Positions 1 to 64,000 of a DNA stretch of 64,000 bases are shown one piece after another (position 1 is the stretch's first letter; the number at the start of each line of letters is the position of its first letter). The position numbers and the translations under genes were made by a program. The notes under the pieces were generated by a model. It was not told the origin of the DNA, searched no databases, and saw only the letters and a list, made by a program, of their open reading frames with translations. The stretch is from a bacterium (GTDB lineage Bacteria; UBA8248), in the NCBI GenBank assembly GCA_965219955.1, contig OZ244799.1, positions 1,664,001 through 1,728,000 of the forward strand, in the 5' to 3' direction.

Positions 1-1
1 C

Positions 2-751
2 CGGTTAGCCCTCGCGGCAAGAGATGGGGATGAAAAAGCATTCAATACGCTCATTCGTTCGAATTTGAGATACGTCGTCAGCGTGGCAAATCGTTACAAG
101 GGCTTCGGTCTTTCACTCGAGGATTTGATAAACGAGGGGAACATCGGGCTGATAAATGCGATCAAACGCTTTGAGCCGGAACGCGGCGTAAAGCTCATCA
201 CCTACGCCGTATGGTGGATTCGCCAAAGCATCATGCACGCTCTGGCGGATCAGAGGAGCACCGTCCGGCTGCCCGTCAAACAGGCAGGTCTTCTCCACAA
301 AATCTCCATCACGTACGAGAAGCTCCGGCAGGAATTCAAGCGCGAACCAACGACATCCGAGTTATCCGAACGGTTGGACATGAAAGTGACGGACATCGAG
401 AAACTTATACGCGCCAATCGCAATTATCTTTCTCTCGACGCGACCATCTCTTCCGACGACGACACCAGCTACCTCGATCTGCTCGAAGAGCAAAGCGCCG
501 TATCCGTGGAGGATAACGTGGTGCAGCACTCTCTCGAAGAAGAGGTGGAGGACTTGCTCGCAGAGCTCGACCCCAGAGAGCGTGACATCATTCGCATGCG
601 CTACGGTTTCGACGGAGAGGCGATGACGCTCGAAGAAATCGGAAGAAAACTCGGGCTCTCGCGCGAAAGAATCCGGCAGATAGAAAAAAAAGTGATCACC
701 CGTTTTCGCGCGGAAGGCACCCACGAGACACTCCATGATTTTTTGAGTTGA
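2..751 (+). CDS. RNA polymerase sigma-70 family factor (RpoD/RpoS-like), 5' end outside the window
   Basis: Frame open from base 2 (RLALAARDGDEKAFNTLIRSNLRYVVSVA). Region 2 DLINEGNIGLINAIKRFEPERG..TYAVWWIRQSI and region 4 TLEEIGRKLGLSRERIRQIE. Confidence 0.92.
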   Translation, partial: RLALAARDGDEKAFNTLIRSNLRYVVSVANRYKGFGLSLEDLINEGNIGLINAIKRFEPERGVKLITYAVWWIRQSIMHALADQRSTVRLPVKQAGLLHKISITYEKLRQEFKREPTTSELSERLDMKVTDIEKLIRANRNYLSLDATISSDDDTSYLDLLEEQSAVSVEDNVVQHSLEEEVEDLLAELDPRERDIIRMRYGFDGEAMTLEEIGRKLGLSRERIRQIEKKVITRFRAEGTHETLHDFLS

Positions 752-1362
752 CGATGTCCAAGGCAAAACCACAAAAACCTGACGCCTCTCCCGCAAGCTG
801 GCGGGAGGCGGCCTCACGCATCATCGCGAGTGGAACCAGAGAAAAATTCACGCTAGCGAACAGTCTCACTTTAGCCCGCATCCTGATGGTGCCATTGCTC
901 GTCCTATTCTTGCTCCAGGGCTCGCCCCCCGCACAATACTTCGCGGCCGGCCTGTTCGTCATGGCGGCTTTCACGGACTGGCTCGACGGCCACCTGGCCA
1001 GAACCCGCGACCAGATCACCCCTCTGGGTGAGATTCTCGACCCTGTGGCCGACAAACTGCTCATCGTCGCTGCCTTGATCCCCCTGGTATCGCTGGGGAA
1101 AGTGGATGCCTGGGTCGTGGGCATCCTGCTGGGCCGGGAGCTTCTGGTGACGGCCTTCCGCGCCGTAGCCATGCGCCGGGGGCTTGTGGTACCGGCGGGA
1201 TTCCTCGGGAAAATCAAGATGGGCCTGGAGGTCGGGGCGATCTTTTTCCTCATCCTGAGCATTTTCCCTCCGCTGGGCACCATTTTGATTTGGGCCGCCA
1301 TGATTGCAGCGGTGGTTTCTGCGATTGATTATTTTCGCCAGATCATTCGAGCCATTTCTTGA
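748..1362 (+). CDS. pgsA: CDP-diacylglycerol--glycerol-3-phosphate 3-phosphatidyltransferase
   Basis: N-x-LT-x-R motif and CDP-alcohol phosphotransferase motif DWLDGHLAR...GEILDPVADK; hydrophobic helices. Confidence 0.9.
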   Translation: MTMSKAKPQKPDASPASWREAASRIIASGTREKFTLANSLTLARILMVPLLVLFLLQGSPPAQYFAAGLFVMAAFTDWLDGHLARTRDQITPLGEILDPVADKLLIVAALIPLVSLGKVDAWVVGILLGRELLVTAFRAVAMRRGLVVPAGFLGKIKMGLEVGAIFFLILSIFPPLGTILIWAAMIAAVVSAIDYFRQIIRAIS

Positions 1363-1967
1363 TGGGCGCTTTTTTTCTCGTCTTTGTGGTGAGCGGATTC
1401 CTGGGAGCCATTCCCTTCGGGGTGGTGATCACCCGTTTGTTCGGCACCGGGGACCCGCGAAAATCGGGCAGCGGCAACATCGGCGCGACGAACGTCTTGA
1501 GAACGAGCGGCTGGAAAAGCGGTGTTCTCACCCTTGCGCTCGACGTGCTGAAAGGCGTCGCCGCCATCCTCTTCGCCCGCTATGTGTCCTCGCGCATCTC
1601 CGCCCCCGCCCTGGAGCCCATCGCCGCCCTTGCGGCGGTTATCGGGCACATGTATTCGCCTTTCACGGGATTTCGCGGGGGCAAGGGCGTGGCCACCGGC
1701 CTGGGGGTGTTCGCCCTCCTGACTCCGGGACCAACGGCCCTCGCCGCGCTGGTCTTTGTTCTCGCGGTGGCCGTGACGCGATACGTCTCTCTCGGTTCCA
1801 TGCTCGCCGCGGCAACCGTGCCGCTCGCAGGCGTTTGGATGAACTACTCCACGTTGGTGTGCGCCTCCTCCGCCCTCATCGCCTTGCTGGTGATTTGGAA
1901 ACATCAGGACAACATCGGGCGATTGATGCAAGGGGAGGAAAATCGCATCGGGCGGAATAAGGGATAA
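1362..1967 (+). CDS. plsY: Glycerol-3-phosphate acyltransferase PlsY
   Basis: GSGNIGATNVLR, LDVLKG, GHMYSPF..FRGGKGVAT, RYVSLGS and KHQDNIGRL motifs. Confidence 0.95.
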   Translation: MGAFFLVFVVSGFLGAIPFGVVITRLFGTGDPRKSGSGNIGATNVLRTSGWKSGVLTLALDVLKGVAAILFARYVSSRISAPALEPIAALAAVIGHMYSPFTGFRGGKGVATGLGVFALLTPGPTALAALVFVLAVAVTRYVSLGSMLAAATVPLAGVWMNYSTLVCASSALIALLVIWKHQDNIGRLMQGEENRIGRNKG

Positions 1968-2034
1968 GGCTTTTTTCAGGACACAAGGATATCTGATGAC
2001 CAGGAATCATCATTCTTAAGCAACTGGAGAAAAC

Positions 2035-2400
2035 ATGCTGACCGGTTGTTCCCCGGTTTTTCTTCTCGTCATTTCAGGCGTGGGAATCGGAAGCTGGATG
2101 TTCGGAGATCACACTGCCGCCCGAATCACGGGGCTTTTGGCGATAATCGTCTTTCTCGCCTATTTCGCCCTTTTGAACTGGACGGCGCAAAACCGCCAGA
2201 AACAAGAATCAGACGCCCCGCGCGAAAAGGATTTGTATCAGGAAATCACGGGCCCGCACGATGACGGGACGCGCAGGGAGCCATTCACCGAAGACGACAG
2301 GGCGGAGTGGCGGAATTACCTCAAAACAGAAGGGAAGATCCTCTGGTTCGGGGTAGCGGGACTTCTTCTGGCGCTGCTCTATCTGACATGGAAAGACTGA
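2035..2400 (+). CDS. Hypothetical membrane protein (about 3 TM segments)
   Basis: GGAGA RBS; two N-terminal hydrophobic segments and one C-terminal one; fills the intergenic space. Confidence 0.6.
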   Translation: MLTGCSPVFLLVISGVGIGSWMFGDHTAARITGLLAIIVFLAYFALLNWTAQNRQKQESDAPREKDLYQEITGPHDDGTRREPFTEDDRAEWRNYLKTEGKILWFGVAGLLLALLYLTWKD

Positions 2401-2432
2401 ATCACCAGCCTGTACGGATAAAGCGTAGGGCT

Positions 2433-3539
2433 TTATGCAAAAAACCGAATCACGGTATCCGCCACAAAATCGATATCCTCATCCGGCAATTCCGGGTAGA
2501 CGGGAAGCGACAAGACCTGGGCCGCCGCGGTTTCGCTCTCGGGAAAATCGCCCTCTTCATAACCGTCAAAACAGGGATGAAGATGCAAAGGTGAAGAATA
2601 ATACACGGCGCACCCAACGCCGTTCCGTAATAAATGTTCTTGCAGCGCGTTCCGCTCGGGTGTGCGAACCACGTATTGGTGAAACACATGGCCCTCACCC
2701 GGAATCGAAGGTGGCGTGAACCGCTCCCCGATGATCCCGCTGCTATCGAACCTGTCCTGATATTTCATGGCGTTTTGCTGTCTCTTGGCATTCCACTCTT
2801 CCAGGCGCTTCAGTTTGATGGATAAAACCGCCGCCTGCATCGTGTCCATCCTGAAATTACCGCCTACTTCGTCATACTCGGAATTATCGGGCGAACCGTG
2901 AATCCTGAGCTTGCGCATGCGCTCGGCGAGCGCGCCGTCTTTGGCTAAAACCATACCGGCATCGCCAAGCGCGCTCAGGTTTTTGGTCGGGTAAAACGAC
3001 AGGCAGCCCACATCTCCCATGGCTCCGGCCATACCCGGACCGATCCGCGCGCCGACGGCCTGGGCGGCGTCTTCCACCACGAAAAGCCGGTGGCGGTCGG
3101 CTATTTCGAGAATCTCCGCCATCTGAGCGCAGCGGCCGTACATGTGAACGGGCATGACCCCTTTCGTGTTCGATGAAATGGCTTCTTCGAGCCCCCCCGG
3201 CGCGAGATTGAACGTTTCGGGGTCGATATCCACGAACACCGGCTTCGCGCCCAGGCGATGGATGACGCCCGCGGTGGCGAAAAACGTAAACGGCGAAGTG
3301 ATGATTTCATCGCCCGGGCGAACGTCGTTCGCCATCAGCGCCAAGAGCAGTGCATCCGTGCCCGAGGAGACGGCGACGGCGTGTCCTGCGCCGCAATAGG
3401 CCGCCATTTCGGACTCGAAAGCGCCGATCTCCTCGCCCATGACGAACCTCTGGTGGGTCATCACGTTGTCGACTGCCGCCAGAATCTGCGCTTTCAGCGG
3501 CCCGTTTTGAGATTTCAAGTCATAAAGGGGTACGCGCAT
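2433..3539 (-). CDS. DegT/DnrJ/EryC1/StrS family PLP-dependent aminotransferase
   Basis: SSGTDAL, VEDAAQAVG, SFYPTKNL (PLP lysine) and LSLPVYPEL motifs. Confidence 0.93.
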   Translation of the reverse strand: MRVPLYDLKSQNGPLKAQILAAVDNVMTHQRFVMGEEIGAFESEMAAYCGAGHAVAVSSGTDALLLALMANDVRPGDEIITSPFTFFATAGVIHRLGAKPVFVDIDPETFNLAPGGLEEAISSNTKGVMPVHMYGRCAQMAEILEIADRHRLFVVEDAAQAVGARIGPGMAGAMGDVGCLSFYPTKNLSALGDAGMVLAKDGALAERMRKLRIHGSPDNSEYDEVGGNFRMDTMQAAVLSIKLKRLEEWNAKRQQNAMKYQDRFDSSGIIGERFTPPSIPGEGHVFHQYVVRTPERNALQEHLLRNGVGCAVYYSSPLHLHPCFDGYEEGDFPESETAAAQVLSLPVYPELPDEDIDFVADTVIRFFA

Positions 3540-3586
3540 GGAGACTTTCTTGTCCTATCGAAAACCCTTTTGGACGAAACGCAAGT

Positions 3587-3673
3587 TGGTGCCGGAGGCC
3601 GGACTCGAACCGGCAAGGGGTTGCCCCCGGTGGATTTTGAGTCCACTGCGTCTACCAATTCCGCCACTCCGGC
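3587..3673 (-). tRNA. tRNA-Leu (anticodon CAA)
   Basis: Minus strand reads GCCGGAG...CTCCGGC-ACCA acceptor stem; anticodon arm GTGGA-CTCAAAA-TCCAC; long variable arm; GGTTCGAGTCC T-loop; encoded CCA. Confidence 0.97.
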
Positions 3674-3753
3674 AGAAAGAGGGTGTAACTTAGCCTCTCC
3701 TCATGCCTTCTGGCAAGATGCGTCTCGTATTTTCGTTTCGCTGCGTGCGGGGC

Positions 3754-3990
3754 TCATCCACCATATTCCGACCAGCTCGACGCCGAAACCTCCTGCGCGT
3801 CCACTCGCCAGGAGATGGAATCCTCGCACTCGGGACACAAAACGATGAAGCGCCCCTCCGGCTCTTCTTCCATCTCGTCCCTGAACACCTTGAGGCAGTT
3901 GCGGCAATGCACCCGGCTGCAGGCGGTACACGCATTGGGTTGCGCATGCCGGAACCGCAAACCGCATGCGGGGCATTCATGAGTTTCCAC
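3754..3990 (-). CDS. Small Cys-rich putative zinc-binding protein (four CxxC pairs)
   Basis: CPAC, CTAC, CRNC and CPEC in 78 aa; GTG start preceded by GAAAGGG. Confidence 0.6.
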   Translation of the reverse strand: METHECPACGLRFRHAQPNACTACSRVHCRNCLKVFRDEMEEEPEGRFIVLCPECEDSISWRVDAQEVSASSWSEYGG

Positions 3991-4117
3991 GATTTCCCTT
4001 TCATCCGCGCCGCCGCGGATAGTACGTCTTCATGGCGGCGTTTTCGAATCTTTGCTACATTTTCTTGAACCCAAACCATCAAATTTCTCGCATTTTTCCT
4101 GAAAGGACGAATATACC

Positions 4118-4891
4118 ATGATTATCGACACGGACCGCCTGGATGATTACGAGATTCTCGACTTGAGCCACCCCTGGGGGCACGGCGCCCCGCTTTGGCC
4201 CTATTTCCCTGATGTCAAGATCGAAAGGTTCCACTATCACGCCAAGAGCCAGGTTCTGAGCCAGCAAATCACCACGTTCATGCACTGCACGACCCACACC
4301 GACGCGCCCGCTCACGTCATCGAGGGCACGCCTTTCATGGACGAGGTGCCGCTGCGAAGCTATTTCGGCAACGCCGTGTGCGTCGATATTCCAAAAGACG
4401 AATGGGAGGTCATTACGCCTGAAGACCTCGAAAACGCGAGGCCGGAGATCCGCCCGGGCGACATCGTCATCGTCCACACCGGATGGCACCGTTATTACGG
4501 CGACAACACGAGATACTTCATCTATTCCCCCGGCCTGTACAAGGAAGCCGGGGAATGGTTCGTGGAACGCGGCGTGAAGGGTGTGGGCGTTGACCAGCAG
4601 GCGCTCGACCATCCGCTGGGCACGAAAATCGCCTGGGGGCCCCAGCCCATCTGCCCCTTCACTCTCAAGGAATATGAAGAACGCTTCGACCGCCCGACCA
4701 GCGAGGCTTTCCCCGACTGGGAGCCCTGCCACCGTGCGCTTCTGGGGAACGGCATCGTCGGCTTCGAGAACGTGGGGGGAGACATCGACAAGGTCGTGGG
4801 CAAACGATTCGCGCTGGCCGCATTTCCCTGGCGCTGGACGGGCGGGGACGGCTGTATCGTGAGGATGGTCGCGTTTTTACCGAAAAACTAG
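4118..4891 (+). CDS. Cyclase family metal hydrolase (kynurenine formamidase KynB-like)
   Basis: HCTTHTDAPAH metal motif, GVGVD, H..LLGNG..FENV. Confidence 0.88.
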   Translation: MIIDTDRLDDYEILDLSHPWGHGAPLWPYFPDVKIERFHYHAKSQVLSQQITTFMHCTTHTDAPAHVIEGTPFMDEVPLRSYFGNAVCVDIPKDEWEVITPEDLENARPEIRPGDIVIVHTGWHRYYGDNTRYFIYSPGLYKEAGEWFVERGVKGVGVDQQALDHPLGTKIAWGPQPICPFTLKEYEERFDRPTSEAFPDWEPCHRALLGNGIVGFENVGGDIDKVVGKRFALAAFPWRWTGGDGCIVRMVAFLPKN

Positions 4892-5220
4892 CCTGCTGCT
4901 ACCGGCTCGGGTTTTTTCTTGCTGGTCTGCTTTGAGGCCGTTCCGTTCGAGGCCGCCGTCTCTTTCTTCTCGGTGGATTTGCTCTCTGATTTCGAATCGG
5001 AAGCCGTGCTCTGAGACTCGGTCTCTTGCTTTTTACCGTTCGAGGCGTAATCCGTCACATACCAGCCATCGCCTTTCAGGTGGAAGGCGGAGCGGGAGAT
5101 TTTGCGTCTGAGCCTGAGCGCGCCGCAACTCGGGCACTTCCGGAGAGCGCCGGCCCCCATTCGCTGGATGACTTCGTGCTCATCTCCACATGCGCTGCAT
5201 TCATATTCGTAAATCGGCAC
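4888..5220 (-). CDS. FmdB family zinc-ribbon protein
   Basis: MPIYEYECSACG...CPSCG...FHLKGDGWYVTDY signature followed by a low-complexity tail. Confidence 0.9.
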   Translation of the reverse strand: MPIYEYECSACGDEHEVIQRMGAGALRKCPSCGALRLRRKISRSAFHLKGDGWYVTDYASNGKKQETESQSTASDSKSESKSTEKKETAASNGTASKQTSKKKPEPVAAG

Positions 5221-5239
5221 TTCTGTTCTCTCCTCGTCG

Positions 5240-6154
5240 TTATATGAAAGTAAGCCAATCGAGCTTGCTCTCGTCGCGCCCGTTCACGATCTCGAAAAAT
5301 GCGGATTGAATTCTCTTCGTCACCGGGCCGGGCTCTCCGGTGCCGATAGTCCTGTCGTCCACCTCCCGGATGGGAGTCACCTCGGCGGCCGTACCGGTGA
5401 AGAAGGCCTCATCCGCCACATAGACTTCATCCCGGGCGAAGGGAGCAACCTGCAGTTCCACACCCTGCTCATCAGCGAGTTGAACGATGGTGTCGCGCGT
5501 AATCCCCCCCAGCACGCCATGGAGCGGCGGCGTCTTGAGTACGCCGTCCCGAACGATAAAAATGTTCTCGCCCGAACCCTGGGTCACCAGACCCTCCGGG
5601 TCCAGCATGAGCGCCTCATCATAGCCCGCGCCCACGGACTCAAGCTTCGCCATCTGGCTGACGGCGTAGTTGCCCGTGGTCTTCGCCTTGGTCATGTAGC
5701 TGTTCGGGTGATGGGACGTGAAGGATGAGACCTTGACCCGAATGCCCTTCGCCAAGCCCTCCTCGCCCAGATACGCCCCCCAACTCCAGACCGCGACCAT
5801 CGCATGGGTGGGCGCTCCTTTGGGGTTCACCCCCATGGACCCGTAACCGATCCAGATGAGCGGACGGATGTAGCACGCCTTCATCCCGTTGGTGCGAATC
5901 GTCTCCAGCACCGCCTCGGTGAAGTCATCCTGTGAGACGGGCACGTCCAGACCCACAATCTGCGCGGAATCATAGAGCCTCCGCATGTGCTCCTCCAGGC
6001 GGAAAACGGCGGAGCCACGCTCGGTCTGATAGCAGCGAATTCCCTCGAATACCCCCAATCCGTAGTGCAGCGTATGCGTGAGGACATGAATTCTGGCTTC
6101 ATCCCAAGGGACGAATTTTCCGTCCATCCAAATTTTATCTGTTGCGCCTTCCAA
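5240..6154 (-). CDS. ilvE: Branched-chain amino acid aminotransferase
   Basis: LHYGLGVFEGIR, YIRP, AKTTGNY, GSGENIF, LGGITR and FFTGTAAEVTP; TTG start after GGAGG. Confidence 0.95.
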   Translation of the reverse strand: MEGATDKIWMDGKFVPWDEARIHVLTHTLHYGLGVFEGIRCYQTERGSAVFRLEEHMRRLYDSAQIVGLDVPVSQDDFTEAVLETIRTNGMKACYIRPLIWIGYGSMGVNPKGAPTHAMVAVWSWGAYLGEEGLAKGIRVKVSSFTSHHPNSYMTKAKTTGNYAVSQMAKLESVGAGYDEALMLDPEGLVTQGSGENIFIVRDGVLKTPPLHGVLGGITRDTIVQLADEQGVELQVAPFARDEVYVADEAFFTGTAAEVTPIREVDDRTIGTGEPGPVTKRIQSAFFEIVNGRDESKLDWLTFI

Positions 6155-6282
6155 AAAAACATCCTCCAGCACTGTGGGATTGTGGGGCCCGGAATTCCGA
6201 ACAACCGCGCAAGTATAGTGATTCGACACGGATGGGCGCAAGCCTCCGAGACAAATAAATCACGCGCAATTTCCGGTCAAAA

Positions 6283-7281
6283 TCAGTCTTCGTAGACCTC
6301 GGGGTTGAGCAGGGTCTCAGGATTCACCCGCTCTCCCCTCAATACAGCCAGCACGTTCTCGCCGGCCAAACGGTTCACCCGTTCGCGCGCCTCGTGGCTC
6401 GCCCCGGCGAAGTGCGGCGTCACCACGGCGTTCGGAAGAGCGAAAAGCGGATTCTCCGGGTCCGGGGGTTCTTCCTCGAAAACATCGATGCCGGCCGAGG
6501 CGATTTCCCCTTCCCTGAGCGCGTGAACCAGCGCCGCTTCATCGATTATCGCGCCACGAGCGCAGTTCACGAGAACCGCAGGTTTTTTCATCAAGCGAAA
6601 CCTTTGGGCATCGAACATGTGGCGCGTCTCGGGCGTCAGGCTGCAATGAATCGAAATGAAATCGGATTCGCTCGTCAACCTGTCCAGCTCCACCGGCTCT
6701 ACGCCCGCCTCGCGGATCGCCTCATCGCGCACGAACGCGTCATATGCCAGGATGCGGCCCTGAAAACCCGACAGCAGCCGGGCCAGTTCCCGCCCGATGT
6801 TCCCGAAACCGACGATGCCGAACGTCGCCCCGCTCATCTCGTTGGCGATCCAGATGCCCTCACGCCAGCCCCCTTTTCGCAGCTTTTCCATCCCCTGTGG
6901 AATCCGGCGGCTCGCAGCCAGCATCAGGCCCAGGGACGCTTCCGCTACGGCGACGGCGTTCGCGCCCGGACAGTTCGTCACCGGGATTTTTCGCCTCGTG
7001 GCGGCGGGTATGTCGATATTCTCAACGCCCACGCCAATCTTGGCGATGAGCTGCAAGCGTGTGCCGGCCTCGATCACCCGCTCGGTGATCTGCTCTCTCG
7101 ACGTCACCAGCAGGGCGTCCCATTCATGGGCATCGCGCACCAATTCGTCTTCGGACCATTTCCGGTGGCCGCCGTCACGAAACTCGCCATACGGCTCCAG
7201 CATGTTTCGCAACGATTCGATGGGCGCGCGCGCCTCGGGCACGAAAATCACGACGTTGCGGTTCAATAAACCACCCTCCAT
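6283..7281 (-). CDS. D-isomer-specific 2-hydroxyacid dehydrogenase (SerA-like, no ACT domain)
   Basis: GVGVENID, GIVGFGNIG, VNCARG, IDVFEEEP and TPHFAG. Confidence 0.9.
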   Translation of the reverse strand: MEGGLLNRNVVIFVPEARAPIESLRNMLEPYGEFRDGGHRKWSEDELVRDAHEWDALLVTSREQITERVIEAGTRLQLIAKIGVGVENIDIPAATRRKIPVTNCPGANAVAVAEASLGLMLAASRRIPQGMEKLRKGGWREGIWIANEMSGATFGIVGFGNIGRELARLLSGFQGRILAYDAFVRDEAIREAGVEPVELDRLTSESDFISIHCSLTPETRHMFDAQRFRLMKKPAVLVNCARGAIIDEAALVHALREGEIASAGIDVFEEEPPDPENPLFALPNAVVTPHFAGASHEARERVNRLAGENVLAVLRGERVNPETLLNPEVYED

Positions 7282-7303
7282 TCAGCCACCTCGCGGCAAT
7301 CTG

Positions 7304-8113
7304 CTAGGTGCCGACAATCAATGTGGATGTTCGATCTCTGAGGAAGGAAAAAGTCGAGAGATACGTCAATATGCCCGTTCGATGATTTTCAGAAGGCACG
7401 TTCTCGATGCGGATGAAAGAACGCCCGAATTCCCCTATCGCTTCAACCTCATGGATGTTTCGATTGACCGTGGGGTCGCACACAACCCGCAATTTCGTCC
7501 TGTGCGGCCCGATGCCCGCGAAGCTCACGGCGGCGGATACGTTCACGTTGGCAGGAAACGCCTTGCACGCTTCCAGGGGATTCCCCTCGAAAATAACAGT
7601 CGGTTCATCAATCGCATTGAGGTCTATCCCCCGGGCTTCGATATAGGGTGCTCCCTTGAGGCTCTCTGGCGGTTTTCTGGTCGTCATGGTGACGGATTCC
7701 ATGCTGCCGGCCGAGGCCCCCTTGAGTCCGTCCAAGCCAATGATGGCGCCCGAGGGAATGAAAATGCGGGAACCTCCCCGCTTCGCCGCCTCGATCAAAT
7801 CATCCCGTTCGAGAAGCGCGCCCACGGAATTGACGATGACGTCTTTTCCTCGGGCAAAACTCTCATGACAAATCGCCTCCACGGTGCCTCCGCCCGAGGC
7901 TTCCATCACGACTTCCGCCCCTTGCGCCACGCCCGCCAGATCCGTCATGCGCGGCGGGTTTTCAAGGGCTTCCAAAAAACCTTTCACCTTCTCCGGTGTA
8001 CGGGTCGCGGCGACCGGTATATCGACGGGAATTTTCCCTTCATCCGCCGCCTTCACTACGGCCTTGCCTATGACGCCCAGACCCACGACCCCGAGTTTCA
8101 TGACGCGCTCCAT
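7304..8113 (-). CDS. nadX: L-aspartate dehydrogenase
   Basis: GLGVIG Rossmann motif, PSGAIIGLDGL, RKPP, FPANVNV, NIHEV and ENVPSEN. Confidence 0.85.
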   Translation of the reverse strand: MERVMKLGVVGLGVIGKAVVKAADEGKIPVDIPVAATRTPEKVKGFLEALENPPRMTDLAGVAQGAEVVMEASGGGTVEAICHESFARGKDVIVNSVGALLERDDLIEAAKRGGSRIFIPSGAIIGLDGLKGASAGSMESVTMTTRKPPESLKGAPYIEARGIDLNAIDEPTVIFEGNPLEACKAFPANVNVSAAVSFAGIGPHRTKLRVVCDPTVNRNIHEVEAIGEFGRSFIRIENVPSENHRTGILTYLSTFSFLRDRTSTLIVGT

Positions 8114-8234
8114 ATGAAAACGGACGTTATTTCAATAACTTTACTCGATATACCTCATCCAATAAAGTAAAGGTTCTCAACGCGCTTCATGACGTTGTTG
8201 AATCCAAATAATCCTTGATGGCCTTCCAATGCAC

Positions 8235-9317
8235 TCAATCGGACCAGTCGATGCGGCTCCCCAAACCGAGGCGCCAATGATCCGCCAGAACGAGCGCCAT
8301 CATCGCCTCTCCGATGGGAACCGCCCGCGTCGCCACGCACGGGTCGTGCCGTCCCTCCACCTTCACGGTCGTTTTCTCTCCGGACGCCGTCACCGTGTCC
8401 TGCTCTATCAAAATGGAGGAAGTCGGCTTCACCGCGAAGCGAACCACAACCGGTGCGCCTGAGGATATGCCGCCCAAAATTCCGCCTGCGTTGTTCGTCC
8501 TCACCCTCGGCTCCCCGTCTTTCATCTCGAACGGGTCGTTGTTCTCGGAACCCCGCATGCCGGCGGCCCTGAAACCGGAGCCGATTTCCACCCCCTTCAC
8601 CGCGTTGATGCTCATCATCGCCGCCGCAAGATCGGAGTCGAGACGCCCGTAAAGCGGCTCGCCCCAGCCCGCTGGAACGCCATCGGCCCGAACCGTGATG
8701 GCGCCGCCCACCGAATCGCCCGCCTTGCGGGCCTCGAGGATAGCCGCCTCCATCCGGGACGCCGTCTCCGCATCCGGACAACGAACGATGTTTCGCTCTA
8801 TCTCGTCCGCGTCGAAGCGCGCACCATCCCAGCTTACCGGCCCCACCTGATCGACATATCCCAGAATCGATACACCGAGACGGGCGAGGAGTTTCTTGGC
8901 TATCGCTCCCGCCGCAACGCGAGCAGCCGTCTCCCGCGCGCTGGAACGCCCCCCGCCCCGGTGGTCCCGAATCCCCCATTTCTGGATGTAGGTGAAATCC
9001 GCGTGTCCCGGGCGAAACAGGTTGCGCAAGGGCTCATATTTGCTTGAATCGGCGTCCTTGTTCCGGATAATCACCGAGATGGGATGCCCGGTCGTCCGGC
9101 CCTCGAAGACACCAGATAAAATCTCCGCCCGGTCCTCTTCTTTTCGCTGGGTCGTCACCCGGCTCTGGCCCGGCCGCCTGCGGTCCAGATCCCGCTGGAG
9201 GTCGGACTCAGCGAGCGGCAAACCCGCCGGACAGCCGTCCACCACGACGCCCAAAGCGGGGCCATGCGACTCCCCCCAGGTTGTAAAACGAAACAAACGG
9301 CCAAAAGTGTTCGACAC
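8235..9317 (-). CDS. aroC: Chorismate synthase
   Basis: [28 protein letters not shown] and GRHDPC. Confidence 0.98.
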
Positions 9318-9328
9318 GATTCCCCTCT

Positions 9329-9868
9329 CTAGCTCCCAGCCTTCGACAACACCGCGCGAATTTCAGGCAGAGCCGCCGCGACGACCGCCTCAGGCGCGCG
9401 CGCGTTCTCAACGACTAACTTCGCGAGTTCTTCATAGCGCGGAACGCGCTTTTTGAAAAGCAGACGCAACGCTTCTTCCGGATCCGCCTCGTTCTCGATA
9501 TAGGCGGGCCAGCCATCGGCGCGCACCCTCTCGATGATATCATTCTCCGGCACCTGGAGATAAACCACGCAGTGGGGAGCAAGGAGAGCATCGACGCCCG
9601 GCGCCATCGGCGTGCCGCCTCCGAGCGCAAGAACGAGGTTCGGTTGACCGAGTTGCTCGCGCAGCAAGTGATTTTCCATTGCCCGGAAGGATTCTTCGCC
9701 TCTTGATCTGAAAACCTCGCGAAACCCCAGCCGCTCTCCTGTTTCCTCGAAATGTCTTTGTTCGATCAAATGGTCGAGATCATGGAAAGAGAACCCCATT
9801 TTTTCGGCGAGCAATGGACCGATAGTCGACTTGCCGCATCCCTTAAAACCGATGAGCACGACGCTCAA
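9329..9868 (-). CDS. aroK: Shikimate kinase
   Basis: [10 protein letters not shown]-loop, GEESFRAME and LGGG; adjacent to aroC. Confidence 0.92.
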
Positions 9869-10857
9869 GAGGAACCCTCCATACGTGACTCCAATTCCAG
9901 ATACCGGGAAACCCTGTCATGGGCCTTTTCCAATATAGCCCCGAAATCCTTTTCCCGGGGTTCATACCAGTTCACGCCCTCGAGCTTGCGGAACCAGGTG
10001 CGCTGACGTTTCGCGTAGTTGCGGTGCAGCCTGGATATTTCCCGAACCGCCTCGTTCTCTGCCATCTGTCCCCTGCGCAACGCGAGGGCCTCCTGGAATC
10101 CAAGACCCTCGAACACCCGGGCGCCGGTGAGATTCTTCTCGGCCAGCATCGCCACTTCTTCCAGCATTCCGCCCGAGAGCATCCGCCGCACCCTGCGCTC
10201 GATCCGCTCGGCGAGGATGGGCGCCGGATACCTGAGGCCAATATACAACGAAGACGCGAACCTGGGCGCATTTTGCTCGGCGCGCAACCGCGAAACCGGC
10301 CGCCCCGTCGCCTCATACACCTCCAGGGCGCGAACCACCCGCCGCAGATCGTTGGGATGAAGTTTCGCGGCCGTTTCGGGGTCGACGGCGAAGAGGCGCT
10401 CGTGCATAGCCTTATGCCCCCGCCTGGAAGCCTCCCCTTCCAATCGCTCCCTGATTGCCGGCTGCGCTTCAGGTCCCTCGAAAAATCCCTCCACCAAAGC
10501 GCGGATATACAAACCGCTCCCTCCCACCACGAGCGGGTATGCGCCTCTGCGATAAATTTCCTCGATGCAAAGGAGCGCCTCATCCGCATAGCGCGCTGCG
10601 CTATAAGTCTCCCCCAATTCCGCTACATCCATCATATGATGCGGCACGCCGCCGCGTTCATCCAAACCGGGCTTTGCGGTGCCCACGCCGATACCCCGAT
10701 AAATCTGCCTGGCGTCGGCGCCGACAATTTCCAGGGACACGCTCTCCTCCAGGAAGCGCTTCGCCAGCGCAACGCCAAAAGCCGATTTCCCCGAACACGT
10801 GGTTCCCACTATGAGAATGATGGGGCGTGAACATCCTGATGATGGCTTGCGATTCAT
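9865..10857 (-). CDS. miaA: tRNA dimethylallyltransferase
   Basis: GTTCSGKS, DARQIYRG..GTAKP, GGSGLY, HPNDLRRVVRALEV and YAKRQRTWF. Confidence 0.96.
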   Translation of the reverse strand: MNRKPSSGCSRPIILIVGTTCSGKSAFGVALAKRFLEESVSLEIVGADARQIYRGIGVGTAKPGLDERGGVPHHMMDVAELGETYSAARYADEALLCIEEIYRRGAYPLVVGGSGLYIRALVEGFFEGPEAQPAIRERLEGEASRRGHKAMHERLFAVDPETAAKLHPNDLRRVVRALEVYEATGRPVSRLRAEQNAPRFASSLYIGLRYPAPILAERIERRVRRMLSGGMLEEVAMLAEKNLTGARVFEGLGFQEALALRRGQMAENEAVREISRLHRNYAKRQRTWFRKLEGVNWYEPREKDFGAILEKAHDRVSRYLELESRMEGSS

Positions 10858-10967
10858 GGGCTGGGTGCTTCAGGCGGAGGCGGCTCGTCTCGCCAAAAGA
10901 TGAGAAAGTCCTGGAAGCATCTCATGTCCAGATCGGGCACGAGAGCGAGCACAAAAGCCGCCTCGCT

Positions 10968-11501
10968 TCAAGAGCAAAGCGCTTCGAGCGCATCCTGAAA
11001 CGCGCCAAAGTCTGCATCCGAGAACAGCACGAATTCTATCCGGGTCAGCATGCCCGTCGACGCCTGCAGGTGCGCCAGGCAGACCTCGAGCATACGGGAG
11101 GCGACCGTCTTCACATCCAGGCCCCCGACGCCCGTGCCGATGGCGGGAAACGCGATGCTGCCCAGCGAATTCTCCTCGGCCACTTCGAGGCTCGCCCGGG
11201 TGCAGGCTTCCACGATTTCGGGCGAGGTACTAAGGTCCGTCCCCATTCCCGCCGCATGAATCACGTGCCGGGCGCGGAGTTCGCCGCCACCCGTGATTAC
11301 GGCACCCCCGATCCGAATCGGCCCTTTCGATACCGCCTCGGCCTCTATCGTTTTCCCGCCTTTTCTCTTGATGGCGCCGGCCACGCCCGCGCCCATCCAG
11401 AGATGGTTGTTGGCCGCATTCACGATGGCGTCCACTTCGGACTCGGTGATATCACCCTGCCGAAGAACCACGCATCCGCGACCGACGCGCTTTTCATTCA
11501 T
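10968..11501 (-). CDS. Macro-domain protein (YmdB / O-acetyl-ADP-ribose deacetylase-like)
   Basis: GDIT, IVNAAN, GAGVAGAI and SIAFPAIGTGVGG. Confidence 0.9.
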   Translation of the reverse strand: MNEKRVGRGCVVLRQGDITESEVDAIVNAANNHLWMGAGVAGAIKRKGGKTIEAEAVSKGPIRIGGAVITGGGELRARHVIHAAGMGTDLSTSPEIVEACTRASLEVAEENSLGSIAFPAIGTGVGGLDVKTVASRMLEVCLAHLQASTGMLTRIEFVLFSDADFGAFQDALEALCS

Positions 11502-11561
11502 GAGAAAAATTCCGGTTGGGCGGGATTGTCCCGGGGGACATGCCAACTGAAGACCGCTTGA

Positions 11562-11951
11562 CTAGAAGAGAGATTCTTCCTCCGACGATTCTCCATACGC
11601 ATCGGAACCGGCCGACGCTGAAGCGTCTCTGCCCGAGGAACCGGGCACTCCATCATCCTCGAAAGGAGCCGCTCCGGAGTGATCGACCATCTGCCTCAAT
11701 TCTTTCCCCGCCTTGAAGAACGGCACATTCTTGGGCGGAATCGCGACCGCTTCACCCGTTCTCGGGTTCCGGCCGTCGCGGCTGTTCCTCGAACGCACCC
11801 GGAAACTCCCGAATCCACGCAATTCCACCTTATCGCCATTCGACAAGGAATTCATGATGCTTCCGAACACGATGTTCACGATGCGCTCGGTGTCTTTTTT
11901 CGTGAGATTGATTTTCTCAGCTATCTGTTCAACCAACTCGGCCTTAGTCAT
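11562..11951 (-). CDS. ihfB: Integration host factor beta / HU family protein with an acidic C-terminal tail
   Basis: MTKAEL...VELRGFGSF...GRNPRTG...PFFKAGKELR; typical position downstream of rpsA. Confidence 0.85.
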   Translation of the reverse strand: MTKAELVEQIAEKINLTKKDTERIVNIVFGSIMNSLSNGDKVELRGFGSFRVRSRNSRDGRNPRTGEAVAIPPKNVPFFKAGKELRQMVDHSGAAPFEDDGVPGSSGRDASASAGSDAYGESSEEESLF

Positions 11952-12115
11952 GAGAATCATCATCCTTACGAGCGAGATGGATACATTAGCGATTCGGAGT
12001 ATCCAAGCAATTCATCAAATAGCGACGAACCTCCTCAGGCGGCGAGAAGTTTCGTGATCATACTTTCCACAAAATCATCGGATGGGCTCCCCTACCATCC
12101 ACGCTATTCTTACGT

Positions 12116-13930
12116 TTACTCATCCTCCTCGGGCGCAGCCTCCGCAACGACTTCCGCCTCGGCTTCGACCTCTACTTCTACTTCTGCTTCCTCCATCTCT
12201 TCGCCTGAGAGAACACTTTCCTCTTCAGGCGGTTCCACGGGCTGAGGCGCCCGGCTGATGAGCGGATCCTCACCGGTGGACTCCACATAGGCGCGGATGC
12301 TCAACCCCAGCCTTCTTTGCTCCCGATCGATCTTGATGACGCGCATTTTGAACACGTCACCTACATGCACCACGTCCTGCGGCTCTTTCACCTTATCCGA
12401 ATCGAGTTCGGAGATGTGAACCAGTCCCTCCAGATCTTCCTCCGGAGCGGCGAAAACACCGAAGTTCGTTATTTTCGTTACTTTCGCCTCGATATCGTCG
12501 TCCAGCGCATAACGTTCGTTGATGTCGTCCCAGGGATCCGGCGTGATTTGCTTCATGCCGAGGGAGAGACGCTCCTTCTCGACGTCCACGCTCAGAACAA
12601 CCGCTTCGATCTCCTGGCCCTTGCGGAGGATTTCCGAGGGGTGCTTGAAGCGCTGGGTCCAGGAAATGTCCGAAATGTGGATGAGGCCGTCGATGCCCTC
12701 GTCCAGGGCGACGAAGGCGCCGAATTCCGTCAAATTCCGGATGTTGCCCGTCACGCGCATTCCCACAGGATACTTCTCCTCCACCGTGGTCCACGGGTTG
12801 GCTTCGACCTGCTTCATGCCCAGGGAGATTCTGCGGCCCTCTTTGTCCAGGTTCAAAACGACGGCTTCCACCACATCGCCCACCGCGACGAATTTGGAGG
12901 GATGGCGGACGCGTCTCGTCCAGGACATCTCCGACACATGCACCAAACCTTCGACGCCCTGTTCGAGCTCGACGAAAGCGCCGTAATCGGTGATGGAGAC
13001 GACGCGTCCTCGAACCTTGCCGGTCATGGGATATTTGATTTCCACGTTCTCCCAGGGGTCCGGCGTGATCTGCTTATGGCCCAGGGAGACGCGCTCGCGC
13101 TCCTTGTCGTACTTGAGCACGGTGACCTTGACGCTGTCTCCGATGGAGAGAAGCTCGCTCGGGTGGCCCACCCGCCCCCAGGACATGTCCGTGATATGGA
13201 GCAGGCCGTCGATTCCGCCCAGGTCGATGAACGCGCCGTAGTCGGTGATGTTCTTGACGACGCCTACCTTCTCCATGCCTTCCGTGAGATTCGCGAGCGT
13301 CTCACGCTTGAGTTCCGCTCTTTCATCCTCTAACAGCACGCGCCTGGAGAGAACGATGTTCCCGCGCTTTCTGTTGAGTTTGATGATCTTCATGTCGAAG
13401 GATTTTCCGATAAACTGATCGAGGTTCCTCACCGGCCTCAGATCGACCTGGGAGCCCGGCAAAAAGGCTTTGAGGCCGATGTCGACCGTAAGCCCGCCCT
13501 TGATGCGGGCGACGACCTCGCCCTGGATAATCTCGTCGTTGTCATGGGCTTTGCTGATCTCGTCCCAAATCTTGATTCGGTTGGCTTTCTCCTTGGAGAG
13601 CACGATGAGGCCATCATCGTCCTCGCGTTCTTCGACGAAAACCTCCACCCTGTCGCCAGGGTTGAGATCCCGCCCACGGCTCGGGAATTCAAAGCGAGGC
13701 ACCAAGCCCTCTGATTTATAACCTACGTCCACCAGCACATATTCGCCTTCCATCCCCACAACCGTTCCTTCGATGATCTCGCCATCCTGCACCTTCATCG
13801 TGGAGGCGTAGAGGTCATCCATTTGTTCAGGAGAAAGGGAGTCTGGATCCACTTCGTCGGGTAGTAATTCGGCCACCTTCGATGAGAAGGCGGGAAGAGC
13901 CTCTGATTCGTTAGAGGGAGTTTCATTCAT
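12116..13930 (-). CDS. rpsA: 30S ribosomal protein S1
   Basis: Repeated S1 domains (DYGAFIDLGGIDGLLHITDMSW and similar). Confidence 0.98.
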   Translation of the reverse strand: MNETPSNESEALPAFSSKVAELLPDEVDPDSLSPEQMDDLYASTMKVQDGEIIEGTVVGMEGEYVLVDVGYKSEGLVPRFEFPSRGRDLNPGDRVEVFVEEREDDDGLIVLSKEKANRIKIWDEISKAHDNDEIIQGEVVARIKGGLTVDIGLKAFLPGSQVDLRPVRNLDQFIGKSFDMKIIKLNRKRGNIVLSRRVLLEDERAELKRETLANLTEGMEKVGVVKNITDYGAFIDLGGIDGLLHITDMSWGRVGHPSELLSIGDSVKVTVLKYDKERERVSLGHKQITPDPWENVEIKYPMTGKVRGRVVSITDYGAFVELEQGVEGLVHVSEMSWTRRVRHPSKFVAVGDVVEAVVLNLDKEGRRISLGMKQVEANPWTTVEEKYPVGMRVTGNIRNLTEFGAFVALDEGIDGLIHISDISWTQRFKHPSEILRKGQEIEAVVLSVDVEKERLSLGMKQITPDPWDDINERYALDDDIEAKVTKITNFGVFAAPEEDLEGLVHISELDSDKVKEPQDVVHVGDVFKMRVIKIDREQRRLGLSIRAYVESTGEDPLISRAPQPVEPPEEESVLSGEEMEEAEVEVEVEAEAEVVAEAAPEEDE

Positions 13931-14065
13931 CTGTTTGCGTTACCTCGTTCTGTGAAAAGAAAATTGCCGCCACCGCTCAAGCGCCCATCGCTATCGCAGT
14001 CATCGGCATGAAATTAGCGGAAAAAATCATACTACACCCGAGAAAGGAGAGAATCAACCAATAAC

Positions 14066-14803
14066 TCAAGCATCCTCAATCACTTCCCCGTAAACCAGGC
14101 GGATTTTCTCTAACATGACATCGAGCACCTGGTCAACGCCGATTTCGCTCGTTTGGATCTCCTCGGCGTCCTCGGCCTTGCGCAGCGGTGCGCTGGCTCT
14201 GTGGCGGTCTCTCTCGTCCCTGCGCTTCAAGTCTTCGCGCAGATGATCGGGGTGAAAGGAGACTCCCCTCGCCTCGAGTTCGGCGAAGCGCCGCTGGATT
14301 CGCACCTCGATGTCCGCGTCGAGGAAAAATTTAAGCCTGGCTTCCGGGAAAACGACCGTGCCGATGTCGCGCCCATCGATGACGGCACCGCGCTTGCGCC
14401 CGTAATTCCTTTGAAAATCGAGCAGCGCCGCTCGCACTCCGGGTATCGCCGACACGCGCGACGCCATGTCGCTTATCACCTCGTCGCGGAGCGCATCGGT
14501 AACGTCTTCCCCGTCCAGAACGTTCTTCCAGCCACTCCCCTCTTTGCGGCACTCGAAGCGCAAATCACGCGCGGAGTCGACCGCCCTGCTCTCGAAATCA
14601 CCCTCTCGATTCTTGTTCAAAACCTGATAGCCCACCGCCCGGTAGAGCGCGCCGCTTTCGAGATAGTCGAAACCCAGCCTCTCCGCGACCCCCTTGGCCG
14701 CCGTGCTCTTGCCCGAACCCGCAGGCCCATCGATGGGAATGACGATGCCGGCTGATTTTCGGCGCGATTCCTCTCTCAAGGCCACCCCTTTTTCCGCGCC
14801 CAT
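14066..14803 (-). CDS. cmk: Cytidylate kinase (true start probably slightly downstream of the ORF start)
   Basis: IDGPAGSGKST, SGALYRA, DGRDIGTVVFP and RDERD. Confidence 0.95.
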   Translation of the reverse strand: MGAEKGVALREESRRKSAGIVIPIDGPAGSGKSTAAKGVAERLGFDYLESGALYRAVGYQVLNKNREGDFESRAVDSARDLRFECRKEGSGWKNVLDGEDVTDALRDEVISDMASRVSAIPGVRAALLDFQRNYGRKRGAVIDGRDIGTVVFPEARLKFFLDADIEVRIQRRFAELEARGVSFHPDHLREDLKRRDERDRHRASAPLRKAEDAEEIQTSEIGVDQVLDVMLEKIRLVYGEVIEDA

Positions 14804-15642
14804 TCGTCCCGGCCGTCCTTGGCGCGCGAAAACGCACGCTCGAGCCCCTCGGAATCCGCCTCTTCCAGCAAACGGCGAAGTTCCGCCAGCTCTTTCTCGA
14901 ACCTGTCGAGCGCGCCCAGCAGCGCCTCCTGGTTGTCCTCGCAGATTTCACGCCACATTTCCGCCCCGGAGGACGCGATTCGGGAAAAATCCCGAAAGCC
15001 GCTCGACGCATACCGGAGCGCTCCGCCCTTAAGGGCGGTGTTCATCATGGCATAGGCTACCAGATGCGGGAGATGGCTGATGTCGGCCATCACCCGATCA
15101 TGCGTCTCGGGATCGAGAATCTCGACGTTTGCGCCCACTCCCTCCCATAGCGCGCGCAAACGCTCGATGGTTCCAGGGTGCGTTCTCTCCGTCGGCGTCA
15201 GGATGGTCTGGTGCGCTTCGAAAAGGGAGGAAAAACTCGCCTTCACCCCGGTCTTCTCGCCTCCGGCGACTGGATGGCTCGCCAGAAATTTCACATCTCC
15301 CAAATCCATCGCCTCCACCGCCCGCACGTAGGGCGCCTTTACGCTGCCCACGTCGGTCAGTACGGCCCCGGGTGCCATCGCGGGCAAAATCGCCTCCGTC
15401 ACCCGCACCGCCGAGCGCACGGGGGTGCACACCACCACGAGGTCCGAATCGCGCACCGCCTCCAAGTGGTTCGTCTCGAAGCAATCCACGACGCCAAGCT
15501 CAAGCGCGCTTTCGAGGTTGCCCAGACTCCTGCCCGCGCCTACGAGCCTCGAAACGAGTCCCCTCTCCCGGGCGGCGCGGGCCAGCGAGCCGCCGATGAG
15601 CCCCACGCCGATGATGGTCATCTGCTCGAAAAGCACCGTCAT
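14776..15642 (-). CDS. tyrA: Prephenate/arogenate dehydrogenase
   Basis: GVGLIGGS, TDVGSVK, HPVAG, SHLPH and GFRDFSRIA. Confidence 0.95.
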   Translation of the reverse strand: MTVLFEQMTIIGVGLIGGSLARAARERGLVSRLVGAGRSLGNLESALELGVVDCFETNHLEAVRDSDLVVVCTPVRSAVRVTEAILPAMAPGAVLTDVGSVKAPYVRAVEAMDLGDVKFLASHPVAGGEKTGVKASFSSLFEAHQTILTPTERTHPGTIERLRALWEGVGANVEILDPETHDRVMADISHLPHLVAYAMMNTALKGGALRYASSGFRDFSRIASSGAEMWREICEDNQEALLGALDRFEKELAELRRLLEEADSEGLERAFSRAKDGRDEWARKKGWP

Positions 15643-15694
15643 ATCCTTTTCGTTTTTTCTATAAAATACATAAAGTTATACTTGTATCTAGTTG

Positions 15695-16789
15695 TTATGT
15701 ATTTATATTTAACACTTTATATAACGCCTTGATAACCTCTTCGTTCTCCTGCGGCGTTCCGATGGAAATCCGCAGGTGGCGCGGAAAGCCGTATCCCGCC
15801 ACCGGCCTGACGATCACGCCCTCCCTGAGCAGCGCTTCGTAGACCTGCATCGCTTCACCCACATCGACCATCAGGAAATTCCCCTGCGTGGGCACGAAGG
15901 GAAGGCCCATGGCCGACAGCTCGTACACGAAATACTCCCGGCCCTCGGCGTTCACGGCGACCGACCTTTCGACGTGTTCGGTGTCGCCCAGGGCGGCCTG
16001 CGCGGCCAGGAGGGCCAGGGAATTGACGTTGAACGGCTCGCGGACGCTCTCCATCGCCTGCGCGACTTCCGCATCCGCCACGCCGTAGCCGACACGCAGG
16101 CCGGCCAGCCCATAGACCTTCGAGAAGGTCCGCATGGCGACCAGGTTCGGAAATTCGCCCAGCATCCCGGCGGCGTCGGGGTAATCCTCCAGATGGGCGT
16201 AATGACAATAAGCCTCGTCCATGACGACGAGGGTAGTCTCCGGAATCTTTTTCAGAAATTCCCGGAGTTTCCCCTCCCCCACCGCCGTACCCGTGGGGTT
16301 GTTCGGGTTCGCAATAAAAACGATTTTCGTTTTTTCGCAAACCAGATCGGCCATGGCGTCCAAGTCCTGGTGGTAATCGCGCATCGGGGCGCGCCTGATC
16401 TCGCAAGAAGTAAGCTGAGAAACGATGTGGTAGACGATAAAGGCGCCTTCTGAGAAAACCACCGGGTCGCCAGGGTCCAGGTAGGCATGCGCCAGAATCT
16501 CCAGAACCTCGTTCGTTCCGTTTCCGAGAACGAAATTACCGGGCTGCAGGCCATGGTGTCCGGCCAGCGCGTTTTTGAGGTAAAAACCCCCGCCGTCGGG
16601 GTAGCGGTGCAATTCCTCGATAGCGCTGTTGATAGCTTCGACCGCCTTGGGCGAAGGCCCCAGGGGGTTCTCGTTCGATGCCACCTTGATGGAATCGGCG
16701 ACCCCGAGTTCGCGTTCGAGTTCCTCCACCGGCTTTCCCGGCTGGTAGACGATGATGTCCGAAACGGGCCGCGCCCTTTGAAATTTCAT
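15695..16789 (-). CDS. hisC: Histidinol-phosphate aminotransferase
   Basis: ASNENPLG, NPNNPTG, DEAY and RTFSKVYGLAGLRVGY. Confidence 0.96.
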   Translation of the reverse strand: MKFQRARPVSDIIVYQPGKPVEELERELGVADSIKVASNENPLGPSPKAVEAINSAIEELHRYPDGGGFYLKNALAGHHGLQPGNFVLGNGTNEVLEILAHAYLDPGDPVVFSEGAFIVYHIVSQLTSCEIRRAPMRDYHQDLDAMADLVCEKTKIVFIANPNNPTGTAVGEGKLREFLKKIPETTLVVMDEAYCHYAHLEDYPDAAGMLGEFPNLVAMRTFSKVYGLAGLRVGYGVADAEVAQAMESVREPFNVNSLALLAAQAALGDTEHVERSVAVNAEGREYFVYELSAMGLPFVPTQGNFLMVDVGEAMQVYEALLREGVIVRPVAGYGFPRHLRISIGTPQENEEVIKALYKVLNINT

Positions 16790-16847
16790 CCTCTCTCCTC
16801 AAATCTCCGGCAACGCGAGAGCCACGCGCCCGAAAAACCCCTCAAAA

Positions 16848-17687
16848 TCATTTCACTTCGCGCGCTCGTTGCAGCACGGGGTAAGAACCCAGCACGCGAA
16901 CAAAATCCACCAGATTTCTCAGTTCCAGAATACCTTTCGCTATTGTTTCATCTTCCGCGAAACCGTCGATTTCCATGTAGAAGACGTACTCCCACGCCAC
17001 TTTTCGCGAAGGCCGGGACTCGATTTTCGTCATGTTCAGATTGCGCTCGGCGATGGGAGCCAGCGCCTTGTGGAGCGCGCCCGATTCGTTTTTCAAGCCG
17101 AAGAGAAGACTCGTCTTCGAATGTCGGTCGCGATCGGGCCTCTCTGTCCCTATGACGAAAAAACGCGTCACGTTGATGATCTCGGAATCCAGCTTTTCCT
17201 CCAGGATATTCAGGCCGTAATGCTCGGCCGCCAGACGGCTTCCCAAAGCACCCAGTTTGGGGTCCTCAGCCGCCATCTTCGCCGCCAACGATGTGCTCAA
17301 AACCTCCTCGATCTTGACGCCCGAGGCGTTGGCCCGAAGCCAGCGCCGGCACTGGGCCACCGCGTGGGGGTGGCTGAGTATGCGCTCCACCTGCTCGATG
17401 GAACCCGCGTTCGTGAGCAGATGGATGTCGATGGGCAGGCGGATTTCGCCCTCCACCAGCAAACGGGATTCCAGCAGCCTGTCGAGCGTGATGTTGACCG
17501 TGCCCTCTATCGCGTTCTCTATCGGAACCACGCCCCACCGGGAGCGGCGGCCTTCCACATCGTCGAACACGGCGTCGATGCTTTGTACGGGCGTGAGAGC
17601 GGCACCCTCGCCGAAGCGCAGAATGGCGGCTTCGTGCGTGAAGGTGGCCTCGGGGCCCAGATAGCTCACTCTCGGCAAATCGTTCAT
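16848..17687 (-). CDS. pheA: Prephenate dehydratase (monofunctional, with ACT domain)
   Basis: YLGPEATF, VPIEN, SHPHA, TRF and NMTKIESRP; no chorismate mutase domain. Confidence 0.93.
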   Translation of the reverse strand: MNDLPRVSYLGPEATFTHEAAILRFGEGAALTPVQSIDAVFDDVEGRRSRWGVVPIENAIEGTVNITLDRLLESRLLVEGEIRLPIDIHLLTNAGSIEQVERILSHPHAVAQCRRWLRANASGVKIEEVLSTSLAAKMAAEDPKLGALGSRLAAEHYGLNILEEKLDSEIINVTRFFVIGTERPDRDRHSKTSLLFGLKNESGALHKALAPIAERNLNMTKIESRPSRKVAWEYVFYMEIDGFAEDETIAKGILELRNLVDFVRVLGSYPVLQRAREVK

Positions 17688-17835
17688 GATGCAACACTCC
17701 GATTCGAAGATAACGCCACCGAAACCGCGCTATCCTACCCCAAGGCCCGGCGATTGTGAACGCCCGAAAGCTCTGGCAAACTAGCCGGGCCTGCGAGCGC
17801 GATCCGATATTTCATGCGAATTTATGAGGAAAAGA

Positions 17836-18969
17836 ATGAAGATTACAGACGTCGAAGCATACATGCTCACCGGCCCGCCCGAGGAGCGCGGCCACTGGGT
17901 CAGCCATTACCCCGTCCACCAGGCGAACGAGTTGCTGATACGGCTCAAAACCGACGAGGGGCTTGAGGGTTTCGGCCTCGGCAGCAGCCGCCTCCTCATC
18001 AAGGGCGCGGCCGAGATGTTCAACGAAGGGCTCAAGGAACTCATCATCGGCGAGGACGCGCTCGCTCCCGAGAGGCTGTATGAGAAGATATTCTCCATCA
18101 CCCACCAGAAGATCGCCTTTATCAAGGATTGGTCACGAAACGGGCTGCTCATCACCAGCGCGGCCTTGGACCTCGCCATGTGGGATATTCTCGGGAAAGC
18201 CTCGGGCCAGCCGCTTTTCCGCCTCTTCGGCGGATACCGCAAGGAAGTGCCCTGCTACGTCACCTGCGCCTATTACCGCGACGGGAAGGACTTGGGCGAG
18301 TTACGCGAAGAGATGGAAATGCTGCGCGATCAGGGGCACAGGGCGTTCAAGGCGAAAATCGGCGGCGCATCGCTCGAAGAGGACATGGCGCGACTGCGGG
18401 TAATCCGCGAGGTCATCGGCGATAAGGCCGAGCTCATGCTCGACGTGAACAGCGCCTGGGATTTACCCACCGCCATCGAGGGCGCGCGCCTGCTTCAGGA
18501 GATCCGCCCCCGCTGGCTCGAAGAACCCGTGCGCTGGTTCGACGACAGGCGGGAACTCAAGATTCTCGCGCGGAAGACGGACATCCCCCTCTCCGCAGGG
18601 GAGAGCGAGCAGACGGGGCACGGCGTGCGCGCGCTGCTGGAAGAACAGGCGATCGACATCGTGCAGTTCGACTGCACGCGCATGGGCGGGTTCTCCATGG
18701 GGAGAAAACTCGCGGCCCTGGCCGAACTCAACCACGTGGAAATCGCTCCGCACCACGACTGCTTCATTCACGCCCACATCGTGGCGGCCTCGCCCGCGGG
18801 CTACATCGTGGAATCGTTCACGGACCCCGAGCGCGACCCGCTCCAGGCGGAACTCTTCGAGAACCCGCCCCGCATCGAGAACGGGACGATTTATCTGAAC
18901 GAGGAGCCGGGACTCGGGCTGACGCTATCGGAAGAGGCGATAGAGAAGTTCGGGACAAGGATCGCGTAA
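17836..18969 (+). CDS. Mandelate racemase / muconate lactonizing enzyme family protein
   Basis: DLAMWDILGK, KxK (FKAKIG), MLDVN, WLEEP and AGE metal ligands. Confidence 0.9.
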   Translation: MKITDVEAYMLTGPPEERGHWVSHYPVHQANELLIRLKTDEGLEGFGLGSSRLLIKGAAEMFNEGLKELIIGEDALAPERLYEKIFSITHQKIAFIKDWSRNGLLITSAALDLAMWDILGKASGQPLFRLFGGYRKEVPCYVTCAYYRDGKDLGELREEMEMLRDQGHRAFKAKIGGASLEEDMARLRVIREVIGDKAELMLDVNSAWDLPTAIEGARLLQEIRPRWLEEPVRWFDDRRELKILARKTDIPLSAGESEQTGHGVRALLEEQAIDIVQFDCTRMGGFSMGRKLAALAELNHVEIAPHHDCFIHAHIVAASPAGYIVESFTDPERDPLQAELFENPPRIENGTIYLNEEPGLGLTLSEEAIEKFGTRIA

Positions 18970-19040
18970 GGGGACGGTGGAAAGATACGCTTGGCCGAGC
19001 AGTCCTACAGTTATTTAGAGTTGTCAACTTTTTTGAAGAC

Positions 19041-20153
19041 TTACCCCGCAACCCTATCCGGGAGGCGATAGCTCGTACTCCGCCCACCACCGGGATTCCG
19101 GATAAAAATCCCTCGGGCCTGTAAATCCTGAATATCCCGAAGCGCCGTATCCGTGGAGCACTTCGCCAGCTTGGCGTATTTCGAAGTATGCATATGTCCC
19201 TCGAAGTCATCCTCGAGCATACGATTCAGGACCAGACGCTGGCGTTCGTTGACGGGCTGCCGGTTCATTTCCCCCAAAAGCTGCGCCTTGAACAGAACTT
19301 TATGCAGCGTATCTTCGGCATTGCCGAATGCGCGGTTAAGGCAACCGAGGAACCATTCGAGCCAGTCCGTTATATCTGGTGTGCCGCGTTGTTGTTTTTC
19401 CAGTTGAGCGTAATAATCCTTGCGCCCGGATTCCATTTGTGTCGACAGGCTGTAGAAACGATCCGCCATGCCGTCAGAACGCGCCAAAGCCATATCGGCT
19501 ATGGCCCTGGCGATGCGGCCGTTGCCGTCTTCGAATGGATGGAGCGTGACAAACCACAGATGGGCAACCCCGGCTTTCAAAACGGGATCGACGCTGCTTT
19601 CAACCTCGAACCATTCCAGAAACGCCCCCATCTCTTGCTCAAGACGATCCGCATCCGGCGCCTCGAAATGAACCTTTTCACGTCCGAGAGAGCCTGAAAC
19701 AACCTGCATGGGCCCGGCTTCGGGGGTGCGCCAACCTCCGACCGTAATGCGGCGCATCCCGCTCCGGCCGGTTGGAAACAACGCAGCGTGCCAATCGAAC
19801 AGGCGCTCTCTCGTCAGGGGTCTGGAAAATTGCCGTGTTGCATCCAGCATCACCTCGACGATGCCCTCGACATCGCGGCTTGCCGGCGCAAGCCCGGCAA
19901 CATCGATGCCCAGGCGCCGGGCGATGGATGATCGCACCTCCCGGGGATTCAGGTTTTCTCCCTCGATGGCCGATGACTTGACCACATCGTTCGTCAGCGT
20001 AACGAGGCTCGCCTCACGCTTGAGTTCAAAGCCCAATCCTTCCATCCTGCCGAGCAGACGGCCCTGCCGATGCCGGACCCCGGCAAGTATCGAGGCGAGT
20101 CTCCCGGCGTCCCAGGTGAAGTCCGGCCAGTTATGATGTTTATATATCCACAT
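19041..20153 (-). CDS. Fic family protein (DUF4172-type N-terminus, C-terminal HTH)
   Basis: Canonical HPFEDGNGRIARA Fic motif, SSAIEGE inhibitory motif, WPDFTWD N-terminus and TALRDIQDL helix. Confidence 0.93.
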   Translation of the reverse strand: MWIYKHHNWPDFTWDAGRLASILAGVRHRQGRLLGRMEGLGFELKREASLVTLTNDVVKSSAIEGENLNPREVRSSIARRLGIDVAGLAPASRDVEGIVEVMLDATRQFSRPLTRERLFDWHAALFPTGRSGMRRITVGGWRTPEAGPMQVVSGSLGREKVHFEAPDADRLEQEMGAFLEWFEVESSVDPVLKAGVAHLWFVTLHPFEDGNGRIARAIADMALARSDGMADRFYSLSTQMESGRKDYYAQLEKQQRGTPDITDWLEWFLGCLNRAFGNAEDTLHKVLFKAQLLGEMNRQPVNERQRLVLNRMLEDDFEGHMHTSKYAKLAKCSTDTALRDIQDLQARGIFIRNPGGGRSTSYRLPDRVAG

Positions 20154-20156
20154 ATC

Positions 20157-20256
20157 AATCACCGCATTATTTGCAGTGATTATGCAGTTTATTCACTGCA
20201 AAAGCAAGAATAATCGACGCATAAAATGCGGTGAATAATGCTCCTATTCACCGCAA
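20157..20256. promoter_or_regulatory. Cluster of ATTCACYGCA-like half-sites (putative operators of the Fic gene)
   Basis: ATCACCGCA-TTATT-TGCAGTGAT, ATTCACTGCA, TGCGGTGAAT and ATTCACCGCA all lie within 100 bp upstream of the start. Confidence 0.5.
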
Positions 20257-20565
20257 GACGTCCGTCCCTGGATAAATTCGGGCCGTTTATACCAGCCCGG
20301 AACACGCTGACAGGTTGATATTATCGGGAAATATCCGGGCGGGAGGACACGCAGGGCAGATATATATGTCTGACGATGTGTCTGCCCCGCTCCCGTGATT
20401 GCCCCTTGCGGAACGGGAAATCCCACATTGGGCCGTTCACTAAAACAACCCGCTACGAAGGCGGTGCGGTTTGTTCGTCATTCCGGTATTCCCTCCCTCC
20501 TCGGGGCTGTTGAAAACGCCACATTTCAGGGGGTAGAGGAGAAGCCCCTCTCGGATAGAAAGGCA

Positions 20566-20661
20566 CCCCCCCCTACCCCCCCTTGTCAGGGGGCAAGAAA
20601 AGGCAAAGCCCCCTCAGCCCGACGGGGGCACATCGCCTTTTTATACCCCCCTGACAAGGGG
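20566..20661. repeat. Palindromic REP-like doublet (CCCCCTTGTCAGGGGG ... CCCCCTGACAAGGGG)
   Basis: Related copies at ~57225-57332, 57141-57165 and 28932-28956. Confidence 0.75.
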
Positions 20662-20910
20662 TTGTTGAAAAAATCCCGTGGAGCGATTTTGGTTGAGCGC
20701 AAGTTTTTGAATTTCACTCCCCCCTTGAGGGGGAGTCGAAGAGCTGAGGGCGTAAGCCCGAAAGCGATTCGGTGGGGGGTATAATTCGGAATGGCAATAA
20801 AACGCATTTTACCCCCCACCGAGTCAGCCTTCGCACAAACCGCTCGGCTTCCTCGACTCCCCCTCAAGGGGGGAGTGATTCCTCTCTCCTCGGACTTTTT
20901 CAACAGCCCC
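20658..20910. mobile_element. MITE-like element with GGGGTTGTTGAAAAA / TTTTTCAACAGCCCC terminal inverted repeats
   Basis: Terminal inverted repeats visible at both ends; internal inverted pair TCACTCCCCCCTTGAGGGGGAGTCG / CGACTCCCCCTCAAGGGGGGAGTGA; no transposase. Confidence 0.65.
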
Positions 20911-21138
20911 CTCAAGGAGGGGTGATTGGTTGGCACTCTGCAAGGGAAGGGAGTGGCGTCTCCTCCCCGGTCGGCCTCGTACACCGAATCACGAAATCAG
21001 GGCTGTTCTGCGGCCCCAATAATGTTCGCATTCCACAAATCTTCCGTTAGTCAGAATATAATGGTGCAGGAATAGCATTTGCTCCGACTTGTTTGGTTTC
21101 AGGTAGTTTCTGCGCCCCAAATTTCCGCGTCTTTCAAT

Positions 21139-22461
21139 CTACCAAAACCGCCCTGCGGGTCGCTCGAGCCCGTAGTGTTCCCGCAGCGTCTTGCCTTTAT
21201 ATTCCGTCCGGAACAGCCCGCGTCGCTGAAGAATCGGGATCACCTCTTCAACAAAAGCATCCAGCATCGTGGGGAAAAGCGGCGGCATCACATTGAAACC
21301 ATCGGCGGCGCCGTCGCGGAACCAGTCCTCAATCAAATCGGCGACCTGTTCGGGCGTGCCGGCGAAAGTAAAGTGGCCGCGAGCACCGGCAAAACGGGCC
21401 AGAAGCTGGCGCAAAGTAAGGCCTTCGTTGCGTACGAGATTGACGACCAGCTCGGACCGGCTGCGCATGGTTTCGACACCGGAGGGTGGAGGGAAATCGT
21501 CCGGCGTCAGCGGCCGGTCCAGCGGCAGATGCGAGAAATCATGTCCGTCGAACCGTGAAGAGAGCGTGCGGCGACCGCTCTCCGGGTCCGTACTCTCGTT
21601 GAGTTCCTGTTCCATCCGTTTTGCTTCGGTCTCGGTCGGCGCAATCATCGGGCTGAGTCCAGGCAGAATCAGGATTTGGTTTGCATCACGGCCCGCCGCA
21701 ACCGCTCGCTTCTTGATATCCGTGTAAAACTTCTGCGCCGTCGCCTTTTCGAGGTGGGCCGTAAATACCGCCTCCGCGTGACGCGAAGCAAAATCACGTC
21801 CGGCATCCGACGATCCCGCCTGCACCAGCACCGGTCGCCCCTGCGGACTGCGCGGCAGGGTCAGCGGCCCCGCGACGCTGTAATACTCGCCCTTGAAGTC
21901 GATTGGACGAATTCGCTCACTTTTGGCGTAGACGCCGCCGCTGCGATCATCGACCACGGCGTCATCGGCCCAGCTGTCCCACAAATCTTTGACGACCCGG
22001 ACGAATTCCTCGGCCATCAGGTAGCGGTCCGCATGCTTGTCCTGCCCCGCATCACCGTAATTGCGCGCGACCTTCGCCATCCAGGTGGTGACGATATTCC
22101 AGCCGGCGCGGCCATTGCTGATGTGGTCAATCGAGCTGAACTGCCGCGCAAGGTTGAAGGCCTCGGTATATGTGCTCGACCCCGTCGCGATCAGCCCGAT
22201 CCGCTCGGTTGCGACGGCGAGCGCCGCCAGTAAAGTGATTGGTTCCAGCCAGAGCCGCCCGGCGCGCGGAGCATCCGGCGTCAACATCAGCGAATCGGCG
22301 AAAAAGATCGAATCAAAATGCGCCGCCTCCGCGCGCCTAGCCAAATCCACATAGTAGTTTATATCGGTAAGCGAGGCTGTCGAAGAATCGGGATGGTTCC
22401 AGGCCGCTTCGTGGTGGCCCCGGGACTGGATGAACAAATTGAGGTGAAGTTGCCTGGTCAT
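21139..22461 (-). CDS. LLM-class flavin-dependent monooxygenase (NtaA/SnaA/DszA family)
   Basis: FFADSL, LEP..LLAALA, SNGRAGWNIVT, SPQGRPVLVQAGSS and DGFNVMP. Confidence 0.93.
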   Translation of the reverse strand: MTRQLHLNLFIQSRGHHEAAWNHPDSSTASLTDINYYVDLARRAEAAHFDSIFFADSLMLTPDAPRAGRLWLEPITLLAALAVATERIGLIATGSSTYTEAFNLARQFSSIDHISNGRAGWNIVTTWMAKVARNYGDAGQDKHADRYLMAEEFVRVVKDLWDSWADDAVVDDRSGGVYAKSERIRPIDFKGEYYSVAGPLTLPRSPQGRPVLVQAGSSDAGRDFASRHAEAVFTAHLEKATAQKFYTDIKKRAVAAGRDANQILILPGLSPMIAPTETEAKRMEQELNESTDPESGRRTLSSRFDGHDFSHLPLDRPLTPDDFPPPSGVETMRSRSELVVNLVRNEGLTLRQLLARFAGARGHFTFAGTPEQVADLIEDWFRDGAADGFNVMPPLFPTMLDAFVEEVIPILQRRGLFRTEYKGKTLREHYGLERPAGRFW

Positions 22462-22727
22462 TGAAGGTAACGGCTCTCATCAGGGGAAGGCGGGATTGTT
22501 CAACATCATACTGAATTTACGAACAGGAGCACAAACTCAGGAGTTACGCTCAGAGCTGATGTATGGGCTGAATTGAAGATGGCGGCGCAGGGCCAAGGGC
22601 ACCGCATGCACGGCTTCCGTCAACTATGTGCTCGCTGATGTGAATTTTATCGACGGGGTGGACAAAAGAAAAACAGAAAAGAAAACTGCTTTATTCTCGA
22701 CGCCAATACAGCAGATTTGAGATTAGC

Positions 22728-25682
22728 TCAAATGGCATTTTGTCCCGCAGACTCTAGAAACGAAATTACTCTATTTACCTGTAGCCCCCGCCCATTTTTA
22801 TCTGCTTTTATTTGAGCCTGAAAACTAATACCAACTTTTAGTTTATTTCTGTCTGTAGAAGGGACAACGGAAAAATGAAAGAATGCGTCTCTTGAGCCGT
22901 CCGCAATTTGAACAAACCCGTACCCTCTGTCTTCAAATACGCGAATAATCCGGCAATCAGCAATCTCAACCCCTCCCGGTTCAGTTTCTATATCATGAAC
23001 TTGAGTAATATGAAGCCCCTTTGCATTGCGACCAACGTCACAAAGCAGGTCATCACCGTCGCTCACATAGTCTATACCGCTTTCATGAAGTTGTTGGGCA
23101 TGCATAAAAACTTGTCCGTCAACACCTTCTAAATCAACAAAGCCATACCCTTTTTCGGCATCGAACCAATCGACTGTGGCAATAATACCTTCATAAACTA
23201 ACCCTTCTTGGTATTCGCTAATGCTCGATTCACCGACTTCTTCGTCCGAAAAAGATATCGCTTGAATAAAATGCTCTAATCGAGTTTTGAGATTTAATTG
23301 GCATTTGTATTGTTCAAGTTGATGAGGAATAGACATATAATTTTTATCTTCATCAAAAAGATATAAAACAAACATCTCCCTAATAGAATTCATTTTTTCA
23401 TCAAATGAAGCATTGGAAAAATAAATATCTCTAATCTGGTGGGCTATATCTTCATTTACGATTGCTGTTGTAAGCGCCATTTGTTCAAGAAAGATATTGT
23501 TATTCAAAGCTAAACGCAGGTGAGCTCTACCACTAAAAGAAATTGCCAACCTTTGTCCCGGGGAAAGATCCTGAACAGAGGCGTCATACGGCTCAATTAG
23601 CCCCGCCTCAAGTAATGAGATAAGCGCTCTGTCAACGGAAGATTCTGTACATCCAACCGCTTCAAAATAATTGAAAATAGACTGAACGCTACTATGCCTT
23701 TTGTCGATCGATTTCCCTGACTGATACAAAGAATCTAAGAGTGATAAAATTCTCAAAGCCATTAGTGGTGACTGTCGAATTTCTTGGTCTACTTGGAATA
23801 TCGGGAATACTTCATGGGCATCTCCTCGCTTATAAGCTTCATGATCACCTTTAATAAGCGCATTCATAAATTTTGAATAATTTGTTGCGACAGTCTCGTA
23901 AGTGATAAACGAACTAATTAAATCATCGATTTTAAAAATCGCTGACGTTATGACTCTTTTTGAAAGAAGCAATGTCCTACGAATGTTATAGTTCGTGAGC
24001 TCCCCAATTAAACTTGATGTGTAGTCTTGCTCAACAAACACGTTTTCGAGAACCTCTGCAAAACGATTCAGGTTGCCGATCGAAACTCTTATTCCACGAC
24101 TAGAAAAGTAGCTTCTACGTTCTTCCTCGCTGAATTTTTCAGAGAGACGCTGTTTGAGGAAACTAATGCGCCTTCTAAATACTTCCCTCGGTGCAGGAGT
24201 TGGCAGGAAGAACGATCTGGATTGATATATCCCGAATATGTCTGTCTTAGAAAATGACCAAGCAGATTTATCAGTTACTGGAAATATAAGAAGACAATGA
24301 TTCGCATGCCTCCGCAATGATTGCGCAAATTGAAAGATTATTCTTTTGTACTCCATAGAGAATTCATCAGTATTGTCAATCAGAATTATGGGAAGTTTTT
24401 TTCTATTTTGTACTGTATCCGCCAATATTCTTTTCAGATATCCTTCTCTGTCATTTTCAACATTGTCATCAAGATATTCGCTGAATTTCTCCTTGAACCT
24501 TTCTCTATCATTTTGGTAAAGATGAGCATCCACTCCCTTTGAGCGACGCTGGTACTCTGAATAATACAGTCCTCGAAGCTGATTCCATGAAGGTGCCCCG
24601 TCTTGATAAACCTGACTCTCTAGAGAGGAAATAATGTTTTCCGTTAGCCATTGGAGAACAGTTTCATCTCGACCAGAAGCGTCTAGGCAATTCACCCGCA
24701 CCACTAAACATTGACGGCGTATTGATTTCGAGAGGGTTTTTCGAAAGAATCGATCAAGGAAAGTAGATTTACCCGCACCTGTGGGGCCTACAATAAATAT
24801 TGTTTGCCCAGAATCCACCTCAACAGCCGCCTCGATTAGATTAGCAAGTTCTTTATCAACGTCTTTGTCTACAGGAGAAATATTACCTAAAACGTTTGCG
24901 GTGATTTTTTCGAGTGAAAAATCAGCTATTCGACTTTCGCGTGTTTCGACAAAACAATCGATTAACATATCGGCGTCTTCATCACCGGTCAGTCTCTCGA
25001 AAAATTTAGTAAATACCCGGTCGAGATCAAATGCGAGATTGTTTTTAGGAGAGATTTTTATTTTATTTTCTTCAAGAGGCGCAAAGAGAGGCTGGGTCAA
25101 TAACAATCGATTTTGATGTAATTTATCGAAAATTAGATTATACGCTTTTTTCTTTAATAGTTCTTTTGAAATGAGTTCGTAGAAGATTTGGAAGTCAGAA
25201 AGTACCGCGTTAAGACTGGGGAAAACTATAGCTTCTTTGTTTTTGAAATTTTCTCCGGCGACAAAAGGTTTAAATATGACCCAAGTCAAGCCATCAGTAA
25301 GAACTGCTATAGAAAGACCATTAGGTGTGGCATAACTAGCTGCTTGTTCAATCCCGGGGAGCGCATTTTTTAGCCCTGGACCGGAAATCTTCAAATGCCG
25401 GAGACGATTATTTTCGGTAGTCTCAATCTCAATGCTTCCAGTACGCTTTGCTTCAATAAGCAATGTGGGTTCGCTATCAATAGATAGAAGATAATCTGAA
25501 TATCCGTTCTCGTTCTTTATCTCAGCTCCGATATCCGAAAAAGACCAATTGAGACCCTCAGTTACTATCCTCGTGATTAATTGTATTTTGGAATCTTCTT
25601 CGGTCTTTATATTTGAGATATTCTTTAGGGATTCATCAACAATTTTTTTTGTTTTTTCAAAAGCACCATCTAAGGCAATCAT
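22728..25682 (-). CDS. 984-aa protein: HsdR_N-like PD-(D/E)xK nuclease + P-loop NTPase + two C-terminal cold-shock domains; putative defence protein
   Basis: EEDSK...SDYLL...LIEAKR...QAASYA...VLTDG.W; Walker A GPTGAGKST; Walker B IILIDNTD; WFDAEKGYGFV..VFMH and RGYGFV..AFFH; markedly AT-rich DNA. Confidence 0.8.
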   Translation of the reverse strand: MIALDGAFEKTKKIVDESLKNISNIKTEEDSKIQLITRIVTEGLNWSFSDIGAEIKNENGYSDYLLSIDSEPTLLIEAKRTGSIEIETTENNRLRHLKISGPGLKNALPGIEQAASYATPNGLSIAVLTDGLTWVIFKPFVAGENFKNKEAIVFPSLNAVLSDFQIFYELISKELLKKKAYNLIFDKLHQNRLLLTQPLFAPLEENKIKISPKNNLAFDLDRVFTKFFERLTGDEDADMLIDCFVETRESRIADFSLEKITANVLGNISPVDKDVDKELANLIEAAVEVDSGQTIFIVGPTGAGKSTFLDRFFRKTLSKSIRRQCLVVRVNCLDASGRDETVLQWLTENIISSLESQVYQDGAPSWNQLRGLYYSEYQRRSKGVDAHLYQNDRERFKEKFSEYLDDNVENDREGYLKRILADTVQNRKKLPIILIDNTDEFSMEYKRIIFQFAQSLRRHANHCLLIFPVTDKSAWSFSKTDIFGIYQSRSFFLPTPAPREVFRRRISFLKQRLSEKFSEEERRSYFSSRGIRVSIGNLNRFAEVLENVFVEQDYTSSLIGELTNYNIRRTLLLSKRVITSAIFKIDDLISSFITYETVATNYSKFMNALIKGDHEAYKRGDAHEVFPIFQVDQEIRQSPLMALRILSLLDSLYQSGKSIDKRHSSVQSIFNYFEAVGCTESSVDRALISLLEAGLIEPYDASVQDLSPGQRLAISFSGRAHLRLALNNNIFLEQMALTTAIVNEDIAHQIRDIYFSNASFDEKMNSIREMFVLYLFDEDKNYMSIPHQLEQYKCQLNLKTRLEHFIQAISFSDEEVGESSISEYQEGLVYEGIIATVDWFDAEKGYGFVDLEGVDGQVFMHAQQLHESGIDYVSDGDDLLCDVGRNAKGLHITQVHDIETEPGGVEIADCRIIRVFEDRGYGFVQIADGSRDAFFHFSVVPSTDRNKLKVGISFQAQIKADKNGRGLQVNRVISFLESAGQNAI

Positions 25683-26156
25683 TTTATTGTTCTTTCATTA
25701 TCGTTTGATAGTCCATCGCCAGCCCGGAATAATCACGGCAATGCAAATACCCAGTTTGTTAACATGGAGTATTTCGTTGTAGTTGTTTGGGCATTTGTTG
25801 TTTGTATGTATAACTTCATGAACAACGAAAATTGACACACTCCCATCACTAAAAATACCAGTTTCCCCTTAGCTCTTCCAGCCGCTAAAAACAAGAAAGT
25901 GGCGCCAGCCACGACATTTAGGCAAGAGGACAAACAGTCAACATTTGGCGTTGGCACATCAATAACATCGAAGCTGGAAAACTTAAAAGTATTTGTGGAA
26001 CAAAATATATATTCCAAAAGAGACAATTACATAGGCGCGTTCCCGACATACGCCGACGTAATCTTACGAAAAGTGCGTTTCGGCGTTTTACGCTTTCGAG
26101 AACAAGCGCCTACCCGACCCGTCGCCCCCGGCATTCAGGGGCCACCGGTTCAAGCG

Positions 26157-26417
26157 TCACAAATACTTCCTGAACCAGTCGACCGCCTCGACCATGCCGA
26201 TTTCGTGGTGTTCGGGGCTGCAGAAATAATAGGACTCGTAGTGCTGCGCGCCGGGGAGCTTGACGATCTTCTTGGGCTCCCCGCAGGCCTCGTAGCATCT
26301 GATCTGCTGGTCCACGGGTACCAGGAAATCGTTTTCCGAGTAGATGAACATGACTGGACGCGGCGCGATCCTGTCCGCCACCCACTCGGGCTTGTAGCGC
26401 CAGCAGGCTTCCGCGCT
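26157..26417 (-). pseudogene. Duplicated 3' fragment of the adjacent alpha/beta hydrolase gene
   Basis: ~260-bp near-identical direct copy of 26763-27023, encoding ...SAEACWRYKPEWVADRIAPR...WFRKYL*; no 5' part. Confidence 0.85.
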
Positions 26418-26762
26418 CTCAAGGCGGGAAGCCCTTTATTTTCAATAGAAATTCGGCGTTAACTAAACCGCCAAACAAGTGCCTCCAATATCCGCAGGCC
26501 GGCGTGGGCGGGTCGAGCGCGAAGGACGAGAACTTGCCTTTCATCGCCCCGTGTCGCATATTTTTCCTGGCGCCCGAGTCATTTCGCAATCGCCTCATGC
26601 CTTCGGGAGAGTGCGGGGGTTGTGGCCCGCCGGGCGCCGCTTTTTTATTCCCCCCCGATCTCCTCGAGTATCAACGCCCGCGCCTCGTCTGCAGGTATGT
26701 TGTCGAGCTTGCCGATGAGCCGCTCCGCTGCCTCGCCGTCCACCATTCCACGCGCTCAAATG

Positions 26763-27653
26763 CTACAAATACTTCCTGAACCACTCAATCGCCTCGACCA
26801 TGCCGATCTCGTGGTGTTCGGGGCTGCAGAAATAATAGGACTCGTAATGCTGCGCGCCGGGGAGCTTGACGATCTTCTTGGGCTCGCCGCAGGCCTCGTA
26901 GCATCTGATCTGCTGGTCCACGGGCACGAGGAAATCGTTTTCCGAGTAGATGAACATGACGGGGCGCGGGGCGATCCTGTCGGCCACCCACTCGGGCTTG
27001 TAGCGCCAGCAGGCTTCCGCGCTTTGGAGATCATAGTCCTTCACGTAGTCGCCGTGTTTCTGGTGGTTCTCCTGGATGACCTGGAGCGTATGGGGGTCGC
27101 AGAGCATGATCTCGGGCAGCGGCATCGTGGTCGGCTCGCCGGTGGTGACGCGCTTTCGGGCGGCTTCCATCACCGTCTTCTGGAACGAGTCCCACTCGTG
27201 CGGCCTACGCACCGAGCGCATCCAGCGCTCGCCCTCGTGCACCCCCACCGAGGAGACCACCACCTTCACGCGCTCATCGAAGGCCGCCACCCAGATGGCG
27301 TTCGCCCCGCCGAAGCTCGTGCCGAAAATACCGATGCGCTCGGGGTCCACGCCCTCGACGGTCTCCATGTAGGAGATGGCGTCGTAGGTATCCTGCGCCT
27401 GCTCCAGGGGCCGCTGGCGGCCGCGCTCGCCCTCGCTCTTGCCGAAGCCGCGGTGATCGGGCGCGAGGATGAAGTAGCCCTCCTCCCAGAGGCGTCTGGG
27501 AACGTCCATCCCGTAGACCTCCTTCATCCCGCTGTAGCCGTGCAGGCAGATGATGGCCGGTCTGGCGGGGTCGCCCGCTTGCCAGTCTTTCGGCGTATAG
27601 AGGTGGGAGGCGATTTTGAGGCCGTCGCTGTAGTAAACAATCTCTTCGTACAT
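26763..27653 (-). CDS. Alpha/beta fold hydrolase
   Basis: CLHGY, DHRGFGKSEG, GTSFGG nucleophile elbow, D..VP and GAQH; ATG after GGAGGGG. Confidence 0.9.
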   Translation of the reverse strand: MYEEIVYYSDGLKIASHLYTPKDWQAGDPARPAIICLHGYSGMKEVYGMDVPRRLWEEGYFILAPDHRGFGKSEGERGRQRPLEQAQDTYDAISYMETVEGVDPERIGIFGTSFGGANAIWVAAFDERVKVVVSSVGVHEGERWMRSVRRPHEWDSFQKTVMEAARKRVTTGEPTTMPLPEIMLCDPHTLQVIQENHQKHGDYVKDYDLQSAEACWRYKPEWVADRIAPRPVMFIYSENDFLVPVDQQIRCYEACGEPKKIVKLPGAQHYESYYFCSPEHHEIGMVEAIEWFRKYL

Positions 27654-27744
27654 GCAGGTTTCCCCCTCCAGGCTATGCCGCGGAAATCGGCTTAAGCACA
27701 AAATTACAATAACTTACGACATATGCGCCGCAGGATGCTTTCCG

Positions 27745-28584
27745 CTATCCGGCTTCGATGCCCCGCAACTCGCGGAGCAGGTCTCCGGCGTCGGGCGCGC
27801 GCATGAGCGCCTCGCCGACGAGGATGGCGTCCACTCCCTCGTCCACCAGGGGAGCCACTTCGCGCCAGCCGAATATCCCGCTCTCTGAAACGAGCACGAG
27901 TTCTTCTCTCTGCTCCGGCGTGAGCCGCCCGAACACGCGGGACGTATGCTGCGTATCCACCTCGAAGGTCTTCAAGTTCCGGTTGTTCACGCCGAGCACC
28001 CGGGTTCCCGCCGCGAGGGCGCGAGCGAGTTCTTCCTCGGCGTACACCTCCACGAGCGCGTCCATGCCGAGTTCTTCTGTGAGCGCGCGCAAATCCTCCA
28101 TCTGCGACGTCTCGAGGATGGCCGCGATGAGCAAAACGGCGTCCGCACCGCCCGCGCGTGCCTCCAGAATCTGGTATTCGGTGAAGATAAACTCTTTTCT
28201 GAGAACGGGGAGAGCCACTGCCTCGCGCACTTGTTCGAGATGCGCCATCTCGCCGAGAAAACGCCTCCGCTCGGTCAGCACCGAGACGGCGGCGGCGCCA
28301 CCCGCCTCATAGGCCCGGGCGATTTCGGCCGGCTGGAACGTCTCGGCGATCTGTCCCTGGGAGGGGGAGGCCTGCTTCACCTCGGCGATGACGCGCATCC
28401 GGCCGCCGCCTGCATCATCGCTAGATTCAGACCGCCTGAGCGCGCCTGCGAAACCCACAGTCGGCGGCGCATCCTTCGCCATCGACTTGAGGTCGGCTTC
28501 GGAGCGCCTTCTCTTGTCCGAGGCGATGTCCTCGCGAACGCCTTCCACGAGTTTATCGAGAACCGTATGCGTCGCAATCGTCAA
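27745..28584 (-). CDS. trpC: Indole-3-glycerol phosphate synthase
   Basis: IAEVKQASPSQG, SVLTE, VLRKEF, GVNNRNL and VSESGI. Confidence 0.97.
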   Translation of the reverse strand: MTIATHTVLDKLVEGVREDIASDKRRRSEADLKSMAKDAPPTVGFAGALRRSESSDDAGGGRMRVIAEVKQASPSQGQIAETFQPAEIARAYEAGGAAAVSVLTERRRFLGEMAHLEQVREAVALPVLRKEFIFTEYQILEARAGGADAVLLIAAILETSQMEDLRALTEELGMDALVEVYAEEELARALAAGTRVLGVNNRNLKTFEVDTQHTSRVFGRLTPEQREELVLVSESGIFGWREVAPLVDEGVDAILVGEALMRAPDAGDLLRELRGIEAG

Positions 28585-28632
28585 AATATCATGCTCCCAG
28601 CAGGAATCGACAACCTACAGGCCAGCGAAACC

Positions 28633-29020
28633 GGGCTTGTTGAAAAAGTCTCCACATCTCTCTCATCCTGAGTAGCGGCCCCTCGACTTCGCTCGGGACA
28701 AACTCTGCCCACACCTTCCTCATCCTGAGTAGCCGCCGAAGGCGGCGTATCGAAGGTCAATCGCGCCCAATGCGGAAGCGATTGCTCCGCACGCCGGGAG
28801 ACGCCTCTCATCCTTCGATACGGCGCTTGCGCGCCTACTCAGGATGAGGTTTTGTGGCCACCTGCGCGGCAGAAAGGGAGCACCGCCACGTAACCCCAAT
28901 ACCGCATGTCCCAGACGAGGCTTTTTCTACAGCCCTGACAAGGGGGGTAGGAGAGGGTGCTATTACAGTCGAGAGGGGCGTCCTCTCTACTCCCTAATTA
29001 GGGGCCTTTTCAACAATCCC
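28633..29020. mobile_element. MITE-like / composite repeat element between trpD and trpC
   Basis: Ends GGGCTTGTTGAAAAAG and CTTTTCAACAATCCC are inverted repeats; interior has TCATCCTGAGTAG...CTACTCAGGATGA palindromic repeats. Confidence 0.65.
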
Positions 29021-29037
29021 AGGCCGCATCGCTTGGC

Positions 29038-30048
29038 TCAGGAGTTGGACACTTCCACGAGGCGCGCCAGCACCCCCGCCGCCTCGCCTGAATCTATCGC
29101 CGAAGCCGCCTGCGCGACGCCCTCTCTCAAATCCCCCGCCCTGTCCGCGGCGATGAGCGCAGCGGCGGCGTTCAGGAGCACGATGTCGCGCTTTGGGCCT
29201 TTCTCGCCGCCAAGGATGGCGCGCGTGATATCCGCGTTCTCCGCAGGCTCGCCTCCCTTCACGGCGTCCGGGTCTGCGCGAGAGAGACCCGCATCCTCGG
29301 GCGTTACGTCATACGTCCTGATCTCGCTGCCGTCCCATTCCGATACGCGCGAGGAGCCGGTAAGCGTCAACTCGTCCATGCCGTCCGACCCGTGTACCAC
29401 CAGCGCCTTCTGGCAACCCACCTGCCGCAGCACGTCCGCCACCAGTTCGGTGAGTTCGGGCGCGTACACGCCCACCAACTGGCTCTGGGCGCGCGCGGGA
29501 TTCGTGAGCGGCCCCATGACGTTGAAGATGCTGCGCATGGCGATCTCGCGCCTGGGGCCGATGGCGTGCTTCATCGCGCCGTGCAGCATGGGCGCGAACA
29601 GAAAACCGACGCCCGCCTCGTCGATGCACTCGCCCACCTTCCCGGGCGAGGCCTCGATGTTGACGCCGAGCGCCTTCAAGACGTCGGCGGCGCCCGATTT
29701 GCTCGACACCGCGCGGTTGCCGTGCTTCGCGACCGGCTGGCCCGCCGCCGCCACGACGAGGGCGGCGCTCGTGCTGATGTTGAAGGTATGGGCGCCGTCG
29801 CCGCCCGTGCCCACCACGTCGATGACGAAGGGGTGTTTCGTCTTCACCCACGTCGCCCTGGCGCGCATGGAGCGGACGCTGCCCGCGATCTCCTCGGGCG
29901 TCTCCCCCGCCATGCGGAGCGCCACGAGGTAGGCGCCGATCTGGGCCTGTGTGGCCTCGCCCGTCATGATGAGGTCCATCACCTTCTCCGCCTCATCCGC
30001 GCTCAAGTGCCGGCCTTCCACGAGCTTTCCGATGGCTTCCTGAATCAT
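29038..30048 (-). CDS. trpD: Anthranilate phosphoribosyltransferase
   Basis: GTGGDG, NIST, KHGNRAVSSKSGAADVL and GPLTNP. Confidence 0.98.
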   Translation of the reverse strand: MIQEAIGKLVEGRHLSADEAEKVMDLIMTGEATQAQIGAYLVALRMAGETPEEIAGSVRSMRARATWVKTKHPFVIDVVGTGGDGAHTFNISTSAALVVAAAGQPVAKHGNRAVSSKSGAADVLKALGVNIEASPGKVGECIDEAGVGFLFAPMLHGAMKHAIGPRREIAMRSIFNVMGPLTNPARAQSQLVGVYAPELTELVADVLRQVGCQKALVVHGSDGMDELTLTGSSRVSEWDGSEIRTYDVTPEDAGLSRADPDAVKGGEPAENADITRAILGGEKGPKRDIVLLNAAAALIAADRAGDLREGVAQAASAIDSGEAAGVLARLVEVSNS

Positions 30049-30187
30049 GTGCGCAAATCCTCATAAAGTGGTGAAGTCTTCATTGGTTCCCGCTCAACAG
30101 CGGCCCCTGCGCTGTACGCCCGCCCCGAGATCACCTGCGCGATTATCGCCGGTTCGGGGCCACCATACCGCGTCCGCGCGGGTTCCC

Positions 30188-30772
<585 letters not shown>

Positions 30773-30787
30773 GTCGCCTTCTCCGCC

Positions 30788-32329
30788 CTAGGGGAGGCCG
30801 CCCCGCGCCACGTCCAGCGCGCGCAGCGACCCCCGGGCCTTGTTGATGGTTTCCTCGTACTCGAAATCGGGCTTCGAGTCCGCCACGACGCCCGCTCCCA
30901 CCTGGAGGTAGAGCTTGCCGCCGCGCGCGTAGAGCGTGCGGATGGCGATACAGGTATCCATGCTGCCGCCGAAGCCGAAATAGCCCACCGCGCCCGAGTA
31001 GGGGCCCCGGCGCACCGGCTCCTTCTCGTCGATGATCTCCATCGCGCGCACCTTGGGCGCGCCCGAGACGGTGCCCGCCGGAAAAGACGCCCTGAGCACG
31101 TCGAACGCGTCCTTGCCCTCGCCCAGCGTTCCGACCACGTTGCTCACGATGTGCATGACGTGGGAGTAGCGCTCGATCACCATCTGCTCGGTGACGCGCA
31201 CCGTGCCGCGCTCGCAGACGCGGCCGATGTCGTTGCGGCCCAGATCGACGAGCATGATGTGCTCGGCGCGCTCCTTCTCGTCGGCGAGGAGTTCTTCCGC
31301 CAGCGCCCGATCCTCCGCCTCGTCCACCCCGCGCCTCCGCGTGCCGGCGATGGGGCGCACTTCGACCCGCTCCCCCTCCAGCCGCACGAGCACCTCGGGC
31401 GAGGCGCCCACGAGGGTCACGTCGCCGAGCTCCAGATAGAACATGTAGGGAGAGGGATTCACGGTCCGCAGCGCCCGGTAGATGGCGAACGGGTGCACGT
31501 CCAGGGCGCTCTCCATGCGCTGGGAGAGCACGACCTGGATCGCCTCGCCCGCGTGGATGAGCTCCACCGTATCGGCGACGACCTTCTCGAACCCTTCACG
31601 GGTGAAAGACGAGTAGAGGCCCGGCATGTTCTCGACGGGATGCCCGCTCGCTTCACCTTGAGGCGCTTCCTCCGGCTCGTAAGGCGGAGCGACGGAAGGG
31701 CCTCTCAGCTTTTCGATGAGCGCATCGACGCGCGCGCACGCATCCTCGTAGGCGGCCTCTTCGCCGTCGTCGCGAATGTGCGCATGGGCGAGCACGTACA
31801 TCTTCTGCGCCGTGTTGTCGAAGATGACCAGGGACTTCGTGATCATGAAGAGCAGTTCGGGCAGATCGAGATCGTCATGCGCATTCTCGGGCAGGCGCTC
31901 GATGAAGCGTACCGCGTCGTAGCCCATGCAGCCGATCGCGCCCCCCCAGAACCTCGGCAGGCCGGGAAGGTCGACGGGGATGTAGGGCTGCATCAGCTGT
32001 CTGAGGGCGTCGATGGGGTCATTCACGTCGAACTCTTCGCTATCGCCCTCCTGCGTGATGCGAACCCGCTTCCCTTTGCTCTCGAAGATGAGGTAGGGCT
32101 CGCTTCCCAAAAAGGTGTACCTCGCCCACTTCTCCCCGCCCTCGACGCTTTCGAGCAGAAACGAATAGGAGCCGTCCGCGATTTTCAGGTAGGCGGACAC
32201 CGGCGTATCGAGATCGGCGAGAATCTCGCGGTAGACCGGAATGATGTTTCCCCGCTCGCAGAGGCGGAGAAAAGTCTCCTTGTCCGGCAGATGATGTTCC
32301 GGGTTCGTTTTCATTTTCATACGAGGCAT
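30788..32329 (-). CDS. trpE: Anthranilate synthase component I
   Basis: LLES, NPSPYM, PIAGT, EHIMLVDLGRND and PAGTVSGAPK. Confidence 0.97.
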   Translation of the reverse strand: MPRMKMKTNPEHHLPDKETFLRLCERGNIIPVYREILADLDTPVSAYLKIADGSYSFLLESVEGGEKWARYTFLGSEPYLIFESKGKRVRITQEGDSEEFDVNDPIDALRQLMQPYIPVDLPGLPRFWGGAIGCMGYDAVRFIERLPENAHDDLDLPELLFMITKSLVIFDNTAQKMYVLAHAHIRDDGEEAAYEDACARVDALIEKLRGPSVAPPYEPEEAPQGEASGHPVENMPGLYSSFTREGFEKVVADTVELIHAGEAIQVVLSQRMESALDVHPFAIYRALRTVNPSPYMFYLELGDVTLVGASPEVLVRLEGERVEVRPIAGTRRRGVDEAEDRALAEELLADEKERAEHIMLVDLGRNDIGRVCERGTVRVTEQMVIERYSHVMHIVSNVVGTLGEGKDAFDVLRASFPAGTVSGAPKVRAMEIIDEKEPVRRGPYSGAVGYFGFGGSMDTCIAIRTLYARGGKLYLQVGAGVVADSKPDFEYEETINKARGSLRALDVARGGLP

Positions 32330-32360
32330 CGTCTTGCGAGCGATGCCTATCCTCCATCAT

Positions 32361-32397
32361 AAAAAAAGCCACGGGACCGAACGGGCCGCCATGGCTT
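32361..32397 (-). terminator. trp attenuator terminator hairpin
   Basis: Minus strand AAGCCATGG-CGGCCCGTTCGGTC-CCGTGGCTT followed by a T-run, about 30 nt before trpE. Confidence 0.85.
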
Positions 32398-32431
32398 GGG
32401 GATTCACTTTCAAAAATTCAGACAACAACCC

Positions 32432-32503
32432 TTACGGCGCACCTCCAGATTTGGCGGAGCATCGCCAGGGCCAAGCCTCCATATATGTTTCCCGCGTTCC
32501 CAT
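32432..32503 (-). CDS. trpL: trp operon leader peptide MGTRETYMEAWPWRCSAKSGGAP
   Basis: GAGGA RBS; two Trp codons (W-P-W); alternative hairpins lead into the terminator; absent from the supplied ORF track. Confidence 0.78.
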   Translation of the reverse strand: MGTRETYMEAWPWRCSAKSGGAP

Positions 32504-32570
32504 CCGTTGCCATCCTCATACTTGAGATTACCGCTGCTCCGAGGAAGATACCCAAATTTGGGAGAAATGG

Positions 32571-33371
32571 TCAAGCGTCGGTTTCTTCGGGCCCCGGCGC
32601 GGCCGCAGGCGGCAGCTTTTCGCCATAGTCCACGCTGAGCAGCGCCAGCCCCTGAGGCGGGGCGTTGACGCCCGCAAGGGTCCTGTTTTTTCCCGCGAGC
32701 ACCTCCCGCACGGAATCGGCCTCGCGCTCCCCGCGGCCCACCTCCACCAGGACGCCGGCCAGGTTCCTCACCATGTGGCGCAAGAATCCTTCCGCCGTCG
32801 CCTCGATGACCACTTCATCGCCCGCCCGCTCCACGCCCAGGCGCTCCAGGCGGCGCACGGTGTCCTCGGGCCTCCCCTTCTCCCGGCAGAAGCTGGCGAA
32901 ATCATGCTCTCCCTCCAGTATCGCGGCCGCCCGGCGCATCGCCTCGACGTCGAGGCGCTTTCTTACGTGCCAGGTGTATGGATGGCGGATGGCGCTCGGC
33001 GAGCTGCGGTTCAGGATGCGGTAGCGGTAGGTCTTGCGAACGGCGTCGAACTGGGCGTGAAAACCGCCCACGGCTTCCCGGCAGTCGAAAATCGAGACGT
33101 CACGGCCCATCATGGTGTTGAGACCGATTCGCACCTTGTAGGGCTCGATTCGAGAGCGCGTGTGAAAGTGCGCCACCTGCCCCCAGGCGTGGACGCCGGC
33201 GTCGGTGCGGCCCGAGCCGATGATCCGTATCGGCTCCCCGCACATCCTCAAAAGCGCGGCCTCGATTTCGCTCTGGACGGTTCTCTGGCCGGGCTGGGTC
33301 TGCCAGCCGTGAAAATTCGTGCCCTCGTATTCAATCCACAGGACGAGGCAGCGGGTGTTTTCGGTGCTCAT
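32571..33371 (-). CDS. truA: tRNA pseudouridine(38-40) synthase
   Basis: YEGTNFHGWQ, GSGRTDAGVHA and FLRHMVR. Confidence 0.97.
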   Translation of the reverse strand: MSTENTRCLVLWIEYEGTNFHGWQTQPGQRTVQSEIEAALLRMCGEPIRIIGSGRTDAGVHAWGQVAHFHTRSRIEPYKVRIGLNTMMGRDVSIFDCREAVGGFHAQFDAVRKTYRYRILNRSSPSAIRHPYTWHVRKRLDVEAMRRAAAILEGEHDFASFCREKGRPEDTVRRLERLGVERAGDEVVIEATAEGFLRHMVRNLAGVLVEVGRGEREADSVREVLAGKNRTLAGVNAPPQGLALLSVDYGEKLPPAAAPGPEETDA

Positions 33372-33374
33372 CGG

Positions 33375-36239
<2,865 letters not shown>

Positions 36240-36297
36240 GTGCTCTCCCGGCGCGCGCCGCCGCGCGGGGCCTGCCAAAGGCGAGGCGATGAGCGGG

Positions 36298-37071
36298 CTA
36301 GTAAAAGATGAGCCCGCCCGTCACGTTGATGTCCTGGGCGGTCATGTGAGCGGCCTCCTCGGAAGCCAGGAAAACGCACAAGGCGGCGTGATCCTCCGAG
36401 TCGACGAGCGTCTTGAGCGCCGCCGGCGCGGTGAAGGTCGCCTTCGCCTCCTCGAAGGTCGTGCCGAAGCTCTGCGCCATGTTCTCGATGACGCTGTCGA
36501 TCCTGGGGCCGGAAGTGGCTCCCGGGCACACCGCGTTCACCGTGACGCCGTATTCGCCGAGCTCGAACGCGAGGGTGCGCGTCAGGCCGATGACCGCCAT
36601 CTTGGACGCCGTATAGGGCGTGCGGTTCGGCAGCGGGCGCTTGCCGCTCATCGAACTGATATTGAGGATGCGCCCGTATCTGTTTTTCTTCAACGTGGGG
36701 ATGACGTGCTTCGTCATCAGGAACGTGCCCGTGACGTTCACGTCGAAGCACTGCTCCCAATCCTCGCGCGTCACGTCCTCGCACGCCTTCGTGGGGCCGG
36801 CGACGCCGGAGTTGTTCACGAGGATGTCGATGGTCCCGAACTCGGCGAGCGTCTTCTCGACGAGCGCCTTTATCGCCGTTTCGTCCGTCAAGTCCGTAGG
36901 GACGACGAGGGAGGCGCCGTCCGGCATCTCGGCGGCGGCGGCCTCCAGATTCGCGACCGAGCGCGCTGCGAGCACGACCTTCGCCCCCTCGCGCGCGAAC
37001 GTGAGCGCGATGACTTTTCCGATTCCCTGCCCCGCCCCGGTGACGATGGCGACTTTATCCTTCAAACGCAT
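36298..37071 (-). CDS. Short-chain dehydrogenase/reductase (SDR)
   Basis: [14 protein letters not shown] and YTASK catalytic motif. Confidence 0.93.
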
Positions 37072-37108
37072 TTTATGACATCTCCCGATGTTTCGAGTAT
37101 ATGTATTT

Positions 37109-37531
37109 CTATTCCGATGCGGGCAGTTCCACACCCGGGAACCAGTAGCCCAGTTCAAAGGCGGCGGTATCGGGCGCGTCGGAGCCGTGCGTGGAGTTGC
37201 GCTCGATGCTCTCGCCGAACTCCGCGCGAATCGTTCCCGGCTCGGCCTCCGCGGGGTTCGTGGCGCCCATCACGTCGCGCCAGTGCTTGATGGCGTCCTC
37301 GCGCTCGAGGGCCAGTACCACCGTGCGCCCCGAGGACATAAACGTCGTGAGGTCGCCGAAGAAGGGGCGTTCCCTGTGAACGGCGTAAAAACCCTCCGCC
37401 TGCGCTTTCGACATGTGGACGAGCCTCATGCCCAGAATCCCGAAACCCTCCTCCTCGATGCGCGAGAGAATCCTGCCGCTTAATCCGCGCGCGGTGGCGT
37501 CGGGTTTGATCATCGCGAACGTGCGTTCCAT
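37109..37531 (-). CDS. ndk: Nucleoside diphosphate kinase
   Basis: [17 protein letters not shown] and NSTHGSD. Confidence 0.98.
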
Positions 37532-37558
37532 GTGTCCTTTCCCTTTCCGTGAATGACG

Positions 37559-38455
37559 TTATGCCTTGCCCAGCGCTTTGGCCATAGTGAGGCCCATCTC
37601 GGCCGGGCTTTCGGTGACGTGAATCCCGCATTCGGACATGACCCGCATCTTCTCTGCCGCGGTGCCTTCCCCGCCCGAGATGATCGCGCCCGCGTGGCCC
37701 ATCCGCCGGCCCGGAGGCGCCGTCTGGCCCGCGATGAAACCCACGAGCGGCTTCGTGACGTTCTCCTTCGCCCAGCGCGCCGCGTCCTGCTCGGCGGTTC
37801 CGCCGATCTCGCCGATCATGATGATGGCCTCGGTCGCAGGATCCTCCTCGAACATGCGCAAGAGGTCGATATACATCGTGCCGATGATGGGGTCTCCGCC
37901 GATGCCCACGCAAGTGGTCTGGCCCAGGCCCTGCTCGGTGAGTTGGGCGACGACCTCGTAGGTGAGCGTGCCGCTCTTCGAGATGACGCCGATGGTGCCT
38001 TCCTTGTGGATGTGGCCCGGCATGATGCCCATCTTGCAGCCGCCCGGCGTGATGACGCCCGGACAGTTGGGGCCGATGAGCACCGCGCCGCTATCCTCGA
38101 TGTGCCGCTTCACGTACACCATGTCGCGCACCGGGATGCCCTCGGTGATGCACACCACGAGAGGGAGCCCGGCGTCCACGGATTCGACGACGGCGTCCGC
38201 CGCAAAGGGGGGCGGCACGAAGATGAGCGAGGCGTTCGCGCCCGTCTCGCGGGCCGCTTCGGCCACCGTGTTGAACACGGGCACCCCGTCCGCCTCCTGA
38301 CCGCCCTTGCCGGGCGTCACGCCGGCCACCACCGCGCCGCCGCCGCCCGCGAACTCGCGGCTGTATTTTTGACACTGCCCGGCGTGAAAGCCTCCCTCGC
38401 GCCCGGTGATGCCCTGCACGAGGATGCGCGTCTCCTTGTCAACCAGAATACTCAA
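37559..38455 (-). CDS. sucD: Succinyl-CoA synthetase alpha subunit
   Basis: [20 protein letters not shown] and RMGHAGA. Confidence 0.98.
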
Positions 38456-38466
38456 AACCAGACCCC

Positions 38467-39627
38467 CTAGCGGTTAAGGGCCGCTACCACCTTTTCGGCG
38501 GAATCGGCCATGCCATTGCCCACGGTGAAATCGAGACCCGAGCCCTCGAGAATCTCGCGGCCCTTCTCCACGTTCGTCCCCTCCATGCGGATGATGATGG
38601 GCACGTTCACGTTCACGGTCTTGACCGCCTCCACGACGCCCTCCGCCAGAATGTCACAGCGCAGGATGCCGCCGAAGATGTTGATGAAGACGGCCTGCAC
38701 GTCCGGATCGTCCATGAGGATGCGGAAGGCGTTCTCCACCATCTCCTTGCTCGCGCCGCCGCCCACGTCGAGGAAGTTCGCGGGCGCAGCGCCCGCGAGC
38801 TTGATGATGTCCATCGTCGCCATGGCGAGACCCGCGCCGTTCACCATGCAGGCCACCGAGCCGTCGAGCTTGATATAGTTGAGGTTGAATTTGGAGGCCT
38901 CGACCTCGAGCGGGTCCTCTTCGTCCTCATCGCGCATCGCGGCCACCTCCTCGTGGCGGTAGAGCGCGTTGTCGTCGAAGTTCACCTTGGCGTCGAGCGC
39001 GAGGATGCGGCCGTCTTTCGTCTGCACCAGGGGGTTGATCTCGACCAGCGAGGCGTCCATCTCGTCGTAGAACCGGTAGAGGTTCGTGACGAACTTCGTC
39101 CCCTCGCGGACGAGGTCGGCGGGCAAACCCAGCCCGTAGGCCACGCGGCGCGCGGTCGAGGGCCAGACGGAGAGCGCCGGGTCGACGGGCACCTTGAGGA
39201 GTTTTTCGGGCGTTTTCGCGGCCACCTCCTCGATGTCCATCCCGCCCTCGGTGCTCGCCATGACGGTGGGGCGGCCCGTGGCGCGGTCGAGCACGATACC
39301 GAGATACAACTCGCGCTCGATGTCGCTCGCCTCCTCCACCCAGACCTTCTTGACGAGGCGGCCTTCCGGCCCCGTCTGGTGCGTCACCAGCGTCATCCCC
39401 AGAATCTGCGAGGCCGCCCCTTTCGCCTCAGCAGGTGATCCGGCCAGCTTGACGCCGCCGCCCTTGCCTCGTCCCCCTGCGTGGATTTGCGCCTTGACGA
39501 CCACCGTCCCGCCCAGATCCTCGGCGATGCGCTCGGCCTCTTCCGCCGTCTCGGCGACTCCGCCCCTCGGGACGGCCACGCCGTACTTCGCGAGCAACTC
39601 CTTGCCCTGATACTCGTGGATGTTCAT
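38467..39627 (-). CDS. sucC: Succinyl-CoA synthetase beta subunit
   Basis: [23 protein letters not shown] and NFLDVGG. Confidence 0.98.
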
Positions 39628-39703
39628 CCAACTCCTCCAGAATCAATGCGGTAAATACATTTCAACGCTGAACTTTCAAGCACAAAAGAAATCGTATATT
39701 TCT

Positions 39704-39814
39704 GTAGGGACAACCCTCCGTGGTTGTCCTTTGTCAGGTTGTCGGACAGGCACGGAGGCCTGTCCCTACAGTCGCCATTCAAAAGGTCTTGTAGGTCGGA
39801 CATGTATGTCCGAC
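39704..39814. repeat. GTAG-foot REP-like palindromes
   Basis: GTAGGGACAACC..GGTTGTCC, the inverted GGACAGGC..GCCTGTCCCTAC, and GTAGGTCGGACAT..ATGTCCGAC. Confidence 0.7.
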
Positions 39815-39888
39815 ATATATGCGACCCCTACACGACCAATCATACCCTCTCGCGCCAAGCTCTCGTCTTGCCCGGCCGCCATATTGAC

Positions 39889-40030
39889 CTCACCCTGAGT
39901 AGCCGCCGAAGGCGGCGTATCGAAGGGCGCCCCCCTTCGAAAAGCTCGGGGCAGGCTCCCTCGACAAGCTCAATATGCGCCCCGGTCCTCCCTCGATACG
40001 GCGCGCAAGCGCGCCTACTCGGGATGAGGG
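39889..40030. repeat. Palindromic repeat of the TCATCCTGAGTAGCCGCCGAAGGCGGCGTATCGAAGG family
   Basis: Near-identical to 28720-28850. Confidence 0.8.
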
Positions 40031-40106
40031 CAAGGAGCGTCGTCGCGCACCATCATTCCCTGAAAACCGCGCCATGAACACCAGGACCGAAACGCACGAG
40101 CGCCCC

Positions 40107-40652
40107 TTACTTTGCGAACGCCTTGTAACCTTCGGCGAAAATATCCTTCCCGCGGCTGTCCACCGCGACCACGACCGGGAATTTCTCGACCACGAGTCTT
40201 CGAATCGCCTCGGTCCCCAAATCCTCATAAGCGATGAGTTCGACCTCCTTGATCCGCTTCGCCAGCAGGGCGGCCGTTCCGCCGATGGCGGCGAAGTAGA
40301 CCGCCCGGTGTCTGGCGATAGCCTCCACGACCGCCGGGCTCCTGCCCCCCTTGCCTATCATCCCGGTGAGGCCGAGTTCCAGCATCCTGGGCGTATAGGC
40401 GTCCATGCGGCCGCTCGTCGTGGGCCCCGCCGAGCCGATGACGGCGCCCGGCTTGGGCGGCGTCGGCCCCACGTAGTAGAGCACCTGGCCCGCCACGTCG
40501 ATGGGCAGCGGCTCTCCGCGCGCCGCGTCCTCCAGCATCCGCTTGTGGGCCGCGTCGCGCGCCGTGTAGAGAACGCCGCTCAACTCGCACATATCCCCCA
40601 TCGAGAGGGATTCCACAACCCCAGGGCTCAGCGGTAGGTCTATCGACTGCAT
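40107..40652 (-). CDS. Class I (Fe-S) fumarate hydratase / tartrate dehydratase beta subunit
   Basis: TARDAAHKR, GPTTSGRMD, IGKG and EDLGTEAI. Confidence 0.93.
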   Translation of the reverse strand: MQSIDLPLSPGVVESLSMGDMCELSGVLYTARDAAHKRMLEDAARGEPLPIDVAGQVLYYVGPTPPKPGAVIGSAGPTTSGRMDAYTPRMLELGLTGMIGKGGRSPAVVEAIARHRAVYFAAIGGTAALLAKRIKEVELIAYEDLGTEAIRRLVVEKFPVVVAVDSRGKDIFAEGYKAFAK

Positions 40653-40653
40653 C

Positions 40654-41496
40654 CTAAAGGACCACCTCGGCGTGGCGGTGCGCGTGGCACTCCACGTTCA
40701 CGCAGATCGGAAGCGCTCCGATGTGGCAGGCGTAGGTTTCGACGTGCACGGCGATGCAGGTGGTGTCCCCGCCCATGCCCATCGGCCCCACGCCGGTCTT
40801 GTTCACCGCTTCCAGTATATCCCCTTCGAGTTCGGCCACGAGCGGGTCGGGGTTGGGCGCGCCCAGTTCGCGGAAAAGCGCCCATTTCGCCTGGAGCGCC
40901 GCCTTTTCGATCGAACCGCCCAGGCCGACCCCCAACAGAACCGGCGGGCATGGATTCCCCCCGGAATTGAAAACGTGATCGACGATGGTGCGGATGACGC
41001 CCTCTCTGCCGTCCGAGGGTTTGAGCATGCGCGCCATGCTCATGTTCTCCGCCCCGGTTCCCTTCGCGGCGAAATAGAGTTTCAGGCGGTCGCCCTCGAC
41101 GACGCGGTAGTGGATGACGGCGGGCGTGTTGTCCTTTGTGTTCACGCGCCGGAGCGGGTCGTTGACCACAGAACCGCGCAGATAGCCGTCGCGATAGCCC
41201 CGGCGAATCCCTTCGTTGATGGCGTCCTCCAGCAACCCGCCCTCGATGCGGACGTCCTGACCTATTTCTGCGAACACGATGGAAACGCCCGTGTCCTGGC
41301 AATAGGGGACGCGCTCTGCGGATGCGAGGGCCGCATTCTCGGTGATCTGGTCGAGCACCATGAGACCGAGAGACGAGGTTTCACCGGCCTTCGCCTCTTC
41401 GACCTTGCGCACGTAGGCGGGGTCGACGTGGTAGTTCGACTCGATGGACATCTCGCGAATCCTGGACGTCACCTCGCTTGCGTCTATCGTTCGCAT
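40654..41496 (-). CDS. Class I (Fe-S) fumarate hydratase alpha subunit
   Basis: CQDTG, KGTGAEN, NPCPP and ECHAHR; lies in a TCA cluster. Confidence 0.93.
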   Translation of the reverse strand: MRTIDASEVTSRIREMSIESNYHVDPAYVRKVEEAKAGETSSLGLMVLDQITENAALASAERVPYCQDTGVSIVFAEIGQDVRIEGGLLEDAINEGIRRGYRDGYLRGSVVNDPLRRVNTKDNTPAVIHYRVVEGDRLKLYFAAKGTGAENMSMARMLKPSDGREGVIRTIVDHVFNSGGNPCPPVLLGVGLGGSIEKAALQAKWALFRELGAPNPDPLVAELEGDILEAVNKTGVGPMGMGGDTTCIAVHVETYACHIGALPICVNVECHAHRHAEVVL

Positions 41497-41536
41497 GGCC
41501 CGCCTGTCCGTTGCCGGTCGTCTATGAACGACGCGT

Positions 41537-43740
<2,204 letters not shown>

Positions 43741-44191
43741 TCACTGCTCCCTTTAAGTTTCGTCATGCGAGAAAAAACGTCGCCTGAAATACGAGTAAAA
43801 CGGAATGCCGGTTCTCTTGTTATATAAAATCCGCCGAACGCCCCCGAAAGAATTTCCGGGACAATATGTTCATCACACCCTCAAACGAACTTTACCGACC
43901 TCTCCTTATCACGTCCCCCGCTCTGACGCCAGCCGGGGGGAGAAGAATTTTTCATCTCCCGGAGGCCCCGGAATCCGGCTGGAATATCGAGAGCGATTTT
44001 GATAGGGTGCGGGTGATTTTCAGGCGCTGAAAAGCCGGTCGGAAAAGGTGAAAAATTCGATAAAATCAGATAAATTCACGGTGTTTTTCGATAAATTTCG
44101 GAAGGATGACTGAGGCGCGCTGCACCAGGAACACTCTCATAAAACTCGTTCAGAGTCAAGCAGTTATCCTCCCCCCGAGGCGCGGTATCCC

Positions 44192-45025
44192 ATGGCGCAT
44201 CGCAGAAGACCAAAACTCGGCCAACACTTCCTGCACGAGAAGAGGTATCTCTCTCAAATCGTTGATTTGGCGGATATTACGCCGGATGAAGACGTGCTCG
44301 AAATCGGCGCCGGCGAAGGGGCCCTCACGCGGTGCCTCCTCGCCGCCGGCGCCATCGTCCACGGCATCGAGATAGACGACGCACTCATCCCCGCGCTCAA
44401 AAAGATGGAGGATGAACACGCTCGATTTCACCTGATCCACGGCGACGCGTTAGAAATCGACTACACCGCTCTCCCCGAGAAGATGAAATTGGTGGCGAAT
44501 CTGCCCTATCAGGTCGCTTCGGCGATAATCTCGCAACTCACTGAAAAGATTGAGCGATTCCCTCTCATGGTATTGATGGTGCAGCGTGAAGTGGGCGAGA
44601 GGCTTTGTGCTGAACCGGGTGGCAAGGATTATGGCTCACTCACTCTTTGGGTAGGGTATCGATATCAGACGAAACTCTGCCAGGTGGTGCCTCCAGGCGC
44701 TTTTCGGCCACCACCGAAGGTCGACTCCGCGATTATGTGTCTAGAGGCGAGGAAGAAGCCTCAAGTGGAGGTGGGGGATGAGAATCTCTATTTCCGCATC
44801 ATCCAGGCGGGTTTCGCGCACCGCAGAAAGACTCTGTTTAATAATCTCAAATCATTGAATCTAAATGAATTAAAAAACATGCAAGAACCCTTCTCAAACC
44901 CGGAGACTTGGCGGAACCTTCTCGAAAGAACAGGCATCGACCCCAGTCGGCGAGCCGAGACCCTGGACGCTCAAGAATTCGCGACAATTGCCCGAGCCGT
45001 GGAATCACTTACAAGGAACAAGTAG
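44192..45025 (+). CDS. rsmA: 16S rRNA dimethyladenosine transferase KsgA
   Basis: LGQHFL, EIGAGEG, NLPYQ, FRPPPKVDS and RRKTL. Confidence 0.97.
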   Translation: MAHRRRPKLGQHFLHEKRYLSQIVDLADITPDEDVLEIGAGEGALTRCLLAAGAIVHGIEIDDALIPALKKMEDEHARFHLIHGDALEIDYTALPEKMKLVANLPYQVASAIISQLTEKIERFPLMVLMVQREVGERLCAEPGGKDYGSLTLWVGYRYQTKLCQVVPPGAFRPPPKVDSAIMCLEARKKPQVEVGDENLYFRIIQAGFAHRRKTLFNNLKSLNLNELKNMQEPFSNPETWRNLLERTGIDPSRRAETLDAQEFATIARAVESLTRNK

Positions 45026-45028
45026 GCT

Positions 45029-45919
45029 TTGGCTATCAGAATTTTGATTTACCGAATGGGAGCATTCGGGGACACACTACTATTGGCTTTATTATTCAAA
45101 CAGTTAGGTAATCACTACGGAGATGCTCATATCACTCTGGCTGCAAACCCCAATTATGCAGCCCCGCTACTTGACTCGGGGTTGATTCACGAAATTCTTG
45201 ATGGGGGCTCATCCCCCTTCCACCTCCTGTATAATGCTCGACCACAAGAAAACGACGCTCTGTGTCGACTTATCAAACGCTATGATATGTGTATGTTCTA
45301 CACTTCGGACATGTCGGGAGAACTCGCCAAACGCTTGAGTTCAAACGGGTTGGAGCACTGCCGGGTACATCCACCATTTCCTCCCCCCTCGGAAGAAATT
45401 CATATCTGTGAGTGGATGATGCGTCCATGGCCATTTTGGGACGCTTCCAAAGGCGAGAAAATCACACTCATTCCTTCACAGAATCATTTAATTTTAGCTG
45501 ATAAAGTATTGAATGAATTTGGAATAGATGATGATTTCTTTCTCATCCATCCAGGCGGCGGGGGAAAGAACAAATGGATTCCCCTTCCGATTCTCGACAC
45601 AATGGTGCGAAAGCAAGCTGATGAAACAGGTCAGCTACCTGTCGTTATAGAAGGGCCAGCGGATTCAGTTGTTTGCGAGGAATTTCAAAGGCTGTTTGAT
45701 GATTCCATTCCGGTACTCAAGGATACTACACCCAAAGTTCTAAGCGCTCTTCTTTCAAAGTCTTCCGGATATTTTGGAGGGGATTCCGGCGTTTCCCACC
45801 TCGCATCTCTTTATGCGCCGCGTGCCACGATATTATATGGCCCAGATTCCAACATGCGGATTTGGCGTCCAATAGGCTCTGGCACACTCTGTATTCCATG
45901 GGAAACAATGAAGAGTTGA
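45029..45919 (+). CDS. Glycosyltransferase family 9 (heptosyltransferase-like)
   Basis: GAFGDTLL, IHPGGG..KW, GGDSGVSHLA and LYGP. Confidence 0.85.
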   Translation: MAIRILIYRMGAFGDTLLLALLFKQLGNHYGDAHITLAANPNYAAPLLDSGLIHEILDGGSSPFHLLYNARPQENDALCRLIKRYDMCMFYTSDMSGELAKRLSSNGLEHCRVHPPFPPPSEEIHICEWMMRPWPFWDASKGEKITLIPSQNHLILADKVLNEFGIDDDFFLIHPGGGGKNKWIPLPILDTMVRKQADETGQLPVVIEGPADSVVCEEFQRLFDDSIPVLKDTTPKVLSALLSKSSGYFGGDSGVSHLASLYAPRATILYGPDSNMRIWRPIGSGTLCIPWETMKS

Positions 45920-45980
45920 TCTTGCTTTTTTCTTGCAATTATTTTGGGCAGGAGAAGCGCAACTTCAACAATAACAAAAA

Positions 45981-46709
45981 TCAATCAATAAGGTTCGCCA
46001 GCCTGCCCCAGCGCGGTGAACCCGAATCCCCGTTCCATGACCAGTAAATCATGAAAGCGGAACCACGGATCTTATCGTCCCAACACGGCGCTGACCATAA
46101 CGAACAAGGAAAAGGCAACCCAAATGCATAGCCCGCAAAACGGATAGGTATATGATTCTCGCGCTCACCCATTTTCAAAAAACCCCAAAAACGGCTGTCT
46201 TGACTATTGTTTCGATTATCCCCCAGCATGAATAAGTGCCCAGGCGGAACTTTTTGCGGCCCCCATTTGCTCTCAAAACCTACAGCGGTACCATTGGGCT
46301 TAAAACGCACATATTTTTCATCCAGCGGCACACATTGTTCCGGTGTGTTCGGGGTGGCACAGTTGATAAACACTTTTTCCCCACGAACCATCACCTCCTC
46401 ACCCGATAACGCAATGACGCGCTTGATAAAATCCCGTCGTTCATCCTTAGGAAACCTGAACACGATAATGTCTCCGCGTTTAGGTTCGCGGAACCAAAAA
46501 ATAAATTTATTGACAAGTATATGGTCTCCGACGAGAAGAGTATTTTCCATCGAACCCGAGGGAATCTTGAATGCTTGCACTACAAAGGTGCGCACAAACA
46601 TAGCCAGTAACAAAGCTATGACTATTGCTTCAGCATATTCGCGAAAAGTTGATTTGGATTTACGTTTACGTTTCGCGCTTTTGCCTGTTGCTAAATCGGC
46701 ATCCGACAC
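45981..46709 (-). CDS. lepB: Signal peptidase I
   Basis: IPSGSMENTL, FIKRV and GDNRNNSQDSRFWG; follows lepA. Confidence 0.96.
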   Translation of the reverse strand: MSDADLATGKSAKRKRKSKSTFREYAEAIVIALLLAMFVRTFVVQAFKIPSGSMENTLLVGDHILVNKFIFWFREPKRGDIIVFRFPKDERRDFIKRVIALSGEEVMVRGEKVFINCATPNTPEQCVPLDEKYVRFKPNGTAVGFESKWGPQKVPPGHLFMLGDNRNNSQDSRFWGFLKMGERENHIPIRFAGYAFGLPFPCSLWSAPCWDDKIRGSAFMIYWSWNGDSGSPRWGRLANLID

Positions 46710-46711
46710 GT

Positions 46712-48514
46712 TTACTCCTTGCCCACATCCAAAACAGCCATAAATGCTTCTTGAGGCACTTCAACGGTACCGATATTCTTCATGCGTTTCTTCCCTTCTC
46801 GCTGCTTTTCCAGCAACTTGCGTTTTCGCGTGATATCACCACCATAGCACTTCGCGGTCACATCTTTTCTCAACGCACGAATCGTCTCCCGCGCAATCAC
46901 CCGGTTCCCAACCGCGGCTTGTATGATGACCTCAAACATTTGCCTCGGGATGATTTCTTTCATTTTTTGCACCAGCGCCCGGCCATGATAGTAAGCTTTC
47001 TCCTTGTGAATGATCGTCGAAAATGGATCTATCGGCTGTCCGTTAAGCAGGACATCAAGTTTGACCACATCCGCCGAGCGGTAATCCAGGTGCTCATAGT
47101 CAAAACTCGCGTATCCGCGAGAAACAGATTTTAACTTGTCGTAAAAATCGAAAAGAATTTCACTAAACGGTAGTTCGTAGACGATTTGCACAGTCGCCGT
47201 GTCGATATATTCCATAGAGCGCTGTATGCCCCGCTTCTCCTGTGCCAATTTGAGCACGGCGCCCACATATTCCGAGGGCACAAGAATAGTGCCCAAAATG
47301 AAAGGCTCCTCTATCGATTCAATCCTTGACAGTTCGGGCAACTTAGCTGGACTATCAATTTCCTCCACCGTAGCGTCACTGAGCAGAACGCGAAAGATCA
47401 CCGTCGGAGCTGTTATGATGAGTGTCAGATCGTATTCGCGCTCCAGCCTCTCGCGAATAATTTCCATGTGAAGAAGGCCCAAAAATCCACATCTGAAACC
47501 AAACCCCAAAGCTACCGACGTCTCGGGAGCATAGGTAAAGGCCGAATCGTTCAGTCTGAGTTTTTCGAGCGCCGTTCTTAAGTCTTCATACTCCGCGCTA
47601 TCCGCCGCATATAAACCGCTAAATACCATCGCTTTCGGCTCCTGAAAGCCTTGGATGGCCTCACGCGCAGGGTTTTTGGCAAGCGTAATGGTGTCACCTA
47701 CCCGTGTATCGCTCACCTCGCGTATCGAAGCAGACAAAATTCCCACTTCGCCCGGCCCAAGTTCTTTCATTTTTACTTCATGAGGCGTAAATGTACTTAA
47801 ACTCAGAACTTGATATTCCTTGCCAGTAGACATAAAACGTACGATATCGCCCTTGCGAATTGTCCCCTCGAACATCCGGAAGAGTGGAATGGCGCCTTGG
47901 TAGGAATCATACCAAGAATCTATCACGAGTCCTTGAACCGAACCTTGCATCTCCCCGCTTGGAGGCGGCACTCGCTCAACGATTGCTTCAAGTAGTGAAT
48001 CCACACCTTCGCCTTGTTTCGCGCTCACCAGAAGGCATTCATCCCGGTCAATTCCGATGACGTCTTCCATTTGCTTCACCACGCGTTCAGGATCCGCCGC
48101 CGGCAGATCGATTTTGTTGACCACCGGGATAATGGCTAAATCCTGCTCTAAAGCAAGGTATGCATTCGCCACCGTTTGGGCCTGGATACCCTGGGTGGCG
48201 TCGACCAGCAGCAAAGCACCCTCGCAGGCCTGAAGGCTCCTGGAAACTTCATAACTGAAATCCACATGACCGGGCGTATCTATGAGGTTAAAGACATATT
48301 CTTCGCCCCTATCCGATCTGTAGAAGATCCGCACCGTCGCCGCCTTGATCGTGATGCCTCGCTCCTGTTCCAAGTCCATGGAATCCAAAACCTGAGAAGA
48401 CATTTCACGCTTTGAAAGCGCCCCGGTCATTTCCAGAATGCGATCCGCCAGGGTGGATTTTCCGTGGTCTATATGAGCGATAATTGAAAAATTCCTGATT
48501 CGATCGATGTTCAC
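46712..48514 (-). CDS. lepA: Translation elongation factor 4
   Basis: [25 protein letters not shown] and [14 protein letters not shown]. Confidence 0.99.
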
Positions 48515-48795
48515 GGCCGGAAGAAATCTCTCTGGGAAGGCGAATGGCGCGAATGCCGAAATTGCGTGAGCCTGCTTGAAATTTTATTTCCGCTCTTCGA
48601 TTTCTGGTTACCTGCAAATACAGCAGTAGATAAACCTACTATTTTCACAGGTGATCAGGCGAACACGCTATATCAAACTTGTCCAACCTTGGTCAAATTG
48701 TTTGCCCCCGGATATACACGATGTTAGCATATGCAAAGTGCAGTGTTTCAGTCATTTATGCGTAATCCGCACCCACGATTAGGGCACACTTAACC

Positions 48796-50205
48796 ATGCG
48801 TTGCCGTAGCCTGCATGTTTTAACCCACCTCTCCATATTATGGTTGTTCTGCTTATTTTGCGCCTCGCCAGCATCGGCGGAGCCGCATCTATTTGGTAGT
48901 CGTCTCATTATCGATGCGGCCAAAAAGTTACAACCTTCAGTTGTACATATTCGTGTAAAACCAAAAGGAATGGAAGGCAATCCGTTACTCAACCTTTTCG
49001 GGAGAGGCCGTCAAAAAGACAACCCTCCAAAATTTGATCAGGGCGATGCGCCCTTTAGCGGGCACTATAACGTGGGATCTGGAATCATTGTCTCACAAGA
49101 AGGTCATATCTTAACGAATCACCACGTTATCAAGAATGCGCAAGAAATTATGGTCAAACTCCATGAAGGGGAGGAATTCTCAGCCCGTTTACTTGGTGTG
49201 GACGATAAAACAGATCTTGCCCTGCTGAAAATAAAACCGACTCAAAAACTCCAGGAAGCATCTCTCGGAGATTCCGATAAAATAGAAGTCGGGCAGTGGG
49301 TTATAGCAATAGGTAGTCCATTCGGTTTGGCGAATTCCCTATCCGTGGGAATAGTCAGCGCAAAGGGTAGGGACTTGAAAGAAGGTCCTTTTGATGAATA
49401 CCTCCAAACCGACGCATCAATTAACCCTGGCAACTCCGGTGGCCCACTTGCAAATACGGAAGGCGTCGTAATCGGCGTCAACACAGCGATATTTTCCAGC
49501 GGATCGCGCGCCTGGAGTCTGGGCATCGGATTCGCTATCCCGATCAACCAGGCCAAAGCCGTTATCGATTCCCTTCGCCACAAAGGCTATCCGGTGCGGG
49601 GTCGTCTGGGTGCGGCCATATCCGCAGTCCCCCGGCAAGAGGGAAAGAATCTGGGCTTAGCCCGCTTCGAGGGCGCCAAGCTCACGCAAGTTACTCGCGG
49701 CGGCCCTGCAGATCGTGCCGGCTTGCGTAGGGGAGATGTCGTGGTTGAATTCGACGGCAAATCTGTAAGCACATGGCAGAGCCTTCCCCGCATAGTAGCT
49801 CGCACGAAACCAAATTCCCTTGTGTTGGTAAAATATTATCGCGAAAAGCGCCTCGAAAGTGTCTATATCCGCATAGGAAGTCGGCCTGAAGCGCCCCATT
49901 CTCGAAAGGTGACCAACCATAAGTACATGGGAATGAAGGTAGAAATGCTTACCCCACATCTCGCCCAGCGTTTCGGATTGACATATGAGGAGAATAAATT
50001 GGTGGTCTCCTCGATTCTCAGAGGCGGCATTGCTGAGCTTAGCGGAATCAGGCCCGGCGATGAAATCGAGGAGGTTAACCATAAACCTGTAAAAACTATA
50101 GAGGAATTTCAGTTGCTTGTTGACAAATCACGCCTCGAGGGCTCCGTGCTCCTCCTTTTGAAGAGAAAAGAAACAAACCTATTCGCTGCTCTTCAAATCA
50201 AGTAA
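48796..50205 (+). CDS. DegP/DegQ (HtrA) serine endoprotease with two PDZ domains
   Basis: Signal peptide; TNHHV, DLAL and GNSGG catalytic triad; two PDZ domains. Confidence 0.95.
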   Translation: MRCRSLHVLTHLSILWLFCLFCASPASAEPHLFGSRLIIDAAKKLQPSVVHIRVKPKGMEGNPLLNLFGRGRQKDNPPKFDQGDAPFSGHYNVGSGIIVSQEGHILTNHHVIKNAQEIMVKLHEGEEFSARLLGVDDKTDLALLKIKPTQKLQEASLGDSDKIEVGQWVIAIGSPFGLANSLSVGIVSAKGRDLKEGPFDEYLQTDASINPGNSGGPLANTEGVVIGVNTAIFSSGSRAWSLGIGFAIPINQAKAVIDSLRHKGYPVRGRLGAAISAVPRQEGKNLGLARFEGAKLTQVTRGGPADRAGLRRGDVVVEFDGKSVSTWQSLPRIVARTKPNSLVLVKYYREKRLESVYIRIGSRPEAPHSRKVTNHKYMGMKVEMLTPHLAQRFGLTYEENKLVVSSILRGGIAELSGIRPGDEIEEVNHKPVKTIEEFQLLVDKSRLEGSVLLLLKRKETNLFAALQIK

Positions 50206-50299
50206 CACCTGCACTCAAACCAAAATGATGCAAAAGTCTTTATAGCGAATTTCCTTTGCTTTTAGGTCTAGCTCTCGAAATTCGATTGAAACGTGAATT

Positions 50300-51442
50300 T
50301 CATGAACCCAACCATCGCTCATGTTGTTGGAGCGCGTAGCGGTCCGTCATTCCTGCAACATAATCACAAACCATTCGATGCCTCCCTTCCACTCTCTCGA
50401 GTCTACGTACATGCTCCGGAATCTTATGGGGTTCGACGATGTACAACTGAAACAATCCATTCAATGTTTTTCGAGCGCTTTGTTCTAATTTCATGACGCG
50501 CTCGTTTTTATACATCCGCGTCATCAAAAACCGTTTGAGTTCGATGTTTTTCTCATTCATCTCCTCGCCGAAAACAACCACATCATGCCCATTCTCTCTG
50601 ACATCCGAAATATCTTGCATATTCCGAGTCTTAATTCGCTCGCATGTGGATGTGATGATATCTTGTACTTGTGAGTTGATAATCCTGCGAATGGTGTCGT
50701 GCTTACTCTCCCGCCAGGAAGAATTAGGAAACGATTTTTTTGAGCTTTCGTAGTGTTCGCGCCAAAGGCGCGTATCCTGCAAATCTTCCGGTTCAAACAG
50801 CCGGGACGAAAGGCCATCATCCAAATCATGATTGTTATATGCAATCTCATCGGCCACATCGACCACTTGTGCCTCAAGGCTGGGAGAGATTGTATTCGTC
50901 AGACCCGGAGGCATCGGTCCTTCGTAGCGGTGAAGATATTTTATGATTCCCTCACGCGTTTCCCATGTCAGGTTCAAACCCGGGAACGATGGGTAACGCT
51001 TTTCCAAAGCTTCGACGATTCTGAGGGCTTGTAAATTATGTTCAAACCCGCCGTGCTCTTTCATCAGTTCATCTAAAACTTTCTCTCCGGCATGCCCGAA
51101 TGGCGGGTGGCCTAAATCGTGCGCAAGGGCAACAGCCTCGGCAAGTTCTTCATTCAAGCCCAGCGCACGCGCGATTGATCGAGCGATTTGGCTCACTTCT
51201 ATGGTGTGCGTCAAACGTGTTCGATAATGATCCCCCTCATGATTCACAAAGACCTGTGTTTTGTATTCAAGTCTCCTGAACGCTTGCGTATGGATGATTC
51301 TGTCACGATCACGCTGAAAGGCTGTCCTCATGTCATGTTCAGGCTCCGGGTGTAGCCTCCCGAGACTATCGGCGCTATGCGCAGCATAAGGGGCCAGCAG
51401 GTGTTTTTCCCGCTCCTCGATGGAAACTCGAGTGTTGTTCAT
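50300..51442 (-). CDS. dgt: Deoxyguanosinetriphosphate triphosphohydrolase-like HD protein
   Basis: FQRDRDRI, KTQVF, RTRLTH, HDLGHPPFGH and YVAGMTD. Confidence 0.95.
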   Translation of the reverse strand: MNNTRVSIEEREKHLLAPYAAHSADSLGRLHPEPEHDMRTAFQRDRDRIIHTQAFRRLEYKTQVFVNHEGDHYRTRLTHTIEVSQIARSIARALGLNEELAEAVALAHDLGHPPFGHAGEKVLDELMKEHGGFEHNLQALRIVEALEKRYPSFPGLNLTWETREGIIKYLHRYEGPMPPGLTNTISPSLEAQVVDVADEIAYNNHDLDDGLSSRLFEPEDLQDTRLWREHYESSKKSFPNSSWRESKHDTIRRIINSQVQDIITSTCERIKTRNMQDISDVRENGHDVVVFGEEMNEKNIELKRFLMTRMYKNERVMKLEQSARKTLNGLFQLYIVEPHKIPEHVRRLERVEGRHRMVCDYVAGMTDRYALQQHERWLGS

Positions 51443-51463
51443 AAACGTACCTAACTCTCAAAA

Positions 51464-52399
51464 TCAGTCTGTATCACCAGCGGGCGGAATACCCGCGCGC
51501 CATGCGGCAAATAAATAAGTCGTTGCAAGAGAAGCCCATGGATGCCACCTGTCAGCTTGCATGCGTGCCGTCTTTTCGTCCACACGCTCTTCTCCAAAGC
51601 AGAAACGCGCCACGACCTTCTGGACTCCCAAATCACCACCAGGGAATACCTCTACGCGGCCAAGCGCCCGAAACAACATTTGCTCCGCTGTCCAGCGACC
51701 CACGCCTCGTATCTCGGTCAAGCGAGCTACCGCTTCATCTATCGTGAGAATACGCAGCTCATTCTCATCCAAGCGGTCCTCCAGAGCAGCACGCGCCACG
51801 TCAATCACATATTCGGCTTTTCGTTCCGAGAATTGCATAGAGCGAAAAGTGGACACCCGAGCTCGGGCCAAACGCTCCGGACGCGGAAATGCGTAATGCG
51901 TCTTCCCGTCGACTCGTAATTTTCTTCCCCATCGCTTCACCATACGCCCCCGTATGGCGCCGGCGAACGTTAAATTCACCTGTTGCGCCGTTATCGCCGT
52001 AACCAGGGCTTCGAACACGCTCAGGTATCGTATGGGCTTGAGCCCCCTGAATTTTTTCACAACCGGAGCCAAATTCGCATCCTCTTCCGCCATTTTGTAA
52101 AACGCTCTCAAATCAAGATCAAACGCAAAAATATGCTCGATTGCTTCTAAACCTGCCTTTTGGGCCGATTTCGTCATCCGCCCTTCCGTGGTCATTCGAA
52201 GTCGAATCGAGTTCCGGCCTTCGACTTCTTTTTCGGCTTCCAACAAAACCAAATCGCCTTTCTCATCTTCTACTAGCCTGCGGTACACCCCATCCATGTA
52301 GGAATTGACGAACTCCTCTCTGGAAACACGGAACCGCAACAAGCTCTCGTGAAACAAGAAAGGTTCAGGGGGATGTAGAATTTTGGTTACAGACCCCAT
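51464..52399 (-). CDS. alkA: DNA-3-methyladenine glycosylase II (HhH-GPD)
   Basis: AITAQQV, FPRPE, IRGVGRWTAE, GDLGV and W.PW.S.A. Confidence 0.88.
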   Translation of the reverse strand: MGSVTKILHPPEPFLFHESLLRFRVSREEFVNSYMDGVYRRLVEDEKGDLVLLEAEKEVEGRNSIRLRMTTEGRMTKSAQKAGLEAIEHIFAFDLDLRAFYKMAEEDANLAPVVKKFRGLKPIRYLSVFEALVTAITAQQVNLTFAGAIRGRMVKRWGRKLRVDGKTHYAFPRPERLARARVSTFRSMQFSERKAEYVIDVARAALEDRLDENELRILTIDEAVARLTEIRGVGRWTAEQMLFRALGRVEVFPGGDLGVQKVVARFCFGEERVDEKTARMQADRWHPWASLATTYLFAAWRAGIPPAGDTD

Positions 52400-52400
52400 G

Positions 52401-53174
52401 CTATTCCACCATCCGTCTGCTCACCAAAACACAGGCGACAGTCAAGAATAAGAATGTAAAACCGAGCAGTAGCGAAAAGTGCCAAATAAAATTCTCAACG
52501 TGTCCATAAATAAACAAGCCGCGCGAAATTCGCACCGCATGCGTGAGCGGGAGAGCCTCGGACAACCGTTCCACCCAAATCGGAAGACCCTTGATGGGAA
52601 ACAATGTGCCGGCGAAGAAAAACATCGGCATGACGATGGCGGAGAAATAAAAGTTGAAAAACGAAAAACTATGAGCCAACGATGTCGCAATGAGTCCCAA
52701 GGCTGCGAACATCACCGCCTCGATAAACAGAATCGGGAGAATCGCCACCGCCCACCATGAACCCACCAGACCGAACAAACTTAAAACTACCAACATCAAT
52801 GTCGAACCAATCAACGCACGGCTGGCGCACCAGAGAAGATCGCCCAATACGATATCGCCTACCGTAAGCGGAGCCATCAGCATGGACTCATAGATATTTT
52901 GAATTCTCATCCTCGAATAAGCCCCGTACGTGGATTCATACGTGGCATTCCACATCGCGACGGAAACCATCAACCCGGGGCCTATGAACTGCGCATATGA
53001 AATACCGTCCAAACTCGGCACCAACCGGCCGAGCCCATAACCAAACGCCACCAGCCACAGAATGTGCTCGCCCAGGTTGCCGGCCCATTCCGCCAAGTAG
53101 AAAGAGCGGTAGTACACCAGATGACGAACCCAGACGCGAAAGGCGCGATGGCTCGGAGCCTGGGGGAAAAGCAT
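52401..53174 (-). CDS. ABC-2 type permease (NodJ-like)
   Basis: Y..F..PGL, PMFFFAGTLFP and LPLTHAV; about six TM segments. Confidence 0.88.
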   Translation of the reverse strand: MLFPQAPSHRAFRVWVRHLVYYRSFYLAEWAGNLGEHILWLVAFGYGLGRLVPSLDGISYAQFIGPGLMVSVAMWNATYESTYGAYSRMRIQNIYESMLMAPLTVGDIVLGDLLWCASRALIGSTLMLVVLSLFGLVGSWWAVAILPILFIEAVMFAALGLIATSLAHSFSFFNFYFSAIVMPMFFFAGTLFPIKGLPIWVERLSEALPLTHAVRISRGLFIYGHVENFIWHFSLLLGFTFLFLTVACVLVSRRMVE

Positions 53175-54103
53175 TAATCCCGAAGCTCCCTGCCCGTGAG
53201 TTTCAGAAACAAATCCTCCAGGGTGGCGGGTCTTCTCAAAAAATCCTTCCGGCCGCGAGAAATCAAATGCTCCATGACTCCCGTCCCATTGCGGCTATAC
53301 AGATACAATATATCGGCAACGACCTCAGTGGTTACGGAAAGACCCTGCAACGAGTCCAGAAACTCTGCCGAAGCACCACCTTTCAATTCGTAGACTTCAT
53401 CGCCCACTTTTTCATGAACCAGGGTTTGCGGCGGCCCCTCGACAAGAAATTTCCCCCCGTCCATGATGCCGATGCGGTCGCACATCTGCGCCGCCTCCTC
53501 CATGTAATGCGTGGTGAGGAGGATGGTCAGACCCTGCGCCTTGAGCTCGCGGAGCCTGTGCCAGACAAGGTGTCTCGCCTGCGGATCGAGGCCGGTGGTG
53601 GGCTCGTCCAGAATCAGGAATTTCGGCTCATGAATCAGCGCGCGCGCGATGTGGAGACGCCGCTTCATGCCGCCGGAGAGGGTCTTGATTTGTGAATCCC
53701 ATTTTTCGCGAAGCTGCATGAAATCGAGCAGATACTCGATGCGGGACAATGACGCTTGCTTGGAAATACTGAAAAATCCGGCATAGACCCAAAGGTTTTC
53801 ATATACGGTCAGATCACGATCCAGCGTATCTTCTTGCGACACGATGCCCATCTGGGCGCGGATGAGCCGACTCTGGGTTGCCACATCCCTGCCCAACACC
53901 CTCAGAGAGCCTGAGTCAGGCTCAACGGCTCCATGCAGCATTTTGATTGTTGTGGTTTTACCGGCTCCGTTCGGACCCAGAATCCCGAAACATTCTCCGG
54001 TTTCAACCTGCAGCGAGACGCCATCGACGGCTTTGAGGGTTCCGAAGGATTTCTCGATGCCCCGGGCGTCTATCACGAATCCAGGCAACGAACACTCCAC
54101 CAA
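53174..54103 (-). CDS. ABC transporter ATP-binding protein (NodI-like)
   Basis: GPNGAGKTT, LSGGMKRR, LDEPTTGLD and TTHYMEEA. Confidence 0.92.
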   Translation of the reverse strand: MVECSLPGFVIDARGIEKSFGTLKAVDGVSLQVETGECFGILGPNGAGKTTTIKMLHGAVEPDSGSLRVLGRDVATQSRLIRAQMGIVSQEDTLDRDLTVYENLWVYAGFFSISKQASLSRIEYLLDFMQLREKWDSQIKTLSGGMKRRLHIARALIHEPKFLILDEPTTGLDPQARHLVWHRLRELKAQGLTILLTTHYMEEAAQMCDRIGIMDGGKFLVEGPPQTLVHEKVGDEVYELKGGASAEFLDSLQGLSVTTEVVADILYLYSRNGTGVMEHLISRGRKDFLRRPATLEDLFLKLTGRELRD

Positions 54104-54114
54104 CGTGGACGGTT

Positions 54115-55365
54115 CTACAAACCGCGAAGGCGCTCGGCCTCCGCGATTCGTTCAATGGCAAGAATGAAGGCCGCCGTACGAAAAGACACTTGTTTCTCCT
54201 CCGCGAGTTCATACACTTCCGAGGTGGCGCGCGACATGATTTTGCCCAGTTCGCCGTTCACCCGCTCTTCATCCCAGCCGAATTGCTGGATATTCTGAAC
54301 CCATTCAAAATACGAGACCGTCACGCCGCCGGAACTCGCCAACACGTCCGGGATCAGCATGACGTTCCCGCCATCGACCAGAATGTTTTCTCCCTCTTCT
54401 GTTACGGGGGCATTGGCCGCTTCGAGAATAACCCGGGCTTTCACGTTTGCCGCGTTGCGGGCATGAATAACGCCGCCCAGAGCCGCCGGAAGCAAGATGT
54501 CCACATCGAGCGCCAGAAGCTCTTCATTGGTGATCTGCTCGACTCCCCCAAGACCTTCGAGTGTACCTGCTTCCTTTCGGTGTGCTGCGGCAGCTTCGAT
54601 GTCGATGCCGTCGCCATTGAAATAAGCGCCCCTGCTGCCCGAAATCGCCACCACCTTTACTCCAAGCTCCTTGATGAATCTGGCGGCGAAAGAGCCGACG
54701 TTCCCGAAACCTTGGATCGCCGCCGTCATGACCGCCGGGTCCCAACCCTCCTTTTTCGCAATCTCCTCAAACACCATCACGGCGCCCCGCCCCGTGGCGG
54801 CCTCCCTCCCCGGAGAACCGCCCATGGCCAAGGGTTTGCCGGTGACGCAAGCCGGCGCATACCCGTGCCGACTGCTGTATTCATCGAAAATCCACGCCAT
54901 CACCTGCGCATTCGTGTTCACGTCGGGGGCGGGAACATCGCGGTACGGCCCCAGAATGTGGCCGATGCGCGCGATGAATTTTCTGGTCAGCCGCTCCAGT
55001 TCATACACGCTGAGCTCTTTCACGTTGACGGTGATGCCTCCTTTTCCACCGCCGAAGGGGATGTTGACCAGAGCCGTCTTCCAGGCCATCAGGGCCGAGA
55101 GCCCGCGCACCTCGTCCATGTCCACTTCGTGGTGGTAGCGGATTCCGCCCTTGAAAGGCCCCCGGGAGCCGTTGAACTGGACGCGGTAGCCCTCCCAGAC
55201 GCCCAGGGAGCCGTCGTCCCTGCGGATGGGGAGCTCGACTCTCACCTCACGAAATGGAGTCTTGAGGAGAAGCTGCGTTTCATCGTCCAAACCGATGAGT
55301 CCAGCTGCCCGGTCGAACTGCGCGCTTGCGGTTTCGAATACGCTGACTCGCTCGTCTTGGGACAT
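54115..55365 (-). CDS. gdhA: Glu/Leu/Phe/Val dehydrogenase (glutamate dehydrogenase)
   Basis: KGGIRY, GGGKGG, PAPDV, QGFGNVG and SYFEWVQN. Confidence 0.93.
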   Translation of the reverse strand: MSQDERVSVFETASAQFDRAAGLIGLDDETQLLLKTPFREVRVELPIRRDDGSLGVWEGYRVQFNGSRGPFKGGIRYHHEVDMDEVRGLSALMAWKTALVNIPFGGGKGGITVNVKELSVYELERLTRKFIARIGHILGPYRDVPAPDVNTNAQVMAWIFDEYSSRHGYAPACVTGKPLAMGGSPGREAATGRGAVMVFEEIAKKEGWDPAVMTAAIQGFGNVGSFAARFIKELGVKVVAISGSRGAYFNGDGIDIEAAAAHRKEAGTLEGLGGVEQITNEELLALDVDILLPAALGGVIHARNAANVKARVILEAANAPVTEEGENILVDGGNVMLIPDVLASSGGVTVSYFEWVQNIQQFGWDEERVNGELGKIMSRATSEVYELAEEKQVSFRTAAFILAIERIAEAERLRGL

Positions 55366-55445
55366 GATCTTCCCTCCCCTGGAAATTCCCTGAAAGGACG
55401 GAGCGCGAATCAGGCGGCGAGAGAGTATTACTCAGCCTCGAGGGA

Positions 55446-55676
55446 TCAGTGGCACGAACACATGCCTCCGCAGCCGCCCCCGCCGGCCGAGTATCCACTG
55501 GAAACCGGAGCCGCAGCAGCAGCGCCCGAAGTGGATTTGGCGAACAAGGAAAGTTTCTTGTGAACCTTCTTCGAGCCGCATTCAGGGCATTCGACCCGCT
55601 CGGCGGCTTGCGCGGATGAAACGATGGTCTCGAAATCTTTCTCACAGCTTCCGCAAAGGAATTCATACATCGGCAT
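55446..55676 (-). CDS. FmdB family zinc-ribbon protein with a Cys-rich C-terminus
   Basis: MPMYEFLCGSC...CPECGS...GCGGMCSCH. Confidence 0.88.
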   Translation of the reverse strand: MPMYEFLCGSCEKDFETIVSSAQAAERVECPECGSKKVHKKLSLFAKSTSGAAAAAPVSSGYSAGGGGCGGMCSCH

Positions 55677-55699
55677 GATTTTTCTGGCCTCCAGATGAG

Positions 55700-56350
55700 T
55701 CAGCGCATTTCATTGGCGCGGCGCCAATCCGCCAAAAATTTCTCCAACCCGATATCCGTCAGAGGATGCTTGAGCAACTGCGCGATCACCCCGAAGGGGA
55801 CCGTCGCGACGTCCGCCCCCATCTTAGCGGCGTCGAGCAGGTGGATCGGCGTGCGAACGCTCGCCACCAGCACCTCGGTGGCGTAGTCGTAGTTCTCGAA
55901 AATCTGAACGATATCGCTCACGATCTGCATGCCAGGGTTCGAGATGTCGTCCAGCCGGCCCACGAAGGGGCTCACGAACGAAGCCCCCGCCTTGGCGGCC
56001 AGCATCGCCTGCGCCGGGCTGAAGATGAGCGTGACGTTCGTGTTGATGTTCTCCTCGCGCATGGCCTTGACGGCGCGCAGGCCCTCGACGCCCACCGGAA
56101 CCTTCACCACGACGTTCTCGTGAATCGCGGCCAGCTCACGGCCTTCTTCGACCATCTCCTTCCACTCCGTGGCGATGACTTCCGCGCTCACCGGCCCGTC
56201 GACCACCCCGCATATCTCCTTGATCCTCGTGTGGTGGTCCGCGCCCTCTTTCGCGATGAGCGATGGGTTCGTCGTCACGCCGTCCAGGATGCCGGTGGAC
56301 GCCGCCTCGGTGATCTCCTCCAGGTTCGCCGTATCGATGAATATCTTCAT
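55700..56350 (-). CDS. fsa: Fructose-6-phosphate aldolase / short transaldolase
   Basis: [28 protein letters not shown] and HPLTDIGL. Confidence 0.93.
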
Positions 56351-56590
56351 GGTATCTCCCGCCGGACGTGTTCATTCCCCCCGCGGGGCCGCGCCCCGCA
56401 TCTGAGAAGATGACGCGGCTGCGCCCAAATGTCAATATGACGGGGGTGCGGATTGTAGAGGGAAATGCGGGGGAATGCGCCGGGTTGCGCTCAACTTATC
56501 CGATCTGCGGGCTGATGCGGGGTTGCGAAAAAACTTTTTTATCCGGTACATTTCGAAAAATAATCCATCATCTGCTTTATATTATTCATA

Positions 56591-56603
56591 TAACTAGTTG
56601 AAT
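56591..56603. promoter_or_regulatory. Candidate IHF-binding site
   Basis: TAACTAGTTGAAT against the consensus YAANNNNTTGATW (one mismatch), in an AT-rich intergenic region. Confidence 0.35.
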
Positions 56604-57099
56604 AAATACGAAATATCTCTTTTTATCCGGTTCGATAAATTTCCGTTAATTTATCTGTATTTATCCAATTTTATCGTATTGTTCGGGAATTCCCGGTTCA
56701 CGCCCGCGTGCCCGCCAGGCCTGCTCTCCAGCGCCCGGCCGGAGGCGCCGATGCCCGGAAGGCGCGCGAAACTCTCCCGCCTCCCCGGATGCGCCGGGGT
56801 GAACGGCCCGCATGAAATTCGCTTCGTCATCGTCTCATCCTCCTGAAAGCGCCGCTAGGGATTCACCGGCCCGTCTCCGTGAAGAGGCCGGGACGCTTCG
56901 CCACCCTACCAAACCCCCGCCGCACGCAAGAACGGCAATTGCGGGCAAATGCGCTTTCCCCTTTATGTGAAAATTTCCTGGGGATAAAAGATAAAAAACC
57001 GCCGAACCAAGATGATAAGCCGACGAATCGCGATAAATTCCCGAACAAAAACCGGGGCGACCAGGGAGACGCGCCGCAGGGATGCCGATCTTCCCTGGG

Positions 57100-57433
57100 G
57101 AAGGGGAATTGAAAAAGCCCCTCTCATCGGGGGATAAACGCACCCCCCTACCCCTCTTTGTCAGGCGCTGTTGAAAAAGCCCGTATCAAAGAAGCAACCC
57201 TCCTTGTCGGGGGATAAAGGCAACCCCCCCTACCCCCCCTTGTCAGGGGGCAAGAAAGAGCAAAACCCTTCACCACGGCGGCGGGGGGGGGCGCGCCTTT
57301 TTTTACCCCCCTGTCAAGGGGGGGTAGGGGGGGTTGGTTTTCAAGGAGAGAGCCTGCGCCGCCCGGCCTGGGATATTGCTCGTCATTCCGGTGTCGGAGC
57401 CGAACGCAGAGGAAGGGTTCACCGGAATGACGG
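57100..57433. repeat. Cluster of nested palindromic repeats and MITE-type ends
   Basis: TTGAAAAAGCCC ends at ~57108 and ~57171; CCCCCTTGTCAGGGGG doublet; CGTCATTCCGG...CCGGAATGACG hairpin at 57381-57432. Confidence 0.75.
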
Positions 57434-57462
57434 CTCTCTGCGAACACCGTATAGCTTCCCAT
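57433..57462 (-). pseudogene. Putative 5' stub of a ParE toxin gene
   Basis: ATG 5 nt after the parD stop; reads MGSYTV and, with one base removed, SQRA (ParE-like N-terminus); cut by a palindromic repeat. Confidence 0.4.
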
Positions 57463-57467
57463 CCCGC

Positions 57468-57704
57468 TCAGGGGGTTTTCTTGCCGGCGATGAAAGCATC
57501 GAAATCAAAAGGCGTCGCCCGGCCGGACGCCTCGCCTTCGATGAGCGCATCGCGCAGGGCACTCACCCTGGCTTCGTGCTCTTCGAGCAGGCGCAGCCCG
57601 GCGCGCACCACGTCGCTGGCCGAGTTGTAGCGGCCCGACGCAACGCGCTCTTCGATGAAACCCACGAAATGATCCCCGAGTGAAACCGACGTATTGCGCG
57701 GCAT
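57468..57704 (-). CDS. parD: Type II TA antitoxin, ParD family (ribbon-helix-helix)
   Basis: NTSVSLGDHF...SGRYNSASDVVRAGLRLLEE...LIEGEASG..FDFDAF. Confidence 0.92.
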   Translation of the reverse strand: MPRNTSVSLGDHFVGFIEERVASGRYNSASDVVRAGLRLLEEHEARVSALRDALIEGEASGRATPFDFDAFIAGKKTP

Positions 57705-57794
57705 GAGAAGCCCCCCTTCACAGCCAGTACACCAAGAATGGGTATGCGCGCAAAGGTTTCATGTCACGCGAACTCAGCATGGCTCGCCTCCATC

Positions 57795-57878
57795 CGCCGG
57801 AATGACGGCCGATTGCGATCATTGTTAAGCGGCCTGGCAGCAATTGAACTTTCGTAGGGGCGGACCTAAGTGTCCGCC
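57795..57878. repeat. 84-bp direct repeat, copy 1 (partner at 59757-59840)
   Basis: Ungapped hand alignment gives 70/84 identity; composed of a CCGGAATGACG end, a spacer and a GTAG REP. Confidence 0.85.
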
Positions 57879-57915
57879 CAGCCGTTCGTGAACGACCCCG
57901 TGCCGGATCGCTTCC

Positions 57916-58221
57916 CTACGCCGTCGTTTCGCGCGGCTTCACCCGCTTGGCGATCTCGCGGCCCTGCACGACCTCGGCCCGGCGAAGCTCCCAGGTCTTC
58001 TGCAGGTTCATCCAGAGTTCGGGCGTGGTTCCGAAATACCGCGCAAGACGCAGCGTCGTGTCCGCGCTCACGCCACGCCGGCCGTTCAGTATCTTCGTGA
58101 TCCGGTTCACCGGCACGCCCAGCGCCTTCGAGAGCGCATTGGCCGAGAGTTCCAGCGCGCCCATTTCCTCGCGCAGTATCTCGCCCGGATGCACCGGCCT
58201 CATTTTGTTCTTTGCGTTCAT
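57916..58221 (-). CDS. higA: HigA family antitoxin (HTH)
   Basis: RPVHPGEILREE...LSKALGVPVNRI..ILNGRRGVSADTTLRLARYFGTTPELWMNLQ. Confidence 0.93.
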   Translation of the reverse strand: MNAKNKMRPVHPGEILREEMGALELSANALSKALGVPVNRITKILNGRRGVSADTTLRLARYFGTTPELWMNLQKTWELRRAEVVQGREIAKRVKPRETTA

Positions 58222-58233
58222 CGGCCTGTTCCT

Positions 58234-58295
58234 TCAATGGTAGTCCACAATCTCCACGTCATGCGGTCCGTCGTCTTGCAGGCGAAGGAGATTGC
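58234..58295 (-). pseudogene. 3' remnant of a HigB toxin gene
   Basis: Minus strand reads ...DDGPHDVEIVDYH* (typical HigB C-terminus) directly upstream of higA; the 5' part is replaced by a REP at 58296-58321. Confidence 0.8.
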
Positions 58296-58326
58296 GTAGG
58301 GGCAGGCCCCTGTGCCTGCCCGCTTT

Positions 58327-58540
58327 TCATGAACGGCCCTTAGCCTCGGCGGCTGAGTCTGTAATGGCGTCCTCCGCCAGTTGTGAGAGATGCCTGCGAA
58401 GCGATTCTTTCGTGTCGAAGGTTTGGAACCGCCCCTCCTCGATGTCGGCGATCCCGACATCGGCTGCCTCGCGCAGGGTCTGCAGGCGAGCCCCGTCCTC
58501 CGCGGCCTGACGCTCCAGGGGGCGGATGCCTCCCTTGAGC
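58327..58540 (-). pseudogene. 5'-truncated ParD-family antitoxin
   Basis: GIRPLERQAAEDGARLQTLREAADVGIADIEEGRF resembles the C-terminal half of ParD; no RHH N-terminus. Confidence 0.65.
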
Positions 58541-58565
58541 AAGCGCGATTTCCCGGTGGGCCGCT

Positions 58566-59111
58566 TCATTTTCGCCCGCCGCTTGAGGGGGAAAACCCGA
58601 TTCTGCCTTTTTTCTCCAGCTCGGGCGGGGCCATGAGTCCCCGGATGGCTTCGAAAACGACCTTGAACTGCTTGTCATATTTCTTCTCCAGAGCGGAGAA
58701 CTTGCGCGCGAGGTCGGCATGGCTCGCCTGCATCCGCCGCAACTCCACGAAGGCGCGCATGATCTCGATGTTCACCCGAATCGCCCGCTCGCTGCGAAGT
58801 ACGCTTGAGAGCATGGCGACCCCCTGTTCGGTGAACGCATAAGGCGGGTAACGCCTGCCGCCCCAACTTGAGGTCACAATTTGTGACCTCAAGTCGCCGA
58901 ACTCCTGTTTCGTAAGCCTGAAGGTGAAATCCGCCGGGAAGCGCTCGATGTTCCTCCTGACGGCTTGCAGGAAGACCTTGGTTTCGACGCCGTAGGGGGC
59001 GGCCAAGTCGGCATCCAGCATGACTTTCAGATCGCGGATGAGATGGATGGACCGTTCGATACGCTCCAGAGGCGCGGAAGGAGCAACTTCGTTCTTTTTC
59101 CTGGTTCCCAC
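58566..59111 (-). CDS. ORF6N domain-containing DNA-binding protein
   Basis: [17 protein letters not shown]...[15 protein letters not shown]...[32 protein letters not shown]; IGF tail. Confidence 0.9.
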
Positions 59112-59427
59112 ACTCCGATCCCCTCAGGTCGTCAGTAACGGCGGCGAACCGACACCCCCTGCGCCTCGGCCCTTTCGAGCGTCGGCATGTCGAGGGTCCT
59201 CATGGAATCGGTACGAACAGACTACGCCAATCGCCTCCAAGGAGCAAAACGATTTCAGCGTGGTTAAATCCCCGGCTCGTAAAGAATTTTTCGTAGGGGT
59301 GTCGAACTTCCCCGAGGAGGGGGAGTTCGAGTGTGTCCGCCCGCCTTGGGGTCGCCGCCTCGTCGTCATTCCGGTGTCAATCCCGATTGAAGAATGAGGG
59401 ACTGAGGAATCCAGAACAGATGAGTTT

Positions 59428-59560
59428 GATAACGCCTGCCGCTCCAACTTGAGATCACAATTTGTGATCTCAAATCCTCGAATTCGGGTTTTGTGAGTCG
59501 AAAGGTGAAGTCTGCCGGAAAGCGATCAATGTTCCTTTTGACGGACATTAAGAAGACTTC
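59428..59560 (-). pseudogene. Internal fragment of a second ORF6N gene
   Basis: [44 protein letters not shown] is paralogous to 58850-58980 and is bounded by repeats on both sides. Confidence 0.8.
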
Positions 59561-59625
59561 GCTGGAATCACTCCTCCCTTGAGGGTCTGTTGAGAAAGCC
59601 CTCCTCGCTCGGAGTTGACCACCGC

Positions 59626-59771
59626 CGTCATTCCGGCGAATGCCGGAATCCAGAACCAAGGCAAGTGAATATCTTATAGCTTTTCATTCCCTCATTGATT
59701 AGGAGACAAGCAGGAAAATCAAAAGGCAAAAAACAAATTCCCTGGATTCCGGCATGCGCCGGAATGACGGC
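59626..59771. repeat. Palindromic doublet CCGTCATTCCGGCGAATGCCGGAATCCAG ... CTGGATTCCGGCATGCGCCGGAATGACGG
   Basis: Inverted pair around an AT-rich spacer; partial copies at 20477, 57381, 57795 and 59364. Confidence 0.8.
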
Positions 59772-59840
59772 TATCTGCGATTATTGTTAAGCGGGTAGGA
59801 AGGAAATGAACTTCCGTAAGGGCGGACCTAAGCGTCCGCC
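59757..59840. repeat. 84-bp direct repeat, copy 2
   Basis: Matches 57795-57878. Confidence 0.85.
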
Positions 59841-59856
59841 TCCGCAGAGGTGCGCG

Positions 59857-60756
59857 TTAGGCCGCCCTATGTCCCTTGCATATCGCACACTGGCATCCCG
59901 CATCCGTGAAGTGACGAACCCCTACCACACGTCTGCGATTTCGATCTGCACGAGTGTATATTTTGTTGAATAGCGTCGTCTCTCCATTCTCCACAAATCG
60001 CCGCAACGAATAGCTGCAGAGGTCGGCGATCTGAACCATGCTGGTCAGTTGACTGTCGACGAACAGTGGCGTCTCGATGATTCTCTCAATCCTCGTCCAA
60101 AGAGTCCCTTTCCGTTGAAATTCCCTCATTAGCTGCGTATGTTTTTTTTCAACGGTTTCGTTGTTGTCATGAACAATAAGTCCATAATTCCTCTGACCAT
60201 TCGTATCATCCGTGTTCTGGAGATATTGCTCGAATCTGGATATTACTTGTTCGAATGCTTGTTCATCCACGGGAGATTGCGCTCGTTGCGGGTCAAAATG
60301 AATCTTGTCTATGCACTCTGCGAACAATCGGGCGAATCCCCATCTTGAAACGCAATCCGCTATCTCGGCTAGAAAATTTTGACGCTCTTGCAAGGTCATG
60401 TGGATGTACGCTTCCGTCTTCGCATAATTTTTTCTGGTTTGATGATAAGTCCGACTGTTGTTTGAATTCTGAAGTCGGAGAAGTTCTCTTGTTCGATATC
60501 TCCGAACTTCCGACTCTCTTTGCATACGACTAAGGTTATTGAAGTTGTTGATTCGAGTTTGCTCCAGGTACTTCCTTAGCATCCATGCAGTGTGTATTTC
60601 CGCATTATCGAGGCCGTATCGACGTTTAATAATCGTAATTTCACGATCTGCGTCCCGCCAGTGCCAGATAGGCAATGAGAGCCCTGCGAGGACGAAGTGA
60701 GATGTGTTGCCAGGAATATCGGAGGTCCCAGATTCATCAATGTAGCAAAGATACAT
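59857..60756 (-). CDS. DUF3800 domain-containing protein
   Basis: MYLCYIDESG N-terminus, FVLAG, EIH, VHD and PLFVDS...VQIADLCSY; AGGAGG RBS; lower GC than the core genes. Confidence 0.88.
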   Translation of the reverse strand: MYLCYIDESGTSDIPGNTSHFVLAGLSLPIWHWRDADREITIIKRRYGLDNAEIHTAWMLRKYLEQTRINNFNNLSRMQRESEVRRYRTRELLRLQNSNNSRTYHQTRKNYAKTEAYIHMTLQERQNFLAEIADCVSRWGFARLFAECIDKIHFDPQRAQSPVDEQAFEQVISRFEQYLQNTDDTNGQRNYGLIVHDNNETVEKKHTQLMREFQRKGTLWTRIERIIETPLFVDSQLTSMVQIADLCSYSLRRFVENGETTLFNKIYTRADRNRRRVVGVRHFTDAGCQCAICKGHRAA

Positions 60757-60780
60757 CGAATCAACCTCCTGATTTTGGAC

Positions 60781-60860
60781 AAAAAAAAGCGACTGGGCTT
60801 TTAGGGCCTTAGGCCCTAAGACGAGACGCTTGGCGACTCATCCCAGACGCTGTTTGAGTC
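60781..60860 (-). ncRNA. Putative structured RNA (three-way junction plus U-tract) upstream of the DUF3800 gene
   Basis: AGCG-T-CTGGG pairs with CCCAG-T-CGCT, enclosing hairpins ATGAG-T-CGC/GCG-T-CTCGT and TTAGGGCC/GGCCCTAA, then an 8-T run. Confidence 0.72.
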
Positions 60861-60862
60861 CT

Positions 60863-60892
60863 AATATATCATTACACTGAAGTCAAGCGCAA
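60863..60892 (-). promoter_or_regulatory. Candidate sigma-70 promoter for the RNA/DUF3800 unit
   Basis: Extended -10 TGaTATATT; TTGCGC lies 18 nt upstream; a TTGACT is also present but only 12 nt from this -10. Confidence 0.45.
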
Positions 60893-60915
60893 AATTCACC
60901 CACTTATCATCTCCC

Positions 60916-61650
60916 CTACCCCCCCAACCGCTTATACGCCTCCGTGTCTCTTAACGGGGAGTCGGGCTTGACGCCCTCGGCGGGGGTTTTGCCTTCGGAG
61001 TCTTTCGCGGCGGGGTCGGCGCCGGCGTCGAGCAGGGCCTCGACCACCGCGAGGATGACGCCGTCTTTCGCCGCTGCGTAGTGGAGGGGGGTTCGCACGC
61101 GCTTGTCGCGCACGTCGGGGTTCGCGCCCGCCGCGAGCAGGGCCTTCACGATGGCGGGGGCCGAACTGCGCATCCCCGCCCAGTGCAGCGGCGCCAGGCC
61201 CTTCCTGTCCGGCGTGTTTACCCGGGCGCCCCCCCGCACCAGGATCTCCACGACGTCCGAGGCTTCGCCGAACGCCGCCGCCGCGTGCAGGGCCGTCCAT
61301 CCGAATATGCCCTCCGCGTTCGGGTCGGCGCCGGCGTCCAGCAGGGTCGTCACGATCCCGGGAGCCGCGTTGAACGCCACCGCCGTGTGGAGGGGCGTCG
61401 CTCCTCTCTCATCCGGCGCGTTCGGGTCGGCCCCGGCCCGCGTCAAGGCGGTCAGCACCGCCGGATTATCGGCGAAGCATGCCGCCCAGTGGAGCGGCGT
61501 CCATCCTTTATTGTCCCGCGCGTTCACCTCGGCCCCGGCCTCGAGCAGGCCCCCCACGATTTCGGGGGCGCCGTCGTCCATCACCGCACGGTGCAAGGCC
61601 GTGGCTCCGTCTTCACCCCGCGCGTTCGGGCCGCTTGCTTCCGTAGACAT
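60916..61650 (-). CDS. Ankyrin repeat protein (about six repeats)
   Basis: Repeated G.T(P/A)LH.A.......IV..LL.AGA.(P/V)N units. Confidence 0.93.
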   Translation of the reverse strand: MSTEASGPNARGEDGATALHRAVMDDGAPEIVGGLLEAGAEVNARDNKGWTPLHWAACFADNPAVLTALTRAGADPNAPDERGATPLHTAVAFNAAPGIVTTLLDAGADPNAEGIFGWTALHAAAAFGEASDVVEILVRGGARVNTPDRKGLAPLHWAGMRSSAPAIVKALLAAGANPDVRDKRVRTPLHYAAAKDGVILAVVEALLDAGADPAAKDSEGKTPAEGVKPDSPLRDTEAYKRLGG

Positions 61651-61787
61651 CGTGTTCTCCCGTTTTGCGATCGCCCCGCACTTGAACTTCCGGCGTCCGG
61701 GTCTTCACGAGGCGCTCGCCTGGGTCCTTTCGTTATGTATCGAACCGCATGAAACCAACTATATACGAGAAACCGAAAAAATGCGTC

Positions 61788-62060
61788 TTAATCCTCCGCC
61801 CCGGGCGGGCCGCCTCGCTCATTGAACTTCTCCGCGCACGCCACGCTGCAGAACGAGTGCCTGCCGCCGCCCGCGCGCTTCGTAATCGCGATGCGCGAGG
61901 GAAAGAACGTCGCACACTCGGGACAGTTCAGCATCTCATCGTCCAGGCCGCCCTCGGCTTCCCGATTTTTTCGCCCGGCGATTCCCGAACCGGTAAGCAG
62001 ACTGCGTATAAGATAGAATATCAGCCACGATAAAACCAGATAAAAAAAGAATCGAAACAT
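61788..62060 (-). CDS. Small membrane-anchored metal-binding protein (PP0621/TRASH-YHS-like)
   Basis: N-terminal TM helix; EMLNCPECATF and FCSVAC. Confidence 0.75.
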   Translation of the reverse strand: MFRFFFYLVLSWLIFYLIRSLLTGSGIAGRKNREAEGGLDDEMLNCPECATFFPSRIAITKRAGGGRHSFCSVACAEKFNERGGPPGAED

Positions 62061-62134
62061 GCGCCGGGCCTCACGAGGTGCAGCGAGATTCGGAAAAGCG
62101 ATACTCTACACTCTGGATCGCAAGATGGGAATCG

Positions 62135-64000
62135 CTAGGCGCGCGCGAGCGCGGGCGCCTTCGCGTGGTAATCCTGCAGGGAGCGCACCGAATACTCGTT
62201 CTCGCGCAGAATGCGTATGGCGCGGATGGCCGCCTGGCCGGCGGCGAGCGTGGTGCAATAGAAGATGTTCCTCAAAAGCGCCGTCCTGCGGATGGAGTAG
62301 CTGTCCTTTATCGACTGCTTGCCCGCCGTGGTGTTGAGCACGAACTGCACCTCCCCCGCCTCCATCCGGTCCACGACGTGGCCCGGCTCGCCGTCGGTCA
62401 CCTTGTGGACGAAGTCCGCCTCGATGCCGTTGGCCAGGAGCGCCGCCCTCGTGCCCGCCGTGGCCACGAGGGAGAAGCCCAGTTCGACGAGCAGCTGCGC
62501 CAGGGGGATGATGGCCGCCTTGTCCCCGTCGCGAACGGAGATGAACGCCCGGCCTTCCAGGGGCAGGACGGAGCCGGCTCCTTCTTGCGCTTTCAGGAAT
62601 GCCGTGGGGAAATCCGCCCCCAGCCCCATCACCTCGCCGGTCGATTTCATCTCGGGGCCCAGGATCACGTCCACACCGGGGAACTTCTTGAACGGGAACA
62701 CCGCCTCCTTCACGCCGAAATGGCGCGGCTCCACGTCGTGATCCAGGCCGAGCGCGGGGAGCGTCTCCCCCGCCATGGCCCGGGCGGCGACCTTGGCGAA
62801 GGGCACGCCGACCACCTTGCTCACGTAGGGCACCGTGCGGCTCGCGCGCGGGTTCACCTCCAGGATGAAAACCTGGCGCTTGTGGACCGCGAACTGCACG
62901 TTGTTCAGGCCCACGACGCCCAATGATTTCGCCAGAATCCGCGTCTGGCGCTTGAGCTCTTCCACGATGTCGGGGCCGAGCGTGTAGGGGGGGATCGAAC
63001 AGGCCGAATCGCCGCTGTGGATCCCCGCCTCCTCGATGTGCTCCATCACGCCCGCGATAATGACGTTCTCCCCGTCCGATACCGCGTCCACGTCCACCTC
63101 CACGGCGTCTTCCAAAAACCTGTCGATGAGCACGGGCCGCTCGGCGGAGGCGCGGACGGCGTCGCGCATATAGGCAGCGAGTTCATCCGCGTCGTGGACG
63201 AGCGCCATGGCCCGCCCGCCGAGCACGTAGCTGGGCCGCATGAGCACGGGGTAGCCGATGGCGTTCGCTATCGCGAGCGCGTCTTCCGTATTCGTCGCCG
63301 TGCCCGAGGGCGGCTGGGTGAGGTGGAGTTCCTTGAGCAGGTGGCTGAAGCGGTCGCGATCTTCGGTCAGGTCGATGCTCTCGGGCGAGGTTCCCAGAAT
63401 CGGCGCGCCCGCTTCCTTGAGCGCCAGGGCGAGCTTGAGCGGCGTCTGTCCCCCGAACTGCACGATGACGCCAGCGGGTTTTTCGCGGTGGATGATTTCG
63501 AGCACGTCCTCGAGCGTCAGGGGTTCGAAGTAGAGCCTGTCGCTGGTATCGTAATCCGTGCTCACCGTCTCGGGGTTGCAATTCACCATGATGGCCTCGA
63601 AACCCGCTTCGGCGAGCGCCGTCACGGCGTGGACGCAGCAGTAGTCGAACTCGATGCCCTGCCCGATGCGGTTGGGGCCGCCGCCCAGAATGATGATCTT
63701 CTCGCGCGCGGTCGGCGGGGCCTCGTCTTCCTGCTCGTAGGTGGAATAGAGATAGGGCGTGTGGGCCTCGAATTCCGCGGCGCAGGTATCCACCTGCTTG
63801 TAGACGGGCCGGACGCCCAGGCGGCCCCGCGCGTCGCGGACCGCGCTCTCCGCCACCCCCTGCCTTCCGGCGATCTCCAAGTCGCTGAAGCCGTTTTGCT
63901 TCAAGTAGCGGAGGCGGAACGCATCGTCCAGAAGACCGGGCGCGCTCAAGTCTTCCTCCAGTTCCACGAGTTCGGCCAGGTGCGCCAGAAACCACGGGTC
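62135..64000 (-). CDS. carB: Carbamoyl-phosphate synthase large subunit, C-terminal part (5' end outside the window)
   Basis: VDTCAAEF, GPNRIGQGIEFDY, NPETVSTDYD, EVNPRASRT, GPEMKSTGEV and an MGS domain. Confidence 0.98.
   Translation of the reverse strand, partial: DPWFLAHLAELVELEEDLSAPGLLDDAFRLRYLKQNGFSDLEIAGRQGVAESAVRDARGRLGVRPVYKQVDTCAAEFEAHTPYLYSTYEQEDEAPPTAREKIIILGGGPNRIGQGIEFDYCCVHAVTALAEAGFEAIMVNCNPETVSTDYDTSDRLYFEPLTLEDVLEIIHREKPAGVIVQFGGQTPLKLALALKEAGAPILGTSPESIDLTEDRDRFSHLLKELHLTQPPSGTATNTEDALAIANAIGYPVLMRPSYVLGGRAMALVHDADELAAYMRDAVRASAERPVLIDRFLEDAVEVDVDAVSDGENVIIAGVMEHIEEAGIHSGDSACSIPPYTLGPDIVEELKRQTRILAKSLGVVGLNNVQFAVHKRQVFILEVNPRASRTVPYVSKVVGVPFAKVAARAMAGETLPALGLDHDVEPRHFGVKEAVFPFKKFPGVDVILGPEMKSTGEVMGLGADFPTAFLKAQEGAGSVLPLEGRAFISVRDGDKAAIIPLAQLLVELGFSLVATAGTRAALLANGIEADFVHKVTDGEPGHVVDRMEAGEVQFVLNTTAGKQSIKDSYSIRRTALLRNIFYCTTLAAGQAAIRAIRILRENEYSVRSLQDYHAKAPALARA

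Follow-up and report, generated by a model that had tools for sequence, protein, structure and literature searches.

The mechanism of Avs3 and Avs4 was reportedly described by Gao et al. in 2022. Avs3/Avs4/Avs7-type proteins are stand-alone, horizontally mobile single polypeptides that begin with a nuclease of PD-(D/E)xK type, carry a switch NTPase with its lid and winged helix in the middle, and end in a region for recognition. According to passages of a 2026 survey (PMC12803255), they assemble upon ligand and ATP, which enables the fused nuclease, and their sensors are TPR, WD40 or FGE regions, of which only those of at least 400 amino acids were clustered. The triggers so far known for Avs, and for antiviral STAND proteins in general, are, in these passages, phage proteins and not nucleic acid, and cold-shock or OB-fold sensors are absent from the main text where it was searched. 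The McrBC-type CoCoNuT systems, for which a defence role is predicted, also join a PD-(D/E)xK nuclease and an NTPase to one or two cold-shock domains (CSDs), which the authors, in passages of PMC11090510, take as a sign that single-stranded nucleic acid is involved, RNA above all; these systems comprise several genes and feature long coiled coils, McrC and a GTPase of McrB type, of which Pfam, NCBIfam and PADLOC revealed none in the gene described here.

In a 64,000-nucleotide stretch of bacterial DNA (the window), an open reading frame with an ATG start encodes a product of 984 amino acids, P0001, with the following features:

22728 to 25682, minus strand: the whole gene, nuclease - NTPase - winged helix - two CSDs (ORF list and translation, homologues)
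25203 to 25682, minus strand: residues 1-160, N-terminal helix and PD-(D/E)xK core with E28, D63, E77-x-K79 and Q113-xxx-Y117 (conservation, HSDR_N, AlphaFold2)
25446 to 25496, minus strand: catalytic D...ExK stretch, codons D63 to K79 (translation, conservation)
24867 to 25202, minus strand: residues 161-272, helical connector with the invariant motif C243-FVETRESRIADFSLE-K259 (nearly or fully invariant columns, AlphaFold2 helices)
24192 to 24815, minus strand: residues 290-497, P-loop NTPase core with Walker A (299-306), Walker B (432-440) and a helical insert of about 90 amino acids (336-428) (Pfam, AlphaFold2, Foldseek)
23847 to 24191, minus strand: residues 498-612, lid of helices that follows the NTPase (conservation, AlphaFold2)
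23538 to 23762, minus strand: residues 641-715, winged-helix-like domain with RALISLLEAGLIE at 684-696 (AlphaFold2 secondary structure)
23268 to 23537, minus strand: residues 716-805, helical domain closing the core at its C-terminus (AlphaFold2, conservation)
23205 to 23267, minus strand: residues 806-826, flexible, unconserved linker (identity, pLDDT)
22986 to 23204, minus strand: residues 827-899, first CSD with RNP1 K844-G-Y-G-F-V849 and RNP2 V858-F-M-H861 (Pfam CSD, Csp hits in the PDB)
22755 to 22985, minus strand: residues 900-976, second CSD with RNP1 R919-G-Y-G-F-V924 and RNP2 A933-F-F-H936 (Pfam CSD, conservation)
about 22600 to 26050, no strand: low-GC island holding this one gene alone (200-nt GC profile, 1-kb bins)

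This domain order had been proposed in an earlier note made from the letters alone, and motifs, Pfam and an AlphaFold2 model (pLDDT 82, pTM 0.74) agree with it: the HsdR_N-like PD-(D/E)xK module, the Walker A/B NTPase, the winged-helix-like segment and the two C-terminal CSDs are all recovered, and every motif quoted is found in the translation. The view that the protein is not a recognised named system also held in PADLOC v2, where the best match of P0001 is a P-loop-only match to mad8 (7e-6), no Avs model reaches E≤1, and 34 relatives match no model over its whole length, showing nothing beyond weak, partial hits to the P-loop, to one CSD or to a short N-terminal stretch; a literature search found no paper describing a nuclease, an NTPase, a winged helix and two CSDs in this layout. 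P0001 has 371 homologues, among which the layout of about 980 amino acids is the same across several phyla and the full-length proteins are 48-87% identical; named relatives come from Pseudomonadota, Bacteroidota and a Pontiella MAG. In a profile search the wider superfamily counts 610 cluster representatives with E≤1e-30; relaxing the limit to E≤1e-10 raises the number to 2093. It includes relatives without CSDs (about 800-870 amino acids), whose homology spans the first 805 or so residues (E as low as 1e-222) and which end after the helical domain; they are likewise uncharacterised and without a PADLOC match. Annotations of these CSD-less relatives read ‘HsdR N-terminal domain-containing protein’, ‘AAA family ATPase’ or ‘P-loop NTPase fold protein’. 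Residue counts given below refer to an alignment of 50 homologues and to 48 CSD-less relatives.

The N-terminal module carries the motifs S62-D63-Y64, I76-E77-A78-K79, Q113-A-A-S-Y117 and T129-D130-G131. E28, D63, E77, K79, Q113 and Y117 are invariant (50/50 homologues, 48/48 CSD-less relatives), and C243 in the connector is kept in 47 of the 48. The modelled domain runs alpha-beta-beta-beta-alpha-beta, an order of strands and helices that fits the PD-(D/E)xK fold, with D63 just before strand 64-68 and E77 and K79 closing strand 71-78. Pfam HSDR_N (PF04313/PF13588), a family placed within the PD-(D/E)xK superfamily by a table row of PMC3424549, matches P0001 below its cut-off (E 0.002, 18.4 against 25.1 bits) and 30 of the 50 homologues at E≤0.01, with 1.9e-6 as the best value; scores above the cut-off are reached by three CSD-less relatives (30.7, 26.9 and 25.3 bits). 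A profile of residues 1-275 reached a best E of only 0.26 against PDB sequences, and hhalign of the nuclease region against EcoKI HsdR (1-260) and Mrr gave probabilities below 1%. From the motifs and the sub-threshold Pfam match, an intact PD-(D/E)xK nuclease domain is predicted for P0001.

With the nuclease domain of type I HsdR (HSDR_N, EcoR124I type) this module shares D...ExK, QxxxY and the Pfam family, whereas P0001 lacks the SF2 motor as well as HsdM and HsdS, and similarity to EcoKI HsdR is undetectable by hhalign. P0001 has no match to ResIII or Helicase_C (8/50 homologues match DEAD weakly, at best with E 0.0016), and Pfam detected no methyltransferase, specificity subunit or helicase in the 12 neighbouring ORFs (15.7-33.4 kb), the absence that the earlier note had reported; a type I restriction enzyme was thus rejected. 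A type IV-style NTP-dependent restriction enzyme, which would need no infection to set it off and would cut DNA bearing a given modification or structure, would be consistent with the absence of a cognate methyltransferase from these 12 ORFs, with relatives annotated ‘type I restriction endonuclease’ or ‘predicted type IV restriction endonuclease’, and with the HSDR_N-type domain itself, since HSDR_N/COG4748 is filed under type I endonucleases in the PMC3424549 table. However, neither an McrB-type GTPase nor an SF2 motor nor a known modified-base reader was found with Pfam and NCBIfam. Moreover, single strands are what CSDs read, not modified duplex DNA, and this explanation appears improbable. 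CoCoNuT/McrBC type IV identity was itself rejected, as McrB and McrC are unmatched in Pfam, NCBIfam and PADLOC and a partner gene is lacking.

In the NTPase, both motifs are present: Walker A is G299-P-T-G-A-G-K305-S and Walker B is I434-D436-N-T-D439-E440, of the form D-N-x-D-E, in which the glutamate does not directly follow the aspartate. STAND proteins typically show a Walker A and a Walker B with further acidic residues (hhhhD-x-x-D-E), a form that P0001 matches by motif comparison. K305, D436 and D439 are invariant among the 50 homologues; in the CSD-less relatives D436 (48/48), N437 (45/48) and D439 (47/48) are maintained, whereas position 440 is H or Q, not E. R505 is invariant in the homologues and in the CSD-less relatives, 46 of 48 of which also keep R568. 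AAA_22 matches P0001 above its cut-off (30.1 against 27 bits) and AAA_16 just under its own (E 5.7e-7), and both are matched by all 50 homologues. The modelled NTPase strands are 293-298, 325-331, 430-436, 464-469 and 489-492; the quoted winged-helix segment sits inside a helix-helix-helix-hairpin at 641-714 (helices 641-655, 666-674 and 680-692, strands 696-698 and 711-714).

The AlphaFold and Foldseek check that had been proposed models the N-domain, the winged helix and the two barrels, and it places the NTPase nearest to ORC/Cdc6 (ORC2/Cdc6 1w5t, 3.6e-7), followed by Apaf-1 (3shf, 5.6e-6), CED-4 (3lqq, 1.2e-5) and Dark (4.9e-5), with TM-scores that are low throughout (0.13-0.45). AAA+ initiators of the ORC/Cdc6 type (1w5t, 1fnn, eukaryotic subunits) are the best structural match to the NTPase-lid-winged-helix module; P0001 differs in its fused nuclease and CSDs and in having no replication context. 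Initiator identity was rejected: NCBIfam orc1/cdc6 (TIGR02928) scores 29.8 bits (2.7e-7) against a cut-off of 181.3, and Walker B has D-N in place of the canonical D-E. Curated STAND models remain below their cut-offs on P0001 (NACHT 14.3/26.7, NB-ARC 12.4/23.5, nSTAND5 19/34 bits), and weak matches at E≤0.01 occur among the 50 members for nSTAND5 (35), NACHT (16) and NB-ARC (3). Of the STAND/Avs layout suggested in the earlier note, the fold-level resemblance stands, given the hits to Apaf-1, CED-4 and Dark; because ORC/Cdc6 outranks the STAND structures and the Pfam STAND models fall under their cut-offs, STAND describes a resemblance of the NTPase, with membership not established, and a switch model therefore rests on analogy.

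P0001 shares the layout, stand-alone nature and mobility of Avs-type proteins, as well as eukaryotic STANDs as fold matches; it differs in having no Avs HMM match in PADLOC v2 and a short C-terminus with two CSDs. It could still be an Avs-type protein sensor, in which the helical region (about 500-805) would recognise a phage protein and the CSDs would have a minor role, such as localisation on RNA or DNA. The protein triggers of all known Avs, the STAND fold matches and the retention of this region in CSD-less relatives point in that direction, as does the variability of residues 716-805, the final domain in these relatives: no helical part varies more (mean pairwise identity 0.41). On the other hand, the region after the winged helix measures about 90 amino acids without the CSDs, far less than the minimum of 400 among the sensors clustered in PMC12803255; TPR, WD40 and LRR repeats have no Pfam match in P0001 or the 50 homologues, Avs HMMs are unmatched, and OB-fold domains were gained repeatedly, a hint that nucleic acid plays a part. 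Such a protein sensor is regarded as rather unlikely.

At the C-terminus, Pfam CSD (PF00313) matches two stretches above the gathering score (E 1.2e-16, 60.7 against 27 bits), and 49/50 homologues match as well. AlphaFold2 yields two five-stranded barrels (827-898 and 905-975), PDB searches return Csp structures down to 4.7e-8, and the nucleic-acid-binding motifs are largely kept (F848 48/50, F859 41/50 and H861 40/50 in the first CSD; R919 and F923 50/50, Y921 and G922 49/50 and H936 46/50 in the second). The preceding linker is 21 residues long, with mean pairwise identity 0.12 and pLDDT below 50 at 809-822. CSDs of Csp proteins bind single strands. In Pfam family, Csp structural matches and retained RNP1 and RNP2 aromatics, the pair resembles the CspA family and RNase II/R tandem CSDs, but it resides in a 984-amino-acid enzyme as opposed to proteins of 70, with equivalog scores below the cut-offs. 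A retron with a cold-shock effector (Se72 type) was also rejected (NF038236, 19 bits against 82; no reverse transcriptase among the neighbours), and Rfam has no match in 19000-29000.

In the wider family, sampled by 63 full-length representatives, CSDs are missing from 48 and present singly in two, and the two-CSD forms constitute one nested clade in the core tree; by these sequence comparisons the CSDs were acquired at least twice on a CSD-less core. An S1-domain variant among sister lineages is suggested by a lead from Atlas. Because 48/63 lack CSDs and the gain occurred at least twice, the CSDs are an add-on to a working core and not a universal sensor. Together with the single nested clade and the flexible linker, this argues for an accessory tether or extra input rather than the primary sensor; single-strand capture therefore cannot be the general trigger of the family. 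The earlier idea of a single-gene nucleic-acid sensor survives in that the gene stands alone without a conserved partner, but is weakened where it casts the CSDs as primary sensor. The CSD pair might alternatively feed RNA to the PD-(D/E)xK domain and so shut off translation or degrade transcripts, as has been predicted for CoCoNuT systems; OB_RNB, the RNase II/R-type OB domain, is matched by 26/50 members, whereas HSDR_N-type domains are known as DNA endonucleases (table row of PMC3424549) and an RNase-specific domain was not found. An RNA-directed enzyme of this kind is given a low probability.

The gene lies on the AT-rich island described in the earlier note: among 64 bins of 1 kb, the three with the lowest GC lie at 23-26 kb, 23341-23400 holds 13 G+C of 60 (only two 60-nt bins in the window go that low), and the gene has a GC of 0.39 and a GC3 of 0.33, compared with 0.59/0.64 for the flanks and a GC3 of 0.64-0.88 for neighbouring genes. 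In all seven loci measured, the gene is lower in GC than both flanks. The host's TrpE groups with Tectomicrobia/Nitrospinota MAGs, unlike the gene's named relatives. From its sequence, the gene is of foreign origin, acquired horizontally; no tRNA, integrase or flanking repeats were found around the low-GC island. About 17 genomic contexts were examined, and no conserved neighbour gene is found across the window and loci L001-L004, L031 and L032. One homologue lies on a conjugative plasmid; an integrase island with the gene is common to an Acinetobacter chromosome and a plasmid; and other copies are broken by ISAba1 or truncated next to IS5, as expected of a costly accessory gene. Defence-related neighbours are a type I R-M system 3 kb from a homologue on a Rhodobacteraceae plasmid, a type II R-M system adjoining one CSD-less relative, and a SoFic-like gene (PADLOC 1.1e-40) 2.6 kb from the gene in the window; P2-like prophage remnants adjoin another relative. 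CSD-less relatives share plasmid carriage and proximity to R-M genes and prophage remnants.

These contexts bear on two further explanations. (i) A role in housekeeping nucleic-acid metabolism (repair, RNA quality control or cold adaptation) could be argued from CSDs being best known from RNA chaperones (NCBIfam CspD/CspE partial matches) and from the Methylophaga copy (L001), which has housekeeping neighbours only. The patchy distribution, the foreign composition in every locus measured, plasmid and island carriage, IS-disrupted copies and Csp equivalog scores all far below the NCBIfam cut-offs make it very improbable. (ii) A plasmid or mobile-element competition factor would attack DNA entering single-stranded (conjugation, transformation, ssDNA phage) or stabilise its own replicon, without being generally anti-phage. 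The single-strand binding established for Csp CSDs would suit it, 51 plasmid records match as against zero phage records, and rep/par genes lie within two genes of the gene or a CSD-less relative in 5/12 plasmid contexts (H3, H8, H9, H10, H17). This closeness may, however, be chance, because small plasmids carry few genes, and chromosomal copies, including that in the window, have no plasmid genes nearby; a competition factor, too, seems doubtful.

The reading preferred here, held tentatively and with a little less than even confidence, is that the gene is a predicted horizontally mobile, self-contained NTP-gated nuclease directed at foreign DNA or RNA that enters the cell, from a phage, a plasmid or elsewhere. 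The case for defence is circumstantial: low GC in every locus, settings that are mobile and vary, and R-M or SoFic genes nearby in a few cases. Such an enzyme could, with the ligand- and ATP-driven assembly of Avs proteins as a precedent, operate in the following manner: The NTPase would act as a slow nucleotide switch, and in the resting monomer the nuclease would be held off. The CSD pair would capture single-stranded DNA or RNA appearing in infection or DNA entry, and several protomers would then collect along one strand. NTP-dependent assembly of the NTPases would juxtapose the nuclease domains and turn cleavage on, either directed at the invader or killing the cell (abortive infection). 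The older CSD-less core would sense its trigger elsewhere, most likely in the helical region 500-805, and the CSDs would give that core a nucleic-acid input or a targeting function. A bolder proposal, considered unlikely, is that bacteria would here have their first NLR/STAND-like immune receptor that reads nucleic acid, not protein: tethered OB folds (two CSDs here; one CSD or S1 in sister lineages) would capture invader ssDNA or ssRNA, leading to NTP-dependent assembly and firing of the fused nuclease. It would be similar in principle to eukaryotic nucleic-acid sensors, with an ORC/Cdc6-STAND switch instead.

P0001 thus belongs to a sizeable superfamily in which a restriction-type nuclease is predicted to be fused to an ORC/Cdc6-STAND-like switch, with OB folds added more than once. 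Its frequent carriage on plasmids suggests possible action on DNA that enters single-stranded. If the family is defensive, a one-gene system would be added to the defence catalogue, and it would offer a direct route to whether nucleic acid can trigger or aim bacterial NLR-like switches.

P0001, the protein under study, is encoded by a single uninterrupted ORF of 984 codons, and its translation contains every motif quoted in the earlier note, whose description of the protein is right. The features are as follows (residues of P0001, read from the translation, except for the first line):

Nucleotides 22728-25682, minus strand: the gene
Residues 62-64, 76-79, 113-117 and 129-131: N-terminal motifs S62-D63-Y64; I76-E77-A78-K79; Q113-xxx-Y117; T129-D130-G131
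Residues 299-306: Walker A, GPTGAGKS
Residues 432-440: Walker B, IILIDNTDE
Residues 684-696: RALISLLEAGLIE
Residues 844-849: KGYGFV of the first cold-shock domain (CSD)
Residues 919-924: RGYGFV of the second CSD

The Pfam CSD model matches P0001 twice (E 1.2e-16), which bears out the two C-terminal CSDs; AAA_22 lies over its cut-off, AAA_16 slightly under it, and HSDR_N (E 0.002) is also under cut-off. The AT-rich character of the DNA was likewise confirmed: within the 64-kb window, GC is lowest from ~22600 to ~26050, the 1-kb bins at 23-26 kb (GC 0.376-0.409) are the lowest three of 64, and 13/60 positions at 23341-23400 are G+C. The GC3 of the gene is 0.33 vs 0.64-0.88 for six neighbours.

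The AlphaFold2 model of P0001, calculated with an alignment of 50 homologues (A1), has a pLDDT of 82 and a pTM of 0.74. Together with Foldseek, it agrees with the domain layout proposed earlier, the modelled order being N-domain, P-loop core, lid, winged helix and two barrels. The N-domain is modelled as alpha-beta-beta-beta-alpha-beta, its second and third strands bearing D63, E77 and K79. It is followed by a connector made of helices, a P-loop core of five strands in which a helical insert of ~90 aa separates strands 2 and 3, a lid that is likewise helical and a winged helix of three helices and a hairpin (641-714). The rest of the model consists of another helical domain (716-803), a linker modelled with low confidence (809-822) and two beta-barrels. 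The connector between nuclease and NTPase carries a motif, C-F-V-E-T-R-E-S-R-I-A-D-F-S-L-E-K (residues 243-259; nt 24906-24956), that is near-invariant across the two-CSD family; C243 is retained in 47/48 CSD-less relatives, i.e. homologues of ~800-870 aa that cover residues 1 to about 805.

In the PDB, the top Foldseek match is archaeal ORC2/Cdc6 (1w5t, 3.6e-7), with eukaryotic ORC/Cdc6 subunits next and then Apaf-1 (5.6e-6), CED-4 (1.2e-5) and Dark (4.9e-5); the TM-scores are low (0.13-0.45), as expected with a multi-domain query. From this order and the model it follows that the module has the NTPase-lid-winged-helix build common to ORC/Cdc6 and STAND proteins, and we assign it to neither of the two. 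The Walker B motif reads D-N-x-D-E, with no glutamate directly after the aspartate, and, set against the NACHT/STAND motif, appears closer to STAND than to ORC. However, all curated STAND and ORC models (Pfam, NCBIfam) remained under cut-off for P0001. PDB sequence searches with P0001 returned Csp proteins and generic P-loops only, profiles built from the N-domain and from the central region gave nothing meaningful against PDB sequences, and hhalign comparisons of the N-domain with EcoKI HsdR (1-260) and with Mrr were negative; a PD-(D/E)xK survey (table row of PMC3424549) lists the Pfam HSDR_N group alongside type I endonucleases of the EcoR124I type. The earlier comparison with the layout of STAND/Avs proteins is thus supported as a resemblance, and membership would be no more than putative, since the STAND models are under cut-off and ORC/Cdc6 ranks first.

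A word-indexed search yielded 371 homologues of P0001, many of them ~980 aa long and 48-87% identical over the full length, which the databases name ‘cold shock domain-containing protein’ or ‘AAA family ATPase’. Among the hosts given by name are Methylomonas, Hyphococcus, Kiloniella, Thiorhodovibrio, Nitratireductor, Rhizobium, Alcanivorax, Methylophaga and Aquimarina. Residues invariant in A1 (n=50) include E28, D63, E77, K79, Q113, Y117, G299, G304, K305, D436, N437, D439 and R505, and the RNP1 and RNP2 aromatics of both CSDs are retained in 40-50 of the 50 homologues. A Pfam scan of all 50 A1 members matched AAA_22 and AAA_16 in 50/50 each, CSD in 49/50, ATPase_2 in 44/50, nSTAND5 in 35/50, HSDR_N in 30/50, OB_RNB in 26/50, NACHT in 16/50 and HSDR_N_2 in 11/50. 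By mean pairwise identity, conservation is highest in the NTPase strands (0.67-0.72), and among the folded parts the CSDs (0.43 and 0.39) and the last helical domain (0.41) vary most.

The A1 profile retrieved 9338 proteins at E<=1e-3 in a HMMER scan, 2093 at E<=1e-10 and 610 at E<=1e-30, and many of its top matches are 800-870 aa long and aligned only to profile positions 1 to ~805. Among the best 150, 63 proteins are full-length (at least 780 aa; 88 shorter proteins, probably fragments, were left out): 13 have two CSDs, two have one and 48 have none. E28, D63, E77, K79, Q113, Y117, D436 and R505 are retained in all 48 of the latter. In a core tree calculated without the CSDs (FastTree only, midpoint root), all two-CSD proteins group together (support 96) within a larger set of CSD-less proteins, and the two single-CSD proteins make up a clade of their own (support 100). 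The separation of these clades implies that CSDs were gained at least twice on a CSD-less core. The CSD pair was found in only 12 shorter proteins, which are apparently fragments of the same family, and a protein Atlas queried with the homologue P0018 instead of P0001 listed a sister cluster with HSDR_N and an S1 domain, which is a lead only. The earlier note had inferred a sensor that detects single-stranded nucleic acid; a primary sensing role of the CSDs is made less likely by the 48/63 full-length relatives that lack a CSD and by the unconserved 806-826 linker (mean pairwise identity 0.12). We therefore think that the CSDs relay no allosteric signal in the manner of a rigid sensor; probably, they constitute an accessory nucleic-acid module.

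The architecture had not been recognised as a named system, and as far as the models of PADLOC v2 (2023) reach this is upheld, with no whole-model match: P0001 matched mad8 at the level of the P-loop (7e-6) and gave one further match at the level of a CSD, and no Avs model. Likewise, 31 relatives and three plasmid-borne CSD-less relatives gave weak partial matches that cover no whole model and are limited to the P-loop, a single CSD or short N-terminal model parts. A literature search for the nuclease-NTPase-CSD architecture found no paper, and the CoCoNuT papers were the only ones found to link CSDs with a defence nuclease. These papers are the nearest literature; the CSDs described there belong to McrBC-type systems and are interpreted as indicating RNA (PMC11090510). 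That P0001 itself is an RNA-directed enzyme is improbable, and we give a type IV-style restriction enzyme just as little credit. Kaur et al. 2020 place S1-like and cold-shock domains among the RNA-binding domains of NTP-dependent conflict systems in the part concerned with these domains; the same domains are absent from Kaur et al. 2021. A 2026 STAND survey (PMC12803255) reports in its main text 589 clades, of which 198 are defence-associated, and sensors of >=400 aa in 684 clusters, chiefly TPR, WD40 or FGE; ‘cold’ and ‘OB-fold’ are absent from this main text, and the supplementary tables might list the family of P0001. The triggers reported there are all proteins, and an Avs-type protein sensor might be located in the helical region of P0001, the last domain of which is among the most variable folded parts of the protein; we regard this as unlikely.

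The gene stands alone, as had been claimed: no neighbour gene and no small ORF upstream or downstream is conserved between the loci compared. Its GC is lower than that of both flanks in 7/7 loci measured, for example 0.373 vs 0.47/0.50 in Methylophaga and 0.438 vs 0.60/0.65 in an alphaproteobacterial MAG. Among named matches, the TrpE of the window is closest to Tectomicrobia/Nitrospinota MAGs (75-76%), whereas the named relatives of the gene are from Pseudomonadota, Bacteroidota and a Pontiella MAG (82% over residues 1-323); this difference fits acquisition of the gene by horizontal transfer. A genome-contig scan with a generic P-loop pattern found true relatives at six of the 30 loci listed, hence at least six, and tblastn matched 51 plasmid records, seven at >=80% coverage, and no phage record.

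One two-CSD copy resides on a conjugative Phaeobacter plasmid, and another immediately follows rep on a plasmid from Acinetobacter. On a plasmid of Rhodobacteraceae, a type I R-M system is 3 kb away from the gene; in Paracoccus, an IS, ArdC and part of an integrase gene are close by, and in a MAG a REase-ARP-like gene is. In Rhizobium, a truncated copy adjoins IS5. An island with integrase, DEAD-box helicase and two-CSD gene is common to the A. ursingii chromosome (L004), where it is intact, and an Acinetobacter plasmid (L034, 10001-14123), where ISAba1 splits the gene. This split gene is embedded in IS-rich DNA, with tet(X3) and sul2 a few kb away. A CSD-less relative of 816 aa in Klebsiella aerogenes NCTC10006 (L039, 5941-8391) lies downstream of mug and immediately behind gene fragments for a P2-like terminase and P2-like capsid packaging, a setting that resembles a prophage defence hotspot. 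In 5/12 plasmid contexts inspected (L032 (1-4757), L037, L041, L042 and L043), the gene or a CSD-less relative lies within two genes of replication/partition genes. This adjacency, which may be due to chance, prompts the idea of a role in plasmid competition or entry exclusion, which we rate as unlikely. The Methylophaga copy is flanked by housekeeping genes; a function in housekeeping metabolism is very improbable. About a dozen and a half contexts, taken together, are suggestive of an accessory, defence-like gene.

In the window, the neighbours on one side encode an aminotransferase, a prephenate dehydratase, an MR/MLE enzyme, a DUF4172-Fic protein and a luciferase-like monooxygenase; those on the other side are an alpha/beta-hydrolase gene, trpC, trpD, trpG, trpE and truA. 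As noted earlier, methyltransferase, specificity subunit and helicase are all absent among them (Pfam), and a type I R-M reading was rejected on these grounds; a retron reading was rejected by an NCBIfam model search of P0001 and because no Rfam family matched around the gene. Promoter and terminator signals at the gene did not exceed those of shuffles, and neither att-like direct or inverted repeats flanking the low-GC island, nor a tRNA close to it, nor an integrase near its edge was found. A 97-aa ORF (25733-26026) has neither a family match nor a counterpart at other loci. A 276-nt direct repeat of 93% identity (26142-26417 and 26748-27023, 330 nt between copies) is the duplicated 3' end of the alpha/beta-hydrolase gene (26763-27701, minus strand), its spare copy (ORF 26157-26381) adjoining the right edge of the island; the duplication may be a scar of insertion or recombination. 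The DUF4172-Fic gene (19041-20162, minus strand), 2.6 kb from the gene, matches PADLOC SoFic over its full length (E 1.1e-40) and has a lower GC3 (0.64) than the trp genes, so that it is possibly a second acquired defence-type gene. GC-rich palindromic repeat clusters at 20450-20950 and 28600-29000 (e.g. arms 20714-20742 / 20850-20878, 97% complementary, with related copies near 28920-28995) look like REP- or MITE-like intergenic elements. A wide lower-GC region at 44000-53000 (0.45-0.53) nonetheless contains housekeeping-type genes (rRNA adenine dimethylase, LepA, HtrA-like protease, dGTPase-like HD protein, HhH-GPD glycosylase, ABC transporter), and a short stretch of low GC (0.47 at 60-61 kb) contains a DUF3800 gene (59857-60756, minus strand), possibly another acquired one.

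P0001 thus has nuclease motifs and a nucleotide-binding site that are both intact, a lid, a winged helix and, on a flexible tether, two CSDs whose predicted single-strand-binding residues are intact; it is organised as a single gene and is of foreign origin. We rate its layout as belonging with effector-NTPase-recognition module proteins, and a putative defence role is likely, judging from sequence and gene context. The immune-sensor interpretation is in part supported: the layout resembles STAND/Avs, but STAND/Avs membership is at most putative, and the CSDs are probably accessory rather than the primary sensor. In Avs7, ligand and ATP drive tetramerisation, which enables the fused nuclease (reported in the main text of PMC12803255). 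By analogy with nuclease-bearing Avs proteins, these parts could operate in the following manner: The NTPase would be a switch that keeps the nuclease off until assembly. The CSDs would capture single-stranded DNA or RNA, and protomers would gather on the strand and assemble; ligand and ATP may thereby enable the fused nuclease. Alternatively, the CSDs may bring the nuclease to its substrate. Such an NTPase-gated, assembly-activated nuclease, with CSDs in either role, is a tentative reading to which we assign nearly even chances. P0001 opens a large uncharacterised superfamily and is a testable case of nucleic-acid input to an NLR-like switch.
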